Virus record (IMG/VR): IMGVR_UViG_2799112723_000003
Coordinates: 1,425-65,424 of that record
Length of the DNA stretch: 64,000 bases
Origin: a virus
Taxonomy: Duplodnaviria; Caudoviricetes
Strand: one strand, 5' to 3'
Notes under the pieces: model-generated
Told to the model about the DNA's origin: nothing
Seen by the model: only the letters and a program-made list of their open reading frames with translations
Databases searched by the model: none
Shown here: positions 1 through 64,000 of the stretch, one piece after another
How the letters are laid out: every line of letters begins with the position of its first letter
Position numbering within the stretch: the stretch's first letter is position 1
Program-made: the position numbers and the translations under genes

Positions 1-2
1 TC

Positions 3-95
3 CAATTTGTCGAGAAGCTTCCATTTGTCAAGAAGTGGCAGGAAGAACAACAGCCGGAGCCTCAGCATACAACACTTGACAAAGACGATAACTAA
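3..95 (+). CDS. 3' end of probable holin (truncated by window)
   Basis: Open frame QFVEKLPFVKKWQEEQQPEPQHTTLDKDDN* directly upstream of the endolysin candidate; the call rests mainly on position. Confidence 0.4.
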   Translation, partial: QFVEKLPFVKKWQEEQQPEPQHTTLDKDDN

Positions 96-98
96 TCA

Positions 99-545
99 GT
101 GTTTAAGCTTATGAAGATAGATCTACACAGAAAATGGCGCAAAAGTGGGTATTCCATCGGCATACTCTCTATCAACGGCCAGCGCATCTGTGAGACCCTG
201 GAGGATGAGGACCGTGGACTCTGCATGACGGACACGCTGGAGTCTATCAAGGCCCGCAAAGTCAAGGGACAGACTGCCATACCCGTTGGTACTTACCAGA
301 TTGTCTGGTCGTACTCTCCACGATTCAAGAAGATGTTGCCTCTGCTGGAAGGTGTGCCAGGCTATGAGGGTGTGCGTATCCATTCCGGCAACACGGCCAG
401 AGATACCGAGGGCTGCATACTCTGCGGACGAAACACCCAAGCCGGAACTGTTACCAACTCCCGCTATTGGACTAACAAGGTGAACACCATGATAGAGCGT
501 GCTGCCAGGAACAAGGAAGAAATCGTCATCAAAATACATTATTAA
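99..545 (+). CDS. DUF5675-family protein, putative endolysin/peptidase
   Basis: SIGILSING..CETLED, TAIPVGTY, GVRIHSGN, TEGCIL motifs; lies between the holin end and the spanin-like gene. Confidence 0.75.
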   Translation: MFKLMKIDLHRKWRKSGYSIGILSINGQRICETLEDEDRGLCMTDTLESIKARKVKGQTAIPVGTYQIVWSYSPRFKKMLPLLEGVPGYEGVRIHSGNTARDTEGCILCGRNTQAGTVTNSRYWTNKVNTMIERAARNKEEIVIKIHY

Positions 546-546
546 T

Positions 547-1041
547 ATGAAACACAAGCTCGTTGGTATCTGGATCATCATTGCCGCGTGCCTCATCCTG
601 GCGATGTGCAGCTGCAAGAACATTCAGTACATACCCATAGAAACCGTCCGTACGGAGGTGGTTCATGAGACGGATACCGTCAAGGTGTCGGACTCCACCA
701 AGACGGAAAAGGAAACCGTCATCCGCGAAGCACGTCCGGAAGACTCGCTGTTGCTGGCTCGCTTGGGCATCAAGCTACAGGACAACGAACGCCTGCTGAT
801 ACTCCTGCAGAAAGAGCTATCCGAGACAAAGAAAAACCTCTCGCAGTCGCACAGCAAGGATAGCGTACGTACAGACTCCATCCCTGTCCCCTACCCTGTC
901 CCGGCACAGCTCACTCGCTGGCAGACCTTTTGCTGCGATTACGGCAAAGTAATGCTGGGCGTCACATGTGCCTCTATTTTTCTCACAATAATAATTGTAA
1001 TAAGGTTCTTTAAGAAAGCAAGGCTCAGGCGTGAGTCGTAA
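547..1041 (+). CDS. Lipoprotein with C-terminal TM helix, unimolecular-spanin architecture
   Basis: ATG 547; signal peptide with lipobox-like LAMCS-C; coiled middle; C-terminal TM VMLGVTCASIFLTIIIVIRFF. Confidence 0.7.
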   Translation: MKHKLVGIWIIIAACLILAMCSCKNIQYIPIETVRTEVVHETDTVKVSDSTKTEKETVIREARPEDSLLLARLGIKLQDNERLLILLQKELSETKKNLSQSHSKDSVRTDSIPVPYPVPAQLTRWQTFCCDYGKVMLGVTCASIFLTIIIVIRFFKKARLRRES

Positions 1042-1093
1042 TTTTTATTTCGTTATGTGTTTTTCATATTTAAGGTTTTAGGTTTTTAGTTAT

Positions 1094-1138
1094 AAAACAA
1101 AGAGCGTCCCCGGTTCGTGAGAATCAGGGACGTTTTGT
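1094..1138. terminator. Bidirectional intrinsic terminator
   Basis: AAAAC..CGTCCC-CGGTTC-GTGA-GAATCA-GGGACG-TTTTG between convergent genes. Confidence 0.7.
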
Positions 1139-1162
1139 ATTTGTGAAGATTTTATTGAGGGG

Positions 1163-1750
1163 TTATTTGCTACCGTCCGGCTCCTTTATACAGATGTAGC
1201 CACCGCCCAGCAGATACAGCTTGACACAGTTTTCGGGTTCGTGTGGGCAGTTCTCACAAGAATCCATGCCAACTTTCACAACACTTCCACCTATCAGGTA
1301 TCCACCGAGTGGCGCCTGGGTGCGCTGCTTCTCTGCCGCTTCCTTCTCTGCCAGCTCAATACGCTGTGTCAGTGTGTACATGTAACTCTCCATCGTGTCA
1401 AGTTGTTTGCGCAACAACTGGCGTTCTGCTTCTGGCAACTTACGGAACATCTGGGTAAACGTGAACTCACGTCCCTTTAGGTAGCGTTCTTTCAGCTGTT
1501 CCTTCTCGATGTACATACGGTCTATGTGCGTCTCGCTGACACGGTAGGCACGTTCAAACACTTCCTTGGGCGACCAGCTGCGGTAGTTGTCGCCGTCCTC
1601 GCCATACTCCACCAGATAGCCCGGTGTCTGCTCACGTCCTTCTACTGCTGACGTGTCAATGTGGCGTTTCAACACTTTCTCGGCTTCGCCAAGAGTCATC
1701 GGGCAAGCCTTTACGGTCTTGGTGCCCGTGAACTGAATCATTTTCTCCAT
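1163..1750 (-). CDS. Phage protein resembling the crAss001_48-related family
   Basis: TKTVKACPM..GYLVEY..Y.SWSPKEVFERAY followed by a helical RQLLRKQLDTMESY segment. Confidence 0.5.
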   Translation of the reverse strand: MEKMIQFTGTKTVKACPMTLGEAEKVLKRHIDTSAVEGREQTPGYLVEYGEDGDNYRSWSPKEVFERAYRVSETHIDRMYIEKEQLKERYLKGREFTFTQMFRKLPEAERQLLRKQLDTMESYMYTLTQRIELAEKEAAEKQRTQAPLGGYLIGGSVVKVGMDSCENCPHEPENCVKLYLLGGGYICIKEPDGSK

Positions 1751-1800
1751 TGTTGTTTTTTGTTATTAATTTGTTATTACTGTGCTGGCAACTCCAGCGG

Positions 1801-2151
1801 TTATACAAATTCTATGAAATCTGTCTTACACTCCATGAAGAATTCTTCAAAGTAGATAGGCAGACCGATGGCCGTAGCCACGTCAAACTCCACCTTGCAT
1901 CCTTTCGAGTGCGTCCAGCCCTTCATCATGAAGATGGCATCACACCCCAGCAACAGGGTAATATCCCGGAGCATGTGCTGATGGGTGGTTACGTCTTCCG
2001 GATGCCGGTCTGCCACAGCAATAGGGTTGACTGGTTCATAACCCATACTCTCCATGACTGCTTCAGCCACTTCAAAAACACCCCTGCGTTCGTCCAGATC
2101 ATGTCCGCTTATCGGGCCACTGATGTAAATACGCTTCTTCATTCTATCCAT
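1801..2151 (-). CDS. DUF4406 / nucleoside 2-deoxyribosyltransferase-like protein
   Basis: IYISGPISG, GYEPVNP, DITLLLGCDAIFMMKGWTHSKGCKVE motifs. Confidence 0.8.
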   Translation of the reverse strand: MDRMKKRIYISGPISGHDLDERRGVFEVAEAVMESMGYEPVNPIAVADRHPEDVTTHQHMLRDITLLLGCDAIFMMKGWTHSKGCKVEFDVATAIGLPIYFEEFFMECKTDFIEFV

Positions 2152-2630
2152 CCTTCTTTCTTTAGTTTCTTGATAAAGTTCTCTTCATTCAATGCCTGGC
2201 GGTAGATGCAATCCTTCTCCATGATGACAGAGTGATTGATGACCGGTGCCTGGCATATCTCTCCAGTAGTCTTGTTGTACATGAACAACGTCAGTCCCTT
2301 GCGCTCCTTCTGCTGACCCACCAGCTTCATGTCCAGTGGCAGCTTCTTGGGCTGATGAATGCGCAACACCCACTTAAAGGCTTCCTTGATAGTTCGCCAC
2401 AGCTTGCGCCAGAAGGTGTCGTACAGCTCCCACTCGTCCTGTGCCCAGATTTCAAGAGCCATGCCCTTTTTCTCAAATATATACAGGTTCTTCTTGATGG
2501 CCGCAATCTTCATAACAGGCTGCTCGTAGTTGTAGCTCTCCAGGGGCTTCCTCCTGATGACGTCGCCAACTTTGAACTTCGGTGCGACCTCGTTCTTGCC
2601 TCTCAGCAGTCTAATCCTTCTTTTCGCCAT
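2139..2630 (-). CDS. Hypothetical phage protein
   Basis: Co-oriented ORF in the early operon, likely start MAKRR; contains KFKVGDVI. Confidence 0.6.
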   Translation of the reverse strand: MAKRRIRLLRGKNEVAPKFKVGDVIRRKPLESYNYEQPVMKIAAIKKNLYIFEKKGMALEIWAQDEWELYDTFWRKLWRTIKEAFKWVLRIHQPKKLPLDMKLVGQQKERKGLTLFMYNKTTGEICQAPVINHSVIMEKDCIYRQALNEENFIKKLKKEGWIE

Positions 2631-3090
2631 CGCCTGTCTTCTTTTTAGCTGCATACTCAAACACGTCCACGGTCTTTGTCTCGCTGACGCTGGAGATGAC
2701 GTAGTCTATCATCGACCCGCCCATCGCCTCGTCGATGTTCCTCCTGGCACCCTCAAACGAGCCGGCTTGCACCAGGTAGTAGACATTTGTCCGCTTCTCC
2801 TTGTCGGTCTTCTCGTCAATAGTGATAAACTGGAGCTTGGCTTTGTACCATTTGTCGGCCATGTCTTCATCTGAGAAGAATATCTCCTTGAATACTGCCC
2901 GGTCAATCTCCCACACCTCAAACTCGCCGCTGATGTAGCTCGACATCTCTTCCATGATGCGTGCCTCAGCTTCCGTGAACGACAGGGCGTCCACCACGTA
3001 AATCTCTGTCACCATCTTCTGCAGTCCGTCTTCCATCGTCTTCTCGTAGCGAATCTTGCAGATAAACCAATTCGCTGTTCTTGATCTCAT
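2611..3090 (-). CDS. DUF4494-family protein
   Basis: WFICKIRYEKTMEDG..YVVDALSFTEAEARI signature typical of Bacteroidota. Confidence 0.8.
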   Translation of the reverse strand: MRSRTANWFICKIRYEKTMEDGLQKMVTEIYVVDALSFTEAEARIMEEMSSYISGEFEVWEIDRAVFKEIFFSDEDMADKWYKAKLQFITIDEKTDKEKRTNVYYLVQAGSFEGARRNIDEAMGGSMIDYVISSVSETKTVDVFEYAAKKKTGDGEKKD

Positions 3091-3121
3091 TGTTGTTAAA
3101 TTTTTAAAGGGTTTGTAAATA

Positions 3122-3553
3122 TTATTGCTTAGGCCAGCACTCAGAATTGAAGTTGGCCATCATGGCACACATTTTCATGGCAATATCGTCGCTGTACACT
3201 ATCCACCACTGACAGGGAGCGTCCTGGTCTTGCTTCCGAAGACTATTCAACAGGTCTCCTATGGTGTATATGAAATATCGCTGTTCTTTGGTCAGTTCGT
3301 TTGGGTTGACATAGTCTTCCAATTTTTCATCGACACAAAATGTAGCTCTCATATTCACACTATATCCGTCGCTGTTTTTTATAAGTACCAGGCCAAATAT
3401 ATATTTATTAGGATCTTTCTCTTCCAACAGTTGCACCAGATTGCCCACTGAGTTATTAATGACACCCAGCGTCTTCTCGTACTGCTCGCACTCTAACGGG
3501 TCATAAAACCTTCTTCCGTCTTTGGCCTTGTAAATGATAGTTTCTACTTCCAT
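3122..3553 (-). CDS. Hypothetical phage protein
   Basis: 143-aa ORF co-oriented with the operon. Confidence 0.6.
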   Translation of the reverse strand: MEVETIIYKAKDGRRFYDPLECEQYEKTLGVINNSVGNLVQLLEEKDPNKYIFGLVLIKNSDGYSVNMRATFCVDEKLEDYVNPNELTKEQRYFIYTIGDLLNSLRKQDQDAPCQWWIVYSDDIAMKMCAMMANFNSECWPKQ

Positions 3554-3559
3554 ATCCTA

Positions 3560-4054
3560 CTACATGTTATTTAATGACTGATTGTTACGTCTTGTTTCCC
3601 ATGCCTTCATGGCTTTTGCCCGTACTTCCACTGGATGCTGACGATACCAGCGCTTCATCTTCTCCGAAATCTTGGATAGTACTTCAGCCGGCAACTTATT
3701 TCCTGGCTTAAACTCGCCAGCAGGGTTATGGTGCTCCCCTTTCTTGAAACCGCCTGGTATTCCTTTACGCTTGCTGGCAGCTTGCGCCATGATTCTTCTT
3801 TCATCCCACACTGTTGACAGCCATTCCTGGTCTTTCTCCAGTCCCAGCTCGCGTGCCTTGCGTATCATGGTGCGCTGACTGACTCCCAGACACCCTGCCA
3901 GCTCTTCATTGAGCGTGTTCGGAAAATGCTGGCGCAAGTAGTCAATCATCTGCTTGCTCCAATGGATTCGCGTAGCATAGCCCTGTTTTTCCATGATGCG
4001 TCCATAATAAGCATGGTATCTCACACCGTCAGGCTTTCGTTCATATTTTGCCAT
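3560..4054 (-). CDS. Putative DNA-binding protein (HTH plus NUMOD3-like FKKG/FKPG motifs)
   Basis: NEELAGCLGVSQRTMIRKARELGL HTH-like segment; FKKGEHHNPAGEFKPGN. Confidence 0.6.
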   Translation of the reverse strand: MAKYERKPDGVRYHAYYGRIMEKQGYATRIHWSKQMIDYLRQHFPNTLNEELAGCLGVSQRTMIRKARELGLEKDQEWLSTVWDERRIMAQAASKRKGIPGGFKKGEHHNPAGEFKPGNKLPAEVLSKISEKMKRWYRQHPVEVRAKAMKAWETRRNNQSLNNM

Positions 4055-4071
4055 AATTTTTATGATTTTGT

Positions 4072-5124
4072 TTATTTAAAGTATTCTATACATCTGAATC
4101 CCTTCCTGGGCTGGAACTCTTCAAAGCTGTGCGCCACAAAGTGCGCTTTCTTGTTGACCCAGCCCGCCATATCCTTCTGCCATTGGGGGATGGGCCTGTG
4201 TGGATTGCTCGGGTCACGGTATGGCTGGGCGTAGGCATATACCCAGTTGCCAGAGTGACGTTCTCGCTGTTCCTGCAGCTTGTCCCACCAATAGTGGATG
4301 CGGCTGTAGCATTCCTGAAAGTTGTCATTGAGCATGGTGTACAGGAAGAACTCACCCTTAAAACCATGGCTGATAATCATCTCCATAGCACGCTCACAGT
4401 CTTCTATCTGCTTCTGGGTGTCACAGCCAAAGCGGATGCGGTTTTTATCTAGCCACTTCACCTGGGCCAGTTTCCGTGCAAAGTCATCGGTGACCAGTCT
4501 GGCGTCCAGTGCCTGGTTGAAGTCCACCCGGTAGCCTCGGCTGATGATCTTGTCTAACTGCTCATGGGCATAGTCGCCTGCTGCCAGGAAGTTGTTATCC
4601 ATCAACACCAGCTTATGGCGTCCCTCAATGGCTATCTCGTCTACGTCCATGTAGGGTCTGATGGCTCCTTCCTTCTTGGGCACTACACACCAGCTGCACT
4701 TGTTCGGGCATCCGCGAGTCAGGAAACCGTAGGCAGTATCCTCCGGGATAAGCGGATAGATGCTGTAGTCGGGCTGGCAATGGTCTATCTCCTTGGGAAG
4801 CTCAGCCCAATACCACACACTATCCCAAAATTGAGGTCTATATCCGGGCATATCCTTTTCACTGATGACATATCCTGTACCACCTTTTATAATTCGGTCT
4901 GTATTGTTGATGATGTAATCATAGTCTGGGGAGAAGTTGAACACCTTAGACATATATACCCGGTCATAGTGTTCACCGAACGGACTGTACCACTCCACTT
5001 CGTCACCATGCTCCTTATGGAAGCGGGCAATCTTAGCCAGCGCAATATTGGGATATATCGTCGCTCCCCACTTCTTTTTCTTCGCATGACCGTCCACGTC
5101 TATCAGTCCTATCCTCATTGTCAA
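4072..5124 (-). CDS. Radical SAM protein
   Basis: TRGCPNKCSWC (CxxxCxxC), LMDNNFLA, DFNQALDAR; N-terminal PNIALAKIA..H..GD.VEW segment. Confidence 0.85.
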   Translation of the reverse strand: MTMRIGLIDVDGHAKKKKWGATIYPNIALAKIARFHKEHGDEVEWYSPFGEHYDRVYMSKVFNFSPDYDYIINNTDRIIKGGTGYVISEKDMPGYRPQFWDSVWYWAELPKEIDHCQPDYSIYPLIPEDTAYGFLTRGCPNKCSWCVVPKKEGAIRPYMDVDEIAIEGRHKLVLMDNNFLAAGDYAHEQLDKIISRGYRVDFNQALDARLVTDDFARKLAQVKWLDKNRIRFGCDTQKQIEDCERAMEMIISHGFKGEFFLYTMLNDNFQECYSRIHYWWDKLQEQRERHSGNWVYAYAQPYRDPSNPHRPIPQWQKDMAGWVNKKAHFVAHSFEEFQPRKGFRCIEYFK

Positions 5125-5780
5125 TCAAATATTGATGTTTGTACTGCGTTCTGGTACTCTATGCGCCCGGTGGAACGCTTCTCCCTGGCTGTCAGCTTAC
5201 GAGGCTTCACGGCCTCCTTCAGCTGCTCTTTCAGTTCTTCCATCTTCTCGTCACTCACTATACGACGTTGAGGCTGCATAGCCTCAGCAGGCGTTGACGG
5301 ACATTCCATCTTCATCATGTTTTGGGGCTTATGCTGCTGCATCATGCCCAGCCTGACGGCAATAGCATCACGCCACATCTGGTAGAAGTCGTCAATGGCA
5401 TCCGTCATCAGGTGCCCGTGCTCGTCGTCCCAGTGCTCACGCTTGAACTGTTGCACTCGTATCCAGGCATCAGAAGCGTTAAGCACTTTTCTGGTCTTTG
5501 ACTTGGCCGTGACATCATGCTCAAAGAAGCGGGTCTTCTTTCCACATACCAGGTAACAGTCATCGTGGGGCACATTTTGGGCATCCAGCGACAACTGTTC
5601 CTTGCGGAAGTGGTGACAGATGGGCTTCGCCAGTCCACTGGGCATAAACTGCACGTTCACCCATCCGGCCCACTGCGTATCGGCCCACAGATCGTTGTCA
5701 ACCACCTCACCCTGGTACACGATCTCACACTTCTTTGCAAAGTCGTACCAGCACAGATATACTACAGTCCCCTTATCCAT
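5121..5780 (-). CDS. Hypothetical phage protein
   Basis: 219-aa ORF overlapping the start of the radical SAM gene (ATGA coupling). Confidence 0.65.
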   Translation of the reverse strand: MDKGTVVYLCWYDFAKKCEIVYQGEVVDNDLWADTQWAGWVNVQFMPSGLAKPICHHFRKEQLSLDAQNVPHDDCYLVCGKKTRFFEHDVTAKSKTRKVLNASDAWIRVQQFKREHWDDEHGHLMTDAIDDFYQMWRDAIAVRLGMMQQHKPQNMMKMECPSTPAEAMQPQRRIVSDEKMEELKEQLKEAVKPRKLTAREKRSTGRIEYQNAVQTSIFD

Positions 5781-5788
5781 AGTTGCTT

Positions 5789-6016
5789 CTATTTAATTCG
5801 TTCTATTCGTTTCGTTTTCTCCAATGTCTGCTTCGCTATGCCGTCCATCTGCTCCTGCGTGACCTCGATGATAACCTTGATGCCTGCAGGCTTCTTCTTA
5901 ACCTTAAACTCCACTGAAAACGGTGTTGTTTCCAACATACTAGTCAGAGCTTGCATTACCTGCTCTCTTTTCTCTTCGTCTGTCATATTATTCTCCTTCT
6001 TGTTTAACCAAACCAT
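5789..6016 (-). CDS. Small hypothetical protein
   Basis: Operonic ORF; true start may be MTDEEK (~5986). Confidence 0.55.
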   Translation of the reverse strand: MVWLNKKENNMTDEEKREQVMQALTSMLETTPFSVEFKVKKKPAGIKVIIEVTQEQMDGIAKQTLEKTKRIERIK

Positions 6017-6399
6017 TTCTCGACCTTCATCTTGCCACGCTTGTTGATGACCAGCTCGCCTGCATCATAGAAATACTCGTCGGTATCGGCACGAAGGATT
6101 CTGCAGAGCGCCTTATTGCCATCCTGACAGCAATCGTTTCTCAGCTCGCACACCTCGCACGGACAGCGCAGGGCACCGTTATCCTTGTATTTCTTCTCGT
6201 TTGTCAGACGGTACACATGACCAAAGACGACGATGAAGTTATAGCCGTTCCAGTCGGCATTAATCTTGTCGATGTACTCCTGCTGTGTCGGTCCGATACC
6301 GCCCGTCATGAACGCTGTTAAGTCAGCAGCAGCCTTTCCGAGCTCATCGGCCATTTCCTGAAGTGCCTCCGTTGTGGTCTTTTGATTCTTCTTTGCCAT
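6004..6399 (-). CDS. Hypothetical protein with CxCxxC..C cluster
   Basis: CPCEVCELRNDCC motif; operonic. Confidence 0.6.
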   Translation of the reverse strand: MAKKNQKTTTEALQEMADELGKAAADLTAFMTGGIGPTQQEYIDKINADWNGYNFIVVFGHVYRLTNEKKYKDNGALRCPCEVCELRNDCCQDGNKALCRILRADTDEYFYDAGELVINKRGKMKVEKWFG

Positions 6400-6406
6400 A
6401 GGTCCT

Positions 6407-6793
6407 TTATTTTTCTTTCCTTTCTTTATAGTCTTTAAATCGTTTCAATACTTCTTGATACGGATTATTACAATCAACACATTGATTTAACAGTTTATCA
6501 ATGGTCTTTATATCTTCCCACGTCAGTTCCAAGTCTTTCTCTGCTTGGTGGTAGCCTTCGATATATTCTGCGCAAACACCTTTAAGGTGCATTTCTATCC
6601 ATTCTTCACTTGCACCTTTATGCACGGGAAATCTCTCCAACGCTCTTTCTTCTGCCTTACTCATATTATTTTCCTTTCTGTGCTTTAGTTTTTTCTTTAT
6701 ATATCTTTGGTGCAATTCTCTATTTTTTATTATAAAAGGATTATAATTCATACTTATACAATACATTGCATTTATATAATTATTTAGTTCCAT
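6407..6793 (-). CDS. Small AT-rich hypothetical protein
   Basis: Contains EKDLELTWEDIK, a style seen in Bacteroidota phage mini-genes; start uncertain. Confidence 0.5.
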   Translation of the reverse strand: MELNNYINAMYCISMNYNPFIIKNRELHQRYIKKKLKHRKENNMSKAEERALERFPVHKGASEEWIEMHLKGVCAEYIEGYHQAEKDLELTWEDIKTIDKLLNQCVDCNNPYQEVLKRFKDYKERKEK

Positions 6794-6806
6794 CTTATTC
6801 TCCTTT

Positions 6807-7124
6807 CTATGTTTTATTACCTACTGCCATACCAAGTTCAAAGAAATGTTTGGCAGTAAAAGCCATCATTTCTGATACAGTTCTTACATGCCTATTCCCA
6901 AACCATTCCTTTTCAAGGAACTTATGATAATAGTCATTCAAGTCCACCTCTTTCACTTCAAGTGTGTTGATGGTAGAGATAATTAAATTCAACTCATTTG
7001 CAATCATCTCGTTAAGCACAGATTCCTGCCCGATAGATTTAAGATTATGTTGTCTTGTTAAAGCAGCATCCCTTCTTTTTATTATCTCCGCTACTAAAGC
7101 GGATTTTGATATATACTGTTCCAT
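6807..7124 (-). CDS. Small hypothetical protein
   Basis: MEQYISKSALVAEI..LEVKEVDL..AKHFFELG pattern. Confidence 0.6.
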   Translation of the reverse strand: MEQYISKSALVAEIIKRRDAALTRQHNLKSIGQESVLNEMIANELNLIISTINTLEVKEVDLNDYYHKFLEKEWFGNRHVRTVSEMMAFTAKHFFELGMAVGNKT

Positions 7125-7127
7125 AAC

Positions 7128-7226
7128 TTAATAATATAACTGTTCGTAACTATCTACACCAAGGCAGAAGTATCTCCAGCCATTCCATATAAAACCTTCC
7201 GTAAATGATGAATAAATTCCTTTCAT
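7128..7226 (-). CDS. 32-aa ORF not in track (MKGIYSSFTEGFIWNGWRYFCLGVDSYEQLYY)
   Basis: Fills the gap between two coupled mini-genes exactly. Confidence 0.45.
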   Translation of the reverse strand: MKGIYSSFTEGFIWNGWRYFCLGVDSYEQLYY

Positions 7227-7229
7227 AAC

Positions 7230-7484
7230 TTATTTGCGAATTAAGATATAGTCCTTCAAAAGCTCTTCAATATGCTCATCAGTCCACACTGGTTCATTCG
7301 CATCAACACTTGAAATAAACCATTGTTTAAGGTCTGCTTCATTGCACGCTTTCGACAAAAATTCCTTGACGCCCTCATATTTGCCTTGCTCAAAAGCGTC
7401 TGACACATCCTCTCTTCCTGGGTCGCGTGAACAATCCCAAAATGGATGTAGGTCTCTATTATATATATACTCTTGCCCTGTCAT
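7230..7484 (-). CDS. Small hypothetical protein
   Basis: Operonic ORF, coupled junction. Confidence 0.55.
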   Translation of the reverse strand: MTGQEYIYNRDLHPFWDCSRDPGREDVSDAFEQGKYEGVKEFLSKACNEADLKQWFISSVDANEPVWTDEHIEELLKDYILIRK

Positions 7485-7487
7485 ACC

Positions 7488-7739
7488 TTACTCTCCTTTC
7501 ATGTATTCTACAAATGCTCTTATAAAAGAGTCTAAAGACTTGTATTCTGCTCTTAACTCAACCCATTCACTGCTTCCGATTTTACAATCCTCCTCTTCTA
7601 TGTTTTCTTCAAAAAAATCACAAGCCTTCTCAATAAAGGCATCTTCCCTCACATAAGTAGTGTCACCTTCAAGCGGTGTCACCATTGCATCGTTGTAGTC
7701 GAAGATGTATATTCTCTCAGGCATTTCGTTTGCTTTCAT
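7488..7739 (-). CDS. Small hypothetical protein
   Basis: MKANEMPERIYI..YVREDAFIEKAC..FVEYMKGE pattern. Confidence 0.6.
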   Translation of the reverse strand: MKANEMPERIYIFDYNDAMVTPLEGDTTYVREDAFIEKACDFFEENIEEEDCKIGSSEWVELRAEYKSLDSFIRAFVEYMKGE

Positions 7740-7948
7740 AACTTACTCTTCTTATATTCTAATATTTCCAAAAACATATCTAATACATCGTCCGTTACAT
7801 CTATCTTTTCAGAGAAATCAGATTGTATGCCATTTTTATATGGAGTACTTGTAATATACAGCCTTCCATCTTCAAACCTTAGTCTATTGTCAAGTTCGAT
7901 AGTTTCACATTGAACTGAACCAACTTTTATTCCTTCAACTTTTTCCAT
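7736..7948 (-). CDS. Small hypothetical protein
   Basis: Operonic ORF with 4-nt overlap. Confidence 0.5.
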   Translation of the reverse strand: MEKVEGIKVGSVQCETIELDNRLRFEDGRLYITSTPYKNGIQSDFSEKIDVTDDVLDMFLEILEYKKSKL

Positions 7949-7951
7949 ACC

Positions 7952-8956
7952 TTATTCCTCCCTTAGTTTCTTTAATTGTTTTTCCAATTCTATAAGAATC
8001 TCTGATAATGCTGGGTGCTCGTCAAAATCATCCGTAACAAAAGACCTTGCAAGTCTTATTGCTTTTATCTGCTCATCACTCGGCTTCCAAGAGTATCTTT
8101 CTTTGAGGGATTTGAGAAAAGTTACTATATCTCCAAATTTAATATCATCACCACAAGTGTCGTTACAACGAAAACGAGTATCATAAAACCACAATAAGTA
8201 ATTAAGTATTTTCTCATCCTCTTCACTCCAAGCAGGCTTCTGCTCACCATAGACACATTCATCCACAATCTTATTGTAAGTGTCAGAGTCAATACCCAGA
8301 CTTTCTTCTGGAGTCTTCATTTCTATGGTAGGCTTCTGCTCTCCTTGCTTTTCATACTCTTCTTTCGGGAGTTTTGCTAATTCATCATAATCAATAACCC
8401 AAACATCGCTAACAAGTGCTCCGGATGGAGATTTAGCCACGCACCCATACTTGTTGAGAATAAGCGAATCTCTCGATAATGGTGTGTTGTCTTTCTTGTA
8501 TTTCCATTTAGGTAGAGTAGGCTTCTGCTTACATTGCTTTTCAAGCCAAGTAACAATTTGTTTAGGTGTGATATTGTCCAAAGCATGAGAACCTCCATCT
8601 TTATCAAATGAATAATATTTGATTAGTGCTTTTCTTGTCCTCTCATCCTCAGACTCTTCTTTGAGTTCGGGGAAGATATGCACAAGGTTCTTATAATTAG
8701 GAATATCTCTTATACCAGGGCCATCTGCTTCAGAACCATCAGAAGGCCAATATAGTTTACCTGTAATAGGATTAAATTTAGCAACCTCTTTTCCTTCTTC
8801 AATATCAATTGTTAAACGTAATTTTTCAACAACAGTACCACAAGGTGCTACATAAGTTAAAGGCAATTTTTTAACAACAATACCAGTAACATTATCCTCT
8901 TTTTTAAATAAACTTTTAGTTTGTCTTATAAAATTTTTAAAGATACCCATAATCAC
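7952..8956 (-). CDS. Mosaic hypothetical protein with EQKP/WSEEDE/WKPSDEQ modules
   Basis: ELKEESEDERTRKAL, EQKPAWSEEDEKIL and WKPSDEQIKAI modules. Confidence 0.65.
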   Translation of the reverse strand: MIMGIFKNFIRQTKSLFKKEDNVTGIVVKKLPLTYVAPCGTVVEKLRLTIDIEEGKEVAKFNPITGKLYWPSDGSEADGPGIRDIPNYKNLVHIFPELKEESEDERTRKALIKYYSFDKDGGSHALDNITPKQIVTWLEKQCKQKPTLPKWKYKKDNTPLSRDSLILNKYGCVAKSPSGALVSDVWVIDYDELAKLPKEEYEKQGEQKPTIEMKTPEESLGIDSDTYNKIVDECVYGEQKPAWSEEDEKILNYLLWFYDTRFRCNDTCGDDIKFGDIVTFLKSLKERYSWKPSDEQIKAIRLARSFVTDDFDEHPALSEILIELEKQLKKLREE

Positions 8957-9027
8957 AGCATTTTAAGTTCATATAACTTCAATATAAGTTCGTTGCAAGT
9001 CACTAAATTCTTTAATTGTTGCCATAG

Positions 9028-9285
9028 TTATTTCTCCTTATCTTTAAATACTACTACACTATCTACCGCTACACCATCTTTGTAGGTTATCTCAAGAGTA
9101 GTCTTCCCTTTATAAACATCCATTGCTGATGGTTTGTTTTCATCACTCAATTTAATTATTCCAGAAAGCAATAACATAAACCCAATTGAAACAAATAAAG
9201 TGGGTGTTGGATTTACATTAGAATAAATACCCTCTGCTACACCTAATATAATCAAAATGAGTCCAATTATAAGTAATATAACCAT
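9028..9285 (-). CDS. Small two-TM membrane protein
   Basis: Two hydrophobic helices; flanked by identical 18-bp junction repeats at 9022-9039 and 9282-9299. Confidence 0.6.
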   Translation of the reverse strand: MVILLIIGLILIILGVAEGIYSNVNPTPTLFVSIGFMLLLSGIIKLSDENKPSAMDVYKGKTTLEITYKDGVAVDSVVVFKDKEK

Positions 9286-9303
9286 AGTTATTTCTCCTTT
9301 AAT

Positions 9304-10185
9304 TTAACAAGATACAATGTCAAACTCCACAATAAACGGCCTGTGATCAGACAGCCCACTGACACCATGCTCACAGCCATTGATAACCATCTTGTTGGTA
9401 GAGTCAGTACGGTTGGCAATAAACGCCCTGTCAATGTCGTCATTGGGCTGGGCTTCCTCCACATTGAACCCAATATCCTGCAAAGGTGCCACCAGGTAAT
9501 CATTGATAGTCGTCTTGTCTATATCCAACTGGGTGCAGTTTGTATCGCCAAGTATGATGATGGGTATATTCACGTAACTTGTGTACTTGTCATCTATGAT
9601 GTATTCAACCAACTGCGTGAACTGCTTTCTCCTGGTATCAGAGTCCCTGACGTCTTCAAGATCTGCTGAAGCGTCTGCGTGAAGCGCATAGACCACAAAA
9701 TGCTGGCCAGTCTGTGTCACCATCAGCACATACCTCCTAAACTACTTCCTTGTCAGTTTGTCGTTACAGTGTGAGAAGTATCCGCAAGAGTCGTTCCATT
9801 CCACCATGTCTTCATCGACGATGGAGATTTTTGGAGTGGTCATCATTCCAAGCCCATCAGCCTTATATCTGAGCCATTTCACCATTGAGAATACCTTGGA
9901 CAGGTCTATCGAACCCTGAAACGTCCCCCAGTTCCTATCCTTAAGCTCATAGGTTAGTTCGTCGTGATAGTTGAAGTCCTCCTGGAAGACGGCAATATCA
10001 AAGTCCTTCAGATAGTGGCTTATCTTCTTTGTGCTTTCTGCCCTGCCCGGATTGTCGTTCAGGTGGATAATAGTTGTCTTTGCAAACAGCTTGTAAATCC
10101 ACACAAGAGGCTTGAACACCCAAGGCAGATTGTTTAAGTCTAAGGTCTCAGGAAGACCGTCAATGTTATATGTTATTATCTTCAT
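9304..10185 (-). pseudogene. Endonuclease/exonuclease/phosphatase (EEP) family gene split by one in-frame TAG (9742-9744)
   Basis: N-half has TYNIDG and FQEDF; C-half has ILGDTN, DIDR and LSDH; both halves are in the same frame: KLTRK-TAG-FRRYV. Confidence 0.75.
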
Positions 10186-10201
10186 GTTGCATTTTCTCTT
10201 T

Positions 10202-10455
10202 TTATTTCAAAACAAACGACAATGCAAAAGCGGCACTGCCAGGATCATTCATCCGCACCACCTCGTTATACACTCGTTCCAGGCTACGCGGATTGACATT
10301 CTTGATTTTATTCATCTCTGGTGGTGTCAGCTTATGTCCGGCAATAGTGGCCATCTTGAATATCATGGCCGTACGGCTTAGGCCGTTGCCGGCAATATCA
10401 TGGCCGTACGGCTTAGGCCGTTGCCGGCAAACGGCGTTCTGTTCTTTCCCATCAT
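10202..10455 (-). pseudogene. 72-aa gene frameshifted by a 35-bp tandem duplication
   Basis: Removing one repeat copy gives MMGKNRTPFAGNGLSRTAMIFKMATIAGHKLTPPEMNKIKNVNPRSLERVYNEVVRMNDPGSAAFALSFVLK*, whose ATG overlaps the upstream TGA. Confidence 0.7.
10359..10430. repeat. Perfect 35-bp tandem duplication
   Basis: AATATCATGGCCGTACGGCTTAGGCCGTTGCCGGC at 10359-10393 and 10394-10428. Confidence 0.95.
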
Positions 10456-10934
10456 CACACCTCCTTCATGTTTTCTTCTATCCATCTTCTCAACGTCACA
10501 ATGTTGGGTGCCAGCACCCATCCACGGCCATAGTATCGGCCACCATTGTCTGCATCAACCATGTTCGACGATACGGCTACCAGCACACACTGGCTGGCTA
10601 TCTTGCGCCAGTAGTAGGGTGTCTGACCGAAACAGTACCGACACCGCTTGGACATCAGCAACGTCTTCCTACAGTCGGCATCCAACAGCAGTGCCAGGAA
10701 CTTGTCTTCGTCCGAACATGCCATCAGGCGCTGGTCGTCCTGATACACTGTCACAGCAAAGCGGCTGGTGCGCTCATCGTCACGCAACAGGCGCTCCAGC
10801 TGCACCAGCCTCAGCGTCTGCAGCACCTCGTTCTCCGTCAGGTTCTTTACCGGTGCTGCGTCCATGATGCGCTGCACGTTTGCCCTTACCTCAGCATCCT
10901 GAGGATTGAAGGGCGCAATCATCTCTTTCTTCAT
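10455..10934 (-). CDS. Hypothetical phage protein
   Basis: Start MKKEM overlaps the upstream stop. Confidence 0.6.
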   Translation of the reverse strand: MKKEMIAPFNPQDAEVRANVQRIMDAAPVKNLTENEVLQTLRLVQLERLLRDDERTSRFAVTVYQDDQRLMACSDEDKFLALLLDADCRKTLLMSKRCRYCFGQTPYYWRKIASQCVLVAVSSNMVDADNGGRYYGRGWVLAPNIVTLRRWIEENMKEV

Positions 10935-11461
10935 AATAGTTGTAATTTGTCCTTGATATATTTGTCTATCTGTTTTTCTATCTCTCGGCACTTCTTTGAC
11001 ATCTGCTCCATCACCTTCTGTTCATAGCCCATCGTGCGCTTACGGTAGCCCATACGCTCATGCCATGCCTTGCGCCACTCGCTCACCAGCACATAGAAGG
11101 CATGGCTCTCCGTGTCCTTCGGCTTCCAGGCAGGATGACTGGCCATAAAGTTCTTTGTGCGCTTGTTCCACTTGTCCAACTGCGACTCCAGCTCCAGGCT
11201 GGCCTTTAGGTCTTCCTGCTTGCGCCCGTTGTCATAGTAGCGGCGTATAGCCTTGCGGACATGGTAGACCAGCAAAAAATACTCTTCCTGCTTCGTCAGT
11301 TCGCCCACGGATTCCACTTCCTGCGCCAGCCGGTACATGTCGCCCTGGGGATTGCGGATATGCTCGTTAAACTCCACATAGGCCGACACCTTATCGTACG
11401 TGGTCAGCAACGGGGCCGTCTTCTTCGTACAGAATATCTGGTATTTCGTTCTTATTGCCAT
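10931..11461 (-). CDS. Hypothetical helical phage protein
   Basis: 176-aa operonic ORF. Confidence 0.6.
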   Translation of the reverse strand: MAIRTKYQIFCTKKTAPLLTTYDKVSAYVEFNEHIRNPQGDMYRLAQEVESVGELTKQEEYFLLVYHVRKAIRRYYDNGRKQEDLKASLELESQLDKWNKRTKNFMASHPAWKPKDTESHAFYVLVSEWRKAWHERMGYRKRTMGYEQKVMEQMSKKCREIEKQIDKYIKDKLQLL

Positions 11462-11467
11462 AGCCAG

Positions 11468-11659
11468 TCATTTAAAGAGTTTGGGACTATATGGTTCCAT
11501 GCGCAATCGCAGGAAGACACGATGACGTGCTTTCACATCCTTCCATTTTTTCAGCAGCTCCTTGGCCGTTGACTCATGTATGGGTATGCTGGCCACTTCC
11601 CTCTCGCCGGTCAGCCTGCTTATGCCCGTGATAACGTATAGTGTGTCTATTTTCTTCAT
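11468..11659 (-). CDS. Small hypothetical protein
   Basis: YVITGISRLTGERE motif; operonic. Confidence 0.55.
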   Translation of the reverse strand: MKKIDTLYVITGISRLTGEREVASIPIHESTAKELLKKWKDVKARHRVFLRLRMEPYSPKLFK

Positions 11660-11663
11660 ACTC

Positions 11664-12149
11664 CTACCCTTTCTTCACTATCTTCCTTAACTTCTCACGT
11701 TCACGCTCCAGCCGTTCCTTCTCGACCTCCACATGGGCTGAGGCTATTTGTGCCCGTGTATATGGGGTTGTCTTGCTGATATAGTCTCTCACACACTTCT
11801 TGAACTCTTCAAAGCTCCTGACTACGACATACTGATAAAGTGCCGACTCAAAAATCTTCTGGAAATCCTTCTGCTGCTGTGACTGCTTACCCTTGGCGGT
11901 CTTCATTTCTATGCCCAGCCCGTGATAAGCCGCCAAGCTCTGCAGGTATCCTTTATCGAATGCTGCCGGCATAAACAGCAGCAAGTCCGGCACACCGGCC
12001 ACCGTGCCTTCTCCTTTATGGATGGCTGCACTCACCCGGTTCCCGTTGCCCTCGTTGGCTACATGCGTCAGCAGCATGGCATATTGCGGGTACTGTGCCC
12101 GGAACCAGGCCACGCATTGTTTCTGTAGTTTACTCTCTTCGTGATTCAT
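11664..12149 (-). CDS. VRR-NUC domain nuclease (PD-(D/E)XK, resolvase-like)
   Basis: HVANEG, EGTVAGVPDL, GIEMKTAKGKQSQQQK, YVVVRS. Confidence 0.85.
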   Translation of the reverse strand: MNHEESKLQKQCVAWFRAQYPQYAMLLTHVANEGNGNRVSAAIHKGEGTVAGVPDLLLFMPAAFDKGYLQSLAAYHGLGIEMKTAKGKQSQQQKDFQKIFESALYQYVVVRSFEEFKKCVRDYISKTTPYTRAQIASAHVEVEKERLEREREKLRKIVKKG

Positions 12150-12155
12150 ATCTTG

Positions 12156-13085
12156 TTATTGATTATTGTTTTTGTCATCATCCCATTGCTTCACAATCCT
12201 TGCCGCCGGACTGTCCGGGTGCTCTGCTGCATACCGACGCATCTCCGCATCATACTCCTCTCGGCTCTGCCTGACTGGCAAATGTTCCTGTTCTGCATGC
12301 CGACGTGTCACGTCGGACTCCCTGGCCTTCACATCGGCGGTCTTCTTCAGCCTCAGCATGGCACGCTCCAGGTATTGCTGGAAGTGCTTCGGCTCAAAGA
12401 TGTACTGAAAGCTGGCCTGAAAACCTGTCTTGTTCAGACCCAGCGAAAAGGGTTCTGCCAACACTTGCTCAAACACAATGTCTACAGACTGCTTGCCGAA
12501 CCTCCGGATGCACTCCACTACCATCAGCCGCGTTGGCATCGTCAGACGCACACAAGGGGGCAACTTGCCGTCAAAGGTCTTGTTATACCTCTTTTTTACT
12601 TCTAAGGCCTCATCTTCCTTCTCTCTCTCATTCTTATAAGGACTGTAAGGAGTTATAAGATTATCTTTATATCTTTCTTCTATTGTTAATAGGTGTGCCG
12701 TACCCTCAGCCGTACCTCCAGCCGTGTCTCTGGTCGTACCTCCTGCCGCATCCTCTGCCGTTCCGAATAAGGATAGTTGCTGCTCGCTATTGCAGTAACT
12801 GCATACGCTAATCACCGAAAATCTGTTATTCCCTCTAACAATTATTTCGCCGTAGTTGGACAACACTCTAAGGCAACGGTCCACCTGCTTGTATGACAGC
12901 CCGGTTGCTTCCATCATCTCCGGGCGTGTGGTAGGACAGCTGCCACGACGTATCAGCTGGCCTTCGTACATGCCGTCTGACACGTACGCCTTGGCCTCCA
13001 GATAGTCGTAGAGCTGCAATACCTGGGCATCCGTGAACCACGGACGCTCTGGTATGTTGCGCTGACGTTTATACCAACCGCTCAT
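12156..13085 (-). CDS. Replication initiator-like protein (N-terminal wHTH)
   Basis: GWYKRQR..WF..LYDYLEAKA..wHTH; C-terminal FQASFQYIFEPKHF; sits in the replication position. Confidence 0.7.
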   Translation of the reverse strand: MSGWYKRQRNIPERPWFTDAQVLQLYDYLEAKAYVSDGMYEGQLIRRGSCPTTRPEMMEATGLSYKQVDRCLRVLSNYGEIIVRGNNRFSVISVCSYCNSEQQLSLFGTAEDAAGGTTRDTAGGTAEGTAHLLTIEERYKDNLITPYSPYKNEREKEDEALEVKKRYNKTFDGKLPPCVRLTMPTRLMVVECIRRFGKQSVDIVFEQVLAEPFSLGLNKTGFQASFQYIFEPKHFQQYLERAMLRLKKTADVKARESDVTRRHAEQEHLPVRQSREEYDAEMRRYAAEHPDSPAARIVKQWDDDKNNNQ

Positions 13086-13306
13086 GCCGTCTTCTTCGTA
13101 CGCTGTTGCACCATCTTCTGGACGTCGCTCTCTTCATGATCATTGCAGGAGCGCAACACACTGGCCACCTCTACCGCATACGGGAACTTGTCATCCCACG
13201 GCTGCGGTTGTGCCAGACACGCGGCCAGTATCGGATTGTTGTCATACCTGTGCAACATGGCCTTTGCACAATTCATGCAGCATACTACTTTCTTTCCCTT
13301 ACTCAT
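13082..13306 (-). CDS. Small Cys-rich protein
   Basis: CCMNCAKA..C..C; coupled to neighbours. Confidence 0.55.
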   Translation of the reverse strand: MSKGKKVVCCMNCAKAMLHRYDNNPILAACLAQPQPWDDKFPYAVEVASVLRSCNDHEESDVQKMVQQRTKKTA

Positions 13307-13473
13307 ATCCTTCCATCCTTTTTAAATGAATATATCTTCCACTCTATGGCGTGTATCTTCCTGCACAGGCTCTCCAGCGAGTGTACTGTCATCTGACCGC
13401 ACAGCTGGTATAAGTCTGCACGCAGGCTGCTTCTGCGCCGCTCCAACTCCTTTTTGGTCTTCTCACTGAGCAT
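13303..13473 (-). CDS. 56-aa ORF not in track (MLSEKTKKELERRRSSLRADLYQLCG...)
   Basis: Fills the gap exactly; ATGA overlap with the next gene. Confidence 0.55.
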   Translation of the reverse strand: MLSEKTKKELERRRSSLRADLYQLCGQMTVHSLESLCRKIHAIEWKIYSFKKDGRI

Positions 13474-13477
13474 CGTC

Positions 13478-13699
13478 CTACTCGCAGTTATGCTCTACCC
13501 ACCAGTTGGCAATGTCACTCTCCGACGGCTCTTCACCGTTCTCCTTGGTCAGCAGGTTCTTCACGGAGTCGTATTCTTCCTGCGACATGCGTATGATCAC
13601 ATGCTCCGTGTAGTCAATATTGCCAGCCCACCCTACCAGCATCAGGCCGCAAATCATGATGCCCAGGGCCACCGCAAACTTCATTAAATCCTTTTTCAT
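13478..13699 (-). CDS. Small protein with N-terminal TM segment
   Basis: FAVALGIMICGLMLVGWAG hydrophobic stretch. Confidence 0.55.
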   Translation of the reverse strand: MKKDLMKFAVALGIMICGLMLVGWAGNIDYTEHVIIRMSQEEYDSVKNLLTKENGEEPSESDIANWWVEHNCE

Positions 13700-13713
13700 A
13701 GTTCCACGTCTTA

Positions 13714-14046
13714 TTATTGTTTTGTCCTGTTTACTTTCACTTTCAGTCTGCCACTTGTCATGGCTTCCTTTACCTTTGCCTTGTCATACAGAGTCTTTCC
13801 ACCCATGGTCACAGGCTCCGGTATCAGGCCCTGGCGCCTGTAGCTCAACAGTGTGGGCGCGCTGCAGTGCAACAGCTCTTCCAGCTCTTCACGGGTGTAA
13901 TATGTCGGCTCTTCGCGCTCCTTTATCTTCTGAGTGGCAAACGCCATCAGCGAGTCCGCAAAGTCGCGCAAGTCCTTTGCCGAAACCACCACTTGGATAT
14001 TGGCGGCGTTATCAGAGTATATCAGAGCGTTCAAGTCCATAGTCAA
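13714..14046 (-). CDS. Excisionase-like (MerR/HTH_17-type) DNA-binding protein
   Basis: YYTREELEELLHCSAPTLLSYRRQGLIP..GGKTLY winged HTH. Confidence 0.75.
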   Translation of the reverse strand: MTMDLNALIYSDNAANIQVVVSAKDLRDFADSLMAFATQKIKEREEPTYYTREELEELLHCSAPTLLSYRRQGLIPEPVTMGGKTLYDKAKVKEAMTSGRLKVKVNRTKQ

Positions 14047-14441
14047 TCTTCCTCTTCATCCTCTTTTTCTCCGTCCTGAATGGCGTCCAGCTCTTCCGGG
14101 GCCATGCTCCAGTACCGCTGCGCACGCTTCAGGCACTTGCTCCAGAACTGAACATAGTCCATGATGCCGTCAACTTCCTCTTCCCAGTACTCGCCGGTCT
14201 CTTCATCCTTGCGGACGATAACCTCAAACTCCACCTGGCCGTCGTACGTGTAGAACAGCTGTCCGTCATCACTGATGGCAATGTCTGACAGTGTGAAGCT
14301 GGTATTGGCATCCTCAAACAACACACCGTCCGGGTCGCAAGTCTCTTTGTACTTCTCCAGCTCAGCTATGAATTTCTCCAAAGCCCTGATGTGACTCTTC
14401 TTGATGTAGTCAATTAAGTTTTTCTTCTTTGTCATAGTCAT
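14043..14441 (-). CDS. Acidic hypothetical protein
   Basis: Second gene of the lytic operon. Confidence 0.6.
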   Translation of the reverse strand: MTMTKKKNLIDYIKKSHIRALEKFIAELEKYKETCDPDGVLFEDANTSFTLSDIAISDDGQLFYTYDGQVEFEVIVRKDEETGEYWEEEVDGIMDYVQFWSKCLKRAQRYWSMAPEELDAIQDGEKEDEEED

Positions 14442-14464
14442 AGGGAATCAATTGTTTTATGTTT

Positions 14465-14656
14465 TCAGAATACTACTTTAGTCGTTTCTATTCCTCCGTA
14501 CTCTTTCAATACCTTCTGTCTGGTAAGATTGGCATATTCAGAGTGTGAACTGTAGTTCAGCGCTGCGTACAGTGTCGTACGACCAATACCCAGGGCCTTG
14601 CAGATCTGATTTGCCTTGCCCCGCGGAATCACGATAACTTTTACTTTTCTTGCCAT
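14465..14656 (-). CDS. Cro-like HTH protein
   Basis: ANQICKALGIGRTTLYAAL; first gene divergent from the repressor. Confidence 0.75.
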   Translation of the reverse strand: MARKVKVIVIPRGKANQICKALGIGRTTLYAALNYSSHSEYANLTRQKVLKEYGGIETTKVVF

Positions 14657-14679
14657 AACAATATTTTTATTGATAACAC

Positions 14680-14710
14680 TTTGTAATCTCAGGAATTATT
14701 TGTATATTTG
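14680..14710 (+). promoter_or_regulatory. Bacteroidota sigma-A promoter for the repressor
   Basis: TTTG (14680-14683)-N19-TATATTTG (14703-14710). Confidence 0.7.
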
Positions 14711-14767
14711 CAGTCTGTCCCGCTGTCAGAACAATTTCGGAACACTTCCCGAACACGTTTCACGATG

Positions 14768-14802
14768 CAAATATAAATACTTTTATTGATACAACAATCA
14801 AT
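14768..14802 (-). promoter_or_regulatory. Lytic (Cro) promoter with palindromic operator
   Basis: Minus-strand TATATTTG at 14768-14775, TTG 19 nt upstream, overlapped by ATTGAT-N6-ATCAAT (14785-14802). Confidence 0.65.
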
Positions 14803-14848
14803 ACTAGTATAGATTTAAGATTAATTAATAAATAAAACTATTGATATT

Positions 14849-15256
14849 ATGACAGGAGAACAATTGAAAAGTAAATTAGATGCACTTGGCATCAGCCAGG
14901 CTGAAGCCGCACGCAGGATGGGTGTTAGTTCACAATCATTTAACCAATTTCTCGAAGCAAAAGACGTTAAGACCGGGCTTCTTGAAAATATTTGCGAGGC
15001 GTTTGGTCTCAACATGGGAGCCTTCTATGATGGTGCAGCCTCATCACCCAAAGATGATGAAGACAGTGAGCTGACTCGACTCCGTGAGGAAAACCAACGA
15101 CTTCGTGAAGAGCTTCGCATGAAGTCAGACCCGAACCAGCCTAAAAGAGAGTCAGAAGTCTACCACCTATGGATGGAATACATGAAAACGGAAGAACGTC
15201 GTATGAACATCAACAATCGTATGTTCGAACTTTACCAAAAAGAAAAGGAGGGATGA
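14849..15256 (+). CDS. CI-like XRE-family repressor
   Basis: LGISQAEAARRMGVSSQSFNQ HTH followed by coiled coil; divergent from cro. Confidence 0.85.
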   Translation: MTGEQLKSKLDALGISQAEAARRMGVSSQSFNQFLEAKDVKTGLLENICEAFGLNMGAFYDGAASSPKDDEDSELTRLREENQRLREELRMKSDPNQPKRESEVYHLWMEYMKTEERRMNINNRMFELYQKEKEG

Positions 15257-15579
15257 CCACTAAATTCGTCGGCTTCTCGGCTCTGTTCTTCTATGTCCTC
15301 TGCTGGTTCTCCCATCAGCAGACGGATGTCCTGCATTACATCGGCATTGCCTTGCCCTGGCTCTCATTGCTCGCTGGTATTGCCGTCCATATCTTCACCA
15401 AAACAAAGGAAGACAATACCGGCACATACTGGGCCTACTCCTACATCATCCTGACTGTTGCCTACGTGGTGGCCGTCTCGCTCATGTCTGGCAGCATCTG
15501 GCATCAGGTTCCACACATGGCCACCTGTGTCACCTTCCTGGCTTACTTTGCCCTGGAACGTCTGGAAAAGAAGCGTTGA
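15253..15579 (+). CDS. 108-aa multi-TM membrane protein coupled to the repressor
   Basis: ATG 15253 overlaps the repressor TGA; 3-4 hydrophobic helices. Confidence 0.65.
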   Translation: MTTKFVGFSALFFYVLCWFSHQQTDVLHYIGIALPWLSLLAGIAVHIFTKTKEDNTGTYWAYSYIILTVAYVVAVSLMSGSIWHQVPHMATCVTFLAYFALERLEKKR

Positions 15580-15987
15580 CTACCGCTCTGCCCCACAGCA
15601 TGGACACGCCAGCTTCTTAATCATCGGAGCCATCTGGCGCCCTATCTCGCCTTGCGTGTACGCCGGTGGCTCGCCATAGTTCATCACGTCGTAAGCGGCC
15701 ATGATTTCATCCCTGATGTGCCCGGTCTCATGCAGCACCGTGTCAAACAGCTGCGGCCAGTCCTTGGCTCTTCCTATGATGGTGATACTCCGTCGCCTGC
15801 CCGGATTGCTCCAGGTGTATCCCTTGTTCCATTCCCGGGTCACTGCCTGCCAAGTGTCCATAATATCCCTCTCCGGGCACCCAAGCTTCTCTAAGGCCTC
15901 AGCCACGATGGGCATGTCTCGTTCCTGCGGCACGTATATCACCGTTGCCAACCAGTAACCGTCCAGGTCTATCTGCTGCCACAACAT
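15580..15987 (-). CDS. HExxH zinc-metallopeptidase-like protein
   Basis: Start MLWQQID; TVLHETGH..E(PPAY) motif; C-terminal CPCC. Confidence 0.6.
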   Translation of the reverse strand: MLWQQIDLDGYWLATVIYVPQERDMPIVAEALEKLGCPERDIMDTWQAVTREWNKGYTWSNPGRRRSITIIGRAKDWPQLFDTVLHETGHIRDEIMAAYDVMNYGEPPAYTQGEIGRQMAPMIKKLACPCCGAER

Positions 15988-16022
15988 AAGCCACCTGTTC
16001 CCGATGCTTTCACATCGGCCCT

Positions 16023-16436
16023 TTACATCAGTTCCTCCCAGGGCACTTCCACATGCTTGTTGCACATGTCGGCCACCCATCGTCCAAACGCGATACCTTC
16101 GTATCCGTCCGGATCGTCTATCACGTTACGCACATACTTGGCCAGATGCTCCATGTCCGGCACACTGTCGCCCAGGTAGTCGGCCAGTCCCATGTTGGCC
16201 ACAAATACGCTGTCATGTTCCCGTCCGTTCTTCACCTCTACCTTGAACTCTTTCAGCAGGCCGTCCACTTCTTCTTTCTTCATGGGCTTGATGGGCTTCT
16301 CGTCTTCACCCTTCATCATGCCCACGGCAAACTCACACAGCTCTTTCGAGAAGTGCGGCCCGTGCTTGCGCAAATATTCCCTGTAACCTTCCGGCGTCAG
16401 GTCCAGCTCGTCATCGTCAAATATATCCTTTAGCAT
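16023..16436 (-). CDS. Conserved-looking hypothetical protein of the orphan operon
   Basis: YLRKHGPHFSKELCEFAV..D.VFVANM..ADY..DDPDG motifs. Confidence 0.75.
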   Translation of the reverse strand: MLKDIFDDDELDLTPEGYREYLRKHGPHFSKELCEFAVGMMKGEDEKPIKPMKKEEVDGLLKEFKVEVKNGREHDSVFVANMGLADYLGDSVPDMEHLAKYVRNVIDDPDGYEGIAFGRWVADMCNKHVEVPWEELM

Positions 16437-16528
16437 GGTGTCTGTCTTTTTTTATAAAGCAAGGAGCTGCCGTCCTGTATGTTGCCATGTCATGTCAACC
16501 CCACTACTCAGCTCCCTGCCTTGGGTTC

Positions 16529-16924
16529 TTACATGTCCTGCATCAGCTGCTGGCGCATTTCCTGCATCTGGCGCTCCATCTCCTGCAGCTTCATCTCGTT
16601 CTTCTTCCGAAGCTCTTCACGCTGCTCCATGGTGCCTTCGTTCTTGTGCCAGGCGCGGCCTCTCATATAGCCACCGCCACGGTTGTAACCGCCACCGTCC
16701 ATGTCGTTACGGTTGTAGCCATAGCCGCCACGGTTGTAGCCGCTACCCTCGCCACCGTAACCGCTCAGAGCGTCCACAAAGGCGTCGCCGTGCTGCTTCA
16801 GCTCGTCGGCCATCTGGTCTATCTCCGGGCCACAGTCCTCGCTGATGTTGTCGATAAACTCATGCAGCTTCTTCTTCACCTCGCGAGGCGACAGCTTCTT
16901 GGTCTTGATAATCATCATTCCCAT
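16529..16924 (-). CDS. Gly/Tyr/Arg low-complexity protein with coiled-coil ends
   Basis: GYNRGGYGYNRNDMDGGGYNRGGGYMRG core. Confidence 0.65.
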   Translation of the reverse strand: MGMMIIKTKKLSPREVKKKLHEFIDNISEDCGPEIDQMADELKQHGDAFVDALSGYGGEGSGYNRGGYGYNRNDMDGGGYNRGGGYMRGRAWHKNEGTMEQREELRKKNEMKLQEMERQMQEMRQQLMQDM

Positions 16925-16949
16925 ATCTGTTACTGTTTTTGAGTCCTCA

Positions 16950-17453
16950 CTACTTCGACGCAAGTATCTTGTCAAGTGCCTTGCCGAACTTGTCTTCAAA
17001 GGCATCAAAACGCTTGTTCAGGGCTTCTATCTGCTCGTCACGCTTCTGCTCCTTCTCGTAACGGGGATTCAGCATCCTGCGCCACTGCTCACACTTGTTC
17101 AGCACTTCCTGATGGTACGCCTGCGAGTCCACTATCTGCCGGCTCTGCGCACTCATGGCCTCAACCTCCTGGAGCATACTCTCCTGCGTGTCACTGATGA
17201 CGGCCTTGATGTCGTCGCGTGCCTCTATCTGGAGATTGGCGTGCAGCTGCTTCAACTCGTACTCTCTACTGTCGGTCTTCACCGTCACGTCTACAACCAT
17301 GTCTGGCTGGAAACCGGTCATGGCCGGGTTCTGGGTGTTATACATTGGGACCACCTGCGGAATGTTCGTCACCTGTCCCATCTTCAGCTCAGGGGTCTTC
17401 CCGCTCTTGTCGAGAATCCACACCTGGCTACCTTGTCTAAGTTGTGAAAACAT
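16950..17453 (-). CDS. Hypothetical protein with C-terminal coiled coil
   Basis: MFSQLRQGSQVWILDK..VDVTV..LNPRYEKEQKRDEQI. Confidence 0.75.
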   Translation of the reverse strand: MFSQLRQGSQVWILDKSGKTPELKMGQVTNIPQVVPMYNTQNPAMTGFQPDMVVDVTVKTDSREYELKQLHANLQIEARDDIKAVISDTQESMLQEVEAMSAQSRQIVDSQAYHQEVLNKCEQWRRMLNPRYEKEQKRDEQIEALNKRFDAFEDKFGKALDKILASK

Positions 17454-17490
17454 AATCTTGATTACTTTTGTTTATTACTCTCTCTTCTCC

Positions 17491-17826
17491 CTACGCCACC
17501 GGCGACATCAGTTGCAGGATGCCGTTCTCCGAGTCGTTGAACACAGTGATGACACCTGTACCGCCTATCAGGTCTGCCACCGTCACAGGACTACCGTCAA
17601 ACAGTGTCAGCTGTCGGGTGATCCCGTTGCGCGTCAGCGTGATGGGCAGCGTCTCAGTGGTTCCTGTAGGTATCGCATTGGCTATGCGCACCGTGAAATA
17701 CCCTGGGGGAAGTGGCCGACGGCGCGAACCGAGGGCCACGTCAACAGAAGCTGTGCCTACGGTGGTGTTGGTAGAGCTAAGATAAGGAGTACCAAACTGG
17801 TTGGTTACGGTATTAAAGCATCCCAT
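17491..17826 (-). CDS. Small beta-rich protein
   Basis: Thr/Val/Gly-rich, alternating beta-strand pattern. Confidence 0.7.
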   Translation of the reverse strand: MGCFNTVTNQFGTPYLSSTNTTVGTASVDVALGSRRRPLPPGYFTVRIANAIPTGTTETLPITLTRNGITRQLTLFDGSPVTVADLIGGTGVITVFNDSENGILQLMSPVA

Positions 17827-17841
17827 ATCCCACCTCCTTCC

Positions 17842-18822
17842 TTAGAAACCACCATAGAATCCACCAGGATAGCCACCCATGTACGGTGTCTGGTTCACTG
17901 CCGTCAGGTTCGGATAAACCACAGGCACCGTGTTAGGCTGCTTGGCTGCAAAGGTAGCCAGAGCGGTTTCCAGCGCACTGAAGCGCTTGTCGATGGCTTC
18001 TGTCTGCTTGTCGTTGCTCACCTGGCCGCGAAGCTGGGTGATGATGTCCGACTGCGTGTCGATCTTCGACTGCATCTCGCGCTCGCGAATGTCGCAGAAC
18101 TCCTTTGTGATGTTGGTCTGCAGGTCGGCAATGGCTCCGAGCGTACCGTTGTAGTTACGGTCAGCCTGGGTGCTGAGCGCATTGGTCTGCTGACATACGT
18201 CCAGACGGTCATCAGCATGGTTCTGGGCCAGCTGCAGACGGACGTTTGCATCATGGTTGGCCAACTGCAACTGTGCCTGGCTTGCGTTCTGAGCGGCCTG
18301 TGCCTGCAGCGCATTGGTCTGCTGGGCAAGGTCGTAGCGCATGTTGCAGCAGCACTCGCACAACTGACGGCCAAGGGTGGCGTTACCATTCTGCACGGCA
18401 TTGATAACCTGCATACCACTCATGCCTACTTGTGCGCCAATGTCGGCCAGCTTCGAGTTGGCAATGGCAATGTTGTTTTGTACGTCGCTGATGCTGGTGC
18501 CAAACTGACTTGCCAGCTGACTGATGGCCTCGCGGTTGTACTGCAGGGCGTTCAGGATGGTCTCCTTGTCGTTATTGTTGTTCAGCTGGTTGCTCAGGAA
18601 ACCTGTGCCAAGCACATTACCGGCTCCACCACCAAAACCGCCAAAACCGCCAAAACCACCTCCGTACATATTAAGGAAAGGAAGGATGAAGGGATACATG
18701 AACATCATCCAAAGAGGATTGTTCATACCGCCAAAGCCACCGTTGTTTGCCATGAACGGAAGCCAGGCAGGAACAGAACTGTCACCACCACCGGGAATCG
18801 AAATGACTTTTGTTTCGTCCAT
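17842..18822 (-). CDS. Gly-rich membrane-anchored, Gln/Asn-rich coiled-coil protein with CECCC motif
   Basis: Start MDETK; hydrophobic PLWMMFMYPFILPFL; GGFGGFGG repeats; QLCECCC; long heptad region. Confidence 0.8.
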   Translation of the reverse strand: MDETKVISIPGGGDSSVPAWLPFMANNGGFGGMNNPLWMMFMYPFILPFLNMYGGGFGGFGGFGGGAGNVLGTGFLSNQLNNNNDKETILNALQYNREAISQLASQFGTSISDVQNNIAIANSKLADIGAQVGMSGMQVINAVQNGNATLGRQLCECCCNMRYDLAQQTNALQAQAAQNASQAQLQLANHDANVRLQLAQNHADDRLDVCQQTNALSTQADRNYNGTLGAIADLQTNITKEFCDIREREMQSKIDTQSDIITQLRGQVSNDKQTEAIDKRFSALETALATFAAKQPNTVPVVYPNLTAVNQTPYMGGYPGGFYGGF

Positions 18823-18891
18823 AATGAAATGTTGTGAATAAGTTGATAATAAGTTGTTATTCTCTCTGTGTGTCATTGCGCATTGACCCCA

Positions 18892-18923
18892 CAAAGATAC
18901 TGCATGTTGCTGTGGCACAGCAA
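18892..18923 (-). promoter_or_regulatory. Operon promoter overlapped by a perfect palindrome
   Basis: Minus-strand TATCTTTG at 18892-18899; TTGCTGTG-G-CACAGCAA at 18907-18923. Confidence 0.6.
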
Positions 18924-18996
18924 CCTCATCACATCCTTTCAGCCCTCACTTTCTGACGCTATTTAACGTTTCGTGTGCTGTCATGTTATGACAGCC

Positions 18997-19224
18997 CTAA
19001 CACTCCCCGTCCAGTCTCTTGACTGCCCGCTCAACGGTTGCCCGGCTGATATGGTAGTCCTCAGCCAGCATCCTGATACACTCCCGGTATTTCATCCCAT
19101 TCTTCCTCATCATCCGAAACTCTTCATACATAGACACAAACCGCCAGTCGTCAAAATTGACCTCACAATCTGAGAGCATTTTTAACGTTCCACCCACTAA
19201 TTTCAGTGCTTCATACCTTTTCAT
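18997..19224 (-). CDS. Small HTH regulator
   Basis: Start MKRYEAL; IRMLAEDYHISRATVERAVKRL C-terminal HTH. Confidence 0.7.
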   Translation of the reverse strand: MKRYEALKLVGGTLKMLSDCEVNFDDWRFVSMYEEFRMMRKNGMKYRECIRMLAEDYHISRATVERAVKRLDGEC

Positions 19225-19235
19225 TGTGCAAAAAT

Positions 19236-19266
19236 TTTGTCCGTTCAACATTATTTATTACCTTTG
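19236..19266 (+). promoter_or_regulatory. Promoter for the ncRNA
   Basis: TTTG (19236-19239)-N19-TACCTTTG (19259-19266). Confidence 0.7.
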
Positions 19267-19271
19267 CACCC

Positions 19272-19411
19272 ATCTCACCACATTACGGATACAAAACACC
19301 CACGTCATGGAAAGAAGGGCATACTGAGTCCCTCCGGCTCCACGATGTGGGTAATTCGTAAAATGTGGTGAGATACTTTTATGAAAGTCGGGGGACTCTT
19401 TTATTTTTTTT
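19272..19411 (+). ncRNA. Candidate ~140-nt structured RNA (nested stems plus pseudoknot)
   Basis: 19272-19287 pairs with 19357-19374; 19298-19311 pairs with 19339-19352; loop GAGTCCCTC pairs with GGGGGACTC (19390-19398); T-run follows; no ORF. Confidence 0.6.
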
Positions 19412-19554
19412 ATTCCCCGAAGATCGGTCTATGTTCTAATTATGCAAAATTAAAAGAATCTACTTGCATTCACCCCAAAAGGTGAAAATGATAATCGCTA
19501 TGCAGTATATACCGAATATCCAGTGTGCCATTACAGCAAGTACCTTTTTAACAT

Positions 19555-20439
19555 TTAAGCATCAATAGTAACACCATCAAAAGTAATAGTAGTAGGTGTC
19601 CAGCTTAATACACTGCCACCAGTTCCATACTGCTCTTGGTCTTGGAAGGTTATGTTAGGAGTCCATACAAGCGTCACGCTTCCACTTGTTCTACCTGCTG
19701 CTCTAGCAGTAGCAACAAAATCTTCTACTCTTCCAGTTGCATTCTTTGAAGCAAGAGTTGTAAGGCTTGTCAGTGCTCCGAAGTCAGCAAAGTTACCTGT
19801 AATACCATAACCAACTTGTAATGTATGGACGTTTGGAACTTTTGTAACAAGCGATGCAGCAGTGCCAACTAAACCGTATTTTCCTTCACAATTAAAAGTT
19901 ATAAGGCTTGTCTTTACTGCCATGTCATCTACATTTCCTAAAAGATCTATACACCCAATACTCTCTAATGATGCTGAAAACTCGTTGTAATCTTTAACGT
20001 CTAATTGCGGGGCATTTATATAACCTCTTTTATTAAACTGCGTAAAACCATCTACATATTTCAATTTAGCCAGCTCCGTTGTGGTTATATTTTCTGACAA
20101 AGCGATTTGTACAATCCTATAGTAATTTTTAACCCGTATTTTTTCATTAGCAAGGGCAGAAGGTAATCCAACACCATTTTCATAATGTTCATGATTACTG
20201 TTATCGTAATCATTAGTAGCTTCTACTGCTTGATCGTTTATCTGAGTAATTATAGGATTTGTAGTTCTAATACCATCTACATAACCCACTACTCCCAAAT
20301 TTGTGTACCACGGATTAGAGAAGTTATCAGCACCTGTCTGTCCTGAAGGTCTTGATACTATAAATGTCATCACTCCCAATTTGTCAAGGTCAGAATTTAC
20401 TGCACCTTTAAGTTTTGTAACTAAACAATTGTTTGCCAT
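19555..20439 (-). CDS. Fibre-associated protein with degenerate LRR-like repeats
   Basis: MANNCLVTKLKG start; G.lg.L..L..L type repeats; AT-rich. Confidence 0.6.
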   Translation of the reverse strand: MANNCLVTKLKGAVNSDLDKLGVMTFIVSRPSGQTGADNFSNPWYTNLGVVGYVDGIRTTNPIITQINDQAVEATNDYDNSNHEHYENGVGLPSALANEKIRVKNYYRIVQIALSENITTTELAKLKYVDGFTQFNKRGYINAPQLDVKDYNEFSASLESIGCIDLLGNVDDMAVKTSLITFNCEGKYGLVGTAASLVTKVPNVHTLQVGYGITGNFADFGALTSLTTLASKNATGRVEDFVATARAAGRTSGSVTLVWTPNITFQDQEQYGTGGSVLSWTPTTITFDGVTIDA

Positions 20440-20478
20440 AACTTTAAATATTTAAAAGTTTATAAAATTTAATTATGA

Positions 20479-23400
20479 TTATAACTGATTATAATCATAA
20501 TATGTATCTAATGTGGAAATTCTTTGAATAAGCCAATTTTTTACCCTTTGAACACTATTATACCATCCACCCGTGGTTGGTTCATACCGATAAGTCTTTT
20601 CATTATCTCTATAACTTGGAGTGTTTGGAATTAGTACGGGATTTCCTTCATCATCAACAACAACACTACCATTCTCTAGATAAGGAGATGTAACAATATC
20701 TTCAATATCTTCTTTCAGGTTATCATAACCACAAGCATTAACCCATTTTTCAAGAAGCCCAATAATATTATCAACTGAGAAAATACCATTGTCTCTAAGT
20801 TCCTTATATCTGGCTCTCATTTCTGTTTGATACAATCCCTTGAGCAAATTTGTTCCAGTTGGAAGGTTATTACTTGTTCCAAGAATACCCGTAAGACTGT
20901 CTGATACAAAAGAAGCACCATTCCAATGCATACCAAAGATAGAGTCCATATCATAGCTTGTAGGACACCAAAGATTGCCATCCCAGCAACCCCAAATCCA
21001 GTTCTTCGCATATCCATCATGATGATACAATACCTGACTTATTAAATCATAGTCGATTAAGAAAGGGATATTAAAAAATTCTTCAAACTTAGCTCTTTTT
21101 GCAGTATCTGTAGTTTCTGCCATAGTAAGAGTAATAGCAGTGGTCAATCTTTCGATAGCAGCTTTAGTCGTAGCATAGTCATCAGAAGGCTCAGTAGGAT
21201 TATCACCATCATACTTATTGCCATTAATATCCTTGTTTATCTTTGGGTTTCTTACTTCAAAGTCATGCCAAATATTCCCTCCATCTACTCCAGGTTGTGT
21301 TAAATCACCATTAGCCATCCAGAAAGTTTCTCCTAATATACCATCAAGAAGAATCTGCTTCTGCTTATCTTTTTTGCAATAGTAGTTTGACCTATCCTTC
21401 TTCAAGTTGAAAGCATAGATACCTGCATTTTTACCATTGAAGAACACCTTTACAGGGAATCCATCAGGATGAGCCAAGGCACCAGTATCATAGTCCTTGC
21501 TGAAAGAACCATTAGAGTTATCTACATCATTAAATGAATTAAGATAATCCCAAGGTCTGCGCTCCCCATAAGGTCTTGTCTGATACATTTGCTCAGTAAG
21601 CCAATAGCCAACTATACACTGACCTCTGAATACATCAATGAAATATTTCTTGATATGGAAACTATCACAAGGAACCCAATTACCAAACTTAATCTTACTG
21701 CCGTCAGTGAAATCAATAGCTTGGTTCTTGATATGATAACCCATAGAAGAAGAACCTTGTGCATTCAGTTCAATAGGCTTTCTAAAATAGTTGCCAGCCT
21801 TATCCCAGAACTGGATGTATGTAGGAATATTTACCCCCTTTGCTTCTGCCTGACTGTCAACCTCAATATTAACAACTGCACAGACAGAAGGGATAGGAAT
21901 CTCTACAAACTCACTATCACTCCAGTCAGCAGGGTTGTTGGCTGTATATCCAAGAGCATCAAGAGCTTTTATAAGTTCTTGTGTAGCAGCAGGAGAAAGT
22001 CCAATATGCTTAACCTCAATGCCGACTTCCTCATGCTTCACTCCATCAGCATCCCTATAAGAGATAATCTTACCTTCAGAATCAGTAGTGATTTCACTTC
22101 TTCCTTCGGGGTCTTCAATAGTAGACAGGCTTTCTGCTACCTCTTTATCAATAAGAGATTTGCCATCTTTCTTATCAACTTTAGCATCAATAGTTTCACT
22201 CTGCATATTGTAAGCATAATGTGAGCCATCTGCTTTAGTTCCTGAGAGAACTCTATCTTCAGCATCAAGTTCTACCTTAAGATATTCAGGATTCTCAACT
22301 GCTGTGATAGATGAGAGTGCATCAATATCAAGTGACTCTATGCTAGAACTAATACTACCAAGAACAGCCTTAAGCTCACTGATAGACTCTTTATTATTCT
22401 TTATCTCATTCAGGAAGTCAGCATCACCCACATAAGTCTTACCATCGGCTTTAAGACCGAAGACTACCTTGTCTTCTGCATCTAACCATGCTGCAAGATA
22501 TTCTGGACTATCTATTATCTTATATGATACTCCAGAAACTTCCATGTTACCAAAGACTCTAATGTCTCTTTTGATATTAGCAGAACCACCTACATTGATG
22601 TCTCCTCCAAAGACTTTTGTACCATCAGACTGGATTCCTTCAAGGACTTTATCTTCTGAGTCTGTGGTTACTTCAAGGAACTCTGGATTATCAACAGTGG
22701 ATTTAGCAGAAGCATACTCGGCATCAATAAGGCTTTTACCTTCTTCCTTGTCTACCTTTGTATCAAGTGCAGCATTAACTTCTTCTTTGTTAGCTTTTAC
22801 CTCATCAAGATGCCGTTCAACAGATTCTGCTCTTGTTTTCTCTTCAGCAACAGCCTGAGCACTTGCAGCAAGTAGTTGTTGAAGGGTTTCGTCATTTCTG
22901 ATGCCCTCAAAGAAGGTTATCATCTCATTGATAGTGTCTATCTTCTCCGTGGCATCATCAACACCCATGATGATGTCTATCTGCTGCTGTATATAGTCCT
23001 TCACCTGCTGAGGACAGCCTGCACCAAAGTAGAAATTACCATTAACCTGAACGCCATAGAGCACCTTGTCATCCTTATCAGTTACGGCTCTGACAAACTC
23101 TGGATTGTTGATATAATATCCATATGTAGCTGCAGCGCCACCGCTTTGCAGGGGCTTCACACTGCCTGGAGTCGGCTCTGCATCGGTGATAGTCTCTAAA
23201 CGTTCTATCATGTCGTCAGCCAACTTCTCGGTGGTCACTGCGCCTGGTGCCAGTTTTTCCTCTGTTACATTCTGGTCGGCAATCTTTTCCGCTGTTACCG
23301 CTTGGTCGGCAATCTTTGGGGTGGTCACAGCACTGTCGGCGATCTTTTCCGTAGTCACCGACCCAGAGGCAATCATGCGCTCCGTGACCTGGAAACCGGG

Positions 23401-23769
23401 TTCGAGTTTGTCAAGCGTGAGTGCTCCATCTTTAATCTTGTCGGCAGTAACGGAGCCGTCGGCAATCTTTTCATTGGTGACGGCAGCTTTGTCGATGTTG
23501 CGGGTCTTCACCTCACCGTCACCAATCTTATCTGTAGTCACAGCGCCTTTGTCGATGTTGCGGGTCTTCACCTCACCGTCGCCAATCTTATCCGTAGTCA
23601 CAGCGCCAGTGTCGATATTGCGGGTCTTCACCTCGCCGTCGCCAATCTTCTCCGTGGTGACCGCACCAGCGGCGATATGCCTCGACTGAATAGCTCCGTT
23701 CTGAATGTCCTTACTCTGCACCAGCACCCGCCAGTCGCCTATATGCTCGTCAAATTCAAATAACTTCAT
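20479..23769 (-). CDS. Virion fibre protein: AVTTEKIAD repeats, NPEF repeats and C-terminal CotH-kinase-like domain
   Basis: N-terminal 10/20-aa repeats; five NPE(F/Y)..D.EDKV..G..DG repeats; [24 protein letters not shown] motifs. Confidence 0.75.
23491..23670. repeat. Three near-identical 60-bp coding tandem repeats
   Basis: GTCGAT(G/A)TTGCGGGTCTTCACCTC(A/G)CCGTC..CCAATCTT repeated, encoding GAVTT(E/D)[13 protein letters not shown]. Confidence 0.9.
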
Positions 23770-23772
23770 ATC

Positions 23773-24048
23773 TTAAGCGTTATCAATTTGGTCCATTATT
23801 TCAATGATGGCTTCTATGACTTGGGCTGTACCAAGGCCCGTGTATGTCATGTCCTTTCTGACTCCGCAGATTATCTTGTTTTCAGAGTCTACAATGACAA
23901 CATAGAACTCTGGATTCTCCACCAGACTTGTACTTGCATATTTTGTGTCAGACAATGCAGGTATCATCATGGCAAAGGCGTCAAAGAAACCTCTTGCTTC
24001 ATGAAGCTTTCCTACTGTAACAATACTATCTTGATTCGTCAAAGCCAT
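23773..24048 (-). CDS. Small fibre-module protein with one NPEF repeat
   Basis: ENPEFYVVIVDSENKIICGVRKD matches the repeat in the 1096-aa protein. Confidence 0.65.
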   Translation of the reverse strand: MALTNQDSIVTVGKLHEARGFFDAFAMMIPALSDTKYASTSLVENPEFYVVIVDSENKIICGVRKDMTYTGLGTAQVIEAIIEIMDQIDNA

Positions 24049-24065
24049 GTCGTTGTTTCTTTAGA

Positions 24066-24096
24066 GGGAGGAATGGGAGTCGAACCCAAACCTCCC
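24066..24096 (-). other. Intergenic hairpin with a tRNA T-loop-like GGGTTCGACTCCC
   Basis: GGGAGG-TT-TGGG-TTCGACT-CCCA-TT-CCTCCC on the minus strand. Confidence 0.5.
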
Positions 24097-24105
24097 GGTT
24101 GTGGT

Positions 24106-24780
24106 TTATGAGAAGATTTCAGCAATATCCTCACTTGTGGCGTACACGATGCCGTCCACCTTGGCTTTGTCAGCTGCGCTGTAGTCGTTGGTCGACAGGC
24201 CCTTGCCTAGCTCCTTGTCTACTTTGCCGCTGATGTCCTGGTGGGTGGTCAGAACGGTGGCAGATGTTCCGCTCTTCAGAGTGATGGTAGTCTTGTCGAC
24301 GTCAGCACCGGTGCCGGGCACCACGCTCATCTCGCTCTTATCTGCCTTGCCTGCAACAGCGTTCAGAATGTCCTGCACGCCCTGTGCAAGGTCGCTGGCA
24401 GGAATGCCAGTTCCCGGCTTGGTGTACTTGGCTGCAATCTGGTCACTGATTCCACTGATGATGCCATCCAACGTCTGGGTGTCTGAAATACCGGCCAGGA
24501 AGGCAACAATCTCGTTGAACTTGTCAATGGCATGGGTCGTTGCATCGGGGTCTTCGCTGATCAGAGCTTCCAGAGCGGCCACCTTGCCGTTCAGCGTATC
24601 GAGGTCATCAGGCTGCAAGGCTGTGCCTGCGGCTGTGATGGCTGTCTGAACAGCCTCGGCCAAATCGGTTGCGGGGATACCAGCGCTGGGCTTCTGATAA
24701 AACAGTGTGAGCAGGGTGTTGTAGAACTCCTGAAGTTTTTCCACCTGAACGGTGCTGGAAGGGTTAGTCAATTGTCCCAT
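24106..24780 (-). CDS. Fibre-like structural protein
   Basis: KVDKELGKGLSTNDYSAADKAKVDGI and IDKFNEIVAFLAGI fibre motifs. Confidence 0.7.
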   Translation of the reverse strand: MGQLTNPSSTVQVEKLQEFYNTLLTLFYQKPSAGIPATDLAEAVQTAITAAGTALQPDDLDTLNGKVAALEALISEDPDATTHAIDKFNEIVAFLAGISDTQTLDGIISGISDQIAAKYTKPGTGIPASDLAQGVQDILNAVAGKADKSEMSVVPGTGADVDKTTITLKSGTSATVLTTHQDISGKVDKELGKGLSTNDYSAADKAKVDGIVYATSEDIAEIFS

Positions 24781-24836
24781 AATACTAAATGATTTAAATG
24801 ATTAATTTTTTGGTTTATTATAAGAGTGCTTAAGCC

Positions 24837-25115
24837 TCATCTGAATATCTCGGCAATATCGTCGCTGGTGGCAAAGCCTTCGTTGAGACGGCTTCTCACA
24901 TCTGGATTTAAGTCCTTTGCAAGAATACTGTCATCTACGATGGCATCTGAGTCAACGGTATTGGGTTCTACGGTGCTACTGCCACCACCACTTCCCTTCT
25001 GATAAACAGGAATCTGAAGTGTCTCTTCCCAACCTACGACTACACCATCTTTCTGCTTTGCCTTAAGCAGGTGGTCGTAGTCTTCATTTTTCTTTTCAAC
25101 CTTGTACCTATTCAT
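24837..25115 (-). CDS. Small structural-module protein
   Basis: NTVDSDAIVDDSI repeat-like unit; ends FATSDDIAEIFR. Confidence 0.6.
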   Translation of the reverse strand: MNRYKVEKKNEDYDHLLKAKQKDGVVVGWEETLQIPVYQKGSGGGSSTVEPNTVDSDAIVDDSILAKDLNPDVRSRLNEGFATSDDIAEIFR

Positions 25116-25122
25116 CTTTTCT

Positions 25123-25392
25123 CTAGTTTAAGATGTAACACTTCTTCACCTCTACCGGGGTGGCCAGCATCAGGGTCACTTCCTTCTTCGAGGTGATATT
25201 GATTTCGTAGGCATCTGCGCTCTTGGGTGTCTGCCCGTAGTTGGCATAGCCTCCGTCCCCTTCCATCTTCAGGGTTACCACAGGGGCACGGCTGGCCAGC
25301 TCTATATGCACCAGGGCCTCTTCATCCACCGTGAAGGGGTCGCTAAAATAAGCGTTGGCCTCTGCATTAAACTCAAACTGTGGTATTACCAT
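25123..25392 (-). CDS. Small beta-rich structural protein
   Basis: Operonic; alternating beta pattern. Confidence 0.55.
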   Translation of the reverse strand: MVIPQFEFNAEANAYFSDPFTVDEEALVHIELASRAPVVTLKMEGDGGYANYGQTPKSADAYEINITSKKEVTLMLATPVEVKKCYILN

Positions 25393-25426
25393 CGTCTTTC
25401 CTTTTTCATCGTTTTGTTATTTACCT

Positions 25427-26095
25427 TTATCCCTCACTCACCTCCGCACTCAGATAGTTCCTGGCCACATTGAACAGGCTCTGCGCCACGTCCTCACGGT
25501 AGGCCAGCATCGTCAGACCGGCCACCTGGTACACCAGGGCGGCTTCCAGACGGGATGGCACATTCACACTGGCTGACAGGTTGCTGACGGAAATGCCGCT
25601 CACGTCGGGCTTCTTGACAATGGTCATGTAGCAGGTCTCTACGTTGTTGGTCTTCGGGCTGTACATGTACAGGTAGCGGTTGTTGTTCTCAAAGGTCAGC
25701 ACACTCACCGGCCTGTCCCAGCTGCCTTTGGCATACTCGTCGCTCTGCATCAGGGCAACCTGCGACGATTCTGGCACTGGAACCGGGGCGTACGTCCATG
25801 ATGACAACCGGGCAGAAACAACACGTATCACATCGTCTGACACCTGAGCCTTCTCCGCACCTGTGCCACTGACAATGCTCCCGGCGGGTGACGTCTGCTC
25901 AAACATGCTGCTGTCCAGCTTGTCCAGTGGCGCATTCTCCAGGATGAACGTCAGACCATAGCCTATCTTGTCTACGATGATCTGCGTCATGTTCGCCACA
26001 TCGTTCGTCAAGTCGGAAAAGTCTGTCCCTTCCTGTGTCAGCTCGTCTATGGCAGACTTGACACGTCTTACTATCTCCGCTACTGTAATGGCCAT
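25427..26095 (-). CDS. Probable head-completion/adaptor-like protein
   Basis: MAITVAEIVRRVKSAIDE..LEAALVYQVAGL..A..LFNVA, a connector-like helical pattern. Confidence 0.5.
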   Translation of the reverse strand: MAITVAEIVRRVKSAIDELTQEGTDFSDLTNDVANMTQIIVDKIGYGLTFILENAPLDKLDSSMFEQTSPAGSIVSGTGAEKAQVSDDVIRVVSARLSSWTYAPVPVPESSQVALMQSDEYAKGSWDRPVSVLTFENNNRYLYMYSPKTNNVETCYMTIVKKPDVSGISVSNLSASVNVPSRLEAALVYQVAGLTMLAYREDVAQSLFNVARNYLSAEVSEG

Positions 26096-26104
26096 ATCTT
26101 CCTC

Positions 26105-26611
26105 TTACCCTCTCTTGATGGTCGGATTGATACCGTGCTCCTTCAGCACCTTGCGGGCCTCAGCCTCACTGGTCACCTGTACCTCGTACTCTTCGGCCAC
26201 AAAGCGGATGGCATCGGCCAGACTGGCAAACTCCTTCTTGCCGTCATCACCGCCTGCTGGTTCCTGCGTCTCGCTGCCTGGTTCCTGTACGGGGGCTTGT
26301 GTCTTGGTGGTGTTAGCCACCGTTACCGGTGCTTTTACACCAGGCTTTGCGGGCTTCTTGGGCTGCTGTGCGACGGGCTTCATGGGCTTGGGGGCTTCGC
26401 CGGTGGCTCGTACCAGCACCACTTCCTTGTTCTTGAACAGCTCACTGGCTTCCAGGGCTTTCATCGTAAACAGGTTGTCCGTGCGGAACGTGGGCATCTT
26501 GCTCTTGTACACATTACCGCCTGTAAAGGCTACTCTCACTCTGACGCCCTTGTAGTTCAAGGTGACTTCGTAGCTGTTCTGTAGCTTTCGTAACTGATAT
26601 TCTTTTGTCAT
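26105..26611 (-). CDS. Hypothetical protein with Pro/Lys/Ala linker
   Basis: Directly downstream of the capsid gene. Confidence 0.65.
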   Translation of the reverse strand: MTKEYQLRKLQNSYEVTLNYKGVRVRVAFTGGNVYKSKMPTFRTDNLFTMKALEASELFKNKEVVLVRATGEAPKPMKPVAQQPKKPAKPGVKAPVTVANTTKTQAPVQEPGSETQEPAGGDDGKKEFASLADAIRFVAEEYEVQVTSEAEARKVLKEHGINPTIKRG

Positions 26612-26725
26612 TATTCTTGTTTTGTCTTTGTTCGCTATACCGCTGCTTCTTTAATGTATAGGGGCCGCGGCTCCGCTTGCGGCGGCATCACCGCGACCCC
26701 GTGATGAAAGGAGGGAAATTCCAAG

Positions 26726-28543
26726 TTATGCGTTGCCGGTGTACTGCTTCCACTCGTTGTCATCTTCGCTCCACTGCCAAACCTTGTCGCCATCCAGCAC
26801 AGTGCCGGTGTACTCGGTCCAGGCGTTGTTGGTGAAGATGTAGTACTTGCCCTGCTCGTAGGTGACTGCCTCCTGACCTTCGCCGACGGTGATGTCCTCG
26901 GTTGGTGCAATGAGGTCACCGGCACTCGGATTTTCGGGCAGTGTGCTCACCTTCTCTACGGGACCGTCCTCACTCAGCAGACCGTCGAAGCTGATCAGCA
27001 TGCCGTCGGTAGGATTGCTGGGCAGTGCGTCTACCAGGTTCACAGGATTGCTGTTGTCTGACATGTTCTTCTCTACAATCTCGTCGCTTGGGCCTACCAG
27101 CACGCTGGTATGTCCGCCCAGCTTCAGGGCACCGCTCTCGATGTAGATGAAGCGGCTGGCCTCACGGGCTTCATTGCCGGCTTTCTTCAGGTCAATCTCG
27201 TAGGTCTTGGAGTTGCCGTTGATGTTGTGGTAGTACTTGGCCTTCTGCGTGGGGATAACCACCATGAAGTTTGAGTAGCCAAGGTCATCCAGGGCTGGAG
27301 CGTGTACAATGTGCAGCGTACCGAAGTTGCTTACCAGGTCGCGGACAATGATGCCGTAGTCGGTCTTGTGGTGCTTATACTCTACGGTGTGGTGCAGAAT
27401 TTCGGGCATGTTGTCCAGCTCGGCAATCTTGTTCATACCGCAATAGGCGTAGGCTTCTTTCGACTTGCCCAGTCCGGTGCCGATCACCTTGCCGATGGCT
27501 GAAATGTACTCCCACTTGAACTTGCCGTCCAGACCTAGCGTATTGGTCAGCTGGCGCAAAGCACCCTGCATGGTGTAGACAAACTCTTCGTTTCCGTCTT
27601 TCATGCGCATGATAAAGCGGCTCTGGGCCATAATCCACAGGCTGTACTCCTGCTTCTTCTTGAAGTTGCGAAGGGCCTGTGCCTTGATGTCGGTAAGTCC
27701 CCAGCTGGTCTTCTTGATAACTTCTCGCTCATGGTCGGTAATAAGGATATTGAACTCCATCTTCTGCAGATAGACGGTGTTCGGACGGGGCTGACTGTTG
27801 TCGGGCTGTACAATCATCTGGCTCTCGCTGGCTGCAACAGAGGTAATCACCATCTTGGTGCCTGCAGGAATGGCCGGGGCTGTGTACTCTCGCAGATAGT
27901 CGCTCTTCGTACCTTCGGTCTTGGTAATACCATTAATAGGACGGCAGGTAATCTTCTCTTCGTCGTTGGCTACTACAAACAGTACCAGCGGACCACCGTC
28001 TTTCTTGGTTTGGCTTCCATTCTCATAACCGCCTACTCCTGTTACTACAATGGTACTTGATACTCCCAGCATGTCCAGGTTACCGCTACAGTTGCTCTCT
28101 GTCAGTATGACTTTCTCACCGGCTGCAATATCGTCGGTAACTACAAGCGTCATGTCTTCCTCACCAATGCGGAAGTCGGTAATCTCGTAGTCATGGCCAC
28201 CGACGTTGCGCTGCATGGCAATGGTCTGGGCGTGGTTCAGCAGTACATAGTCATCGGCTTCAAACTCCACAATGTCGGGGTCGTACTGGTCTTCTACCAG
28301 CTTGGCACGGCGCAACTGGGTGGCTGATGCCTGCGTACCTGGCAGTGACTGACCGGCTCCTTTGCCGTCAGGACTCTTCATATCATTGGTATCAGGATTC
28401 ACCGGGTCAGGATTGGCCGGGTCTGGCTCAACCACTGCTGCATCGGCAAGGCACAGTCCTGTACCGCCTGTCAAAATAGCCATCATCAAAAGACACAAAC
28501 TGACAAATAGCCGTCGTGTAAAATTAAATTTGTTCTGTTTCAT
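26726..28543 (-). CDS. Major capsid protein with hydrophobic N-terminal leader and C-terminal extension
   Basis: Follows the scaffold gene; NTVYLQKME, ALRNFKKKQEYSLW, TMQGALRQ, FGTLHIVHAPALD segments fit an HK97-type capsid; leader residues 12-33 are hydrophobic. Confidence 0.75.
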   Translation of the reverse strand: MKQNKFNFTRRLFVSLCLLMMAILTGGTGLCLADAAVVEPDPANPDPVNPDTNDMKSPDGKGAGQSLPGTQASATQLRRAKLVEDQYDPDIVEFEADDYVLLNHAQTIAMQRNVGGHDYEITDFRIGEEDMTLVVTDDIAAGEKVILTESNCSGNLDMLGVSSTIVVTGVGGYENGSQTKKDGGPLVLFVVANDEEKITCRPINGITKTEGTKSDYLREYTAPAIPAGTKMVITSVAASESQMIVQPDNSQPRPNTVYLQKMEFNILITDHEREVIKKTSWGLTDIKAQALRNFKKKQEYSLWIMAQSRFIMRMKDGNEEFVYTMQGALRQLTNTLGLDGKFKWEYISAIGKVIGTGLGKSKEAYAYCGMNKIAELDNMPEILHHTVEYKHHKTDYGIIVRDLVSNFGTLHIVHAPALDDLGYSNFMVVIPTQKAKYYHNINGNSKTYEIDLKKAGNEAREASRFIYIESGALKLGGHTSVLVGPSDEIVEKNMSDNSNPVNLVDALPSNPTDGMLISFDGLLSEDGPVEKVSTLPENPSAGDLIAPTEDITVGEGQEAVTYEQGKYYIFTNNAWTEYTGTVLDGDKVWQWSEDDNEWKQYTGNA

Positions 28544-28576
28544 ACATTAATTGTTTTAAATGGGTTAATATTTTGT

Positions 28577-28741
28577 TTACCTTTTAGTCAGCCCACCGCG
28601 TCGTATCTGGGTTCCTGATGCCTGTGTACCTCTTAGTGACTGGCCTGCTCCGCGTCCGTCCGGACTGCGCATGTTGTTCACCGTGGGGTCTACGGGGTCT
28701 CTCTTCCTGGGACTGGGGTCTATGACGGGACTGTCTTTCAT
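28577..28741 (-). CDS. 54-aa mini-protein duplicating the capsid N-arm (not in ORF track)
   Basis: MKDSPVIDPSPRKRDPVDPTVNNMRSPDGRGAGQSLRGTQASGTQIRRGGLTKR*; 26/37 identities to capsid residues 46-82; ATG overlaps the scaffold TGA. Confidence 0.85.
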   Translation of the reverse strand: MKDSPVIDPSPRKRDPVDPTVNNMRSPDGRGAGQSLRGTQASGTQIRRGGLTKR

Positions 28742-29538
28742 ACGCCGTCCTCTCCCCAGTCGGCAAAACCGCCGCGTTTCTTGGGCTGGCGCTCACCGCG
28801 TCCTACGCCACCGCCTGACAGGCTGGGCACACCGCTGCCAAAGTTTCTCAGACCGTTCTGCATTCGCTCGTTCATGGCGGTAGCACGGGCTTTGTCGGCG
28901 GCTGATGCAATATCGCTGTCGTAGTTCTGGGCCTTCAGCACGGCTTCCCATACTTCCTTGGGCACAATTCCCATGGCGGCATTGCCGATGATGCCAGGGT
29001 CTGTCTGCTCGCCGTTCTCGTCGGTCTCGCCAAACAGTTTCTTCACCAGGGCTATCGCGTCTTCGTTGCTCAGGTTCTTCTCCTGCTGCAACTGCTTCAG
29101 GGCGTCAAAGCTCTGCTGCATGTTGGTACCGATCTCTTCCTTGCGCTTGGCGTCTGCGGCCAGACTCTCTTGGAACTTGCCCAGGGCGTCGCCCATCTGC
29201 TTGCCGAAGTCGGGGTTGTTGGCCAGCTCTCTGATGTCCATGTCGGGGCCGATGTTCTCTGCCAGATAGACAAAGGGGTTCTCACCTTCCTTGGCGGCAA
29301 GTACCAGCCCACCTAACAGCGGGGTCTTGTCCATGGCTTCGCCTAACTGACGGTTGCTCTCGCGGAAGTTCTCCAGCTCGTCCAGATTGCTGTTGGCTTG
29401 CTCGTAGAAAGCGTCTTCGTCATCCAGATTCATGTCGGGATGTGCGGCCTGGTAGCGGCTGCGATAACGCTCACGGGCTGTGGGCTGTTGACCTTCTGCT
29501 GCTTCCTGACCTTCTTTCTTTTTCGTATTCTCTGCCAT
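28738..29538 (-). CDS. Capsid scaffold-like protein
   Basis: Acidic and helical, basic C-terminus; upstream of the capsid gene; start MAENTKK. Confidence 0.65.
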   Translation of the reverse strand: MAENTKKKEGQEAAEGQQPTARERYRSRYQAAHPDMNLDDEDAFYEQANSNLDELENFRESNRQLGEAMDKTPLLGGLVLAAKEGENPFVYLAENIGPDMDIRELANNPDFGKQMGDALGKFQESLAADAKRKEEIGTNMQQSFDALKQLQQEKNLSNEDAIALVKKLFGETDENGEQTDPGIIGNAAMGIVPKEVWEAVLKAQNYDSDIASAADKARATAMNERMQNGLRNFGSGVPSLSGGGVGRGERQPKKRGGFADWGEDGV

Positions 29539-29567
29539 AAATTTGCGTGATTTAAAAATTTCCGCTG

Positions 29568-29679
29568 TAAAATTATAAATCATTCTTCCTGCTTTATTCA
29601 TAAAATTTCCCTTCATCAGACAGAAAGCACGCAGAGGAAAATTTTATGAAGAAACGTGCTTGCCTGCTTCCTAACTTTG
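29568..29679. promoter_or_regulatory. Divergent late promoters sharing an AAATTTTATGAA motif
   Basis: Plus: GGAAAATTTTATGAA (29636-29650)-N21-TAACTTTG. Minus: GGAAATTTTATGAA (29610-29597)-N21-TAATTTTA. Confidence 0.7.
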
Positions 29680-29696
29680 TAGGCAAAAAGAAGTAT

Positions 29697-31730
29697 ATGA
29701 CTAAGCCGTTATTGACTCTGAAGGATGTCACGCCACTGGCCAAAGACAATAGGTTTGACTCTGTAAAGAAACGACGTACCAACAACATACAGGATGCTGT
29801 CTACGACACTGACCTGCTGGGAGAGTGTGAGCGTTCATGGAACGGAAAGGATGCCATACGTCAGGAACGTGCCAGGGTGTTGCGTTATATCTTCGGCAAT
29901 CAGTGGGGCGATCAGGTGCCGGTGGATGGCTATGGTCTTATGTCTGAGGAAAAGCTCATCAGAATGCAGGGCAATACGCCGCTTCGCAACAATGTCATGC
30001 ACTCGCTATGGATGAGCGTCTACGGCATTCACGCCAAGACGGAAACGGAACCTGTATGCTATGCGCGTCATCAGAATGCCAAGGAGCTGTCGGACAATCT
30101 GTCTGCGGCCATACAGACCAACTGGCAGAACACCTACCAGTCGGAAAAGCTCGACAATGCCTTTGCAGAGTTCCTGGTGTCTTCACAGGCTTTCGCACGC
30201 GAAACCATGGAAGAGCGTCACGAACTGCTGGACTCCTATACGGACTTCCCCAATCCTTATTATGCGTTCTGGGAGGGCGGCAACGATGCCACGCATCAGG
30301 ACTTGCGTCTCATAGGTCTCCTGCATGACATCAGCCGCGAGGAACTGTACTTCCGCTTTGCCAAGCCGGAATATGGGCTGACCATCCAGAAGCTGGACGA
30401 AATCTACCACTTCAACGATGGCAACATACTGCACTATGCGGTAGCACAGCAGCCTCACAACGAGGTCAACGACTACCTCAACGTGTCTTTCTACAATCCG
30501 TCTGACCCTAGCCTGGTACGTGTCATTGAGGTGTGGCGCGAAGAGGTGAAGCCGCGTTATCAGTGCAAAGACCCGCTGGCGGCTAACCAGCTCGACCACA
30601 TGTTCCGATGTGAAAAGGAGGACTTGCCAAAGCTCCTGGAGATTAACCAGGAACGTAAGGCCATGTACGAGGCGCAGGGGGTTCCTCCTGAAGACAGGGC
30701 GTACATTACGGCTACGGAGATAGTCGACAAGTACTGGCAGTACTACTTCCTGGCTCCTGACGGACGGGTGCTCTGCGAGGGCGAAAGTCCCTACGACCAT
30801 AAGGAGCATCCCTTCACGGTGGCGCTGTTCCCGTACATCAATGGGGAGATTCATTCTTTCATGGGTATGTTCATCGACCAGCAGCGCTACATCAACCGCA
30901 CGGTCATGATGGGCGACATGGCCATGAAGAATGCGGCAAAGGGTATGACCTTCCTGCCGCTCAGCATGAAGCCGGACGATATGACCATCGATGAATATGC
31001 CAACCAGAAGACGCGATTCGACTCGGTGTTTGTCTATGACGACATGAAGCCGGAGGCGCTGAAGTCTCAGCGTAAGCCGGAGTTCTATACGCACTCGGCA
31101 TTCAACATCGGACAGACGGAGATGCTGCAACTACAGCTTAACATGATTCATGAGGTCAGCGGCGTTTCGGGGGCTTTGCAGGGTAAGACTCCGCAGTCTG
31201 GTACAAGCTATGCTCGCTATGCGCTGGAGTCGGAGAATGCCACTACGTCCATCTATCCGCTCATCAAGACCTTTAACGGTTTTGAAGAGCGTGTGGCCAT
31301 GAAGAAACTCATTACCATGCAGCAGTACTACGAGGACGGGCGTGACATCACTCCGCGCAAGTCGGAACAGCAGATCTTCTACAAGGCCAATGCCTGCCGC
31401 AACATCAAGAGCAATGTCAGCATCAAGAACTCTGCGGCATCGGCGGCGTTCCTGCAACTGGGCAACGAGATGCTGGACCGACTGCTACAACTGCAGGCCA
31501 TCGACGTACGGACATATCTGAAGAACTACGACAGTCCGTACTCGGAGAAACTGCTGCAGGACTACGACAACTACATGAACCAGCTGCAACAGGGCCAGCA
31601 ACCTGCCATGCCGCCACAGATTCCGGGGGCCGACCAGCAACAGGCGGCTGTCGCCTCTCAGCTCATGCAGGGTGGTGGTCAGCTCTTCACTCGTCAGAAA
31701 CCGGGCGCACCTCTCACGCCTGCCGCATAA
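29697..31730 (+). CDS. Portal protein (P22/podovirus-like)
   Basis: YIFGNQW..PLRNNVM..DQQRYINR..EVSGVSGALQG motifs; Gln-rich tail. Confidence 0.8.
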   Translation: MTKPLLTLKDVTPLAKDNRFDSVKKRRTNNIQDAVYDTDLLGECERSWNGKDAIRQERARVLRYIFGNQWGDQVPVDGYGLMSEEKLIRMQGNTPLRNNVMHSLWMSVYGIHAKTETEPVCYARHQNAKELSDNLSAAIQTNWQNTYQSEKLDNAFAEFLVSSQAFARETMEERHELLDSYTDFPNPYYAFWEGGNDATHQDLRLIGLLHDISREELYFRFAKPEYGLTIQKLDEIYHFNDGNILHYAVAQQPHNEVNDYLNVSFYNPSDPSLVRVIEVWREEVKPRYQCKDPLAANQLDHMFRCEKEDLPKLLEINQERKAMYEAQGVPPEDRAYITATEIVDKYWQYYFLAPDGRVLCEGESPYDHKEHPFTVALFPYINGEIHSFMGMFIDQQRYINRTVMMGDMAMKNAAKGMTFLPLSMKPDDMTIDEYANQKTRFDSVFVYDDMKPEALKSQRKPEFYTHSAFNIGQTEMLQLQLNMIHEVSGVSGALQGKTPQSGTSYARYALESENATTSIYPLIKTFNGFEERVAMKKLITMQQYYEDGRDITPRKSEQQIFYKANACRNIKSNVSIKNSAASAAFLQLGNEMLDRLLQLQAIDVRTYLKNYDSPYSEKLLQDYDNYMNQLQQGQQPAMPPQIPGADQQQAAVASQLMQGGGQLFTRQKPGAPLTPAA

Positions 31731-31753
31731 GTACACACTAAAAACAGGTAATA

Positions 31754-32215
31754 ATGAACATCACACTGACATCTGCCGACATAGCCGCAACGGTCAAGCG
31801 CTCGCTTTCCATCATTGGCAAGCGTGCCAGGGACGACAACGGCAACCTCTTGTTCCAGGACATCAGCATTGGTTCCAGGGAAGAGGCCATCCTGGATGAC
31901 TTCTTCAGTCAGGCTGTTATCGAGCTGGCTACTGAGACTGCTGCATTTATAACGGACAGTACGGAGAGTAGCATCACACTGACTTTCCCGGAAAACCATA
32001 ACGTAAAACTCGACACCTTCATACAGAAGTCATGCGTCAACTACTGTGTGTCTTATGCGCTGTATTCATGGTTCACAATCACTGCGCCACAACTGTCAAA
32101 GAAGTACCAGGAAGACTGCAACAGCAACGTGGCAAGCATCATCAGGCTCATCAACGACAAGAAGGCTCCTGAAAGTACGCTCGACATACTATCCACATCG
32201 ACAAGTATAACATAA
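31754..32215 (+). CDS. Neck/ring protein paralogue 1
   Basis: Downstream of portal; CVNYCVSYALYSWF motif shared with the next genes. Confidence 0.55.
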   Translation: MNITLTSADIAATVKRSLSIIGKRARDDNGNLLFQDISIGSREEAILDDFFSQAVIELATETAAFITDSTESSITLTFPENHNVKLDTFIQKSCVNYCVSYALYSWFTITAPQLSKKYQEDCNSNVASIIRLINDKKAPESTLDILSTSTSIT

Positions 32216-32226
32216 ATATTAAGTAT

Positions 32227-32757
32227 ATGGCAAAGACTATCACGCTTAATCTCCAGAAAGACCTCATCTTGGAGGCTGTCAAGGCTGAAACCTACGACAC
32301 AGGACGTATCGTCAAGTCGAACGACCCTGTAAAAAATGCATCTACCGTTCTTGTTGAACAGGCAGGAGGTGAACAACATCAGGAGAGACAGATGCTTAGG
32401 TCGCTCAAACAGGCCGTCGGCGCTTTTGAAGCTAAGATGGTGGAGTTCCTGGATGCCGGTAGCGGAAACATCAACAATACCTTGACTGCTAATCAGAGTG
32501 CATTTACCATTACAATGGTTGTCAGTGACCGCTACAACAATGGACTGGCTAATCCGATGTCTTCTCTTTGCGAGGATTATCTTATCAACAAGATGATGTA
32601 TTCGTGGTGGGTTTCCCGTGACCAGAAGTTTGCCAATCAGTTTGCGATAAGTGCCCAGGACTCTATTGACAACATACGGCTCTGCCTGGCTAAGTCGGCC
32701 CCTACGGCTTCTTCGTCAAACTATACGGACGTCACAGGAAACGTAACTCAATCATAA
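32227..32757 (+). CDS. Neck/ring protein paralogue 2
   Basis: DRYNNG..CEDYLINKMMYSWW. Confidence 0.55.
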   Translation: MAKTITLNLQKDLILEAVKAETYDTGRIVKSNDPVKNASTVLVEQAGGEQHQERQMLRSLKQAVGAFEAKMVEFLDAGSGNINNTLTANQSAFTITMVVSDRYNNGLANPMSSLCEDYLINKMMYSWWVSRDQKFANQFAISAQDSIDNIRLCLAKSAPTASSSNYTDVTGNVTQS

Positions 32758-32761
32758 CACT

Positions 32762-33610
32762 ATGGCAAAGGAAATCAAAATAACGCTTATACAGTCGCTC
32801 ATCGTCAACTCGGTCAAGAACGAGACTTACCGGCGGGGGCAGGTGTTCAAAGCTGCCGACGAAAAGCGGACGGCAATGGCATTCCACGACCAGGCGGGTG
32901 ATGACGCTTATCATGAGGCCATCATCGGACGGGCTATGTTCACGCAGGCTGAAATGCTCAAAACGTGGTTCTCGGAATATCTCTCCGGCTCTGGATTCCT
33001 GGCTGAAGACCCGCTCATCTCTCAGGATGAGGAAAACGGTACTATCGAGATTTCCCTGAAGGTGTCTGACCGATTCAACAATGGCTACGTCAAGACGCTG
33101 GCACGACTGGGACAGAAGTATGTCGAAGACCGTATCATCTATCTTTGGTGGGCTACTACCGACAAGGAACTGGCGGCTATCTATTCACAACTGGCAGAGG
33201 AAGACTTGGTGGGCATACGGCGCTGTTTCAGCAAGACGGCTCCAAATGCGCCTGCCTACAATTTCCCGACGGCCATCGAACTGCGCTACCCCATCATCCC
33301 GGAGCGCAATCAGACACCGGGATATATCACGCCTGGCAACAGTGCCGTCATCCAGCCTATCCAGCTCTTCAACAATCCCTGGATCATCGGACGGGGTGAA
33401 GAGTCGGAAATATCCTATACGCTGACCGGCGAAGGTGGCAAGAAACCTATCGACGACGTCATTGTACGCTGTGACGACGGATGCTGTGAGCCTTTCATGC
33501 ACGGTGGCAACTGGTGCCTGCGGGGCATCTGCAAGGGTATCACCATCGTCACACTCTTCTCACGACATAACGACCAGGTGTTTGCAAAATTCGCCATCCG
33601 CATCGTCTAA
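32762..33610 (+). CDS. Neck/ring protein paralogue 3 with C-terminal beta domain
   Basis: DRFNNG..GQKYVEDRIIYLWW..CFSKTAP. Confidence 0.55.
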   Translation: MAKEIKITLIQSLIVNSVKNETYRRGQVFKAADEKRTAMAFHDQAGDDAYHEAIIGRAMFTQAEMLKTWFSEYLSGSGFLAEDPLISQDEENGTIEISLKVSDRFNNGYVKTLARLGQKYVEDRIIYLWWATTDKELAAIYSQLAEEDLVGIRRCFSKTAPNAPAYNFPTAIELRYPIIPERNQTPGYITPGNSAVIQPIQLFNNPWIIGRGEESEISYTLTGEGGKKPIDDVIVRCDDGCCEPFMHGGNWCLRGICKGITIVTLFSRHNDQVFAKFAIRIV

Positions 33611-33645
33611 CGTCCTACATCTTACTTCTAACATCTTACATCTAC

Positions 33646-34212
33646 ATGTATCCTCATCACCTACATACTCCAGACCGTCCTTTACCAGCCACCGTTCCTG
33701 CTGGTTCTCCAGCAGGCAAACAACTGGTAGAGGTCATCCTCTTGCATGAGGAACTGACACACGACATCGAGGCTGACATACGGCGCATCGAGAAGGCACG
33801 CAAGCTGGAAGAGTCGCCCATACTGGCTGACAATGGTTCGGACGATTACTCGCTGTGTCGCCTCATCGACCAGGCTGTCAATCATGTGGTCGCTCGCTGC
33901 AGGGCTTATCTCCTGCTGCCGTCTCCATTCGTACGGCGTATCTCCACCAATCACGCCCACAACTGGGAAGAGAAGAATATCCTCCTGGCGCTGCCGCACA
34001 ACTGGGCACCGCACAACATCGACCCGCTGCGGGATGCCGTACACAACTATATCGTAAAGAATGTGGAGTACCAGCTGCTGGCACAGACGCTGCCACAGGA
34101 TGCTACGACCATGCTCTGTCAGCAACAGGCCACCGACAGCTACAACGAAATCAATGCGCTCATCAACAGCCGACTGGGTGGTGTCCGTACACACCCTACC
34201 ATCTTCGGCTAA
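33646..34212 (+). CDS. Neck/ring protein paralogue 4
   Basis: LIDQAVNHV..AVHNYIVKNVEYQLL; start uncertain. Confidence 0.5.
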   Translation: MYPHHLHTPDRPLPATVPAGSPAGKQLVEVILLHEELTHDIEADIRRIEKARKLEESPILADNGSDDYSLCRLIDQAVNHVVARCRAYLLLPSPFVRRISTNHAHNWEEKNILLALPHNWAPHNIDPLRDAVHNYIVKNVEYQLLAQTLPQDATTMLCQQQATDSYNEINALINSRLGGVRTHPTIFG

Positions 34213-34249
34213 CTAATATAATTAAGGTATAACTATCTATATAAGGTAT

Positions 34250-34558
34250 ATGCCAGGAAAAGCAGGCCGGCCACCCGGAGCCAAGAACAAGGTAGGAGCT
34301 GATGAAAAGGAGTTCATCAAAGGTCTACTCGGCGAAACTCAGGAACAGTTTCGCAAGGAGTTCATGCGCCTGGCTGATAGCGTCAACAAGGAAAACCCAA
34401 CCATCCAGGACAAACTGGACAGCCGGCGCTTCATGGAGATACGCAACGACCTTGCAAAGATGGTGGTGCCTAAGCCTGTAGAAATCGACGCCAGCATATC
34501 ATCGTCTGACTTCGAGACGCTGATGGGCCTGTGTTCCAAGTGGTCTGACGAAAAATAA
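34250..34558 (+). CDS. terS: Terminase small subunit-like protein
   Basis: GRPPGAKNK N-terminus, helical core, VVPKP C-terminus; adjacent to TerL. Confidence 0.6.
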   Translation: MPGKAGRPPGAKNKVGADEKEFIKGLLGETQEQFRKEFMRLADSVNKENPTIQDKLDSRRFMEIRNDLAKMVVPKPVEIDASISSSDFETLMGLCSKWSDEK

Positions 34559-34560
34559 TC

Positions 34561-36723
34561 TTACAGGTCTGCTTCCGTACCGGCCTTGACCATGGTTCCC
34601 CTCCTGCTCTTGGTAGCTCTCCATGTCGGCAATGGCATCTTCTGACTGACATACAGTCCTATGCCGGTACTCATCACTATGTCATCGTGGTTGTTCTTGC
34701 CCTTCACGTTGCCCAGCTTGCCGTCTTCGTCGCGCTCGTATATCAGCATCTCGTCAAAGGCTTGCTTGTCGGGTTCGTTGTACAGCATGTCTTCCACGTA
34801 GGCGACGAAGTTGTCAATGACATACTCTTTTGTCTGCACGTTGGTATGGAAACCGTAGATGTTGGTGACTTTCTTCGTCACCTGGTCTACACTGGTCTCA
34901 CGGATATACATATTGGGATAGTAGTCGGCTATCTCGTCTATGATGGTGCCTGAGTGATCGCCCTCGGTCTCTACCAGGTCTTTCTTCGTGTCTGCCGTGT
35001 TCTTCTCTATCACCAGCAGGGCATCGTCGTAGTAGTGGGCCAGCTGGGCGGCTTTCCAGGCCAGCAGGTCAAAGCGGATATGCCCACGCCACCTAGCCAC
35101 CACTTCGGGCTTGCCGCCAAGCATCATCGGGAAACGGTCTATCACCGTCATCACCGTGAAGTCGGAGTTACGGCCCTTGCCGCCAATATCCACGCTGACC
35201 ACATAGCGGTAGTTCACTTGCAGACAGTCGGGCTTGTGCCAGATGCGTAATATCTGACCGTCATCCACCCGGTCTGTCAGGTGGGCGGTGCTGATGGCTT
35301 CGTGGCCTTTCTCTTCGTCACCGACAATGTTGCCCACAAACACGGGTTCTTTCTGCATCGTCTGGCGCATGGCATCTACACTGTACTTGTCAAACACCAG
35401 GTTGCCTGCTGCCATGAAGCACTCCACATCGTCACAGGGGAATTCGGTGGCAAAGTAGGAGTGTGTCCTGAACTCGTTGCGCTTCTCCCTGTACCAGTTG
35501 ATGGCTTCAAAACTGGCTCCCTTCATCCACTGGCTCCAGAAGAACTTGCCGCTTTCCCGGTAGCCCTTGGGGTTGTTGGGATTGTCCTTGTTCTCCAGCA
35601 ACCACTTGGCAAAATCCCTGGCGGCTGTCTTGTATTCGGCTGATCGCCGGCTGTCTCTCCAGTGCTGGCCGTTCACCAGCTCCATCCTGTACAGCTCAAT
35701 CATGAAGTAGGTGATGAACAGCGGTTCCCAGGCACTGGGTATGTCGGGATTCTTGGCTTCCTGGTACATGTCGTAGAAGAAGTCGCCCACCACACGCCCG
35801 GACGATTCCATCACGATCATGGTGTCGGGCTTGTTGCCGATGGTTCCGTTTAGTGAGGACAGCACGCCTTCGGGCTTCTTCTGCTCGGTTTCTTTCCAAT
35901 AGGCGACCTCTGACAGGTGGGCTATCTTCAGGTTGGCGCTTCGGCTGGCGTCGTAGTTCTCATAGCTGGCTACTGAGGTCACGTTGCCTCTCACCTCTTC
36001 GCCTATATTGGTCTTGACAATGAAGTCGGTCTGGCTGCCCAAGAAGGGGGCCGACTTCAGTCGCCTGCCCATCAGACCCACACTCCACCCGGGCTGATGT
36101 TCCAGGGCAAGGTCGTACATGGCACGGATACGGATAGATGCTGCCGTCTGGTGGGCCATAATGGCCATGTTCCAGCGGGTATGCTTGAAGTCCTGTATCC
36201 ACTTGCCGTACAGCTGGGTCTCGGTGCTACCACCAAACTGACGGGCCTTGGGCATGATGATACGGATGGGTTTCTTCTCGCGCCTCATCTTTTCCTGAAG
36301 TTCCAGCAACTTGCGCTGTGGATAGTTCAGCACAAAGGGTACGACGGTTCCTTCTTCCTTGTCTACTATCTTGTAGATGACGGCAAACACAAAGGCGGGG
36401 TCTTCTTCTCCCCTGATACGGAACAGCATATACACCACCTGCTGGTAGTGCTCGTCGGTATATTCCCACCCTATGACGTCGGTAATGTATGTCTTGATGC
36501 TGCCGGCCTTTAGCACCTTCTTCAGTTCGATGTTGTGCTTCACACAGCGTTCGGGCATGTACTGGACTGGTATCGGACAGTCGGGTATCTTCACTTTCAC
36601 GCGAGGGCCTGGTGCTCCACGGCCCGTAACAGGATTGAAGCCCTCGAACATCTCCACGTTCCTGCGCTCGTTCTCCTGCAGCATCTCGGCTATCAGCCGT
36701 TCCTCATCCTTTCCATCTGCCAT
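34561..36723 (-). CDS. terL: Terminase large subunit
   Basis: Walker A PKARQFGGST, Walker B HLSEVAYW, MESS, RNase H-like VDIGG and NHDDIVM. Confidence 0.92.
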   Translation of the reverse strand: MADGKDEERLIAEMLQENERRNVEMFEGFNPVTGRGAPGPRVKVKIPDCPIPVQYMPERCVKHNIELKKVLKAGSIKTYITDVIGWEYTDEHYQQVVYMLFRIRGEEDPAFVFAVIYKIVDKEEGTVVPFVLNYPQRKLLELQEKMRREKKPIRIIMPKARQFGGSTETQLYGKWIQDFKHTRWNMAIMAHQTAASIRIRAMYDLALEHQPGWSVGLMGRRLKSAPFLGSQTDFIVKTNIGEEVRGNVTSVASYENYDASRSANLKIAHLSEVAYWKETEQKKPEGVLSSLNGTIGNKPDTMIVMESSGRVVGDFFYDMYQEAKNPDIPSAWEPLFITYFMIELYRMELVNGQHWRDSRRSAEYKTAARDFAKWLLENKDNPNNPKGYRESGKFFWSQWMKGASFEAINWYREKRNEFRTHSYFATEFPCDDVECFMAAGNLVFDKYSVDAMRQTMQKEPVFVGNIVGDEEKGHEAISTAHLTDRVDDGQILRIWHKPDCLQVNYRYVVSVDIGGKGRNSDFTVMTVIDRFPMMLGGKPEVVARWRGHIRFDLLAWKAAQLAHYYDDALLVIEKNTADTKKDLVETEGDHSGTIIDEIADYYPNMYIRETSVDQVTKKVTNIYGFHTNVQTKEYVIDNFVAYVEDMLYNEPDKQAFDEMLIYERDEDGKLGNVKGKNNHDDIVMSTGIGLYVSQKMPLPTWRATKSRRGTMVKAGTEADL

Positions 36724-37213
36724 AGGCCAGTCCTACAAGCACGCAATACAAGTGAATACACCAGTTGATATGTGGGACAAAGGCAAACGCCAGCACCCAA
36801 GGCATGACTCTGATACAAAACCTCCAGTATGTTGTCGCGGCACGACAACCTGCCTCTGTCTTCTTCCTGCACCACACGCCCCACCTGATGCCGATCTCGG
36901 CAAACAGCACGCCGGAGAATCCCACCGTCATGCCCATTTCCCAGAATCCGAACACGGGCAACAGCGAGCATGCTACGGCTATCGCATAGTCTTGCCACAG
37001 CCGTAACCGCCCGGGTATGCACCATAGCACAAACACGTTACCGGCCAGATGCCACACGTTACCGTGACTCAACGGGTACAAAAGGTGCCCTAACACCGTC
37101 CCGTGTGCCAAGGTTTCCCCTTGGCTTCCACCGTACCCAATCACAGGCAGCAACAGCCACCAGCACAACAGCAACAGCGACAATGCCAACTTCTCAATTC
37201 TTGATTTCTCCAT
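36704..37213 (-). CDS. Rhomboid-family intramembrane serine protease
   Basis: HGNVWHLAGN (HxxxxHxxxN), GFSG catalytic Ser, C-terminal HLYC His; multiple TM helices; start MEKSR. Confidence 0.85.
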   Translation of the reverse strand: MEKSRIEKLALSLLLLCWWLLLPVIGYGGSQGETLAHGTVLGHLLYPLSHGNVWHLAGNVFVLWCIPGRLRLWQDYAIAVACSLLPVFGFWEMGMTVGFSGVLFAEIGIRWGVWCRKKTEAGCRAATTYWRFCIRVMPWVLAFAFVPHINWCIHLYCVLVGLAYGRWKG

Positions 37214-37634
37214 ACATCTTCTGGTCTCGTTGTCTTTTCTTGGCCGTACGCTCACGCCATATCTGACCCATACGCTCCTTGCTGATGAAAAACCTCGACG
37301 CTGGCTCCTGGACGGCAAACCGGAGCACATAGCTCAGGCTCTTGCCCCAATACTTTTCTTCCTGATAGAGACGCTGCACCACGGCAAACAGCTCTTCATA
37401 CATCTGACGCGTCAGCGGATTCATCTTCTTCAGGGCGTTGTGGTCACCACGGCACAAGGGCGCAATGCGCTGGCTGGCCCAGCGGGAATCGACGTAGAAC
37501 CGCGGGGCCTCATGCATGACGGCCTGCTCGTAGGCTTCTTCCTGGTGTCTGCAACAGTATTGGGAACTGACCTCGCGGTACACACGCATCAGGTCGTCTT
37601 TCATCTGCTCTTTCAGTATCGTGCTCTGCTTCAT
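37194..37634 (-). CDS. Basic helical protein, candidate late transcription activator
   Basis: Duplicated (A/S)PRF(Y/F) motif (EAPRFYVD, PASRFFIS), basic C-terminus; the function is inference only. Confidence 0.55.
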   Translation of the reverse strand: MKQSTILKEQMKDDLMRVYREVSSQYCCRHQEEAYEQAVMHEAPRFYVDSRWASQRIAPLCRGDHNALKKMNPLTRQMYEELFAVVQRLYQEEKYWGKSLSYVLRFAVQEPASRFFISKERMGQIWRERTAKKRQRDQKMYGEIKN

Positions 37635-38689
37635 GTGCTCGGGTGTTTCTTGGCTATTTCTGTATCGGTATATGCCTTGGCGGCTATCAGGGCGCTGTCA
37701 GACGATCCCTTGGCGTCGAAGTCTGCCTGCATCAGCGACTTCAAGGCGGTATAGAGTGCGGCCTTCTGTTCGGTTGTCATGGTGGCAATGACCTTTGTGA
37801 TGACATTGGTCATCGTAGCACGCATCGGAGCCTTGCCGGAGGCCGTATTGTAGACCAGGAAGTCGGTGATAGCCTGCACGGTGTCGTTCACGTCGTCGCG
37901 GTTCAGTGAACTGCCACCGCCACCTTCAACATCGAACTTGTCATCCTGCGGGTTGTCTATCTTCAACGTACCTGCCAGTGCGGTCTTGACGTCGCCGATA
38001 GCGTCCTTCAGTGCCGTTGTGTTCGTGGTGCTCTGGGTCATGCTGTCGCTGACCTGCTTGGTCAGCTTGTCAAGGCTGGCAACGATGTTGTTCAGCAGCT
38101 TCTCCGAAACGGAGGCTGATGTGACGTCAACGGCAACGCCTTTGGTGGGTTCTTCTTCACCACCGCCACCGCCTCCCTCATCCTTCTTGGCGGCTGTGCG
38201 GGCATCGGCTGAGGCTATCATCATACCTTGTGCCCACCTGTAGGCGGCTTTGCTGTAGAGCATGATAGTAGCGTCGTTGGCATTCTCCGGGTGTTCGATG
38301 TTGCGTATCATGGCGTTCATGGCATGGATGGCAAACTGGTCACGGGGTTCCATGCTCGACAGGTCGGCCACATCGGACTCGTCGGTGCCCACACCTCGCG
38401 TCATGGTCTGCGAAGTACCGTAGGATGTCGGCAACGTGGACTCTACCATGTGAAACTGGACACTTGGCGAAACGTTCATGCTCTCTCCGTACGCGTTGAC
38501 TTCATAGAGTACATTATTAACAGTAATCAGGTAACGTCCGTTTACTGCTGTCGTAGTCAGGATACCCGCCTGAGTCTTGACGTCAAAGTCGGTGGTTCCA
38601 CTGGTTTCGGCTGCAAGGGTGACAGGTGTTCCCTGTAGGGCCTTGGTCAGATTGAACGGAGTAATCTTGTAGGTGATAGTCAGTGCCAT
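37631..38689 (-). CDS. Probable virion protein
   Basis: Thr/Gly-rich; PRDQFAIHAM motif; late operon. Confidence 0.6.
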   Translation of the reverse strand: MALTITYKITPFNLTKALQGTPVTLAAETSGTTDFDVKTQAGILTTTAVNGRYLITVNNVLYEVNAYGESMNVSPSVQFHMVESTLPTSYGTSQTMTRGVGTDESDVADLSSMEPRDQFAIHAMNAMIRNIEHPENANDATIMLYSKAAYRWAQGMMIASADARTAAKKDEGGGGGGEEEPTKGVAVDVTSASVSEKLLNNIVASLDKLTKQVSDSMTQSTTNTTALKDAIGDVKTALAGTLKIDNPQDDKFDVEGGGGSSLNRDDVNDTVQAITDFLVYNTASGKAPMRATMTNVITKVIATMTTEQKAALYTALKSLMQADFDAKGSSDSALIAAKAYTDTEIAKKHPST

Positions 38690-38691
38690 TG

Positions 38692-41280
38692 TTATCTGAG
38701 TTTATTGGTTCTGCGTTCCTGGGTGATGATGACAGTACCGGCAAAGCGGTCTGTGGCTTTCAGATTGGCAAAGTCGTACTTCATCTTGTAGTACTTCCAT
38801 GGGCGACCACGCAACGATGTCAGGGTAGTCCACTGGCCTGCCAGGTCGTTGGCGGCCTTGATGGTGACTGTCAGCGTGCCTTCCATGTCCTTGATGTTGC
38901 GCATCTGCATGATGCTCTTCAGGGCCAGCGCATTCTCCAGCTTCATGGGACGTGACGTCATCGTAGCCTGGTAAGGGTCTGTGTCTGCATTGATGTTCGG
39001 ACGTTCCATCAGCGAATACACCTGCGTACCGGCCTGCAGCAGATAGTCGGGATAGTTGTTGACTACACGGTCGACGGCTCCGCTGAACTCATACTGCGCA
39101 AACGTCCCGCTCTTGATGTTGTACACCCAGCATGTTTCCCCAAAGCCGGACTGGTGGTTGAATATCCACAACAGCGAGTCGCGGTAGTCGTAGGCTATGA
39201 ACGCATTCTTCAAGAACGTAGCAAACGATACCCCGCAAAGGTTAGAGCCATTGGCCTTTCCGCTTAGCTGTTCACTGACGCATTTGACCTCATTGCCTAA
39301 AACAACCATCAGGCCTTTCTCCGAAGCAAAGTAGATGGCGCCGTCGGTCTGGATGATGCATGGATGTTGCTCGTTGGCAACTTCTCTGCTCATAGGATAT
39401 GCTGCCGAGAAATAGCCACTGTTGGCCACCGACATAGCCCACACGCCTTCAGTTGTGAAGGCTATCAACGGATACTGGCCGAACTGACCCTGCGAAAGGG
39501 CTTGCGTCAACGTGGAGAAACCGATTATCTTGCCTGCACCCAGCGTATAGTAGCCGGTGGCAAGGAACGTAAAGGGATTGTTGGCTTCTGACAGGGCAAT
39601 GATGTTTGGCAGGTGCTCTGGGCCGCTGGTCTGGCCGGAGTCGCTACCTGACCATACGGAAGGAGTTGACTCAGGAACACCGCCAAAGAAGTATGCACCA
39701 TTCAGCCCTGTATGCTCCTTCAGTGTCAGCAAGTGGCCGTTTACCCAAGCTCGCTTGGCGCGAGGATCGGGATAGTAGAACCAAAGCATCTGATTGGTAT
39801 CGGATTCCACGGTATGATATGCCGTCTTAGTACCCGATTCTGTATCTATCTCGACTTTGAAGTAATGAGTGGTCCTATCGCCGGCGGCATAGGGAGTAAA
39901 GAAGTGGTAACCGTCAAAGATGCCGCGCTGCAGGTTGGCAAGTATAAGCCGGGAGTTATAGGTTCCTATGGTAGACGGAATCAGCTGACTGTTCGAATAG
40001 TAGTCATCTATCTTCAACTGCTCCTGCTCTTCCAGGTTGGGAAGTACCGTTGATGCAAAAAGTCCTGTAGTTGACTGATGGATAGTTGTTGGCGACAAAC
40101 CTATCTTGCAAAGTTTATAGAAGACGGAGGCATTGCTGATGTCCTCGTCTATCTCCGACTTCTGCCGTTTTTTCAGCGGGCTGTCATAAACTGCCGAGAT
40201 GCAATCAGTTCCATCTTCCGTTTTTGAAACAAGTTCGTTTTGATGGAAACTGTCTTGATATGTAGAGGATGGAGAGTTTTGCGAGAAAATGCCGTTAAGT
40301 ATTACCTTGAAATTGTCTTTAGCAGGAGTGAGACTATCCGGCTGGTCGGTTATCAGGTCGTAGATTTCAATGCCGCGTGAAACGAAGATGACCACATTAC
40401 GCACCAAATCTGAGTATGCAGAATAGTCGTTGTTCAGTTTGTAGCGTAGTCGTAAGCCCATCGTGTTCAGAAATAACTGGCCCTCGTAGGGCCGTACTGA
40501 TGTGTAACTCAAATCACAGTAGGCTGCCCAGGAGTTGGACGTGCAGGTGGGCAACAACAACACGGGATTGGAAATGTGGCTGTAGCTGCCGTCATACATC
40601 TCCAGGGCTGCACGAGCAAAGAATGGCAGACAGAAGCCTTTCTTCTCGGCTATCTTCTTCTTATTCTCGGCATACATGCCTATCATCATATTGTTGTAGT
40701 CTTCCTGCTTGCCGGTCATGACACCTATGGAGCGCGTGGAACGCACGTCTACGATGCCTTCCGTCTCACGTCTGGAATAGACTATCAGTTCGTCGGTATG
40801 CTCTGTCTGGAATGGTGTGTACTGGGAAACACATGGATAACCGAATGACTGCAAAGAAAACTCTATGTCAATAGGCGGCAACTGGTTAAGTGTACTATAG
40901 GACCAGGTACTGTCGCTGTTCTGTTTCCAAAGGAAATAGTGAAGACCGCTACCGTCCAGCACTATCAGCGTCCTGCCGTTTGACTCTACCTTGACAACAG
41001 TTGAAGATGACATAAGCTTCGTCGTCTCGTTACTATACACCCCACTATCGTAGTACGTAATCTTGTTCTCATGCCCTGACGGTGTATGGTGCACATACAT
41101 CAGCCTGTGCCCTGACGACAGCGTAAACTCCCACGACGGCTTCTGTATCACACGGTGCTCACCGTCGGCATACGTCAGACCCACACACGCCTCCAGCGTG
41201 TTGTCATCACACGTCGCATCACTCGGCACATTCGTTATGCCCAACTCAAACGTCAACTGCTGTTCCTTGTTTCCACTCAT
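38692..41280 (-). CDS. Tail nozzle/stabilisation-type protein (P22 gp10-like, beta-propeller)
   Basis: GITNVPSD..D..LEACVGL start, YNSRLILAN, ALSQGQFGQYPL, YDYRDSLL motifs. Confidence 0.65.
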   Translation of the reverse strand: MSGNKEQQLTFELGITNVPSDATCDDNTLEACVGLTYADGEHRVIQKPSWEFTLSSGHRLMYVHHTPSGHENKITYYDSGVYSNETTKLMSSSTVVKVESNGRTLIVLDGSGLHYFLWKQNSDSTWSYSTLNQLPPIDIEFSLQSFGYPCVSQYTPFQTEHTDELIVYSRRETEGIVDVRSTRSIGVMTGKQEDYNNMMIGMYAENKKKIAEKKGFCLPFFARAALEMYDGSYSHISNPVLLLPTCTSNSWAAYCDLSYTSVRPYEGQLFLNTMGLRLRYKLNNDYSAYSDLVRNVVIFVSRGIEIYDLITDQPDSLTPAKDNFKVILNGIFSQNSPSSTYQDSFHQNELVSKTEDGTDCISAVYDSPLKKRQKSEIDEDISNASVFYKLCKIGLSPTTIHQSTTGLFASTVLPNLEEQEQLKIDDYYSNSQLIPSTIGTYNSRLILANLQRGIFDGYHFFTPYAAGDRTTHYFKVEIDTESGTKTAYHTVESDTNQMLWFYYPDPRAKRAWVNGHLLTLKEHTGLNGAYFFGGVPESTPSVWSGSDSGQTSGPEHLPNIIALSEANNPFTFLATGYYTLGAGKIIGFSTLTQALSQGQFGQYPLIAFTTEGVWAMSVANSGYFSAAYPMSREVANEQHPCIIQTDGAIYFASEKGLMVVLGNEVKCVSEQLSGKANGSNLCGVSFATFLKNAFIAYDYRDSLLWIFNHQSGFGETCWVYNIKSGTFAQYEFSGAVDRVVNNYPDYLLQAGTQVYSLMERPNINADTDPYQATMTSRPMKLENALALKSIMQMRNIKDMEGTLTVTIKAANDLAGQWTTLTSLRGRPWKYYKMKYDFANLKATDRFAGTVIITQERRTNKLR

Positions 41281-41459
41281 AGTCCATCCGGTTTTGCCTG
41301 CAAAATAACAAAGAAAAACAACGCACAATTGTTAAATATAAATAAAAACACGGAGATTTACCAATAAAAGTATTGACAATCAACAGCCTTTTTTACTACT
41401 TTTGCACCCGACTATTCAACTAACAATTATTCATCAACTAATCAAATTTCACAAAAGAA

Positions 41460-42005
41460 ATGGCAAAAGTACGTTATGTGGCGAAGGAGAACACGAAGAT
41501 GGGAACGCACTCCTTCTATGCCGTACCAGTTCACAACGGTGTGCTGACAACCGACGAGCTCCTGGAAGAGGCTCTTGACGGAAAGAGCGTCGAGCCCTCC
41601 ATTGCCCGCGCCGTCATCATCGAGTTCATGAAGACCGTGCAGCGTAATGTCAAGAAGGGATTCCGCTGTCAGCTGGGCGAAAACTTCCTGACCATCTACC
41701 CCAACCTCCAACTGTCCGTCAAGGACCAGAAGGACGAACAGACAGGGCAGGTCACCGTGGCTACCGCCAAGATGCTCTCTGCCGCCAATGCCAAGTCTCG
41801 GCTGGGATGCACCGTACACCCCAAGTTCTCGGCACAGTTCGCCCAGGAGGTCAGCTGGCAGAAGGTAGACCAGAGCGGTGCCGCCATCGAGGATGACGAT
41901 ATCACCCAGGGCAACGGCAACGTCGAAGGCAACAGCCAGCCCGCAACAGGCGGCGGCTCAGGCACCGGAGGCAACTCCAACGAATACGACGACGCCGACG
42001 AGTAG
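41460..42005 (+). CDS. Bacteroidota HU-like DNA-binding protein
   Basis: FYAVPV..LTTDEL..ARAVI..KGFRCQLGENFL.IYP; Gly/acidic tail; own TACTTTTG promoter near 41397. Confidence 0.75.
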   Translation: MAKVRYVAKENTKMGTHSFYAVPVHNGVLTTDELLEEALDGKSVEPSIARAVIIEFMKTVQRNVKKGFRCQLGENFLTIYPNLQLSVKDQKDEQTGQVTVATAKMLSAANAKSRLGCTVHPKFSAQFAQEVSWQKVDQSGAAIEDDDITQGNGNVEGNSQPATGGGSGTGGNSNEYDDADE

Positions 42006-42020
42006 CCACCAGACGCAAAC

Positions 42021-42065
42021 AAAAAAAGGAGAGAGGCCAACCACAAGCCCCTCTCCTTTCCTTTT
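42021..42065. terminator. Bidirectional terminator
   Basis: A-run-AAGGAGAGAGG..CCCCTCTCCTT-T-rich. Confidence 0.65.
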
Positions 42066-42345
42066 GCCCTTAGTGGGCAAACCCTCTGGCTTTAGTGGGT
42101 AAGCCCAAGTGCAACGCTATACCTTAATTATATCCTCGCCAAGAACTGATAGATTAAATACCGACTGCAAATTTACAAAACATTCATTAAATATCCGAAC
42201 CATTTCCGAAATATTTCCGATAAAGCTTGCAAGTATCAATATTTTTATTTATCTTTGCACCGTGTTTATGAATAGAAGTATTGTTATTGCAAAAATATTT
42301 CGAAAAAACCTTGGCGGTTTCAGAGATTCTTCGTATCTTTGCAAC

Positions 42346-42520
42346 GCTTACAGATTGGTTCGCTTAAGAACTCCGAAGAGCAACGGATAATTGCTCATTC
42401 TCATGGATGGGTATTTTTTATGCCCTGAAGTGAAAAGATATGGCGATTGCCATTTGCGTAGATTAAACTACTCTCGGAGTAAGTGACCATCTGTAAGCAG
42501 CGCAAATAGGCAGTCGCTTT
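42346..42520 (+). ncRNA. C4-like antisense leader RNA of the antirepressor operon
   Basis: Starts after TATCTTTG (42334-42341); GACCATCTGTAAGCA (42485-42499) is the exact complement of 42549-42563 over the next ATG, and also pairs with 42346-42359; second stem 42445-42460/42501-42517. Confidence 0.6.
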
Positions 42521-42557
42521 TTCCTGTGCCGAAAACGACCAAATAAAATGCTTACAG

Positions 42558-42794
42558 ATGGTCAAGAATTTATTAACGAGCAACGTCCAGCTCTCGCTCT
42601 TCCCCTGTCAGGGAACCGGCGTAAATGACGCACACAACGGCAGCACGTCTACTGCCAAGTTATCAACCTACATGACCTCACGCGAGGCCCTATGGCGGCT
42701 CCTGGCCACCTACCCTGCAGACATGCCCGTCCAGCAGGCGGTACTTCTCGCCCGCGTCGACTTCACCAAGGCAAGAAAGGAGGTGACACTATGA
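42558..42794 (+). CDS. Small leader protein of the antirepressor operon
   Basis: Ends RKEVTL, coupled to the next ATG. Confidence 0.55.
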   Translation: MVKNLLTSNVQLSLFPCQGTGVNDAHNGSTSTAKLSTYMTSREALWRLLATYPADMPVQQAVLLARVDFTKARKEVTL

Positions 42795-43000
42795 TCCAAA
42801 ACGTTACAGTATGTGGCAGAAATATCAATGCCATTGTTATCGAGACCGACCCGATTAGTGCTAAGGAGTATCGCCGCTCGCTCATCAATATCCTGAAGTG
42901 TGCGGTTCTTTGGGATGGAGACCTGGAGAAGGAAGATGTATGGAACATCCTTAACGTTATTCAGGAGACAGAAACCAAGGAGGAAGGAGGTGAGGTATGA
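42791..43000 (+). CDS. Small hypothetical protein
   Basis: MIQNVTVCG..KEEGGEV, coupled on both sides. Confidence 0.55.
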   Translation: MIQNVTVCGRNINAIVIETDPISAKEYRRSLINILKCAVLWDGDLEKEDVWNILNVIQETETKEEGGEV

Positions 43001-43356
43001 AGGACTTCATCAAGCACTTCCGCCTAGGACCACTGCACCTGTACGTCACCACAAGGCGGCTGAAGAATCCCGGACGCGGCGAGCGCCTGCGCCACAACGC
43101 CAAGCCTAAGATAGATATGCTGAAACGCTGCCGCTACCGCATGAATGGAGGATGCTGCGAGGTATGCGGACGGAAGTTCAAGAAAAAGCAGCTCGAAATG
43201 CACCACATCGAGTCCGTCAAGAACCACCCGGAACTCATAGCCAGGGACGGCAACCTCCTCATGGTGTGCCGTACATGCCACATGCAGCTTCACCAGAAGC
43301 CCAATGCGAACACACAACCTGTAGCCGAGAAAGGAGGTCCCAATGAAACGAAGTGA
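42997..43356 (+). CDS. HNH endonuclease
   Basis: CEVCG..LEMHHI..NLLMVCRTCHMQLH. Confidence 0.8.
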   Translation: MKDFIKHFRLGPLHLYVTTRRLKNPGRGERLRHNAKPKIDMLKRCRYRMNGGCCEVCGRKFKKKQLEMHHIESVKNHPELIARDGNLLMVCRTCHMQLHQKPNANTQPVAEKGGPNETK

Positions 43357-43442
43357 TTCCCCTCTCGCTCGCTACCAGCGCCATATCGCGCACGCGAACA
43401 ATTTTATTATCAAGGAGTATATAAAGATAATATGTAAGAAAA

Positions 43443-44078
43443 ATGGCTAAGATCAAGGATTTATCAAATTTGAGGTTTGGGAAACTTCAGGTTGTAGAAT
43501 TGTTACCAGAAAGGAAATTTGGTAATGCCGTTTGGTTGTGCAAATGTGATTGCGGGAATACTACAAAAGTTATTGGATCCCGTCTTATTCGTGGTAAAAC
43601 CCACATGTGCGATCAGTGTTTGAATAAGCAGCTGAAAAAAGTTGGTTCAAATATTGGTAACAGAAAGAGATTGCATGATGTTTTTCGTCGTATGAGAAAT
43701 AGATGTTATAATCCAAATTGTGATGTTTACAAACATTACGGAGGAAGAGGTATTAAAATTTGCGACGCCTGGTTAAATAACTTTGACGCCTTCTACGATT
43801 GGGCTGTAACGAATGGATATGATTATGGTCTATCTATTGAGCGCATTGATGTAAACGGAAACTATTGCCCCGAAAACTGCATTTGGATTCCTTTAAAGGA
43901 ACAAGTATATAACAGAAGGGATACTGTTTATGTTTGTTTTCGGAATCATAAAATTTCCCTTGCAAAAATATGTAATGATCTTGATATAGACTATATAAAA
44001 ATAGCCAGTTACATAAATAGAATATATAGGAGTAAAGATAACAATCAAAATCACAACGACAATGAACAACCCAGATAA
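43443..44078 (+). CDS. HNH/His-Me homing-endonuclease-like protein (AT-rich insert)
   Basis: RFGKL..WLCKCDCG, RCYNPN..YGGRGIKIC, SIERIDVNGNYCPENC.W. Confidence 0.8.
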   Translation: MAKIKDLSNLRFGKLQVVELLPERKFGNAVWLCKCDCGNTTKVIGSRLIRGKTHMCDQCLNKQLKKVGSNIGNRKRLHDVFRRMRNRCYNPNCDVYKHYGGRGIKICDAWLNNFDAFYDWAVTNGYDYGLSIERIDVNGNYCPENCIWIPLKEQVYNRRDTVYVCFRNHKISLAKICNDLDIDYIKIASYINRIYRSKDNNQNHNDNEQPR

Positions 44079-44919
44079 CACCCCGCTCATCCAGTTTGCC
44101 GACACACAGCAGACCATGACCTCAATCGAGATTGCAGAGGTCACGGGGAAAAATCATTTCGACGTACTGAAAGCCATCCGAAAGATGGAACCCGCATGGG
44201 TGAAAGTACAAGGAAGCAAATTTACTTGCTTGTTGAGAACCAGCGAGTTACCCAACGGAGGCAAGAAGGAGAACCCCTACTACGTCCTCACCAAGACCGA
44301 GACGCTCTACATTGCCACCAAGTTCAACGACGAGGCACGCGCACGCCTCGTACTCCGATGGGAACAGCTCGAGCGCGAATGCCGGCAGCCAGCACAGCCG
44401 GAGCCTGCTGTCATGATGACCGGCCATCCCGCCGCAAAGAGCTCACGGCGCCAGCTCCTGGTCATGCTCATAGAAGCCGAGGACGAAAACATCCACACCC
44501 GCCAGACACTCGACCGCGTCTGGATGTACAGCAAGGCACTGATGCAGGACATAGACAACCTGCAGGAGCGTGTGCGCCAGCTGGAAAGCCGACAGCCCCT
44601 GCTGCCCGAGCCCGCGGCGGCAAAGGCCGCCACCTACACCGCCACACAACTCGCCGCGGAGTACGGCATGAAGGCCATCGGCTTCAACAACCTCCTGCAA
44701 CAGCTGGGCATACAGCATAATACCGGGGGATGCTGGGCCATAACGCCCGACTATGCCGGACGCGGATACACCCTCACCAAGCAGATCTCCGTACACGACG
44801 AGGGACGTCCCCGCCGCAAGCCCTTCATGGTATGGACCGAACAGGGACGCCGCTTCATCCACGACACGCTCTCGAACAAGGGCATACAGCCCACCGGCAA
44901 GAAAGGAGGTGAATCATGA
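44062..44919 (+). CDS. Rha-family / KilAC (ANT) antirepressor
   Basis: MTSIEIAEVTGKNHFDVLKAIR..YIATKFNDEARARLVLRW; C-terminal TATQLAAEYG..WTEQGRRFI. Confidence 0.85.
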   Translation: MNNPDNTPLIQFADTQQTMTSIEIAEVTGKNHFDVLKAIRKMEPAWVKVQGSKFTCLLRTSELPNGGKKENPYYVLTKTETLYIATKFNDEARARLVLRWEQLERECRQPAQPEPAVMMTGHPAAKSSRRQLLVMLIEAEDENIHTRQTLDRVWMYSKALMQDIDNLQERVRQLESRQPLLPEPAAAKAATYTATQLAAEYGMKAIGFNNLLQQLGIQHNTGGCWAITPDYAGRGYTLTKQISVHDEGRPRRKPFMVWTEQGRRFIHDTLSNKGIQPTGKKGGES

Positions 44920-45140
44920 TTACGATAACCAACATCGGCAACGTGCCGCGCATGGCCATTGCCATCCCTCAGATCAACAGCCGCGACATGGTACACCAGC
45001 TGCGCGACGCACTCCTGGACGTGGTCACCACATGCATAGCCACCGAGGACAACAAGGAAGCCACCGACAGCAGCTCACTACTGCTCGTCCTATATGTGAT
45101 ACACGAACTCAACAAGGACGTCGACGGTCTCCCGCCGTAA
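44916..45140 (+). CDS. Small hypothetical protein
   Basis: Coupled to the antirepressor gene. Confidence 0.6.
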   Translation: MITITNIGNVPRMAIAIPQINSRDMVHQLRDALLDVVTTCIATEDNKEATDSSSLLLVLYVIHELNKDVDGLPP

Positions 45141-45404
45141 ATCGGGTGAGAGGCGCATAATCCTTGCCTCTCTCACCTACATTGTTGCGTCTGTTGTTAT
45201 GTTTTGGTAAAGCACTGACAGCTTCGCGAGAAAAACCATCAGTGCTTGTTGCACTTGGCCCTCCGGAAGTCTCTCGCACTTCTCTTCCATCATAGGGCGC
45301 CACGGGGGTTTCTACGGAATGTCCATTGGTAATCTCTTATACCGCTGCAAAGTTAATAAGATTACCCGAAAAATAACGTCTTTGATTGTTAAATATAAAT
45401 AAAT

Positions 45405-45437
45405 GCTGGCAGCCATCCCTCACGGACAGCTGCCAGC
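45405..45437 (-). terminator. Terminator of the giant gene
   Basis: GCTGGCAGC..GCTGCCAGC stem with a GTGA loop on the minus strand. Confidence 0.65.
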
Positions 45438-45469
45438 CGCAAAATTAACTAAAACAAACTACTAATACA

Positions 45470-48400
45470 TCACTGCTTACTGTCAGGCTTCTTGTTAAGC
45501 TCCAGCCTCTCAATCATAGCCTTTCTTGCTGCACGGATACCTTCCATGACGTATTTGTCACCTTTGCCGCCAAAAAGGGACACTACGTTGCTGTGGACAC
45601 TCTTACGCTGATTGCTGATGGCTTTTGCTTGCTGCTCATTACCTTCTTCGTCTAACTTTTGCTGATAAGCCAATAGCAGCGCATCCTCATAGACATCTTC
45701 GCCCGTTCGCAACTCCTGGTAAAGCCTTTGATGGTCATTCTTCGGCTTGTCGCCATAGGGAGTCTCGCTGGCTCCTGCCTCCTTGGAGATACGCAGTGCT
45801 ATTGCCTTGCGCTTCTCCGCGTCTTCGGTGGCGTCAAATTTTCCAATGGCCAGCTCCAGCGGGTCTTTGCCGCTTTCAAGGGCTGCAATCTCGTCAAGAA
45901 GGTCATTCTTATACATTGATATGCTGGACTTGATATTGGCAAGCGTGTCTTTGTCGGTGGCTTCCTTCTGCTGCTTACGCAGGTTGTCTATCAGCTTCTT
46001 GTACTGGCTGATGACAAGACTTTGCTGATACTCGTCGGATGCCATCAGCTTCTCGAGCTTCTTCTGGGCCTCAGCATCTCCAGCCTTTGCACGCTTCTTC
46101 TTCTTCCTGACGGTATTCAGGAACTCTTCGTTGTCGTTAATCATCTGCCAGTAGTCCTCACCGAGTGCCCCGCTGTTGTCGCGCTCCCACGGGCTGTTGA
46201 CAAATCTGTTCAGGACAGGTATCTGATAGGCATTGGGGGCTTCCTGCCTGGCAACTGTCACGACAACGTCAGCCGACTTGGCAATGGTGTTGTACATACC
46301 GCCCAGATAGCCTTGCAGCAGATGGTTCCACACAGCAGGGTTGTTCAGGTATTGTCCTGCGGCGGTCTTGTCCAGCCATCCGCGACTGTCCTCGTCGCCG
46401 CCTGCAGCCAAGTTGATACCTTCTGACACCTTTGTCATCCATTTGGGAGTACTGGCGTATGCCTTGGTGAACATCGGGTCGTACTTGTTACCCATATTAT
46501 CCTTCCAGATAGGCTTGCCAGTAAAATCGGTGTTGAACGCCACCTGAAGGATGGGCTGTGTGGTGGTGGGCAGGAAGTTGATGACAAGGTTGCCACCGTT
46601 ACCCGTCGGGTTGATGGGAACAAGGTCGGCCACGCTCTCGAGTATTTCCACACCCGTATTCTGATGGGGATGCTCCATGACACCACTTGAAATCATCTCA
46701 CCGACACCATAGAAGACACGGAACTCCTGCGCCAGCGGCATGGTGAAGAAATACTTGGTGCCCGGCACCCAGAATACCAGGTTGTTCTTTCGTACCCAGG
46801 GGGGCAGGTTCCAGTAGGCATCCTTGTCGTCATCGTCACCAAACATATTCAGCAGCCATTGGTTTAAAACAGGCATAAACACACCCATCAGCATGAAGCC
46901 TGCGGCCACACCGCCAAGCTTCAGCGGATGCTTTTTTGCCATACGGTACATATTGGCAAGTGCCTGGATGGCGGGGTTTACGAAGATGTATAGGTCTCTC
47001 AGCTCAGCATTACCCTTTGCTCCCGTTCCCTTACGGTTGAAGTTCAAGGTCACGTCCTTGGCATCTGCAATGGATTCTTCCAATGTCTTACCCATCTGGC
47101 GGCTGGTCATATAAACCATGAAGCGGGTGGCATCCTCTGCACATCGGTTATAGAACTCAAAGGTCTCTCCCAACAGCCTGAACGCCTTGCCGATACTGGT
47201 CTCTTTCACCTTGGCTTTGCTGCCGAATAGTGTAGAGCCGTTCATCTGGCTTATTTCCTTCTGCATCTTCTCCTTGAAGGAGTCGATGGACAGCATGTTC
47301 ACAAAACCAGTCTCGCCGCCTTCGTCCATGAACTCCTTGAACAGTCGCTCAGTCTCATTGCCCGTGTCCAGTTTCCCTTGCTGCCATTTGCGCATCAGGC
47401 TGGGTATTAACCCTGTAGGTTGCTTCGATGCAGGCATCCAACGGCTGCTTTCGCCCAACCTTGGCGTCAACACCTTTGCAATGTTCTTCAGAAACCTTGC
47501 ATTATACGCTGCATTTTCGTTGACAGCCACACTGGCCATGGCCATGTTAAGGTCTCGGCTCAGGTTGGAAATGACAAATGCCGGGTTCTTGGAGGTAAAG
47601 AATGCTGCCATGCTGCGGTTGAGCTCGGCAATCCTTTTACCCCATGTTGTGTCGCTGATACGGCTGACGGCTCTTGCTGCACTGCCGTTCAATGCTTGTG
47701 CGGCCTTGGGATTGCCGTTGATGTACAACTGATAGGTGCGTCCGGCACGCTGCACCTCTACCACATGTTCTGCCTTTTGGCCCTGGGTGGCATTGACATC
47801 TAGTCTTAGCCGGCCTCTCACAGGGATGGCCTTGCCTTCGTTCTGCTTCAGGCGCATCTCTTCGTTGAAGTCACTCACTATCTGGGCTATCTCGTCAGGG
47901 TCTTTGCCTGCTGTGTCAGCAGAACGGAGCACCCATACGGGATGATCGTCTTCTGTACCGATGTTCTCATACCACGATTCACTGATGCTCACCAGACTGG
48001 TAGGATTGTTCATCACATAGTTCAGGAAGTGCTGCTTCATCATGTTACGGTGTCCTGACAGGATGGTACTCACGGCAATATTGCCTATATAGGCCAGCGG
48101 GTCTTCGGCCTTGGAGGTTCGGCCCCAGGTCTTCTTGACGGCTGGAGAAAAGACATTCTCCCTACCCATATAGGTGTAAACGTCTGATGCCTTGTTTTCA
48201 TCCCATCCTCTCAAAGGCAGATAGAAATCAAACATCTTACGTACCTTGTTATAGGTATTACGGTCCATCAGACCACTTTCGTAACTGTGCTTCAGCGTCT
48301 CTTCGGTGGCAGCATTGATACGCTTCCAAAGTTCTGTATGATGACGTAGCACGTCATCACTCTCTGCATCAAACACGCGTTTCTCGGCTTCTTCTCTCGC

Positions 48401-51400
48401 TTGCTCATACGCCTGCTTCATCATGGCATCGTATTCACCCCACAACTCGCGGCGTTCCTGCGGGTCAATAGTCCGCTGGGCTTCCTTCTTGATCTGCTGG
48501 GCGGCATCATACATTTCCTTGTTGAAGGTCTCTGTAAGTCCGGAATAGTCCTTCAGGTATTCATCGTACTTGCCGTCGGTCTCTCTTCTGATGATGTCTT
48601 CTATACGAGTCGTATACTCGTTGTAGCTGATGTCGCCCTTGGCATAGTCTTCTTTGGCTTGCAGATAGTCATCACTGCCTCGCACCTCCTGCATGCGGTC
48701 ATCGACACCGGTCTGCTCCAGCAGGTCTATATCGGCTTTCTTGGATTTATACTCTTTCTCGTCGATACGGTTCTTGGAGTAGTCTTTCTCCAGCTTCTCC
48801 CGCATATCCTTGATGTCTTCTGCCAGCTTGGACTTGACAGCATCACGGAAAGCATAGTACACGTTACGCTCCAGGCCGCTCTTGGCTATCAGGTAGTCCA
48901 TACCTTGCTCATGCGTCAGTTCTTTTGCCTTGCAGAAGTCGTTGAACGCTTTCAGCATGGGGCGGTAATACTGCCAGTCATAGCGTTCTGCCATATTCTT
49001 GGCACGTCCGTGCATACGGTTCTCGAAACGGTAGGCATCCTCTGCACCAGTGGCGGCATTGCCCGTCTCTTTGGCTATGGCATCCTGAATGGCTTTCAGA
49101 CTGGCCATAGAGTCCTGCCATGCTTCCTGCCATTTCAAGCTGCCCTGAGCCACGGCCTTCTCATAAATCTGCCTTGCCATATCCACCGGCACTTCCTCCG
49201 GCTCACCCATGGACTGCCCACGCCTGTACTCTTCAAGACGCTCCGCAAAGTCCATGGCATTCTCGCCAGGCTGGTAGTGCGGACGCTCTGGACTGCCAGT
49301 GCGCTGGAACCTGATATCAGGATTCTCAGGATTGTAGTCACCATTATTCTCAGTGGCACTCTTTACCTGGTTAGGCTCAAAAGCAATAATGGTTTCTGTG
49401 GTTCTGCCAAGACTGCCTTCATCCCTGGCTATCCATATACCATCGTATTCGCTGTTCTTGAAATAATCGTCAACCAGCTCCTTCATTTTGGCAATAGGCT
49501 TGCTCTGAGCCTCTTTCCACTGGTCAACTACATCTTCTGCAGTATCCGATATGGCATTCTGATACTCTTCTTCGGTAATCTCTCCGGCTTTCCACTTATT
49601 CCAGTTTTCGACATCGCGCTCATGGTCAAACTTCATGGCCTCATCGAATTTCTTGGAATATTCCCGGTCTATCTTCTCATACTCTGCAAGAGCCTCCTTG
49701 TATCCTTCAACCTTTGATTGCAGCAGACGGGACAGCTCCTGTCTGTTGGCAACTCTCAAAGGCTTGCGGATATTGGCATACAGGGCCATCTGCTTCGCAC
49801 CGCCAACACCTATGTCTCGCGCTGAAGGTTTCATGAAGATACCGAAAGGCAGCTGATAGTCATTGGTTCCTGCTCCTTTGTGTCTTGGGTCAAACACGGT
49901 AAAGTCGTTGGCTGTCTGGTGATAGACCACCATCGGCTCACCTTCCCTGTCAACTATCTTGGAAGCATTATCGGGATCCTTCTCCCAGTCACCGAAGAAA
50001 TTCTTGAAGTTATCGGAGTGTGTATCACCCTCAACTTTCTGGAATTTTAATGAATTATTCTCATTTTCTTTGCCATTAATGATTACCTGGTCCTCGCGGG
50101 GCACATCCTCGGTCTTTGCGGCTGGATTGTTACGACGCTCCTGCTCGCTCATACCCATACGCTCAGTAACGTTACGGGCCTCCATCTCACCTGCAAGACT
50201 CCGATAAAGGTCACTGGCATCACTCTTGGCAACAGTCTTCAGCTTATAGATGCGGTCTATCTGAGCTGTCAGGTTGTCGTACTTGGCTGCAAGTTCATCA
50301 AGACGATTATTAAGACTTTCTTTAAAGTCCTTAACGGTACGGCCCTCCAACTCGGCATAATCTTTCAACTCGTCTCCAGAGTTAAGTATCTTCTGGTTCA
50401 TCTCGATTTCCTTCATCACGCGCTTGCGCTCGGCCTCCTTCTTATTCATGATGGCCTCCATACCTGCCTCAGTGGTAGCTGTACTCAGGCTGCCACCCTG
50501 GGCAAAACCTTCCTTTTCCTGAATGACATGCTGCACCTCATGCAGCAAGATACCATAGACATTCTCGTTATCCAGCTTCTTGTCACCAAATCGACTGGTC
50601 TCGTTGGCATTCAGCTCAATGGTCTTACCATCGGTACTGCCAGCAATGCCACTCTCAACAGTCGGGTCGAACATCACCTGTACGTTCCTCATCTGGGGAT
50701 AATACTTAAACAGCTCGTTATCCTTACCAAGAAGTTCCTGAAGCTTCAGGATGGGCATAGGGTTCTCTACACCTTCATCTTTCATCTCCTGCAGCTTCTT
50801 CTCATAAGGCGTAAGCACGTCAACATCGGCATCAACGGTTTCGTATCGCCACTTGCCGTCCTTGCCGCGCTCCCAGCCTGTAGCCAATTTGATAGCACGG
50901 ATATCCTTCCCGGCTTTCTCCATCTCTTCAGCCACCTTCATATTGTCCTGGCGCATGGTAGTACCCTCTGCCTCATCAGCCTTCTCTGCACCCTTTCTGC
51001 CTACTAGCTGGTATTTGGGTGCATCGCCCAGTGGCTTGATACCTTCATCAAAGTAGCGGTCTATGTCAGCCAGTACGCGGTTGGGCTTAGCACCATCATA
51101 TTCTACATAGTGGTCGCTGTCCCAACCATCACCAAAGTCAACCTGTACATAACCGTCATTATGTGCTATAAGTTGTCGCAAGGCTTTCTTCTGCTCGTTG
51201 GTGGGCTTCACGGAAAGATTAATAGCTCCGGCATTGTCGTCAATACGGATAGCGCCTCGACGGATAAAGTCGGGCATATCTGTCTCAATGCCTGTCTTGG
51301 TATTGCCATCTCTTTCATAAGCAATGGATTCTACCTCTCTATGGTCTGTAGAGCGTCTGCCTCTTAGGAAACTAGTGTCAGAGCCCGGATTCATCAGATG

Positions 51401-54400
51401 ACGACCAGAGAAATCTGGCATACTGCCATCAGGCAATATATATCCCGCCTCCCTGATATCGTAGGTGGTGCCAAACAACTTCTTAGCAGCATTAAAGATG
51501 GTCTCTGTGCGCTGTTTCTCTTCGTCGCTGGTATAGTCCATCTTCTGACTCTTCAAGCCATCAGAAACTTTAGCATACTGACCCTGCAACGGGTCTATCC
51601 ATGCCACATCAGTCAGGGGAACTTCCTTTGAGTATACCTTACCACCGCCTGCATAGTTTGTTGCTTCCATCTTAGAGGGTGTAACAAAGGCACCATCCTT
51701 GATAGGCTTGCTACTATACACGGTGACAACACCCTTTTCCAGCGCATCTTTCACCATGTCAGCGGTAAAGTCAGGTGTAACACCTTCCTCAGCTGCATAG
51801 CCGTCTTCGTCAACAGCCTCACGGAATGTCTTGATATCGTTGATGGTCCGAATCCAAGTATGTCCTGGCATGTTCACATCATCGGCAGGGTTCTCTTTCA
51901 AGATAATGTCAAGCTGCTGCTGTTTAAGATGTTCTGCACGATTTACCTTTGCTTTCTTAACCTCTTCAACTGGGTTCACGCCATTGAGCATATCGGCCAT
52001 GATGCGGTCTGCAATCTGGTTGGCATTGCGGTACTTCCAGCCCATCATCTTGGCCACACCTTCCCAGAACTGGTTCAGGACGTTCTTCAGACGCTGCATG
52101 GCGGTCATGGCCTCAGCCTTGCCGAAGACGCCGCCACGCTCGGCTGCAACCTCGTTGGCAATCTCACGCAGACGCTCTGCACCGCGCTTGCCTGAGAACT
52201 GGGTGATAATCTCTTCAATGAAATCATCTTCCTTCCCTTCCTGGGTAAGCTCCGGGTAGTCGCGCTTCACCTTCTCGATGATAGGCTGCACCAGCTTGTC
52301 GCCCAGCATCACCTGCTTGATGTTGTTCCACTCTTCAGGAGCTGTCTGACGTTTCATCTCAACCCAAAGGTGACTGTATTCGTGTACAGGTGTCTCAGAG
52401 GTAGCGATACGCGGGTCAATGTATATCTTGCCCTTATAAGTGTAGCCGTAGGCATGCCCGTCAGGAGTCTTGAAGAACTTTCTTTCAGAATCTTTGGCGG
52501 TTTCGGAATTTTGTTGTACCTTTGCACCCGAAGAAGCATTCAAATCATTTGTCCGTGCGCCTTCGGGCGTGTCGCCGTTTGGCATCTGCGGGGTTTGATT
52601 TGATGCTTTATCAGAGGCATTGTTAGCATCTGCTTGTGCGCTTAATTGCGTGTTCGTATGACCATTGGCTTTGTCAATGAGACGAGCGGTAGAGTCTTCT
52701 ACTGTGAGACGAGCGGCTGACGATGCTTTTCTGTTTGTATAGAAATCAACCTGCTCCGAAAGATTTTCGTCTTTCTTGACATCACTTCCCAAAATATTTC
52801 GTACCTTTGCATCTGAAAGAACTGCTCCCAGGTCTTCACGACTAAACGTAGGGTTGGCTTGCGTAGCGTCGGAGTGAGTACTAACCTCGCCGTCAGCACC
52901 AGTTTTTTCATCTTTTTTCCAACCGTTAAACAGCCAAGTTTCTTTTTCACCAAACCTTGTAAGAGCAAGCAGTGCTTCATACTCGCCGTCAGTCAGGACT
53001 ACGGTTTTGTTACCTGGCACATAGCGGTCAATCTTTCCGTCAGCAATGACGTTCAACACTCTTAGAAGCGTGTCGGCACCATGCTTGCCGCCAATATGGG
53101 CAATGCCATAGCCGCCCTTGTAATTTTCCTCAGGATTGCCAGTCTTACCATAGTAGAAAGTGATGTTGTTGTCGCCTCCATACTGGGAAAGGTCATCACG
53201 GGTCATAGCATTTGGCACACTTTCCTCTCCATCAGCAATCCTCTGAAGGGCATCCATACCGTTCTCAATGTTCTTCCTGACGGCCATCTGCTTCAGATCA
53301 TGCGAACCATTGTAATCATCCAGCACTTTCTGGCCTTCCTCCCAGTCCGTGGACACATCTATCCCGGCCTCCTTCATCTTCTCGACTACGGCATCCCTCA
53401 GCACCGTCTCACGCCTGCTTGCGGCATAAACTCTGCCACTGACTTTGTGATCGTCGGTGTTGTTGCTATTCTTTCCATTGTCCAGCCTCGTCTTAGCCTG
53501 CTCTTCAGTGTTTTGCAATTCAGATTGAGTTCCCTCGCCCAATCTGCCGTTTTCATCGTTCTGCCCTGATATGTCACCATTCTGGAGTTGGCCTTGATCC
53601 CGTCCGGAGTTTCCAGCGTTCTCTCCACGCTCCAATGGTAAGTCAGGATTCTGGATTTTATTCTTTTCAGCGGGAGCCCCGTTTCCTCTGCCCACTGCCG
53701 CATTGACATCGTTCTGCCCTTGTATGTCAGATAATGTGCCGTCCTTCGGTTCTGAGACTGGGTTATCCAATCTGTCCACCTGCAATTCTCCTTGCAGTAG
53801 CCCTTGTTTACGTCGATTCTGTCCAGAGTCGCCTTGGGGTATGGACGCCTGCCCATATCCTCCAGAAACCTCGGGAAGCTCTCTATCCATTCCTGACAGA
53901 CGGTTATCCCCCGTCCCCCGTAGTACTTGTACCTCTTGTTGTTCGGGTTCAGGCATCTTCCCTTCATCTGCAACCATAGTTGATACTCCGGGATATATCT
54001 TAGCCCATGCTCCGTCCTCTTTATACGTCCCATTCTGTTTTCCATTTTTCAGCCAGTCTTTAAATGATTCCATATCTGTTTCTATCAGCGAATCCATGCC
54101 GTTCCATCCTTCCTCATAGTTAGAAAGATAGGCATTGGATGCCTGAGATGCATTCTCAAATCCCAGAAGCACTTTCAGCTCGTCAAATTTCCAGACTCCA
54201 TTGACTTTTTTCCGTTGCTGTACTATAAAAACCTTGTCCGGATGAGTGGGATCGTCTGACAGGAACACATCTATATGGTCCTTGTCGGCTCCCTCCGTAC
54301 CCCTGATATACCCGTAGGTATTGTGCATTTCGGTTTCCCATGGCTTGCCACTAGCATCAGTACCGCGACGGATACTGCCCTTCGGATTCTCGATAGTAAT

Positions 54401-57400
54401 GTCAAGACCGTCAATCTTGATATGTCCTTTCTGATAGTTGCCTGCTTCCTTCTGACCCTCGCTGGGATTGGTATCTACCTGTGCTTCCTCGGAAGAAATT
54501 TCTTCGGCTGATGAAGTTTTTCCAAGATTTTCTTGGTTATTTGAAATATTTTCCGTACCTTTGCTTTCGAAAGAAGCGTTATTCTCTTGCGTAGGAAGGA
54601 GGTCCGGCACAGCATCTTGCTGTTCAGCTAAGTGCCCGTCAGAGCTGTTGGAGAGTAGCGCTTGTTTCGTGTATATACTTTCCAACGTTGTTAATCTCTC
54701 CAGCACTTTTGCAGGTTTCATTATATGGCTGCTTACAGATACCTCCATGTTGTCACGCTGAACGGTAACAGAAGCATAGTATTTCATCTTCTGTCCGTCT
54801 CTGACAAATGTCTTGACAAACACATAAGAGTATGGACGTTCCGTTACCTGGCCTTCCTTAGCCTGACTTGGTTCTACCAGAACAATGTCGGGGTCTTGTA
54901 ACGTTTGTACGGCCATGCCAAACTCAGCAGAACGATTCTTATCAAAGAATTTCTTATACTGGCCATCGCCCATCTTAACAACACCTAATGGCGTGTCAAG
55001 AGAGTTGTTGAGTCCAAACGTATTAGCCCAAGTTTCAGGCGTCAAGCTAATTTGTGGGTCTTCAACTGCTGCATCTTCCATCCTCTTCATAAACGCCTGA
55101 GCTTCGTCGTTAGAAAGTGCTTTTGCCCTGGCATTAGCCTCAGCAACACCAATCTCAGGCGACTCCACACGTACAGCATCACGCATATCTGTCGGCTTCA
55201 GCTGCTCGGACTGCTTGATGCCGGTCTTGATGTACTCAGGGTCTACGTCATTATCCAGGTATCTGTCCCAGAAGGTACGGATGATATACTGGTCTGCCAG
55301 CTTTTCAGGGTCGTTACCGTTGTAGTCCTCGGCAATATCAAACATTTCCGTCTTGTCTTCACCTGCGTCCAGTCCTTCATCTACATACTGCTGAACGGCC
55401 TGCGCTGCGGCTGTGATGGTTGCAGGGTCGCCACTCTTGTAGGCATCAATCAATGCCTGACGGTTGGCTTCATAACGAGGTTTGTCAATCTTTGGCGTAG
55501 GTATGGCACCCTCAAAGGGTTCTTCACTCTCTATACCATACTTGACATTCAGACCCTCGACATACTCCTCGATGGGCACAAAGACGGCGTTAGCCTGTTC
55601 CTGTGCATCGTCAATGGCTTTCTGTGCCGCTTCACGGGTTTCCTTGTTCTTACTCTTCAGGGCATCTTTGTTCCTCTCGATGACCTGGCCGTATTCATCG
55701 TTGGCGATTTCCCAGTCTTCTACCAATGCTGTCAGCTGTTCCACGTCATAGTCGCTCATGCGCTCGGCAAGTACCGGGCTGGCACCAATCTGGTCAAAGA
55801 GTATGGCTAAGGATTCTCTGTCGCGTACTGTTCCAGATACATCGTCATCAGAAACAGTCGGTTGATTAGACGCTGCTTCTTCTCCTTGGGCCAGCCCTTC
55901 CTCAATATTTCTGCCACCTTCGGCTTCAGCTGCTGTTTGTACTTGGCTCTGGCTTCCTTCAATGCCTGCTGGTACTGCTCCACTGACAGGCTCTTCACCC
56001 ACTGCTGGGCTTGTTCGATTCTGTTCATTGTCTGCTATAATTTGATTGATTACTTCCTGCTCAACGAGTGTGGGAGGCTCCTGCATGTAGGCTTCAAAGG
56101 CCTCACGCTCTTCCGGGGTCAGGTGATAGGCTTCTGCCCATGCGTCCATTTCTGTCTCTTCTGCACGACGCTGGTTTTCTTCCTTCATCTGGCGGGCTTC
56201 CTCGATACGGTGCTCTTCTGTCAGATGGAGCATACGTGTGCTGCTGCCCTCATTGAACAAATCCAACAGGGTATTGCGCACGTCTTCGTCCGTGTACATA
56301 TCCTTCATGCCCTGGGGAAGTCCTTCGTGTATGTCGAGTACTACCTGGCCAAAAGGCTTGGCACCGCTTTCCTTGGTTCCTAACAGGGTCATCATACGCT
56401 GCATGTCGCTGCGCTTCAGGCCCAGCTCGGTCTGCAAACCTCGTTCGCTGTCGCTGGCATCTTGCCAGAGCATAGAGTGAGGACGTAGGAGTGAAGACAC
56501 ATATTCGTCCAGACTACGTGGCTCAATATCTTCCAGGACTGACAGGGCTTCTGCATCGTCGGCCATCTCCCTACGTGCCTGCACTAAGGGATCGTATTGT
56601 TTGTTACGGCGTTCCTTATCCTTTTCTATCTGCTCACGGAGTCGTTTGCGGTCTTGCTCTTCCTGCTGCTCTTTCAGCTTACGGGCTTCCTCGGCTTCAC
56701 GCTGACGCTGCTCTTCGCTCTTGGCGGCTTCAATAGCGGCCTGGCGTTCTGCGGCTTCGGCCTGCATCCTGCGCTGTATGTACTGGTTGACGTCCTGCCA
56801 TTGCTTGATGATAGCCTGTTGTTCTTGTTCCTGCTGCTTGATGGCCTGGCGACTCTCGGCAATCTCTATCGGGTCTTCACCCTTGGGCTTCTGCTTACGA
56901 ATCTTCTCCAGCTTACCACGGGCAACATTCACCAGATCGCTGGCTGTGTCTCGGGCTGTCAGCATGTCACCGCCAGCGGTTTCTATCAGTGCTGAGGCTG
57001 CATCTTCCACGGTGGCCTTGTGCCATTCCAACACTGGTTTGCCATTCTTGCCCTTCACCGGCTGGCCACTGGCATCTGTCTTGACAGGAATACGTGACAA
57101 AGCGGAGGCAGGCTGCTCGTTTGCTCCAGTACCGCTTTCGGCACTTGCCTCGCCACCTGCTGTTTCTCCGCCTTGCTCTGGTTGAGGTTGTGGTTGTATC
57201 TGGTTGTTCTTGGTCGGAACTGATTCTGTTCTCATTTGTTCCAACTGCTGATTTTCAATGGTTTCCGTGTCAGGCTGCATTGATGCACGCTGCACCTCCA
57301 TACCATTATGGGCCACAATACGACGGTTCATGTCGTCGGCTGTCATCTGGAGTGCCCTGCCGTCATTGGTCTGTATCACAAACACACCGTCTACGGCATT

Positions 57401-60082
57401 AGGCAGCTGCACGACCTGACCTTCTATGATACCTCCGTTACCATCATTCAGCGTAACAGTGTCTTCCATGTCAAACACTTCATTGGCTGGACTGCCAAAG
57501 TTGATGTCGTCGTCGGCCTGCTGCGTCAGCTGCTGCCTCAACACGGTTTCATTCTGCTGAATCAGTTCGTCAACGGGTGTCATTTCATAAACCATGACGT
57601 TTGCAGGTGATTGTACACTGACTTCTCCCGTAATCGGGTCTTTCAGCAATACTGCGCCGCCTGTTCCTACCAAAGCGCTATCAGGTGTGATCTCGCCGCC
57701 TATGACGTAATAGTCCCGGTCACCCATCTTGGCCATGACAAGATTGCCACTTTCCTGATGGGCATTACCTCTTATCTGGGCATTGGCCTGCTCTACCTGC
57801 ATGTCAACGTTGTCAAGTGCTGCATCCATCACGCCATTGGCCGCTGCTTGCTTCTGGAAGTAGTCAGCTGCTGCCGCTATCTGCTCGTCGGTATACAGGT
57901 CACGGTTCTGCATCAGGTAGTTCATGGTTTGTACAGGTTCCTCTTGACCATCCATCACCATTTTTGAAAACTCTTCACCAAATGATGACAGCATTTCGCC
58001 TGATGCCTGCGCATCGTCGACAATCATCTTCATATCATCTGGCTCCTGGGCATTGTAGCCTTGACCGTAACTTTGGTCTATAGATTGTGATACAATGGCT
58101 TCTTCGCTCATGCTTGACTGTTCGTCCTTTGCATCTGCCATCATACCCATGTTGTAGCCTCGCATCTTCAAAAGATCACCTGCATAGTTCAATGCGGCGG
58201 TCTTCTCGGTGGAGTTCATGTCGCCTGTAGCTATGCTGGCAATCATGTCGCCCATCTGCTCGTTGTCGCAATCGTCTATCTGCTGTTTGACGCTTGCCCA
58301 ATTGTCTTCACCAAAAACGATAGAAGCATTGGTGTCTGCCATGTCAACCGTTTTCTTTGCCTGGTAATAGTTGATGGCACTCTTACCCGTATAAGCTAGA
58401 CGTGGTGCCTGCATCAAACCAATAGAGAATAGCATACCTCCCCATATATCAGCTTGTGTCTTCGCGTTGAACACTCCTTTTTCGCCGGTACTGAAATCAT
58501 TGTCGCCTACCAGAAGAGCATTGAGTACCAAGTTTGCCTGCTCTTCCACAACTTCGGAAGGATAGTCCTGAATACCTCCGCTCTCCAGCCACTTACTGCT
58601 GGAAAGATAGTTAACGGCCTTGCTCAGCTTGCTAAGGCCCATCTTCTCGGCACCTTTGGCTATCCACTTACCAAGCTGCAAGTGCTCGCCCAGCTTCTCC
58701 GTATAATATTCTAAAGTATTTGCTACTTCTGCCTCATAGATGCTTCGTCCCAGGCTCTTGCCACCTCTGGTAAAGTTTCCTTCTTCATCGTAGGAACCAA
58801 AGTCGTATTGACCTTCGGGATTGATGGTAACTTCGCCCATGTTACGCTGCATGATGTCACTGGCTGTACGGAAAGCTCCTGTAGTATTGGCCATGGCCCA
58901 CCCGGCAGCAACATCACCGGCTAAAACGCCAAGGTTCTTGACAAACATCTTTGACAGTCCGTCCAATGCCAATTTTTCTGCTGCCTTCGCTCCGTACTTG
59001 GCACCGGCTTCTGACAGTGCGGAGAAACCTCCTGTGGTCATGAACTCTGCTACAAAAGGTAGTGCCTGCATCGAAATGCCACCGGCACGATACATAAAGC
59101 CTCGGTTTTCACCGTACTTTTGTTGGGCATCATTATTGAGAAAGGTACTTTCTATCAGCTTTTGTTCTGCAGATGACAGTTCTGGCTCCTGACCGGCATC
59201 ATGAGCCTGGTCTATCTTCTGCTTTACACGCATCAGCTGTACCGTGTCGTTGAAGTCCGTCAAACCAAACGTTTGCACAGATGGATTCATTGCGGCATCT
59301 ACAAATCCTCTCCAGAACTGTGTACCGCCATCGTCATCACGCTCTGCCTCTAGTGCTGTGATACGCTGCTGGTTCTGCCTGAGTGCTGCTTCCAGTGCTG
59401 CTACACTTTCGTCATCACCTCTATTACCATAATGTACTCGCCCGTCTTGATCGACCCACTGACCTTGGTGCTGGGCCAGCTCTGCGTTAAGCCTGTCACG
59501 CTCTGCATAGGCATCATCCAACTGCCCAGGAAGACTTTTTCGGTAGCGCTCGTCGCGCATATCCTGGTCTATCTGACGTTGTTCTTGGTCAGCAATTGTT
59601 TTGTTTTGATATTCATTACCGGCTGAGGTGATATAGCTTTGTTCCAATTCGCCTGTTTCGGGGTTCAGATGCTGTTCACCTTCTACAAGATTGTTGCTCT
59701 CGCCCAAGGTGACACGTTGTGGGGCACGCAATCCCTGGCGTTTCTGCAAATTGCTGGCCCTACGGTCATAAGCGGCTGTTGCTCCTTGTCCTGCCTGCGT
59801 TGCCTGACCAATAGTCTGCTGAAAACCTGCCATTTCACGGGCTGTTGGTTTGTAAGTTGATGGTTCTGGCTGTCTCGCCGTAAACAAAGTATCTCTGAAA
59901 TCGTCGTAATTGTCAGGAACATCGTAATTATTGTCTCTTAGCGACTTCCACAACTGAAAACGATTCTGATAGCCTTCGTCACCTTTGGCTGTCAGTGTTC
60001 TTTCAAAAGAATTATAGTCCTCTGGAACATCATAGTTATTGTCCAACAAGGACTTGTGCAGAGTCTGTAAAGGATTTCCCAT
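45470..60082 (-). CDS. 4870-aa large polyvalent (injected) protein
   Basis: By eye: PBECR-type nuclease (~54620-55080), inorganic pyrophosphatase-like domain (GNYQKGH..HIDVF, ~54045-54460), second PBECR-like domain (GIAHI, ~52880-53270), two HExxH zincins (~52370, ~50530), LPD23-like GWERGKDGKWRYE, ART-like PMVVYH (~49920), LPD38-like C-terminus. Confidence 0.85.
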   Translation of the reverse strand: MGNPLQTLHKSLLDNNYDVPEDYNSFERTLTAKGDEGYQNRFQLWKSLRDNNYDVPDNYDDFRDTLFTARQPEPSTYKPTAREMAGFQQTIGQATQAGQGATAAYDRRASNLQKRQGLRAPQRVTLGESNNLVEGEQHLNPETGELEQSYITSAGNEYQNKTIADQEQRQIDQDMRDERYRKSLPGQLDDAYAERDRLNAELAQHQGQWVDQDGRVHYGNRGDDESVAALEAALRQNQQRITALEAERDDDGGTQFWRGFVDAAMNPSVQTFGLTDFNDTVQLMRVKQKIDQAHDAGQEPELSSAEQKLIESTFLNNDAQQKYGENRGFMYRAGGISMQALPFVAEFMTTGGFSALSEAGAKYGAKAAEKLALDGLSKMFVKNLGVLAGDVAAGWAMANTTGAFRTASDIMQRNMGEVTINPEGQYDFGSYDEEGNFTRGGKSLGRSIYEAEVANTLEYYTEKLGEHLQLGKWIAKGAEKMGLSKLSKAVNYLSSSKWLESGGIQDYPSEVVEEQANLVLNALLVGDNDFSTGEKGVFNAKTQADIWGGMLFSIGLMQAPRLAYTGKSAINYYQAKKTVDMADTNASIVFGEDNWASVKQQIDDCDNEQMGDMIASIATGDMNSTEKTAALNYAGDLLKMRGYNMGMMADAKDEQSSMSEEAIVSQSIDQSYGQGYNAQEPDDMKMIVDDAQASGEMLSSFGEEFSKMVMDGQEEPVQTMNYLMQNRDLYTDEQIAAAADYFQKQAAANGVMDAALDNVDMQVEQANAQIRGNAHQESGNLVMAKMGDRDYYVIGGEITPDSALVGTGGAVLLKDPITGEVSVQSPANVMVYEMTPVDELIQQNETVLRQQLTQQADDDINFGSPANEVFDMEDTVTLNDGNGGIIEGQVVQLPNAVDGVFVIQTNDGRALQMTADDMNRRIVAHNGMEVQRASMQPDTETIENQQLEQMRTESVPTKNNQIQPQPQPEQGGETAGGEASAESGTGANEQPASALSRIPVKTDASGQPVKGKNGKPVLEWHKATVEDAASALIETAGGDMLTARDTASDLVNVARGKLEKIRKQKPKGEDPIEIAESRQAIKQQEQEQQAIIKQWQDVNQYIQRRMQAEAAERQAAIEAAKSEEQRQREAEEARKLKEQQEEQDRKRLREQIEKDKERRNKQYDPLVQARREMADDAEALSVLEDIEPRSLDEYVSSLLRPHSMLWQDASDSERGLQTELGLKRSDMQRMMTLLGTKESGAKPFGQVVLDIHEGLPQGMKDMYTDEDVRNTLLDLFNEGSSTRMLHLTEEHRIEEARQMKEENQRRAEETEMDAWAEAYHLTPEEREAFEAYMQEPPTLVEQEVINQIIADNEQNRTSPAVGEEPVSGAVPAGIEGSQSQVQTAAEAEGGRNIEEGLAQGEEAASNQPTVSDDDVSGTVRDRESLAILFDQIGASPVLAERMSDYDVEQLTALVEDWEIANDEYGQVIERNKDALKSKNKETREAAQKAIDDAQEQANAVFVPIEEYVEGLNVKYGIESEEPFEGAIPTPKIDKPRYEANRQALIDAYKSGDPATITAAAQAVQQYVDEGLDAGEDKTEMFDIAEDYNGNDPEKLADQYIIRTFWDRYLDNDVDPEYIKTGIKQSEQLKPTDMRDAVRVESPEIGVAEANARAKALSNDEAQAFMKRMEDAAVEDPQISLTPETWANTFGLNNSLDTPLGVVKMGDGQYKKFFDKNRSAEFGMAVQTLQDPDIVLVEPSQAKEGQVTERPYSYVFVKTFVRDGQKMKYYASVTVQRDNMEVSVSSHIMKPAKVLERLTTLESIYTKQALLSNSSDGHLAEQQDAVPDLLPTQENNASFESKGTENISNNQENLGKTSSAEEISSEEAQVDTNPSEGQKEAGNYQKGHIKIDGLDITIENPKGSIRRGTDASGKPWETEMHNTYGYIRGTEGADKDHIDVFLSDDPTHPDKVFIVQQRKKVNGVWKFDELKVLLGFENASQASNAYLSNYEEGWNGMDSLIETDMESFKDWLKNGKQNGTYKEDGAWAKIYPGVSTMVADEGKMPEPEQQEVQVLRGTGDNRLSGMDRELPEVSGGYGQASIPQGDSGQNRRKQGLLQGELQVDRLDNPVSEPKDGTLSDIQGQNDVNAAVGRGNGAPAEKNKIQNPDLPLERGENAGNSGRDQGQLQNGDISGQNDENGRLGEGTQSELQNTEEQAKTRLDNGKNSNNTDDHKVSGRVYAASRRETVLRDAVVEKMKEAGIDVSTDWEEGQKVLDDYNGSHDLKQMAVRKNIENGMDALQRIADGEESVPNAMTRDDLSQYGGDNNITFYYGKTGNPEENYKGGYGIAHIGGKHGADTLLRVLNVIADGKIDRYVPGNKTVVLTDGEYEALLALTRFGEKETWLFNGWKKDEKTGADGEVSTHSDATQANPTFSREDLGAVLSDAKVRNILGSDVKKDENLSEQVDFYTNRKASSAARLTVEDSTARLIDKANGHTNTQLSAQADANNASDKASNQTPQMPNGDTPEGARTNDLNASSGAKVQQNSETAKDSERKFFKTPDGHAYGYTYKGKIYIDPRIATSETPVHEYSHLWVEMKRQTAPEEWNNIKQVMLGDKLVQPIIEKVKRDYPELTQEGKEDDFIEEIITQFSGKRGAERLREIANEVAAERGGVFGKAEAMTAMQRLKNVLNQFWEGVAKMMGWKYRNANQIADRIMADMLNGVNPVEEVKKAKVNRAEHLKQQQLDIILKENPADDVNMPGHTWIRTINDIKTFREAVDEDGYAAEEGVTPDFTADMVKDALEKGVVTVYSSKPIKDGAFVTPSKMEATNYAGGGKVYSKEVPLTDVAWIDPLQGQYAKVSDGLKSQKMDYTSDEEKQRTETIFNAAKKLFGTTYDIREAGYILPDGSMPDFSGRHLMNPGSDTSFLRGRRSTDHREVESIAYERDGNTKTGIETDMPDFIRRGAIRIDDNAGAINLSVKPTNEQKKALRQLIAHNDGYVQVDFGDGWDSDHYVEYDGAKPNRVLADIDRYFDEGIKPLGDAPKYQLVGRKGAEKADEAEGTTMRQDNMKVAEEMEKAGKDIRAIKLATGWERGKDGKWRYETVDADVDVLTPYEKKLQEMKDEGVENPMPILKLQELLGKDNELFKYYPQMRNVQVMFDPTVESGIAGSTDGKTIELNANETSRFGDKKLDNENVYGILLHEVQHVIQEKEGFAQGGSLSTATTEAGMEAIMNKKEAERKRVMKEIEMNQKILNSGDELKDYAELEGRTVKDFKESLNNRLDELAAKYDNLTAQIDRIYKLKTVAKSDASDLYRSLAGEMEARNVTERMGMSEQERRNNPAAKTEDVPREDQVIINGKENENNSLKFQKVEGDTHSDNFKNFFGDWEKDPDNASKIVDREGEPMVVYHQTANDFTVFDPRHKGAGTNDYQLPFGIFMKPSARDIGVGGAKQMALYANIRKPLRVANRQELSRLLQSKVEGYKEALAEYEKIDREYSKKFDEAMKFDHERDVENWNKWKAGEITEEEYQNAISDTAEDVVDQWKEAQSKPIAKMKELVDDYFKNSEYDGIWIARDEGSLGRTTETIIAFEPNQVKSATENNGDYNPENPDIRFQRTGSPERPHYQPGENAMDFAERLEEYRRGQSMGEPEEVPVDMARQIYEKAVAQGSLKWQEAWQDSMASLKAIQDAIAKETGNAATGAEDAYRFENRMHGRAKNMAERYDWQYYRPMLKAFNDFCKAKELTHEQGMDYLIAKSGLERNVYYAFRDAVKSKLAEDIKDMREKLEKDYSKNRIDEKEYKSKKADIDLLEQTGVDDRMQEVRGSDDYLQAKEDYAKGDISYNEYTTRIEDIIRRETDGKYDEYLKDYSGLTETFNKEMYDAAQQIKKEAQRTIDPQERRELWGEYDAMMKQAYEQAREEAEKRVFDAESDDVLRHHTELWKRINAATEETLKHSYESGLMDRNTYNKVRKMFDFYLPLRGWDENKASDVYTYMGRENVFSPAVKKTWGRTSKAEDPLAYIGNIAVSTILSGHRNMMKQHFLNYVMNNPTSLVSISESWYENIGTEDDHPVWVLRSADTAGKDPDEIAQIVSDFNEEMRLKQNEGKAIPVRGRLRLDVNATQGQKAEHVVEVQRAGRTYQLYINGNPKAAQALNGSAARAVSRISDTTWGKRIAELNRSMAAFFTSKNPAFVISNLSRDLNMAMASVAVNENAAYNARFLKNIAKVLTPRLGESSRWMPASKQPTGLIPSLMRKWQQGKLDTGNETERLFKEFMDEGGETGFVNMLSIDSFKEKMQKEISQMNGSTLFGSKAKVKETSIGKAFRLLGETFEFYNRCAEDATRFMVYMTSRQMGKTLEESIADAKDVTLNFNRKGTGAKGNAELRDLYIFVNPAIQALANMYRMAKKHPLKLGGVAAGFMLMGVFMPVLNQWLLNMFGDDDDKDAYWNLPPWVRKNNLVFWVPGTKYFFTMPLAQEFRVFYGVGEMISSGVMEHPHQNTGVEILESVADLVPINPTGNGGNLVINFLPTTTQPILQVAFNTDFTGKPIWKDNMGNKYDPMFTKAYASTPKWMTKVSEGINLAAGGDEDSRGWLDKTAAGQYLNNPAVWNHLLQGYLGGMYNTIAKSADVVVTVARQEAPNAYQIPVLNRFVNSPWERDNSGALGEDYWQMINDNEEFLNTVRKKKKRAKAGDAEAQKKLEKLMASDEYQQSLVISQYKKLIDNLRKQQKEATDKDTLANIKSSISMYKNDLLDEIAALESGKDPLELAIGKFDATEDAEKRKAIALRISKEAGASETPYGDKPKNDHQRLYQELRTGEDVYEDALLLAYQQKLDEEGNEQQAKAISNQRKSVHSNVVSLFGGKGDKYVMEGIRAARKAMIERLELNKKPDSKQ
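53398..54045 (-). CDS. HNH homing-endonuclease gene nested in the +1 frame of the giant ORF
   Basis: EYQLWLQMKGRCLNPNNKRYKYYGGRGITVCQEW..TLDRIDVNKGYCKENCRW..Q.NRR plus two (K/Q)GRTM..WA.E DNA-binding repeats; the host frame stays open. Confidence 0.85.
   Translation of the reverse strand: MENRMGRIKRTEHGLRYIPEYQLWLQMKGRCLNPNNKRYKYYGGRGITVCQEWIESFPRFLEDMGRRPYPKATLDRIDVNKGYCKENCRWTDWITQSQNRRTAHYLTYKGRTMSMRQWAEETGLPLKRIKSRILTYHWSVERTLETPDGIKANSRMVTYQGRTMKTADWARELNLNCKTLKSRLRRGWTMERIATTPTITKSVAEFMPQAGVRRC
55807..56028 (-). CDS. 73-aa helical protein nested in the +1 frame of the giant ORF
   Basis: MNRIEQAQQWVKSLSVEQYQQALKEARAKYKQQ.. is protein-like, while the host frame reads as linker; ATG lies in AAT-GAA with A-rich context. 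Confidence 0.55.
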   Translation of the reverse strand: MNRIEQAQQWVKSLSVEQYQQALKEARAKYKQQLKPKVAEILRKGWPKEKKQRLINRLFLMTMYLEQYATENP

Positions 60083-60100
60083 ATTTGTAGCTTGTCTTAT

Positions 60101-61099
60101 TTACTTCCATTTAACACCAGTGTTTATCTTCCCTCCTTTTCCGCTGTTACCTTTTCCGCTATTGCTATTGCCCTTGGCATTCTTCTTGGGCTTGGTGACA
60201 GTCCTGGTTCCTTCACGTTTGTCTTGTGGAGCTGCGTTAGGATTGTTGCCGGTAGTGGGTGTGCGAGTAGTTACCACGTCGCCTGTTGCTGGGTCAGTGT
60301 GCTTACGAATGGTGTAACCGTAAGTTCCGTTATTCTTGCCACGGCCTCCACCACTGCCATATCCCATGCGGTTATTCTTATTGGTACGCGAACGTATCTC
60401 ATCTTCCTGCAAGGGCAACAGTGCTTCTATCTTCCCGGTCTCGGCATTGAGCTTGGCAATACGTCCGTCCTGAAGCTGCACATACTTTTCGGCCTTCAGA
60501 CGGTCATTCTCACCTTTCAGGCGTGCCATCTCGCCACGGGTGTCATACCATGCGGCCTGCGCATCGGCCAGCTTGGCACGGCGGGCCTCATCAACCTGCT
60601 GGCGCTGGAGGTTGTAAAGCTGCATGGCGTAACGCTGGCGGTAGTTGTCCATATCGTCCTGAAGACGCTGACGGCGGTCTGCTTCTTGGTTGATGAAGCC
60701 TGACGGGTCTTCCATCCTCTGGGGTCGGGCACCACGGGCAGTATAATATAGGTTGCCCAACTGACGCAAACCGTTGAATAGCCCCCCCCACATCTGCATC
60801 TGCTGGCGGTTACGCTCCATCCGCTGCTGACGGGCTTCGCGTTCTGCCGGTGTTGGGCCAAGTGCCTCTGCCAACGAACCAATGGCATTGCCAGTGTCTA
60901 TTTGCGGCTGCTGACGTTGTACACGGGTTACTTCTCTTCTTATCTGTCCGATGGTATTGCCGGTACCTATCTGAGGCTGCTGTTGTGCAGCGGCTTTGTT
61001 TCTTTCTACCTGGACGTTTGAAAAACCCCATCCGTCATTAATATAGTCGCGAGGATCTGTTCCCCATATTGTTTTTGCTCTGTCTTCTAACTTGATCAT
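60101..61099 (-). CDS. Probable ejection/internal virion protein
   Basis: Gln/Arg-rich coiled coil; GGLFNGLRQLGNLY; directly upstream of the giant gene. Confidence 0.6.
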   Translation of the reverse strand: MIKLEDRAKTIWGTDPRDYINDGWGFSNVQVERNKAAAQQQPQIGTGNTIGQIRREVTRVQRQQPQIDTGNAIGSLAEALGPTPAEREARQQRMERNRQQMQMWGGLFNGLRQLGNLYYTARGARPQRMEDPSGFINQEADRRQRLQDDMDNYRQRYAMQLYNLQRQQVDEARRAKLADAQAAWYDTRGEMARLKGENDRLKAEKYVQLQDGRIAKLNAETGKIEALLPLQEDEIRSRTNKNNRMGYGSGGGRGKNNGTYGYTIRKHTDPATGDVVTTRTPTTGNNPNAAPQDKREGTRTVTKPKKNAKGNSNSGKGNSGKGGKINTGVKWK

Positions 61100-61103
61100 C
61101 TGC

Positions 61104-61925
61104 CTAGTATTTAAATGTTCCTATTGCAGTTTTAGATGCCGTCATAAAATCCTTGCCATAACCAAATAACCGTGATGCCAGTTTATTAGAGTAATCCTTC
61201 ATCGAGAATGGTTGCGCTGATGAACCTTGGTGTTCAAGAAAAGCAGGGTCGTTAATATGCACAATAGCATCCGGCGGTGTCACTCCACCACCTCCCGGAC
61301 TACCTGTACCTGTATTCGATTCCTTACCGCCATTATTGCCACCGGTCAGCTTAGGACCTGCTGCTATGACGGCACCTTTCATCAGGGCGTCACTCACGGC
61401 ACCTGCTGCCTGGGAAGTGGCCTCAGCCTGCGCCATCTTGGTCTGCTGGATATTGCTGTTGATGCGGTCTATCTCCTGACGGTACTGGGCATCGTTGGCA
61501 TTGACCTGCTGCTCATGGTTGGCCTCGGCCTGGGCTATGACGTCGGCCTGCTTCTGGTTCTGCTGTTCCTTCTCTATGGCGACGGCTGCATCTGTGCCAC
61601 CGCCTACGGCCTGCGCACCACGCTGCTGGTTGACAAACTTCTGTGCCTGGTCTTGCAGGACACGCATGGTGTTCTGGCCGGACTTGGTGTCTAGCCAGCT
61701 CTGGTGCTTGTTCCTCAGTCGCTCGGCTTCTTTTGCGGCCTTCTGCGCTTCTTGTTCACGACGGGCTTCTTCTGCTGCCTTGCGCGAGGATGAAGCGCCA
61801 AACAATGAAGAAGCCAGTGAACCTGCGGCCAGTGCTGCTGACAATATCCATGGCTTCTTTCTCGGTGCATAGCCGCCAGAAGCATCACTGACGCCTAACG
61901 GCTGGGAGAGTATTTTCCAATTCAT
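61104..61925 (-). CDS. Probable DNA-transfer/ejection protein (P22 gp7-like)
   Basis: ILSAALAAGSLASSLFGASSSRKAAEEARR Gly/Ala amphipathic start plus Gln/Ala coiled coil. Confidence 0.65.
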   Translation of the reverse strand: MNWKILSQPLGVSDASGGYAPRKKPWILSAALAAGSLASSLFGASSSRKAAEEARREQEAQKAAKEAERLRNKHQSWLDTKSGQNTMRVLQDQAQKFVNQQRGAQAVGGGTDAAVAIEKEQQNQKQADVIAQAEANHEQQVNANDAQYRQEIDRINSNIQQTKMAQAEATSQAAGAVSDALMKGAVIAAGPKLTGGNNGGKESNTGTGSPGGGGVTPPDAIVHINDPAFLEHQGSSAQPFSMKDYSNKLASRLFGYGKDFMTASKTAIGTFKY

Positions 61926-61952
61926 AATTACGTAACTTTGAATATTCGCCCC

Positions 61953-61995
61953 CAAAGTTACATACATTCAAGGCTGTGTCTTTCATAAAATTTCC
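61953..61995 (-). promoter_or_regulatory. Third late promoter with the same motif and spacing
   Basis: Minus-strand GGAAATTTTATGAA (61995-61982)-N21-TAACTTTG (61960-61953). Confidence 0.7.
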
Positions 61996-62139
61996 TTCCG
62001 CAAAATAAATCGGGATATTTTATCAGCCAAAGGTTAAAGAATGTGTTAATTATTGGCTACCTTTGCCGCTGGTTTTTTTGTTAAAGAAATAAGATTAAAA
62101 CAAATGGCAGGCACGTCGAGAGATGAACCTGTCATTTAT

Positions 62140-62301
62140 TATATACCCAAAAGCGTGACATATACTGCATATTTGTGCAAATACTTTCGGGTATTTTCGG
62201 GTATTTTCGGGTATTTTCGGGTACTATTTTCGTAAACAGCTGAAAATTAAACGTGTCCCATAAATCCCATTAAGTTACACTATATACCCAAAAGCGTGAC
62301 A
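62140..62301. repeat. attP-like region: 21-bp direct repeats and four 10-bp tandem units
   Basis: TATATACCCAAAAGCGTGACA at 62140-62160 and 62281-62301; (T)TTTCGGGTA x4 at 62185-62223. Confidence 0.7.
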
Positions 62302-62358
62302 CGTACTACAATATTTTTGAAAATTTATATCGTAATATGTACAACTTTCAGTGTTAAA

Positions 62359-62550
62359 TTATATATTACACTGCTTTTCAAGTTTGTATGCTTCTTCCAT
62401 ATCTTCTAGAGTAACAACTCCTTTTTCTGACAATATCCTATTGAATATCTTTCGATACCATTGTCCAAACTCTATCTGACACAACAAAGCCTCTTGTTGT
62501 CTTTTGTGCATTTCTTTAAAGCAATCTTCTATAATTTCTTGATAAGACAT
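62359..62550 (-). CDS. Small hypothetical protein coupled to the integrase
   Basis: ATG lies 1 nt after the integrase stop. Confidence 0.5.
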   Translation of the reverse strand: MSYQEIIEDCFKEMHKRQQEALLCQIEFGQWYRKIFNRILSEKGVVTLEDMEEAYKLEKQCNI

Positions 62551-62551
62551 A

Positions 62552-64000
62552 TTACTCTGCTATTTTAAGTTTAACTTCCTTTGCTTTTGCAAACTCTGCT
62601 GCTGCCAGGATGGCTTTTTCCTCACGGTCCAGCTTCAGGTATTTTTTCAGCATTGATTCGCTGCTGTGCCCGGTGATGATCATGATGCTGGAGAGTGAAA
62701 TCTTTCGCTTATAGGCATTGGTTGCAAACGTCCGTCGGGCTGTGTGCGTCTTGATGCACTCGTAGAACATCTTATTGGTGGGGACCTGCAGCGTACCTTT
62801 CAGCTCTGTAATACCGGCGTTCTCTCGCCAGCCTAAAAAGCGTCCTACAACTTTAATGCGAGCGTTCAGACGTCCGTCGTAGACGTTCGGCAACTTGCCT
62901 CCATACTTCTTCAATATAGCCCTGACGCGAATATCCAGGGGAATATATATCCACTTGCCGGTCTTCTCCTGTTGCAGGTAGATGTATTCATTACCGTCAC
63001 CCAGCGTCTTGTACATATCCTCACTGATGCGCTTATAGTCGCTCACGCGCTGGCCAGTCAGACAGCCTACGACAAAGATGTCCTTGGCTTCGTTCAACAG
63101 TCTTGGTGTGCGTCTGGTCAGCTGGTCTTTCATCACGCTGCGCTCTTCATCACTCGGAGCCAGCGCCATCAGCCTCTCAATGGTGTTCTCATCCTCAAAG
63201 TCCGTCTCATACATCTGCTGTACGCGCTCTTCCGTCAGATAGACATTCTCCACGTCTTGCGAGTCGGCAGAAAACTTCCGGCTCTCAAAGTCCGTGTTAG
63301 TGGTCAGCTTCATGTCTTTGGCTGCATAGAGGAATATTTTAAGGTTCTTCACATGACGGCCAATGGTGTTAGGCGAATAGGGCCTGCTGTTTCCCCTGGC
63401 ATCCTTCTTTTCCAGAAAGAATCTGCGCCAATCGTCGTAGAAATCCAGCGTCACATCGTCAAAGTCTATCACTTTATGCCGTTTCTCCTGGTATGCTTGC
63501 AACTGTGCCAGCGTACCTTTGAAGCTTCTGATAGTGCCAAGTGTTATCTGCTTCGTGCTCTTCTGTTTCAGCCGCTCTCCCGTCTCACACTGCCTGATAA
63601 ACTCTCTTACCCATCCCATCAACGTCATCCGGCTGGCTTCTGCCTCCTTCCTGGCCTGCTCTGCCTTCTGCTGCTCCACCTCACGTATGATGTCCTGATG
63701 CAACACATTATTTACATATTGCTTCACGGACTCCCGGGTTATCGTCCCTGACTCTAACATGGCATCCAAGCCATTCTTGATTGTCCAAAGGTTTTGCGCC
63801 AGCGTATCACGGAGCATTACCGGCATACCCATCCGCTGTGCATCCGCTGCACTGTTCAGCAAACCTTCAACCGTCTTCCAGTCTGCGTCAGACAATGTGA
63901 CACCAAGGGCCACCGCATTGTTGATGACCGAACGTTTAAATATCCGAGCGTAAAGATTCACCCTCCCTTCCTTACTGCCTCTTGCAATGATCTGTACCAT
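62552..64000 (-). CDS. int: Tyrosine recombinase (phage integrase)
   Basis: GCLTGQRVSD (catalytic Arg), HTARRTFAT (HxxR), TGHS..MLKKYL (His/Tyr); SAM-like central domain. Confidence 0.95.
   Translation of the reverse strand: MVQIIARGSKEGRVNLYARIFKRSVINNAVALGVTLSDADWKTVEGLLNSAADAQRMGMPVMLRDTLAQNLWTIKNGLDAMLESGTITRESVKQYVNNVLHQDIIREVEQQKAEQARKEAEASRMTLMGWVREFIRQCETGERLKQKSTKQITLGTIRSFKGTLAQLQAYQEKRHKVIDFDDVTLDFYDDWRRFFLEKKDARGNSRPYSPNTIGRHVKNLKIFLYAAKDMKLTTNTDFESRKFSADSQDVENVYLTEERVQQMYETDFEDENTIERLMALAPSDEERSVMKDQLTRRTPRLLNEAKDIFVVGCLTGQRVSDYKRISEDMYKTLGDGNEYIYLQQEKTGKWIYIPLDIRVRAILKKYGGKLPNVYDGRLNARIKVVGRFLGWRENAGITELKGTLQVPTNKMFYECIKTHTARRTFATNAYKRKISLSSIMIITGHSSESMLKKYLKLDREEKAILAAAEFAKAKEVKLKIAE

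Follow-up and report, generated by a model that had tools for sequence, protein, structure and literature searches.

Can the shell protein of a tailed phage be made as a membrane-bound precursor? Such proteins are regarded as soluble and cytoplasmic, and their maturation, where it occurs, is assigned to prohead proteases that are soluble too. The question is raised by the head module of a Prevotella prophage, which we analyzed in a stretch of 64,000 nucleotides (hereafter, the window) of a 65.4-kb virus record, and in which the major capsid protein (MCP) begins with a putative Sec-type leader while a rhomboid intramembrane protease is encoded beside the large terminase. A first-pass annotation of this DNA had proposed that the rhomboid is the maturation protease that releases a membrane-tethered capsid precursor. 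The combination of leader and rhomboid points to a membrane step in tailed-phage head building that would be undescribed to date, and we examine here how far the sequences of the window and its relatives carry this reading.

The identity of the capsid protein itself is well anchored. The MCP precursor (605 aa, SU10-type, HK97 fold; 26726..28543, minus strand) matches Pfam SU10_MCP (PF17236, E 1.2e-8) and has at least 153 homologues, and the top Foldseek matches of its AlphaFold (AF2) model, which is of moderate quality (pLDDT 66.9), are all HK97-fold phage MCPs or encapsulins, the best being VP1 9in6 (E 6.7e-15), followed by crAss001, P1, SU10 and HK97. Between the leader and the folded core lies an acidic, Pro/Asn/Gly-rich flexible linker with a conserved GAGQSLPGTQASATQLRR motif (residues ~34–127; 28163..28444, minus strand), delimited by the starts of leaderless relatives and by the model confidence, which is below a pLDDT of 50 over residues 26–127. 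The C-terminus has no hydrophobic segment, and thus no anchor of the GlyGly-CTERM type (Gly-Gly, transmembrane (TM) segment and basic tail). Directly upstream is the gene of a scaffold-like protein (292 aa; 28738..29616, minus strand; phrog_22323), a homologue of which precedes the capsid gene in every related locus examined. The scaffold–capsid spacer contains a relic ORF of 54 codons (28577..28741, minus strand) whose translation is homologous to MCP residues ~38–82; this copy of the linker region, which lacks the leader, is probably a recombination scar and has a counterpart in the nearest relative (L002). The module further comprises a P22-type portal protein (29646..31730, plus strand; Pfam P22_portal, E 6e-26; phrog_156), the large terminase (terL, 720 aa; 34561..36723, minus strand), assigned by terminase PHROG matches and 34–44% identical to the ORFs that we took, by that homology, as terL in all related loci, and a conserved 146-aa protein, p140 (37194..37634, minus strand; phrog_27246), which always adjoins the rhomboid slot and is found in leader-bearing and leaderless relatives. 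We note that other small membrane proteins are encoded elsewhere in the window, at 9028-9285(-), with two TM segments, at 13478-13699(-), and at 547-1041(+), the product of which is lipoprotein-like.

The leader occupies MCP residues 1–33 (28445..28543, minus strand) and was read from the sequence as a basic n-region (MKQNKFNFTRR), a 13-residue h-region (LFVSLCLLMMAIL) and a c-region (TGGTGLCLA) that ends in small-x-Ala and is followed by DAAVVEPDP, with a helix predicted at residues 2–24 in the AF2 model. The coordinates given in the first-pass annotation, as well as its description of a basic n-region and a hydrophobic stretch broken by TGGTG, hold on the sequence. That annotation had also allowed that the leader might prove not to be conserved, or that translation might begin at Met20/21 or Met55. 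The n-h-c layout (~12 + 13 + 9 residues) is instead present in essentially all 120 close MCP homologues (99–43% identity) and is shared by 107 of the 127 full-length sequences that represent the wider family, and the leader is kept in homologues less than 30% identical. The h-region averages ~3.0 on the Kyte-Doolittle scale, and since its residues vary while hydrophobicity is maintained, the leader is evidently translated and under selection. Homologues have Leu or Arg at the position of Met55 and do not conserve Met20/21, which rules out either internal start and leaves the upstream start as the real one. An annotation artefact with translation beginning downstream could otherwise have been argued from the Met at position −2 of the cut motif, which is an ATG in ~70% of relatives and was sometimes taken as the start by gene callers (as in P0191); the codon at −2 in the window is, however, CTT (Leu), and hundreds of protein sequences keep the leader layout, such that we regard this explanation as effectively refuted already.

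The second element is a minimal rhomboid intramembrane serine protease, recognized by its Pfam match, its catalytic motifs and its slot in relatives. Its ORF reaches an upstream ATG at 37330 (36704-37330(-)), and the probable start is Met40 at 37213, giving a product of 169 aa (36704..37213, minus strand). The ORF matches PF01694 (E 7e-9; 36.4–36.7 bits against a cut-off of 22.6), and 24 phage homologues (29–83% identity) show no variation at H50, H55, N59, G98-x-S100-G101 or H154, with HxxxxHxxxN falling in TM2, GxSG in TM4 and the catalytic His in TM6. Judged by these residues, the phage rhomboid is catalytically intact. We read six hydrophobic segments from its sequence, with positive charges at the N-terminus, in the TM2–3 and TM4–5 loops and at the C-terminus. 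The gene overlaps the start of terL by 20 nt, and the slot between terL and the p140 gene is the same in relatives, bearing out the earlier description of a rhomboid with intact motifs directly upstream of terL. The same annotation had recognized no conventional prohead protease, which our searches uphold: across all 65.4 kb of the record, the Peptidase_S78, S77, CLP_protease and S49 profiles gave zero matches at E ≤ 1, and no prohead protease was found among 30 ORFs scanned with Pfam, including 10 head-region ORFs also compared with PHROGs. The INPHARED phage collection holds no close relatives of either the MCP or the rhomboid of the window, and in the literature on phage rhomboids, or on a capsid signal peptide tied to a rhomboid, we found nothing beyond a passing remark in PMC10367356.

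Whether leader and rhomboid belong together can be judged from their distribution, which the first-pass annotation had proposed to examine, naming leader-bearing relatives without the rhomboid as evidence that would tell against it. Within the window's own radiation, relatives with the leader nearly always have the rhomboid, too. It is present in 79 of the 82 virus records from leader-bearing clades (14/15 in the window clade, 42/43 in group B and 23/24 in the leader-bearing sister of leaderless clade D), whereas clade D has it in 0/37 records, and in 0/17 of those at least 90% complete. In the leaderless phages terL and p140 adjoin, with ~100 nt between them, whereas their leader-bearing sisters have a rhomboid gene of 450–500 nt in this interval. 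The reverse test started from the rhomboid: 17 mini-rhomboid loci in IMG/VR have an MCP within 10 kb, and this MCP bears a leader in every case (17/17). A tree of 34 MCPs yields 3–4 independent contrasts, all of which agree, in which leader and rhomboid were lost together (leaderless P0186 (L297) against its sister P0189 (L298); the P0284 clade (L307, L308) against P0335 (L310); and also P0350 (L309)), corresponding to p = 0.25 in a sign test. The leaderless MCPs begin at Met(−2) or +1 of their own sister's cut motif (MAVD against AMA↓VD, MADATT against FA↓ADAA, METV against LMA↓EATV), indicating in-place deletions rather than module swaps. Taken together, these tests make a functional tie of the rhomboid to the leader likely.

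This link is nevertheless not obligatory. The complete 59-kb genome L255, which has direct terminal repeats, keeps the leader and has no rhomboid, and a whole clade of prophages (clade E, present in 11 of the 301 Bacteroidales genomes sampled) keeps the leader with no detectable phage rhomboid; host genomes have rhomboids of their own. Several candidates were set aside: the "leaderless" P0191, P0205, P0216 and P0297 have apparently mis-called or truncated starts (checked on DNA for P0191 only), and P0210 is an isolated MCP remnant surrounded by bacterial genes. Single-protein IMG/VR scans with P0186 and P0284 gave no matches, a clade D profile run against the 301 Bacteroidales genomes retrieved distant family members only, and the alignment of a group of 460-aa MCPs (A4) was too divergent to use for a locus scan. 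A switch of host phylum was discarded as the cause of the co-losses on the weak evidence that Shine-Dalgarno-like motifs are equally rare (7–16%) in all groups.

The features around the cut site speak to two different enzymes. The site in the window is L-C-L-A↓D, with Ala at −1 and Asp at +1; among the sequences representing the family, ~95% have Ala at −1, and the residue at −3 is A, G, T or S, in counts that come from a crude site finder and are partly circular, and a helix breaker or Asp is found at ~−7 across the family. With its tripartite n-h-c build and small uncharged residues at −3 and −1, the leader reads as a textbook substrate of signal peptidase I (SPase I). Bacteroidota SPase I substrates, however, usually carry Gln at +1 (the Q-rule, quoted in PMC10367356), and the window has Asp there; relatives mostly have A, T, G, V, D or E, with I and N seen as well. 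The residues of the published motif of classical rhomboid substrates (Spitz and TatA type) are also present, namely TGGTG, a hydrophobic P4 and Ala at P1. Rhomboid substrates reportedly need small and helix-breaking residues (Strisovsky 2009; Urban and Freeman 2003). As regards topology, the n-region carries a charge of +4 and the C-terminal flank ~−7, so that an N-in/C-out orientation follows from the positive-inside rule. In classical rhomboid substrates the cleaved helix is oriented N-out (type I or III), the reverse of what is predicted for the leader. The N-in/C-out orientation would place the capsid body in the periplasm, so that the concern voiced in the first-pass annotation, that the capsid would come to lie on the outer face, is a real one, and a protein with an N-in signal and yet a cytoplasmic capsid remains a topological puzzle.

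Taking these features into account, our leading explanation, which we hold tentatively and at somewhat short of even confidence, is that the MCP is a pre-protein with a Sec-type leader, and that the phage rhomboid deals with this leader, most likely by cutting it. The leader of ~33 residues would bring the MCP to the cytoplasmic membrane, probably inserting there, both in the window prophage and in a large radiation of Bacteroidales podovirus-like phages. The mini-rhomboid, encoded in the head module (terL-rhomboid-p140, then scaffold-MCP), would be there for the leader and would most likely cleave the helix close to or at its small-x-Ala end, on the side of the periplasm, the presumed cutter being the rhomboid rather than SPase I; the leader-free mature MCP would then assemble. 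We infer that exposure to the periplasmic face is limited to the flexible acidic linker and does not extend to the folded capsid body, and assembly could thus remain cytoplasmic. The invariant catalytic residues, the missing conventional prohead protease, and the small, helix-breaking TGGTG with Ala at P1 suggest such a role for the rhomboid. Counting against it are the canonical SPase I site, the N-in prediction, L255 and clade E, the host rhomboids, and a sign test of p = 0.25. Of the original proposal, then, the functional tie is likely, being supported by the co-occurrence, the co-losses and the reverse test, whereas direct cleavage by the rhomboid is unproven, since the link is not obligatory, the site fits host SPase I and the topology is predicted to be N-in.

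The same observations can be read in other ways. Host SPase I could cut the leader at its A-x-A site and leave the rhomboid a secondary, leader-dependent job, such as clearing tens of thousands of strongly hydrophobic leader peptides from the membrane or freeing translocon-stuck precursors. This would suit a c-region that is a textbook SPase I site family-wide, as well as the leader-bearing phages that lack a phage rhomboid (L255, clade E), and it would still account for the rhomboid never occurring without the leader. To our knowledge, however, the clearing of signal peptides is a role of SppA and RseP and not of rhomboids; if SPase I handled the whole route, the capsid body would be exported, and the Asp, Glu, Ala or Val found here at +1 departs from the Gln of the Bacteroidota Q-rule (PMC10367356). 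We consider this reading possible, if on balance unlikely.

We give still less weight to the remaining two. It is rather improbable that the rhomboid acts on a non-capsid target, such as a holin, another lysis protein or a host membrane protein, and tracks the leader through ancestry or some other trait. The further small membrane proteins of the window described above would offer targets, the contrasts are of low statistical power and the leader can occur without the rhomboid, but each of the 3–4 co-losses involved two separate lesions with p140 and scaffold kept between them, the rhomboid lies in the head module and not in a lysis module, and no host-phylum switch was seen in the leaderless clades. 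More doubtful again is that the hydrophobic N-terminus is never membrane-bound, being either an internal assembly propeptide comparable to a delta domain or a segment retained in the virion. The MCPs of Porphyromonas gingivalis phages do have SignalP-positive N-termini for which cutting by prohead proteases is assumed (PMC10367356), and the long disordered linker of our MCP is propeptide-like. Against this, the 65.4-kb record has no prohead protease, a membrane-embedded rhomboid could not reach inside a procapsid, and the rhomboid link is left unexplained. Moreover, SRP/Sec would be expected to capture an N-terminus in which a strongly hydrophobic h-region follows a basic n-region.

If the rhomboid does deal with the capsid leader, a membrane step would be added to tailed-phage head assembly, and bacterial-type rhomboids would gain a natural, abundant substrate, filling a long-standing gap for this enzyme family. 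In its most general form, that a large, gut-abundant radiation of tailed Bacteroidales phages builds its HK97-fold capsid from a membrane-anchored precursor released by a viral rhomboid protease, we hold the claim more loosely still, as possible but less likely than not; were it true, rhomboids would become capsid maturation proteases, with a membrane checkpoint obligatory in head morphogenesis. Human gut and rumen samples commonly contain these phages, and because three relatives are in culture, the question is directly testable. These are the temperate Bacteroides phages BS-TP4 (PQ571277), BF1-TP2 (PQ571263) and BKO1-TP3 (PQ571269), which match by MCP and portal and are distant, being reached only via other family members and the portal. 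BS-TP4 and BF1-TP2 have the same head module, with portal, terL, a GenBank-annotated rhomboid, p140, scaffold and leader-bearing MCP; all three differ from the window in having MCPs from the deep second half of the family (32–35% identical to P0231, the representative of that half) and Bacteroides, not Prevotella, as hosts. The paper describing them (PMC12694917) mentions neither rhomboid nor leader. A protein annotated as "YajC" beside the BS-TP4 portal, which had suggested a relation to Sec, has no hydrophobic segment and was set aside.

Among described systems, the "Nixviridae" prophages of Porphyromonas gingivalis come close in that a Bacteroidota phage MCP was, in a passing remark, predicted to have a signal peptide; these phages encode prohead proteases, assumed by the authors to cleave the MCP, and neither a rhomboid nor a co-occurrence analysis was reported (Matrishin et al. 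2023, PMC10367356). HK97 (the gp5 delta domain and gp4, a Peptidase_S78), T4 and lambda share an N-terminal MCP propeptide and a protease gene in the head module, and lose the propeptide before or at maturation, but their proteases are soluble and act inside the procapsid, those protease families are absent here, and the propeptide here is signal peptide-like. The M13/Ff procoat has a leader, inserts into the inner membrane and is cut by host leader peptidase, and thus resembles what is predicted here, in that the major coat protein of a virus passes through a membrane-bound precursor bearing a cleavable Sec-type leader. The M13 coat is, however, a helix of 50 residues, assembled at the membrane as the phage is extruded, whereas the shell protein here has the HK97 fold and belongs to a tailed phage that packages its DNA by terminase and encodes an intramembrane protease. 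On the enzyme side, Providencia stuartii AarA, which acts on TatA (PMC3712462), and the structural reference E. coli GlpG are six-helix bacterial-type rhomboids with the same catalytic motifs as the phage enzyme, in which we read six hydrophobic segments, and AarA removes a short N-terminal segment beside a membrane helix and so activates the protein, as we propose here. TatA is N-out with an uncharged N-tail, whereas the phage leader is predicted to be N-in, the putative substrate is a viral capsid protein of 605 aa, and the rhomboid is encoded by the phage and is smaller (~160–180 aa). Finally, rhombosortase and GlyGly-CTERM likewise pair a dedicated rhomboid-family enzyme, genetically coupled, with a membrane-anchor signal, and were recognized through phylogenetic co-occurrence; there, the signal is C-terminal, has a Gly-Gly motif and is borne by secreted bacterial enzymes, whereas here it is N-terminal and sits on a capsid protein.

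The window covers nearly the whole of a 65,424-bp IMG/VR provirus record (completeness rating 95%), whose nearest integrated relatives lie in metagenome-assembled Prevotella and Prevotellaceae genomes. Its head and packaging module comprises the major capsid protein (MCP) gene at 26726-28543(-), a scaffold-like gene (28738-29616(-)), a P22-type portal (29646-31730(+)), the large terminase terL (34561-36723(-)), a small rhomboid (36704-37213(-)) overlapping the start of terL by 20 nt, and p140, a conserved 146-aa gene (37194-37634(-)). Pfam places the MCP in SU10_MCP (E 1.2e-8), and the structure matches of its AlphaFold model (mean pLDDT 66.9, with a confident core) are HK97-fold capsid proteins only, with Vibrio phage VP1 best (E 7e-15), followed by crAss001, P1, SU10 and HK97; residues 2-24 are modeled as a helix and residues 26-127 as disordered.

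The N-terminus of the MCP reads MKQNKFNFTRR-LFVSLCLLMMAIL-TGGTGLCLA|DAAVVEPDPANPDPVNPD (a vertical bar marks the cut), and all full-length close homologues (99-43% identity) share the layout of this leader, in which about 12 basic or polar residues are followed by exactly 13 very hydrophobic ones (mean Kyte-Doolittle ~3.0), by T/S-G-G-x-G-x-x-x-A, and then by acidic, Pro-rich sequence. Among the 458 family members that a profile retrieved from 1.8 billion representative proteins, such a leader is present in 107 of the 127 full-length representatives, down to E 1e-18. Family-wide, the consensus for its end is (G/D)-x-x-(F/V/A)-A-M-A|, and ~95% of sequences have Ala at -1, as judged by a crude and partly circular site finder; an ATG stands at -2 in ~70% of relatives. 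The residues of the leader vary while the pattern stays constant, and it is thus translated and under selection. Since, in addition, Met55 is Leu or Arg in homologues, Met20/21 shows no conservation, and position -2 is encoded by CTT in the window, an internal start is ruled out as a general explanation, and the leader described in the first-pass annotation is real. Between the scaffold and capsid genes we also note an ORF of 54 codons (28577-28741(-); MKDSPVIDPSPRKRDPVDPTVNNMRSPDGRGAGQSLRGTQASGTQIRRGGLTKR, then a stop), a diverged, leaderless copy of capsid residues ~38-82 that is shared with the nearest relative (L002) and is probably a scar left where the 5' end of the capsid gene recombined.

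The rhomboid, likewise, is intact: it scores above the Pfam Rhomboid cut-off, and H50, H55, N59, G98-x-S100-G101 and H154 are invariant in 24 phage rhomboid homologues (29-83% identity). We read its positive-charge distribution as pointing to the usual GlpG topology, in which the active site would face the periplasm. The suspected absence of a conventional prohead protease also held, with no match to Peptidase_S78, S77, ClpP or S49 across the whole record and no protease among its other scanned ORFs. On the contig of one leader-bearing MCP representative (P0348), the rhomboid is split between two adjacent ORFs (L311:7582-8100(-)), both matching the rhomboid profile (E 2.6e-10 and 2.5e-6), through either a frameshift en route to loss or an assembly error.

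The co-occurrence test set beforehand came out in favor of the pairing, in that leader-bearing groups nearly always have a rhomboid, counted as whole IMG/VR records. In the clade of the window, Pfam finds it in 13 of 15 records (14 with the divergent rhomboid of L016, which Pfam overlooked, the last record being a 10-kb fragment); in a second, deep leader-bearing group, in 41 of 43, with one more via a custom profile (42/43); and in the leader-bearing sister group of clade D, in 23 of 24. Clade D itself, a large leaderless MCP clade whose start Met closely follows a stop codon in 80/80 loci, all with an N-terminus that is not hydrophobic, has a rhomboid in 0/37 records, and in 0/17 of those at least 90% complete. 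The module order is terL(-), rhomboid(-), p140(-), then scaffold(+), MCP(+); terL and p140 lie ~100 nt apart in leaderless phages, and 450-500 nt apart, with the rhomboid inside the gap, in the leader-bearing sister group. From the rhomboid side, 17 of 30 IMG/VR loci retrieved with the rhomboid profile have an MCP within 10 kb, leader-bearing in 17/17 (one is cut by the locus edge, and was counted since its record had already been seen to bear a leader). The p140 gene, whose product in the window and in homologues contains the motif A-P-(R/S)-F-(Y/F)-(I/V/L) twice, is retained by leader-bearing and leaderless phages alike.

Leader and rhomboid have also been lost together elsewhere. The absence of a leader is genuine in the MCP P0186 (locus L297), where a stop codon lies 39 nt upstream, and p134, a counterpart of p140, comes right after terL; in the leader-bearing sister, P0189 (L298), a rhomboid of 159 aa stands between terL and the counterpart p141. 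The P0284 clade (L307, L308) is leaderless and without a rhomboid, which its sister P0335 (L310) has, and at the locus of the leaderless P0350 (L309), terL and p130 (again a p140 counterpart) are adjacent. On a tree limited to the 34 MCPs with both states known, leader state needs four changes, three of them forced by well-supported branches, and the 3-4 independent contrasts all run in the same direction, the pairs being too few for significance (sign test, p = 0.25). Leaderless proteins start at Met(-2) or +1 of their own sister's cut motif (MAVD vs AMA|VD; MADATT vs FA|ADAA; METV vs LMA|EATV), and the losses are thus in-place deletions rather than swaps of one ancestral module. Moreover, since capsid proteins that begin immediately behind the leader position are functional, the leader acts as a removable pre-sequence. 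Because the two are repeatedly co-lost, a functional tie between them is the best reading.

The pairing holds in most lineages, but not in all. L255 (IMGVR_UViG_3300045988_175236), whose 59-kb genome is complete and has direct terminal repeats, retains the leader, yet its terL abuts p141 and a rhomboid was found nowhere in the record; with the rhomboid lost from the terL-p140 slot (its sister is L276), it constitutes a natural "rhomboid knockout". Among 301 Bacteroidales genomes sampled for leader-bearing MCPs without a rhomboid, 11 contain a further MCP clade, the prophage clade E, with a clear leader (e.g., MKKIFEFIKNNQVWVLLALIAITVIVAFLSADSSCILAA|VIP), and neither Pfam nor the custom profile detected a phage-type rhomboid in them, with the proviso that detection is imperfect, as the whole-genome profile search overlooked one rhomboid recovered by local search. 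One clade E prophage has terL at one end, beside host genes, and scaffold and MCP at the other; the other one examined has no terL or portal match. Host genomes have at least one rhomboid of their own. In our samples, "rhomboid implies leader" is exceptionless, and "leader implies rhomboid" is true of most lineages.

Among cultured phages, a rhomboid is annotated in the GenBank records of the Bacteroides temperate phages BS-TP4 and BF1-TP2, the MCPs of which we confirmed as leader-bearing; BKO1-TP3 was matched by MCP and portal only. The paper on BS-TP4 and BF1-TP2 is silent on both rhomboid and leader (PMC12694917), Matrishin et al. 2023 assume that prohead proteases cleave the SignalP-positive MCPs they describe in P. 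gingivalis prophages (PMC10367356), and in the literature that we searched, no paper connects capsid leaders with phage rhomboids. The 73-aa gp5 of BS-TP4 (L305:5489-5710), named "Sec translocon accessory complex subunit YajC" in GenBank, has no hydrophobic segment, and the annotation looks spurious. Elsewhere in the window, a 4870-aa ORF (45470-60082(-)) is comparable to the giant gp3 of BS-TP4 and similar to a giant gene in the related contig L309 annotated with ddrB-ParB, MuF_C, ART-PolyVal and LPD domains; a crAss001_48-related domain at 1163-1750(-) (E 2e-14) connects the gene pool of this phage with crAss-like phages, and at 11664-12149(-) a nuclease domain of the VRR-NUC type scores 23.1 bits, just below the Pfam cut-off of 23.8 bits. 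Three ORFs for small membrane proteins may serve in lysis, or may encode other substrates of the rhomboid: 9028-9285(-) (holin-like, 85 aa, two TM segments), 13478-13699(-) (73 aa, TM segment at the N-terminus) and 547-1041(+) (lipoprotein-like).

We propose the rhomboid as a candidate for the enzyme that cuts the leader, as it is dedicated, located in the head module and lost together with the leader; the leader itself suits it, with an Ala as the P1 residue and small residues that break the helix. The charge of +4 before the helix and ~-7 after it, however, predicts an N-in leader, which speaks against the classical rhomboid reaction. Host signal peptidase I is also a candidate, the site being canonical for this enzyme (breaker at ~-7, small residue at -3, Ala at -1), and the existence of leader-only phages counts in its favor, although the Gln at +1 usual in Bacteroidota is missing, and full export by a plain Sec route would place a terminase-packaged capsid protein in the periplasm. 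These observations would fit together if the leader entered the membrane or translocon as a loop, such that only the start of the ~90-residue flexible acidic linker would reach the periplasmic face and be cut there, and the folded capsid body would never cross the membrane.

The first-pass observation is borne out, and the pairing of rhomboid with leader is real, widespread and coupled in evolution. The interpretation placed on it in the first-pass annotation, that the rhomboid may be a maturation protease freeing a membrane-tethered capsid precursor, is partly supported; cleavage by the rhomboid and membrane-tethered head assembly are proposed here from sequence, and are now directly testable in the cultured phages. 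Known rhomboid substrates, such as TatA, are N-out, whereas the capsid leader here is predicted to be N-in.

Follow-up and report, generated by a model that had tools for sequence, protein, structure and literature searches.

Genes and features at the head locus

We analyzed a 64,000-nucleotide stretch of a tailed-phage genome (hereafter, the window) that comes from a 65.4-kb IMG/VR provirus with relatives in Prevotella genomes. Three genes of its head region lie on the minus strand: one for a putative scaffolding protein (28738..29616), a 54-aa mini-gene running from an ATG to a TAA at 28579..28577 (28577..28741), and one for the 605-aa major capsid protein (26726..28543), which begins after an A/T-rich spacer of 33 nt (28544..28576). 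The portal gene (P22_portal, 29646..31730) is on the plus strand, divergent from the scaffold, mini-gene and capsid genes. A preliminary description of this DNA had noticed that the apparent gap between scaffold and capsid encodes a short peptide, and the list of open reading frames (ORFs) gives exactly the translation it quoted. The plus strand reads tcat at 28738-28741, which places the mini-gene ATG over the TGA of the 292-aa scaffold ORF and bears out the ATGA overlap proposed there. Elsewhere on the plus strand, four genes follow the portal (31754-34212; 153, 176, 282 and 188 aa), all matching phrog_19255, a family of unknown function, and forming a tandem paralogue array in the head-gene region. 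A single 4870-aa ORF occupies 45470-60082 on the minus strand; giant virion proteins of about this size are typical of some podophage groups.

The capsid ORF matches the Pfam family SU10_MCP (PF17236) at 35.3 bits, above the cut-off of 24.1 (E 1.2e-8). Its AlphaFold2 (AF2) model has a mean pLDDT of 78, and the top Foldseek matches are the capsids of VP1, phicrAss001, HK97 and SU10 at probability 1.00, in keeping with an HK97 fold. The first 33 residues (28445..28543, minus strand) resemble a Sec signal: a basic N-terminus leads into a hydrophobic helix, and the end is small-x-small. The model places a leader helix at residues 6-24, disorder at 26-39, and the N-arm motif described below as coil plus a short helix (74-79) at pLDDT 55-76, a prediction that suggests a short linear motif folding on binding.

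A leader of this type is present in nearly every full-length capsid, down to about 30% identity, among the 120 listed homologues and in loci L001-L072; in most relatives it ends in A-x-A, after which comes an acidic linker rich in Asp and Pro. Judged from its sequence by the positive-inside rule, the leader has a predicted secretory topology, a very strange one for an HK97-fold capsid protein of the cytoplasm; it may serve as an assembly element that is cleaved off or as a membrane tether. We found no description of such a capsid leader in the literature.

The upstream gene is assigned as a putative scaffold from its position, a helical low-pTM model and a conserved C-terminal tail. The portal-to-capsid interval holds this gene, in the same order, in all related loci. 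Its only named match is to phrog_22323, also of unknown function; the sequence has no match in Pfam or, at E < 0.05, among PDB sequences. Translation probably begins at M27 (29538) for a product of 266 aa, as all relatives begin at the equivalent residue (M-A-E/T..); the first 26 codons of the listed ORF (29539-29616, minus strand) are probably untranslated. AF2 predicts a mostly helical protein of long helices (pTM 0.32) with disordered ends that include residues 233-266, a shape that would suit a scaffold. The last 15 residues (28741..28785, minus strand), also predicted to be disordered, form a tail in which a basic patch precedes an aromatic and acidic hook. Searches for the prohead protease families S78, S77, ClpP and S49 in Pfam were negative, the S77 search being blank in its control genomes as well and hence uninformative. 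With these protease families not found, assembly is probably scaffold-dependent.

The mini-gene copies the capsid N-arm

BLASTP against the 605-aa capsid ORF aligns residues 1-53 of the peptide with capsid residues 32-84 (28292..28450, minus strand), with 30/53 identities, no gaps and an E value of 2e-20. The earlier figure of 26/37 identities over capsid residues 46-82 is right by direct count on this alignment. Across the 53 shared codons, only 0.56 of nucleotides are identical, and the proportion of synonymous differences is 0.76 compared to 0.33 for non-synonymous differences. With DNA identity this low and synonymous differences this high, the likeness lies at the protein level, as had been suggested. 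The peptide begins where the hydrophobic capsid leader ends (..CLA|DAAVV) and has no counterpart of the leader, again as first described. It is also more basic than the capsid copy, with a net charge of +6 against -4 for the capsid segment. The most conserved part, residues 27-51 (28589..28663, minus strand), carries the motif P-x-G..AGQ-L-G-TQ-S-TQ-RRG-L that it shares with the capsid N-arm.

A profile search of the six-frame translation found no further copies of the peptide in the window, matching only the peptide and the capsid. We rejected the idea that the motif is a general head-targeting signal, since the other window proteins do not carry it. We also rejected the mini-gene as an HK97-fold capsid paralogue of the kind represented by T4 gp24 or Ccm: it is only 54 aa long, and homology ends before the fold begins.

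An intact gene under purifying selection

The survey covered 38 non-redundant loci related to that of the window, drawn from IMG/VR, from JGI metagenomes and from public assemblies. The duplicated segment upstream of the capsid gene is present as an intact ORF, in the same place, in all 20 loci of one type (type A) and all 10 of another (type B, described below). Type A is the form found in the window's clade, where an ORF of 53-65 aa is intact at 20/20 surveyed loci with capsid identity down to about 51%; direct reading showed the mini-genes of L013 and L062 to be intact. Stops or frameshifts in relatives, or a dN/dS near 1, had been named as outcomes that would count against a gene. The 30 related loci are free of both stops and frameshifts, with dN/dS well under 1. 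Between type A clade members synonymous sites are saturated (pS 0.6-0.85, with pN 0.14-0.36), and the less diverged, unsaturated pairs within a subclade give an omega of 0.05-0.35. This range, together with invariant residues that coincide with the motif residues of the capsid, led us to reject a regulatory upstream ORF or leader peptide of free sequence.

The setting of the ORF varies among loci. Most type A loci have the ATGA overlap with the scaffold stop; overall, the mini-gene lies in frame 0, +1 or +2 relative to the scaffold gene, at a spacing of -4 to +60 nt, and every surveyed mini-gene locus has its own ATG. At the nucleotide level, peptide genes group with other peptide genes and not with their own capsid genes, to which their identity is 0.52-0.60. 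The similarity thus goes back to an old duplication and is not the product of recent gene conversion. Taken together, the sequence data lead us to regard the ORF as a genuine, separately translated late gene. It very probably arose by duplication of the 5' end of the capsid gene past the leader, followed by purifying selection that kept all near-invariant motif residues while the flanking residues changed from acidic to basic.

Gene callers have predicted the protein in many assemblies, in some of them as an identical, unnamed 54-aa product, and RefSeq holds one relative, a hypothetical protein of Prevotella sp. E13-17 (WP_237807809.1). In the complete genome of that strain (CP091787.1, 1578236-1586394), the head genes of a related prophage come in the same order, with the portal followed by a 283-aa scaffold, the 52-aa mini-gene product (WP_237807809.1) and a 547-aa capsid. 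An 887-aa MutS-like protein and 583-584-aa DnaG primase-like proteins fell into peptide clusters at 90% identity (those of P0124 and P0121); these are unrelated, a clustering artefact, and no fusion to the peptide is involved.

Conserved motif and inverted charge

Columns invariant across the 20 type A peptides are the proline steps D-P-x-P and D-P-V-x-P, a P-x-G, and the core AGQ-L-G-TQ-S-TQ-RRG-L. In the capsid N-arm the corresponding columns vary little or not at all; there, G64, Q65, L67, Q71, S73 and T75 show no variation among 31 diverse capsids and almost none among 89. The charge is reversed: type A peptides have a mean net charge of +4.5 (+1 to +7), compared to -7.5 (-12 to -3) for the aligned capsid segments, and this inversion is systematic across the clade. 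Matched peptide and capsid pairs are 0.560 alike versus 0.535 when permuted, with 1 in 10,000 permutations reaching as high a value. Since the excess corresponds to roughly a single residue and shared ancestry confounds it, we give it no weight as evidence of co-evolution.

A chimeric peptide in the sister clade

A sister clade, whose capsids are about 44% identical to that of the window, carries a different gene of 52-53 aa in the same gap (type B), intact in 10/10 loci, with an omega of 0.07-0.23. It lies, for example, at 2263-2421 on the plus strand of L006, with equivalents in L019, L020, L045, L048, L049, L056, L059, L064 and L066. Residues 1-30 match residues 51-80 of the same phage's capsid, which hold the N-arm motif (E 3e-8), and residues 38-50 align with the scaffold tail of that phage (E 3e-4), copying a lysine patch and an FF-D/E-DWE hook. 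Apart from the lysine patch these peptides are acidic, with a net charge of -1 to -3. On this sequence evidence, type B reads as a chimera of segments from both neighboring genes. A tandem duplication running from the 3' end of the scaffold gene through the 5' end of the capsid gene would predict the order of motif followed by tail, and we infer this origin for type B. The type A peptide of the window showed no similarity to the scaffold tail.

Gains and losses of the mini-gene

We placed the peptides on a capsid tree built with IQ-TREE. Type B loci form one clade (support 100/100) whose sister, L008, does not have the gene. Type A loci also form one clade (95/94), and their neighbors L017 and L021 and the outgroups L061 and L052-55 do not have it either. 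Nested within the type A clade, L015 and L039 have clean gaps of 47 nt and 67 nt in place of the gene. Lineages without the ORF in general have a plain scaffold-capsid gap of 33-67 nt. The gene is thus not essential to this capsid architecture, as its absence from L015, L039, L008, L017, L021 and the outgroups indicates. In the capsids of L015 and L039 (P0047-P0061 type), the Asp/Pro linker is longer and in part repeated, which could be a change compensating for loss of the mini-gene.

On this tree, parsimony gives two gains and one loss, three changes in all, versus one gain and four losses. Within the motif, type B peptides are 0.59 identical to the capsids of their own clade, 0.47 to type A peptides and 0.46 to capsids of the type A clade. 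Clade-specific residues follow the same division: K-[D/E]-G..LAQ is common to type B peptides and the capsids of the type B clade and L008, and R-R-G is common to type A peptides and the capsids of the type A clade. As parsimony, motif identities and clade-specific residues agree, types A and B are likely to have independent origins, with phage mosaicism and co-evolution as caveats. That a similar peptide apparently evolved separately in the sister clade suggests a helper of phage head assembly that has gone undescribed.

Proposed function and alternatives

By analogy with characterized heads, we tentatively propose, as the most likely role, that the mini-gene product is a mimic of the capsid N-arm that acts in head assembly, a model that as a whole we hold with slightly more doubt than confidence. 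The roughly 54-aa peptide would be intrinsically disordered and, in most relatives, would be made by translational coupling to the scaffold gene through the ATGA overlap. Within the procapsid, as this assembles, the shared motif would let it dock at capsid N-arm sites, where the N-arm meets the C-terminal tail of the scaffold. There it would serve as a competitor or an adaptor, tuning scaffold-driven assembly or the release of the scaffold. We place its role at the scaffold interface because the C-termini of the 80alpha scaffold bind the capsid N-arm and CpmB exploits that contact. In the phages studied here, the type B chimera would physically tie the N-arm motif to the scaffold tail, as read from its two matches. 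The clade-wide charge inversion, the type B chimera and the dispensability of the gene together favor the scaffold-capsid interface over simple DNA binding.

The main rival is a resident structural or DNA-binding role, in which the peptide stays in the virion as an inner-surface cement at N-arm sites, for instance around the portal vertex, as a basic counter-ion bound to DNA beside the acidic N-arms, or as both. A basic peptide could be equally fit for binding DNA, and type A charges of +1 to +7 beside capsid segments of -3 to -12, the conserved motif, and a location in the head-gene block coupled to the scaffold gene would all suit a resident protein. However, a general DNA-binding role does not fit both types, since type B is net acidic, and some lineages have lost the gene with no obvious change in the capsid N-arm; we consider a resident role unlikely. 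The ORF could instead be a translational-coupling device that passes ribosomes from scaffold to capsid and sets their ratio, with a functionless peptide as by-product. The ATGA overlap in most type A loci would serve this, as would the overlap of the mini-gene stop with the listed capsid start in L005, L011, L012, L014, L033 and L068. Yet 33-82 nt separate the ORF from the capsid start in type B loci and the window, lineages without the ORF manage with a plain gap of 33-67 nt, and purifying selection acts strongly on the amino acids, with invariant positions that are those of the capsid; this reading is very unlikely. Equally intact ORFs stand against a decaying remnant of duplication or a recombination scar without function, which a partial copy of a neighboring gene might at first resemble: 30/30 loci are intact despite saturated synonymous divergence, length is conserved, and omega is far below 1. 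Intact ORFs, selection and variable spacing together cause both the remnant and the pure coupling-ORF readings to fail, the remnant being the most improbable explanation of all.

Two further explanations concern where the peptide is used and how it is made. As a tool of inter-phage interference, it would be a decoy against the heads of related co-infecting or superinfecting phages, or a protection from such decoys. Known mimics of capsid or scaffold, CpmB and Ccm for example, serve in genetic conflict, accessory genes typically show such patchy gain and loss, and peptides show a slight excess of similarity to their own capsids (0.560 versus 0.535 permuted). The mini-gene, however, belongs to the late head operon and shows coupling to the gene for the scaffold, so that the peptide would be made together with its own capsid, and we regard interference as quite improbable. 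Alternatively, the peptide might exist only as a C-terminal extension of the scaffold, made by -1 frameshifting or stop read-through. The mini-gene frame of the window is open for 17 codons upstream of its ATG, and the L002 mini-gene is in the scaffold frame, 12 nt past the stop (an in-frame TAA). Against this, direct reading of the window found no canonical slippery heptamer in the last 17 scaffold codons, and each locus supplies its own ATG. The variation in frame (0, +1, +2) and distance (-4 to +60 nt) rules out a conserved frameshift or read-through product, and recoding in any form is highly improbable. 

Returning to the docking model, a broader reading, which we hold somewhat less likely than not, is that N-arm mimics constitute a new class of head-assembly factors with at least two origins in one phage family, one as a charge-inverted copy and one as a motif-tail chimera, acting at the scaffold-capsid interface.

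Novelty and implications

The peptide has no family match in PHROGs or Pfam, a blastn search with the scaffold-capsid region matched none of 50,697 phage records, and a scan of genome collections with the capsid alignment yielded no confirmed locus. A profile of the peptide searched against 1.84 billion representative proteins returned only 14 matches at E <= 0.001, four of them short peptides and the rest almost all capsids or capsid fragments. Since the profile matches only this phage group, there is no wider family from which to borrow a function. In databases the mini-protein is unnamed or labeled a hypothetical protein, and our literature search found no description of a free capsid N-arm peptide.

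Recognition between scaffold and capsid is central to the assembly of tailed phages and herpesviruses. The natural competitors known to act there, CpmB and Ccm, are satellite products, and to our knowledge no phage-encoded copy of the capsid side of the interface has been described. If the proposed function is correct, a phage controls how its head is assembled by copying one of the two partners that bind each other. The peptide would then serve as a natural probe for where the N-arm binds and might allow assembly of HK97-fold shells to be tuned. The mini-gene is also a clear case of a new gene formed by partial duplication of an essential neighbor, in phages that are abundant in rumen and gut Prevotella. 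The E13-17 prophage would make a test of the mini-gene in culture possible if the strain is available and the prophage inducible.

Comparison with known systems

Small proteins made alongside head genes are familiar from T4, in which the internal proteins IPI-III and the prohead-core proteins gp67 and gp68 are small, often basic and located inside proheads. None of these T4 proteins is a capsid paralogue, in which they differ from the mini-gene product. Targeting of the T4 internal proteins relies on an N-terminal signal that is cleaved and on a prohead protease, and four prohead protease families were not found here. The T4 vertex protein gp24 is, on the other hand, a paralogue of the capsid protein. 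We know of no phage of solved structure that encodes a free copy of its N-arm. SaPIbov5 Ccm is described as a capsid-protein homologue that acts in head assembly (PMC8569155). Like the mini-gene, gp24 and Ccm are derived from or homologous to the major capsid gene and have a role in head assembly; unlike it, they are full HK97-fold lattice proteins, whereas the peptide is a 53-residue copy of the arm with no fold domain.

The interaction that the peptide is proposed to mimic or modulate is that between scaffold and coat. In phages of the P22 type, a basic scaffold C-terminus is reported to contact the capsid N-arm inside the procapsid (PMC9965877, PMC12005531). The scaffold studied here shows no sequence similarity to Pfam scaffold families or to solved structures. 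In 80alpha, a C-terminal helix-and-hook of the scaffold binds the helix of the capsid N-arm, and CpmB of the satellite SaPI1 carries the scaffold's C-terminal motif, binds the capsid in the same way and is proposed to outcompete the scaffold (PMC5644958).

Among these systems, SaPI1 CpmB is, as an analogy, the closest. It too is small (residues modeled up to 72) and shares a binding module with a core head-assembly protein at the interface of capsid N-arm and scaffold tail; the type B peptides resemble it further in copying the C-terminal tail of their own scaffold. CpmB differs in being satellite-encoded, in copying only the scaffold tail, in having an N-terminal dimerization domain and in redirecting capsid size. 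In all 30 loci the mini-gene lies inside the phage's own head operon, and none is a satellite gene of the CpmB kind. The window peptide departs from CpmB in its phage origin, in copying the N-arm of the capsid and in lacking the scaffold tail; as type A has no copy of that tail, the analogy is strict only for type B. What the peptide has in common with CpmB is that it is a mimic of a head-assembly binding module, and what is new is that the side copied is that of the capsid and that the copy is carried by the phage itself.

Follow-up and report, generated by a model that had tools for sequence, protein, structure and literature searches.

How can a complete gene for a predicted endonuclease lie inside another gene, on the same strand, while the surrounding frame stays open? 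The question is raised by a 64,000-nucleotide stretch of phage DNA (Duplodnaviria; Caudoviricetes), referred to here as the window, in which an unbroken ORF of 4870 aa (45470..60082, minus strand; identified from the ORF list and its translation) contains a second ORF of 215 aa (53398..54045, minus strand). We assign a probability of roughly 0.78 to the reading that the nested ORF is a splicing-free, selfish HNH homing gene of ~600 bp, with predicted activity, which occupies a linker next to an inorganic pyrophosphatase-like (InPase) domain in the +1 frame, has been purged of host-frame stops and is read through as a linker.

A nested gene inside an unbroken polyvalent-protein gene

The nested ORF starts at nucleotide 6037 of the giant ORF, which gives a +1 offset on the same strand, and the coordinates and frame given in the initial annotation were verified. 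Across the 648 nt, the host frame contains no stop, as had been stated for about 650 nt, the HNH frame contains only its terminal one and the third frame contains 19. Of all stop-free runs in the two alternative frames of the giant gene, the nested ORF is by a wide margin the longest, with 216 codons; the runner-up has 97.

Pfam identified InPase, LPD23, ART-PolyVal and LPD38 domains in the giant ORF, the domain sets are shuffled among more than 1200 homologues, and a 'DarB-like antirestriction' gene of a Bacteroides phage was the target of weak DNA matches from it. With this multi-domain composition, the giant ORF is a polyvalent (DarB-like) protein gene of the kind carried by phages and conjugative elements (Iyer et al. 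2017). The InPase domain (54047..54457, minus strand; aa 1876-2012; Pfam PF18823, E = 2.8e-52) spans profile positions 2-135 of 135, and its last codon directly abuts the insert. Its variable sites are distributed 37/21/103 by codon position, which is host-frame periodicity, and its dN/dS is ~0.05. The nested ATG sits in the host codons AAT-GGA immediately after this domain, in agreement with the earlier placement of the start at the end of a pyrophosphatase-like domain. The start context (54041..54052, minus strand; CTGAAAAATGG) reads as a TGA stop, AAA and ATG in the HNH frame and as L-K-N-G in the host frame.

On the other side of the insert, homology to many polyvalent proteins resumes in the host frame at about HKVSG...LRDAVVEKMKEAG. 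The next host module (52763..53392, minus strand), which starts ...RETVLRDAVVEKMKEAGIDVSTDWEEGQKVLD, has BLASTP matches in P0009, P0015, P0021, P0028, P0030 and others, and is also present in polyvalent proteins without the insert; the domain-like host sequence noticed past the HNH gene is therefore homologous to a module of other polyvalent proteins. The conserved core of the insert (53452..54045, minus strand) extends from its ATG as far as roughly codon 198 (...GWTMERIATTPT), as defined by an ungapped six-locus alignment with 88-94% nucleotide identity. Beyond about codon 198, the HNH tails and host sequences of the relatives diverge, and the downstream modules differ in L086 and P0008. Because the TGA stop of the relatives is TTT here, the HNH ORF of the window extends 10 codons into the next host module.

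The host-frame read-through of the insert (53393..54046, minus strand; aa 2013-2230) is rich in G/D/N/Q/E, lacks F and C and contains a single W; it presumably forms a disordered linker. When the host-frame stretch comprising InPase, linker and next module was modelled with AF2, the linker contained no secondary structure, but the model, built from a five-sequence alignment, had a mean pLDDT of 33 throughout and is unusable as evidence of disorder.

The nested ORF matches phrog_3377 "HNH endonuclease" from end to end (E = 1.5e-63; PHROGs) and belongs, as a complete protein, to a large HNH family of phages, with no Pfam match to an HNH family. In its AF2 model (pLDDT 84.8), strands lie at 73-76 and 88-91 and a helix at 93-98, and two C-terminal helix-turn-helix repeats follow the putative ββα-metal core. 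PacI (3m7k) was the top fold among 48,161 chains (Z 6.5, rmsd 3.1 Å over 79 aa), below the trust level of Z ~8; Foldseek with the model against the PDB gave no match at E <= 0.001, and a sequence-profile search of the PDB with the nested protein gave nothing significant. Y83, N87 and N99 are invariant in an alignment of 19 family sequences, and Tyr83 is located in the loop between the two strands. In PacI-type enzymes, a catalytic Tyr replaces His in the inter-strand loop (PMC5714182), and PacI-like proteins constitute group 20 of the His-Me finger nucleases (Jablonska et al. 2017). No invariant His was found among the 19 sequences; the position of the canonical catalytic His reads D-R-I-D, with Arg76 invariant. 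Given that there is neither an invariant His nor a Pfam HNH match, nuclease activity is predicted from the analogy with PacI and from database annotation. The HNH identity first proposed is thus supported by phrog_3377 and, more tentatively, by the fold, and not by Pfam, and we infer a PacI-like His-Me finger endonuclease, predicted to be active, with two HTH DNA-binding repeats.

Host-frame stops and codon choice

Purifying selection at the amino-acid level acts in the HNH frame only. Over the insert, dN/dS was 0.08 for the HNH frame and 1.33 for the host frame, the variable columns of six aligned loci are distributed 19/23/92 by HNH codon position, and identity in the host frame equals that in the non-coding third frame.

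With the +1 offset, the only possible source of a host-frame stop is a T-ending HNH codon followed by one that begins with AA, AG or GA. Since NNT and NNC are always synonymous, every such stop is removable with the endonuclease unchanged. The nested ORF has 45 K, N, E or D codons (15, 10, 14 and 6, respectively), none of which follows a T-ending codon (0/45), exactly as counted in the initial annotation, and a further 24 AGN codons, likewise without a preceding T, bring the risk sites to 69. A T precedes 0/69 risk codons versus 22/146 codons elsewhere (Fisher p = 1.6e-4), and it is by such silent removal that the host frame has stayed open. When the HNH gene was recoded with the codon usage of the giant gene, 12.5 ± 3 host-frame stops were expected and none of 5000 trials was stop-free (0/5000), which bears out the dual-frame codon constraint suspected at the outset; synonymous shuffling of the nested ORF's own codons gave P(0) = 0.001-0.009. 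The host-equivalent frame of 146 distant homologues had a median of 20 stops, and the three homologues with zero stops (3/146) are all likewise embedded in the +1 frame of long ORFs. The host frame has therefore been purged of stops beyond chance.

The depletion of T-ending codons goes further than stop avoidance requires, and as a result the read-through contains few hydrophobic or aromatic residues. In hidden genes outside inteins, T3 is 7-13%, versus 18-38% in their hosts, with the exception of the GC-rich L047, where it is 6% in both hidden gene and host. In all 13 hidden cases taken together, the read-through has a hydrophobic content of 18% versus 30% in GC-matched controls and an aromatic content of 2% versus 12% (p < 1e-6), and the same frame of free-standing homologues contains far more hydrophobic and aromatic residues. 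Two intein-like cases are less purged than the other hidden cases.

Recurrence, mechanism and rival explanations

The HNH genes of five close loci are 85-93% identical to that of the window, and those of L117, L198 and L201 are 50-58% identical. These loci share the junction, the frame and the AAAATGG start, with no host-frame stops and 16-19 third-frame stops; the A-rich context of this start and its position are kept in L083-L087, L117, L198 and L201. L047 (GC 66%, 6 third-frame stops) agrees with them in junction and frame but differs in start context. Despite a GC content of 42-66%, the host frame was open in 10/10 polyvalent-protein loci examined as DNA and in four other hosts (two SNF2-type proteins and two intein-like cases), and the read-through sequence directly follows InPase in 12 proteins. 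Homologous inserts at the InPase site thus keep the host frame open, with zero stops in every related locus examined. An assembly or frameshift artefact was rejected because the layout is common to six independent assemblies. No related loci emerged when IMG/VR was searched by pattern with the host region, and the relatives that the HNH retrieved from IMG/VR, from GTDB genomes and from JGI metagenomes were all at most 60% identical and served as controls.

The search for an empty site succeeded in part. In P0030/L200, the same flanking modules occur in an insert-free architecture, with InPase followed by SSHRKTKPF and a short linker (38-aa native linker) and then the LRDA module, and tblastn detected no HNH. 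P0016 and P0008 have near-identical downstream flanks, although one of the two carries the insert and the other has 34 aa of native linker there. The insert replaces ~12-34 residues of native linker and is not a clean between-codon insertion. No insert-free allele with an InPase identity above 70% was found; the empty alleles are distant, with InPase at most 68% identical.

Since the host-frame stops have been removed silently, ribosomes on the giant ORF would read through the insert, traversing the element without RNA or protein splicing. A hydrophilic, probably disordered linker of ~200 residues would be added, which a modular polyvalent protein may tolerate. The endonuclease itself would most likely arise through internal initiation on the same mRNA, with the conserved AAAATGG as its start. 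As a selfish element, the gene would most likely persist by cutting insert-free InPase alleles and being copied in together with the flanking InPase segment. Counting against the overall reading, the Bacteroides -7 promoter motif TAnnTTTG was not found in the 400 nt upstream in any of the six close loci.

Introns and inteins are the usual home of homing endonucleases, and members of this HNH family also occur out of frame in intein-like inserts in L067 (SNF2 helicase) and the APSE-4 P45 polymerase, where TxxH and VHNC blocks are visible by eye. An unrecognised intron or atypical intein might accordingly remove the segment, the open host frame being incidental, but we regard this as hardly credible. 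An Rfam search gave no match, and hence no intron, at E <= 1 across 52000-55500, and none that reached the gathering score in nine related loci; the conserved insert consists of little more than the HNH ORF, so that a ribozyme would have no space in it. No intein blocks (N-terminal Cys/Ser, TxxH, C-terminal His-Asn plus Cys/Ser/Thr) were found in the host frame around 53390-54050, so that the flanks lack both the Cys/Ser/Thr(+1) and the His-Asn motifs, and Pfam detected no Hint/intein domain in the giant ORF. Moreover, RNA splicing would leave no reason to purge ~12 expected stops or to deplete hydrophobic residues in every lineage examined. The initial proposal of a splicing-free insert through which the host protein gains a linker agrees with the open frame in all loci, the selection on HNH only and the absence of intron and intein signals. 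It is also improbable that ribosomes enter the HNH frame by slipping +1 at the A-run (CUG AAA AAU G) instead of by internal initiation, yielding a truncated polyvalent protein that ends in an HNH domain. The host codons CTG-AAA-AAT are present in the window and in 4/5 close relatives, AAA-AAT is also present in L086 and L198, and a Lys-tRNA shifted by +1 would re-pair perfectly on AAA and enter the HNH frame past the upstream stop. However, the slippery codon is not conserved (GAA in L117, CAA in L201) and L047 has no A-run, whereas the ATG and its A-rich context are conserved; in addition, the HNH family alignment starts at the nested ATG and a free-standing copy has its own start.

A third explanation, which we consider unlikely but would not dismiss, is that the nested gene is not, or is no longer, selfish and is instead a domesticated nuclease or DNA-binding protein that is inherited vertically with InPase as a cassette and benefits the phage, either by attacking host or competitor DNA or through regulation. 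On the InPase tree, the HNH-bearing domains fall into a small number of deep clades, or into a basal grade, and only two state changes are needed; identities between distant lineages are alike for HNH (50-58%) and InPase (50-55%); and HNH divergence is similar to flank divergence at four-fold sites when the stop-risk sites are excluded. The two-change tree and the similar four-fold divergence indicate that vertical inheritance of an InPase+HNH cassette fits as well as active homing. The strong and lasting purifying selection (dN/dS 0.08), where a homing cycle predicts decay, and the missing canonical His also favour domestication. The NG86 dS of HNH is ~0.5 and that of the InPase flank is 1.5 or more, but recent horizontal spread was dropped as a proof of mobility because the four-fold sites are similar to those of the flank. 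Against domestication, HNH is the best-conserved segment of its neighbourhood (88-94% at the nucleotide level) between mosaic flanks and lies at a mosaic breakpoint, the window and L083 being 94-96% identical on one side and 69% on the other. An 84%-identical copy (P0134; ENA ERZ27257202) stands alone on another contig, called as a separate gene among small genes, relatives carry annotations as free-standing homing endonucleases, and genes such as DNA polymerase overlie some of the matches. The intein-like inserts occupied by other family members are a purely selfish niche, and co-conversion of flanks during homing would cluster the InPase domains too.

Relation to known hidden endonucleases

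Free-standing and gene-splitting phage homing endonucleases are exemplified by mobE in T-even nrd genes. They resemble the present element in being intronless genes in or beside a conserved target, for which co-conversion of the flanks is expected; however, they lie between genes or split the host into two ORFs, whereas here the host ORF is single.

A closer counterpart is the ShiLan domain, where a hidden HNH gene is inserted out of frame into DNA methylase genes of mycobacteriophages (Arsenault, Gosselin & Gogarten 2025, Genes 16:178, PMC11855218). In both systems, the insert lies within a phage ORF and adds no host-frame stop, a complete HNH ORF in another frame of the same strand nearly fills it, no intron or intein signature is present, and the read-through is predicted to form a tolerated loop or linker. 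In its layout, the present element is a ShiLan-type hidden HNH insertion. The initial annotation had presented the arrangement as a further strategy of homing endonucleases, a claim to novelty that we do not uphold because insertions of this type were published in 2025. The two systems differ in several respects. The host is a methylase there and a polyvalent protein at the InPase boundary here; the ShiLan gene uses the 'third frame' with GTG, whereas the present one uses the +1 frame with ATG; and a central HNH with zinc fingers there contrasts with a PacI-like core without His and two HTH repeats here. The present loci come from Bacteroides/Prevotella-type phages with 42-51% GC, in which chance alone would not be expected to leave a second frame open; in the ShiLan paper, GC content goes unmentioned and no comparison of stop counts with free-standing homologues is described (PMC11855218).

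The same study reported an insertion with a hidden 160-aa ORF in the Pacc40 gp60 helicase-methylase (PMC11855218, section 3.6). There, too, a hidden DNA-binding or HNH-like ORF occupies an unrelated host position with a disordered in-frame read-through, and a similar gene is free-standing beside an uninvaded homologue (PMC11855218). That case concerns a single phage and an HNH assignment that its authors considered uncertain, whereas here a single site recurs in 10 polyvalent-protein loci and the HNH identity is better supported. In intein-borne overlapping-frame endonucleases, as here, the endonuclease frame is under purifying selection and the host frame over it evolves freely. Their read-through is excised with the intein, whereas here there is no intein, and the read-through must therefore stay in the protein. 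Compared with the two intein-like cases, the present read-through is far more depleted of T-ending codons and aromatic residues.

What is new here is the host protein, the recurrent site at the InPase boundary, a +1 frame that does not vary and the statistical proof that stops have been purged. The hidden-HNH lifestyle would thus reach beyond the methylases of GC-rich actinophages into gut Bacteroides/Prevotella-type phages, where, at 42-51% GC, an open second frame must be actively maintained. Quantitative support for such maintenance comes from the expected versus observed stops, the bimodal control distribution and the frame-specific dN/dS, and a simple rule accounts for how it can be achieved, as the +1 offset makes all host-frame stops silently removable. 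A further contrast is that retained read-throughs are purged of aromatic residues and intein-borne ones are not.

We also considered, at slightly less than even odds, that a PacI-like HNH lineage has specialised for the +1 frame of other genes and avoids T-ending codons, so that its read-through is a harmless, aromatic-poor linker. If so, this lineage would colonise polyvalent-protein linkers, SNF2 proteins and inteins with no need of splicing machinery, with repeated or persistent residence at the InPase boundary, and would represent a genuine dual-frame adaptation; many 'low-complexity linkers' of giant phage proteins would then be unannotated genes. Gene callers miss such genes, which the "linkers" of giant anti-defence proteins can hide, and the conserved InPase junction is a candidate target site for biochemistry. 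As a separate matter of annotation, a 'dUTPase' label over a Staphylococcus phage match proved to be a mislabelled in-frame HNH.

A nested HNH-type ORF at the end of the InPase domain

The giant host ORF (45470..60082, minus strand) is unbroken over 4870 codons and is predicted to encode a phage polyvalent protein with the Pfam domains InPase (pyrophosphatase-like), LPD23, ART-PolyVal and LPD38. The source record is a 65-kb provirus from IMG/VR; the few DNA matches of the window were to Bacteroides phages, one of them across a gene annotated as DarB-like anti-restriction, and the named protein relatives came from Prevotella. As the initial annotation described, the gene contains on the same strand a complete 215-codon ORF (53398..54045, 648 nt), which starts at nt 6037 of the giant ORF and is thus offset by +1. 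Stops over these 648 nt number zero in the host frame, one (its own) in the HNH frame and 19 in the third, and the nested ORF is the longest stop-free run in both alternative frames of the giant gene (216 codons; runner-up, 97). Its ATG lies within the host codons AAT-GGA, directly past the final residue of InPase (host aa 1876-2012; Pfam, E 2.8e-52), in agreement with the annotated domain end, and a TGA in the HNH frame stands three bases 5' of this ATG. In all five close relatives (L083-L087) the ORF is 10 codons shorter (53398-53430, minus strand, in the window); their TGA is replaced here by TTT, a host N to Y change, and the window ORF terminates at a TGA within the next host module. The conserved insert extends from the ATG to about codon 198, with the HNH tail and stop supplied by whatever sequence comes next.

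The proposed HNH endonuclease identity was supported by a full-length match to phrog_3377 "HNH endonuclease" (E 1.5e-63), although the Pfam HNH models did not match the nested ORF. A tblastn search placed relatives in 952 phage records, under annotations of HNH, homing endonuclease or AP2. An AF2 model based on 19 homologues (pLDDT 84.8) displayed a ββα core followed by two repeats of a β-hairpin plus three helices; among 48,161 PDB chains the top match was the HNH restriction enzyme PacI (Z 6.5, rmsd 3.1 Å over 79 aa), and the repeats weakly resembled the HTH modules of I-TevI and I-HmuI (Z about 3). The family alignment contained no invariant His, the invariant residues being Tyr83 in the inter-strand loop, Asn87 and Asn99. 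Because a loop Tyr replaces His in PacI-type His-Me fingers (PMC5714182), the nested protein is, by resemblance, a PacI-like HNH protein and a putative nuclease.

Stop purging and frame-specific selection

A host-frame stop would require an HNH codon ending in T ahead of a codon beginning AA, AG or GA. The annotated count of 45 K/N/E/D codons, none after a T-ending codon, was exact; together with 24 AGN codons they make 69 such risk sites, and no T-ending codon precedes any of them, compared with 22 of the 146 other sites (Fisher p = 1.6e-4). T-ending codons were also scarce at these harmless sites (22/146 vs 24.9%, p = 0.005), so that purging extends past the stops themselves, and make up 10% of the nested ORF but 25% of the remainder of the giant gene. 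Four-fold sites preceding risk codons were less variable than others (11/25 vs 26/30, p = 0.001). When the HNH protein was recoded with the codon usage of the giant gene, 12.5 +/- 3 host-frame stops appeared and none of 5000 trials was stop-free; even synonymous shuffles of the ORF's own, already biased, codons gave zero stops in just 0.1-0.9% of trials.

The strongest control was a natural one, a set of 146 distinct homologous ORFs taken from contigs of viral, metagenomic and genomic origin. Their host-equivalent frame was the stop-richest (median 20 stops) and the counts were bimodal: three ORFs had none, the next lowest had three, and all three zero-stop ORFs proved to be embedded at +1 in long ORFs. 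The open host frame is not due to chance. The window itself carries a free-standing relative (43443-44078, plus strand; 211 aa, 34% identical, with an N-terminal Cys-rich extension). In it, the frame kept open in the hidden copy contains 26 stops, T-ending codons reach 42% and the GC content is just 34% (window, 49%). Its neighbours are a small classic HNH ORF on one side and a pRha/ANT-like gene on the other. The former, a 119-aa ORF directly 5' of it (42997-43356, plus strand), has a canonical HNH motif (HHIESV...CRTCH), so that three HNH-type genes occur in one genome.

Selection was compared across the window and the five related giant genes, each of which has an intact HNH ORF of 201-205 codons at +1 and the same junction, with 0 host-frame and 18-19 third-frame stops; homologous inserts thus keep the host frame open, as do those at more distant InPase junctions. 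The HNH proteins were 85-93% identical to that of the window over the whole ORF and 90-96% over 198 shared codons, whereas the host-frame translation of these codons was 73-86% identical, equal to the non-coding third frame. Variable columns at HNH codon positions 1/2/3 numbered 19/23/92, and those in the adjoining InPase tracked the host frame (37/21/103). Over the insert, median dN/dS was 0.08 in the HNH frame and 1.33 in the host frame; the InPase flank gave 0.05. Host codons with T in first position specify F, L, S, Y, C and W, and the read-through across the 13 hidden cases is accordingly 18% hydrophobic and 2% aromatic or Cys; the GC-matched controls had 30% and 12% (p < 1e-6).

Splicing, translation and recurrence of the +1 offset

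An intron is very unlikely, as Rfam searches were empty for 52000-55500 (E <= 1) and for nine related loci (gathering score), and the insert is too small to hold a ribozyme. The host frame had no intein blocks and no Pfam Hint domains, which speaks against an intein, and the layout was common to six independent assemblies, which excluded an assembly or frameshift artefact. RNA splicing of the segment would, moreover, leave the purging of stops without purpose. The data thus support the splicing-free insert originally proposed. The HNH protein is probably made by internal initiation at the conserved AAAATGG; starts in Bacteroidota are typically A-rich and lack a Shine-Dalgarno sequence. A +1 slip on an A-run in the window is a possible route to the HNH frame, but the slippery codon is not conserved. 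Under the standard code NNT and NNC specify the same amino acid in each of the sixteen codon boxes, so that at a +1 offset any host-frame stop can be removed by a silent change. With the alternative shift, a Met codon ahead of a codon starting with A would be beyond silent repair, and this would explain why all independent lineages are +1.

Every hidden HNH case examined had the +1 offset. In four more distant polyvalent-protein genes, L117 (HNH 58% identical, GC 44%), L198 and L201 (50%, GC 42-43%) and L047 (GC 66%), the HNH ORF also begins at the InPase end in an open host frame; the start context in the three low-GC loci is a stop or near-stop, then an A-rich stretch, then ATGG. The host-frame linker, searched against 1.84 billion representative proteins, matched 11 clusters, and InPase was directly followed by this read-through sequence in 12 proteins, close relatives counted in. 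Other hosts were found as well. A 2216-aa SNF2-domain protein (L199, 301-6951) hides a 40% identical HNH (941-1546) within its split SNF2 domain, with 0 host-frame and 14 third-frame stops, a G/E/Q/R/D-rich read-through and no intein motifs by eye. A 762-aa SNF2 helicase (L067, 1689-3977) carries a 208-aa HNH (2815-3441) between its two lobes, with 0 host-frame stops; here intein-like blocks were seen by eye in the host frame (TYNHEVLT ... TYDLLNCGP...VVHNC), and a Pfam search detected no intein. The P45 DNA polymerase of bacteriophage APSE-4 (EU794056.1, 1349-2017) contains an intein-like insert (CLAKGT..., MTADHQVLT, ...VYDLINCGPRNRF...LIVHNC) whose interior is open over 222 codons in the HNH frame (+1 relative to the CDS annotation), and the CDS frame remains open too; it provides an instance of this family's out-of-frame habit in a cultured system. 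The two intein-like cases were far less purged (T-ending codons 19%, aromatic residues 10-11%); with two cases only, weaker purging where the read-through would be excised is a lead, not a result.

The same layout was described in 2025 by Arsenault, Gosselin & Gogarten for mycobacteriophage methylases (ShiLan domain) and Pacc40 gp60 (PMC11855218), and endonucleases placed out of frame in inteins have a still longer history (bioRxiv 10.64898/2026.09.14.751524, citing Gorbalenya 1998). The hidden HNH therefore belongs to an already known kind, and the claim of a further strategy was not upheld. Polyvalent proteins and Bacteroides-type phages are mentioned neither in the ShiLan paper nor in the intein paper, and GC content is not mentioned in the former. 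What our analysis contributes is a new host protein, an insertion site conserved at a domain boundary, an unvarying +1 offset and quantitative evidence for dual-frame adaptation.

Insert-free alleles and mobility

In polyvalent proteins that lack the insert, ...FK.W[VI][QE] leads into SSHRKTKPF.EY plus a short linker. In one of them (P0030, locus L200), which has no HNH, InPase is followed by 38 residues and then by an LRDA-type module, as past the window's insert. The filled P0008 and the empty P0016 have a near-identical downstream flank (HKRIVSDDQMEELRKKLLEKF), and 34 native residues of P0016 take the place of the insert in P0008. Empty sites with the same flanking modules thus exist, but their flanks are not contiguous as anticipated, with 34 or 38 native residues between them.

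No segment is better conserved than the HNH (88-94% nt identity, compared with 74-96% for the InPase flank and 60-76% for the downstream flank where homologous), a breakpoint between the window and L083 lies immediately past it, and the downstream modules of L086 and P0008 differ. In addition, a 3.8-kb contig (ENA ERZ27257202) encodes a 194-aa HNH protein (P0134), 84% identical to the hidden one and with its own N- and C-termini; it was called as a gene of its own in a neighbourhood of small genes, its start overlapping the preceding one by 4 nt, and appears to be a free-standing copy of the hidden HNH's lineage. These points favour mobility. Against it, just two changes explain the HNH-bearing domains in the InPase tree, and HNH four-fold-site divergence resembles that of the flank after removal of the constrained sites. 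Because the evidence points both ways, active homing is proposed as the favoured but putative reading.

Three further observations were made. In L087 (1-3001) gene calling splits the giant gene inside InPase, upstream of the hidden HNH, into ORFs of 2017+ aa and 2829 aa; the split may be genuine or stem from an assembly error. A 2435-aa polyvalent protein (P0130) has a linker-like stretch, presumably a hidden HNH, at aa 502-696, just upstream of InPase (727-858), which would be a second insertion site. Finally, a 363-aa protein (P0136) consists of three tandem copies of the N-terminal HNH core (...YGGRGIT...LDRI.N...NVRW...), an architecture unusual for the family.
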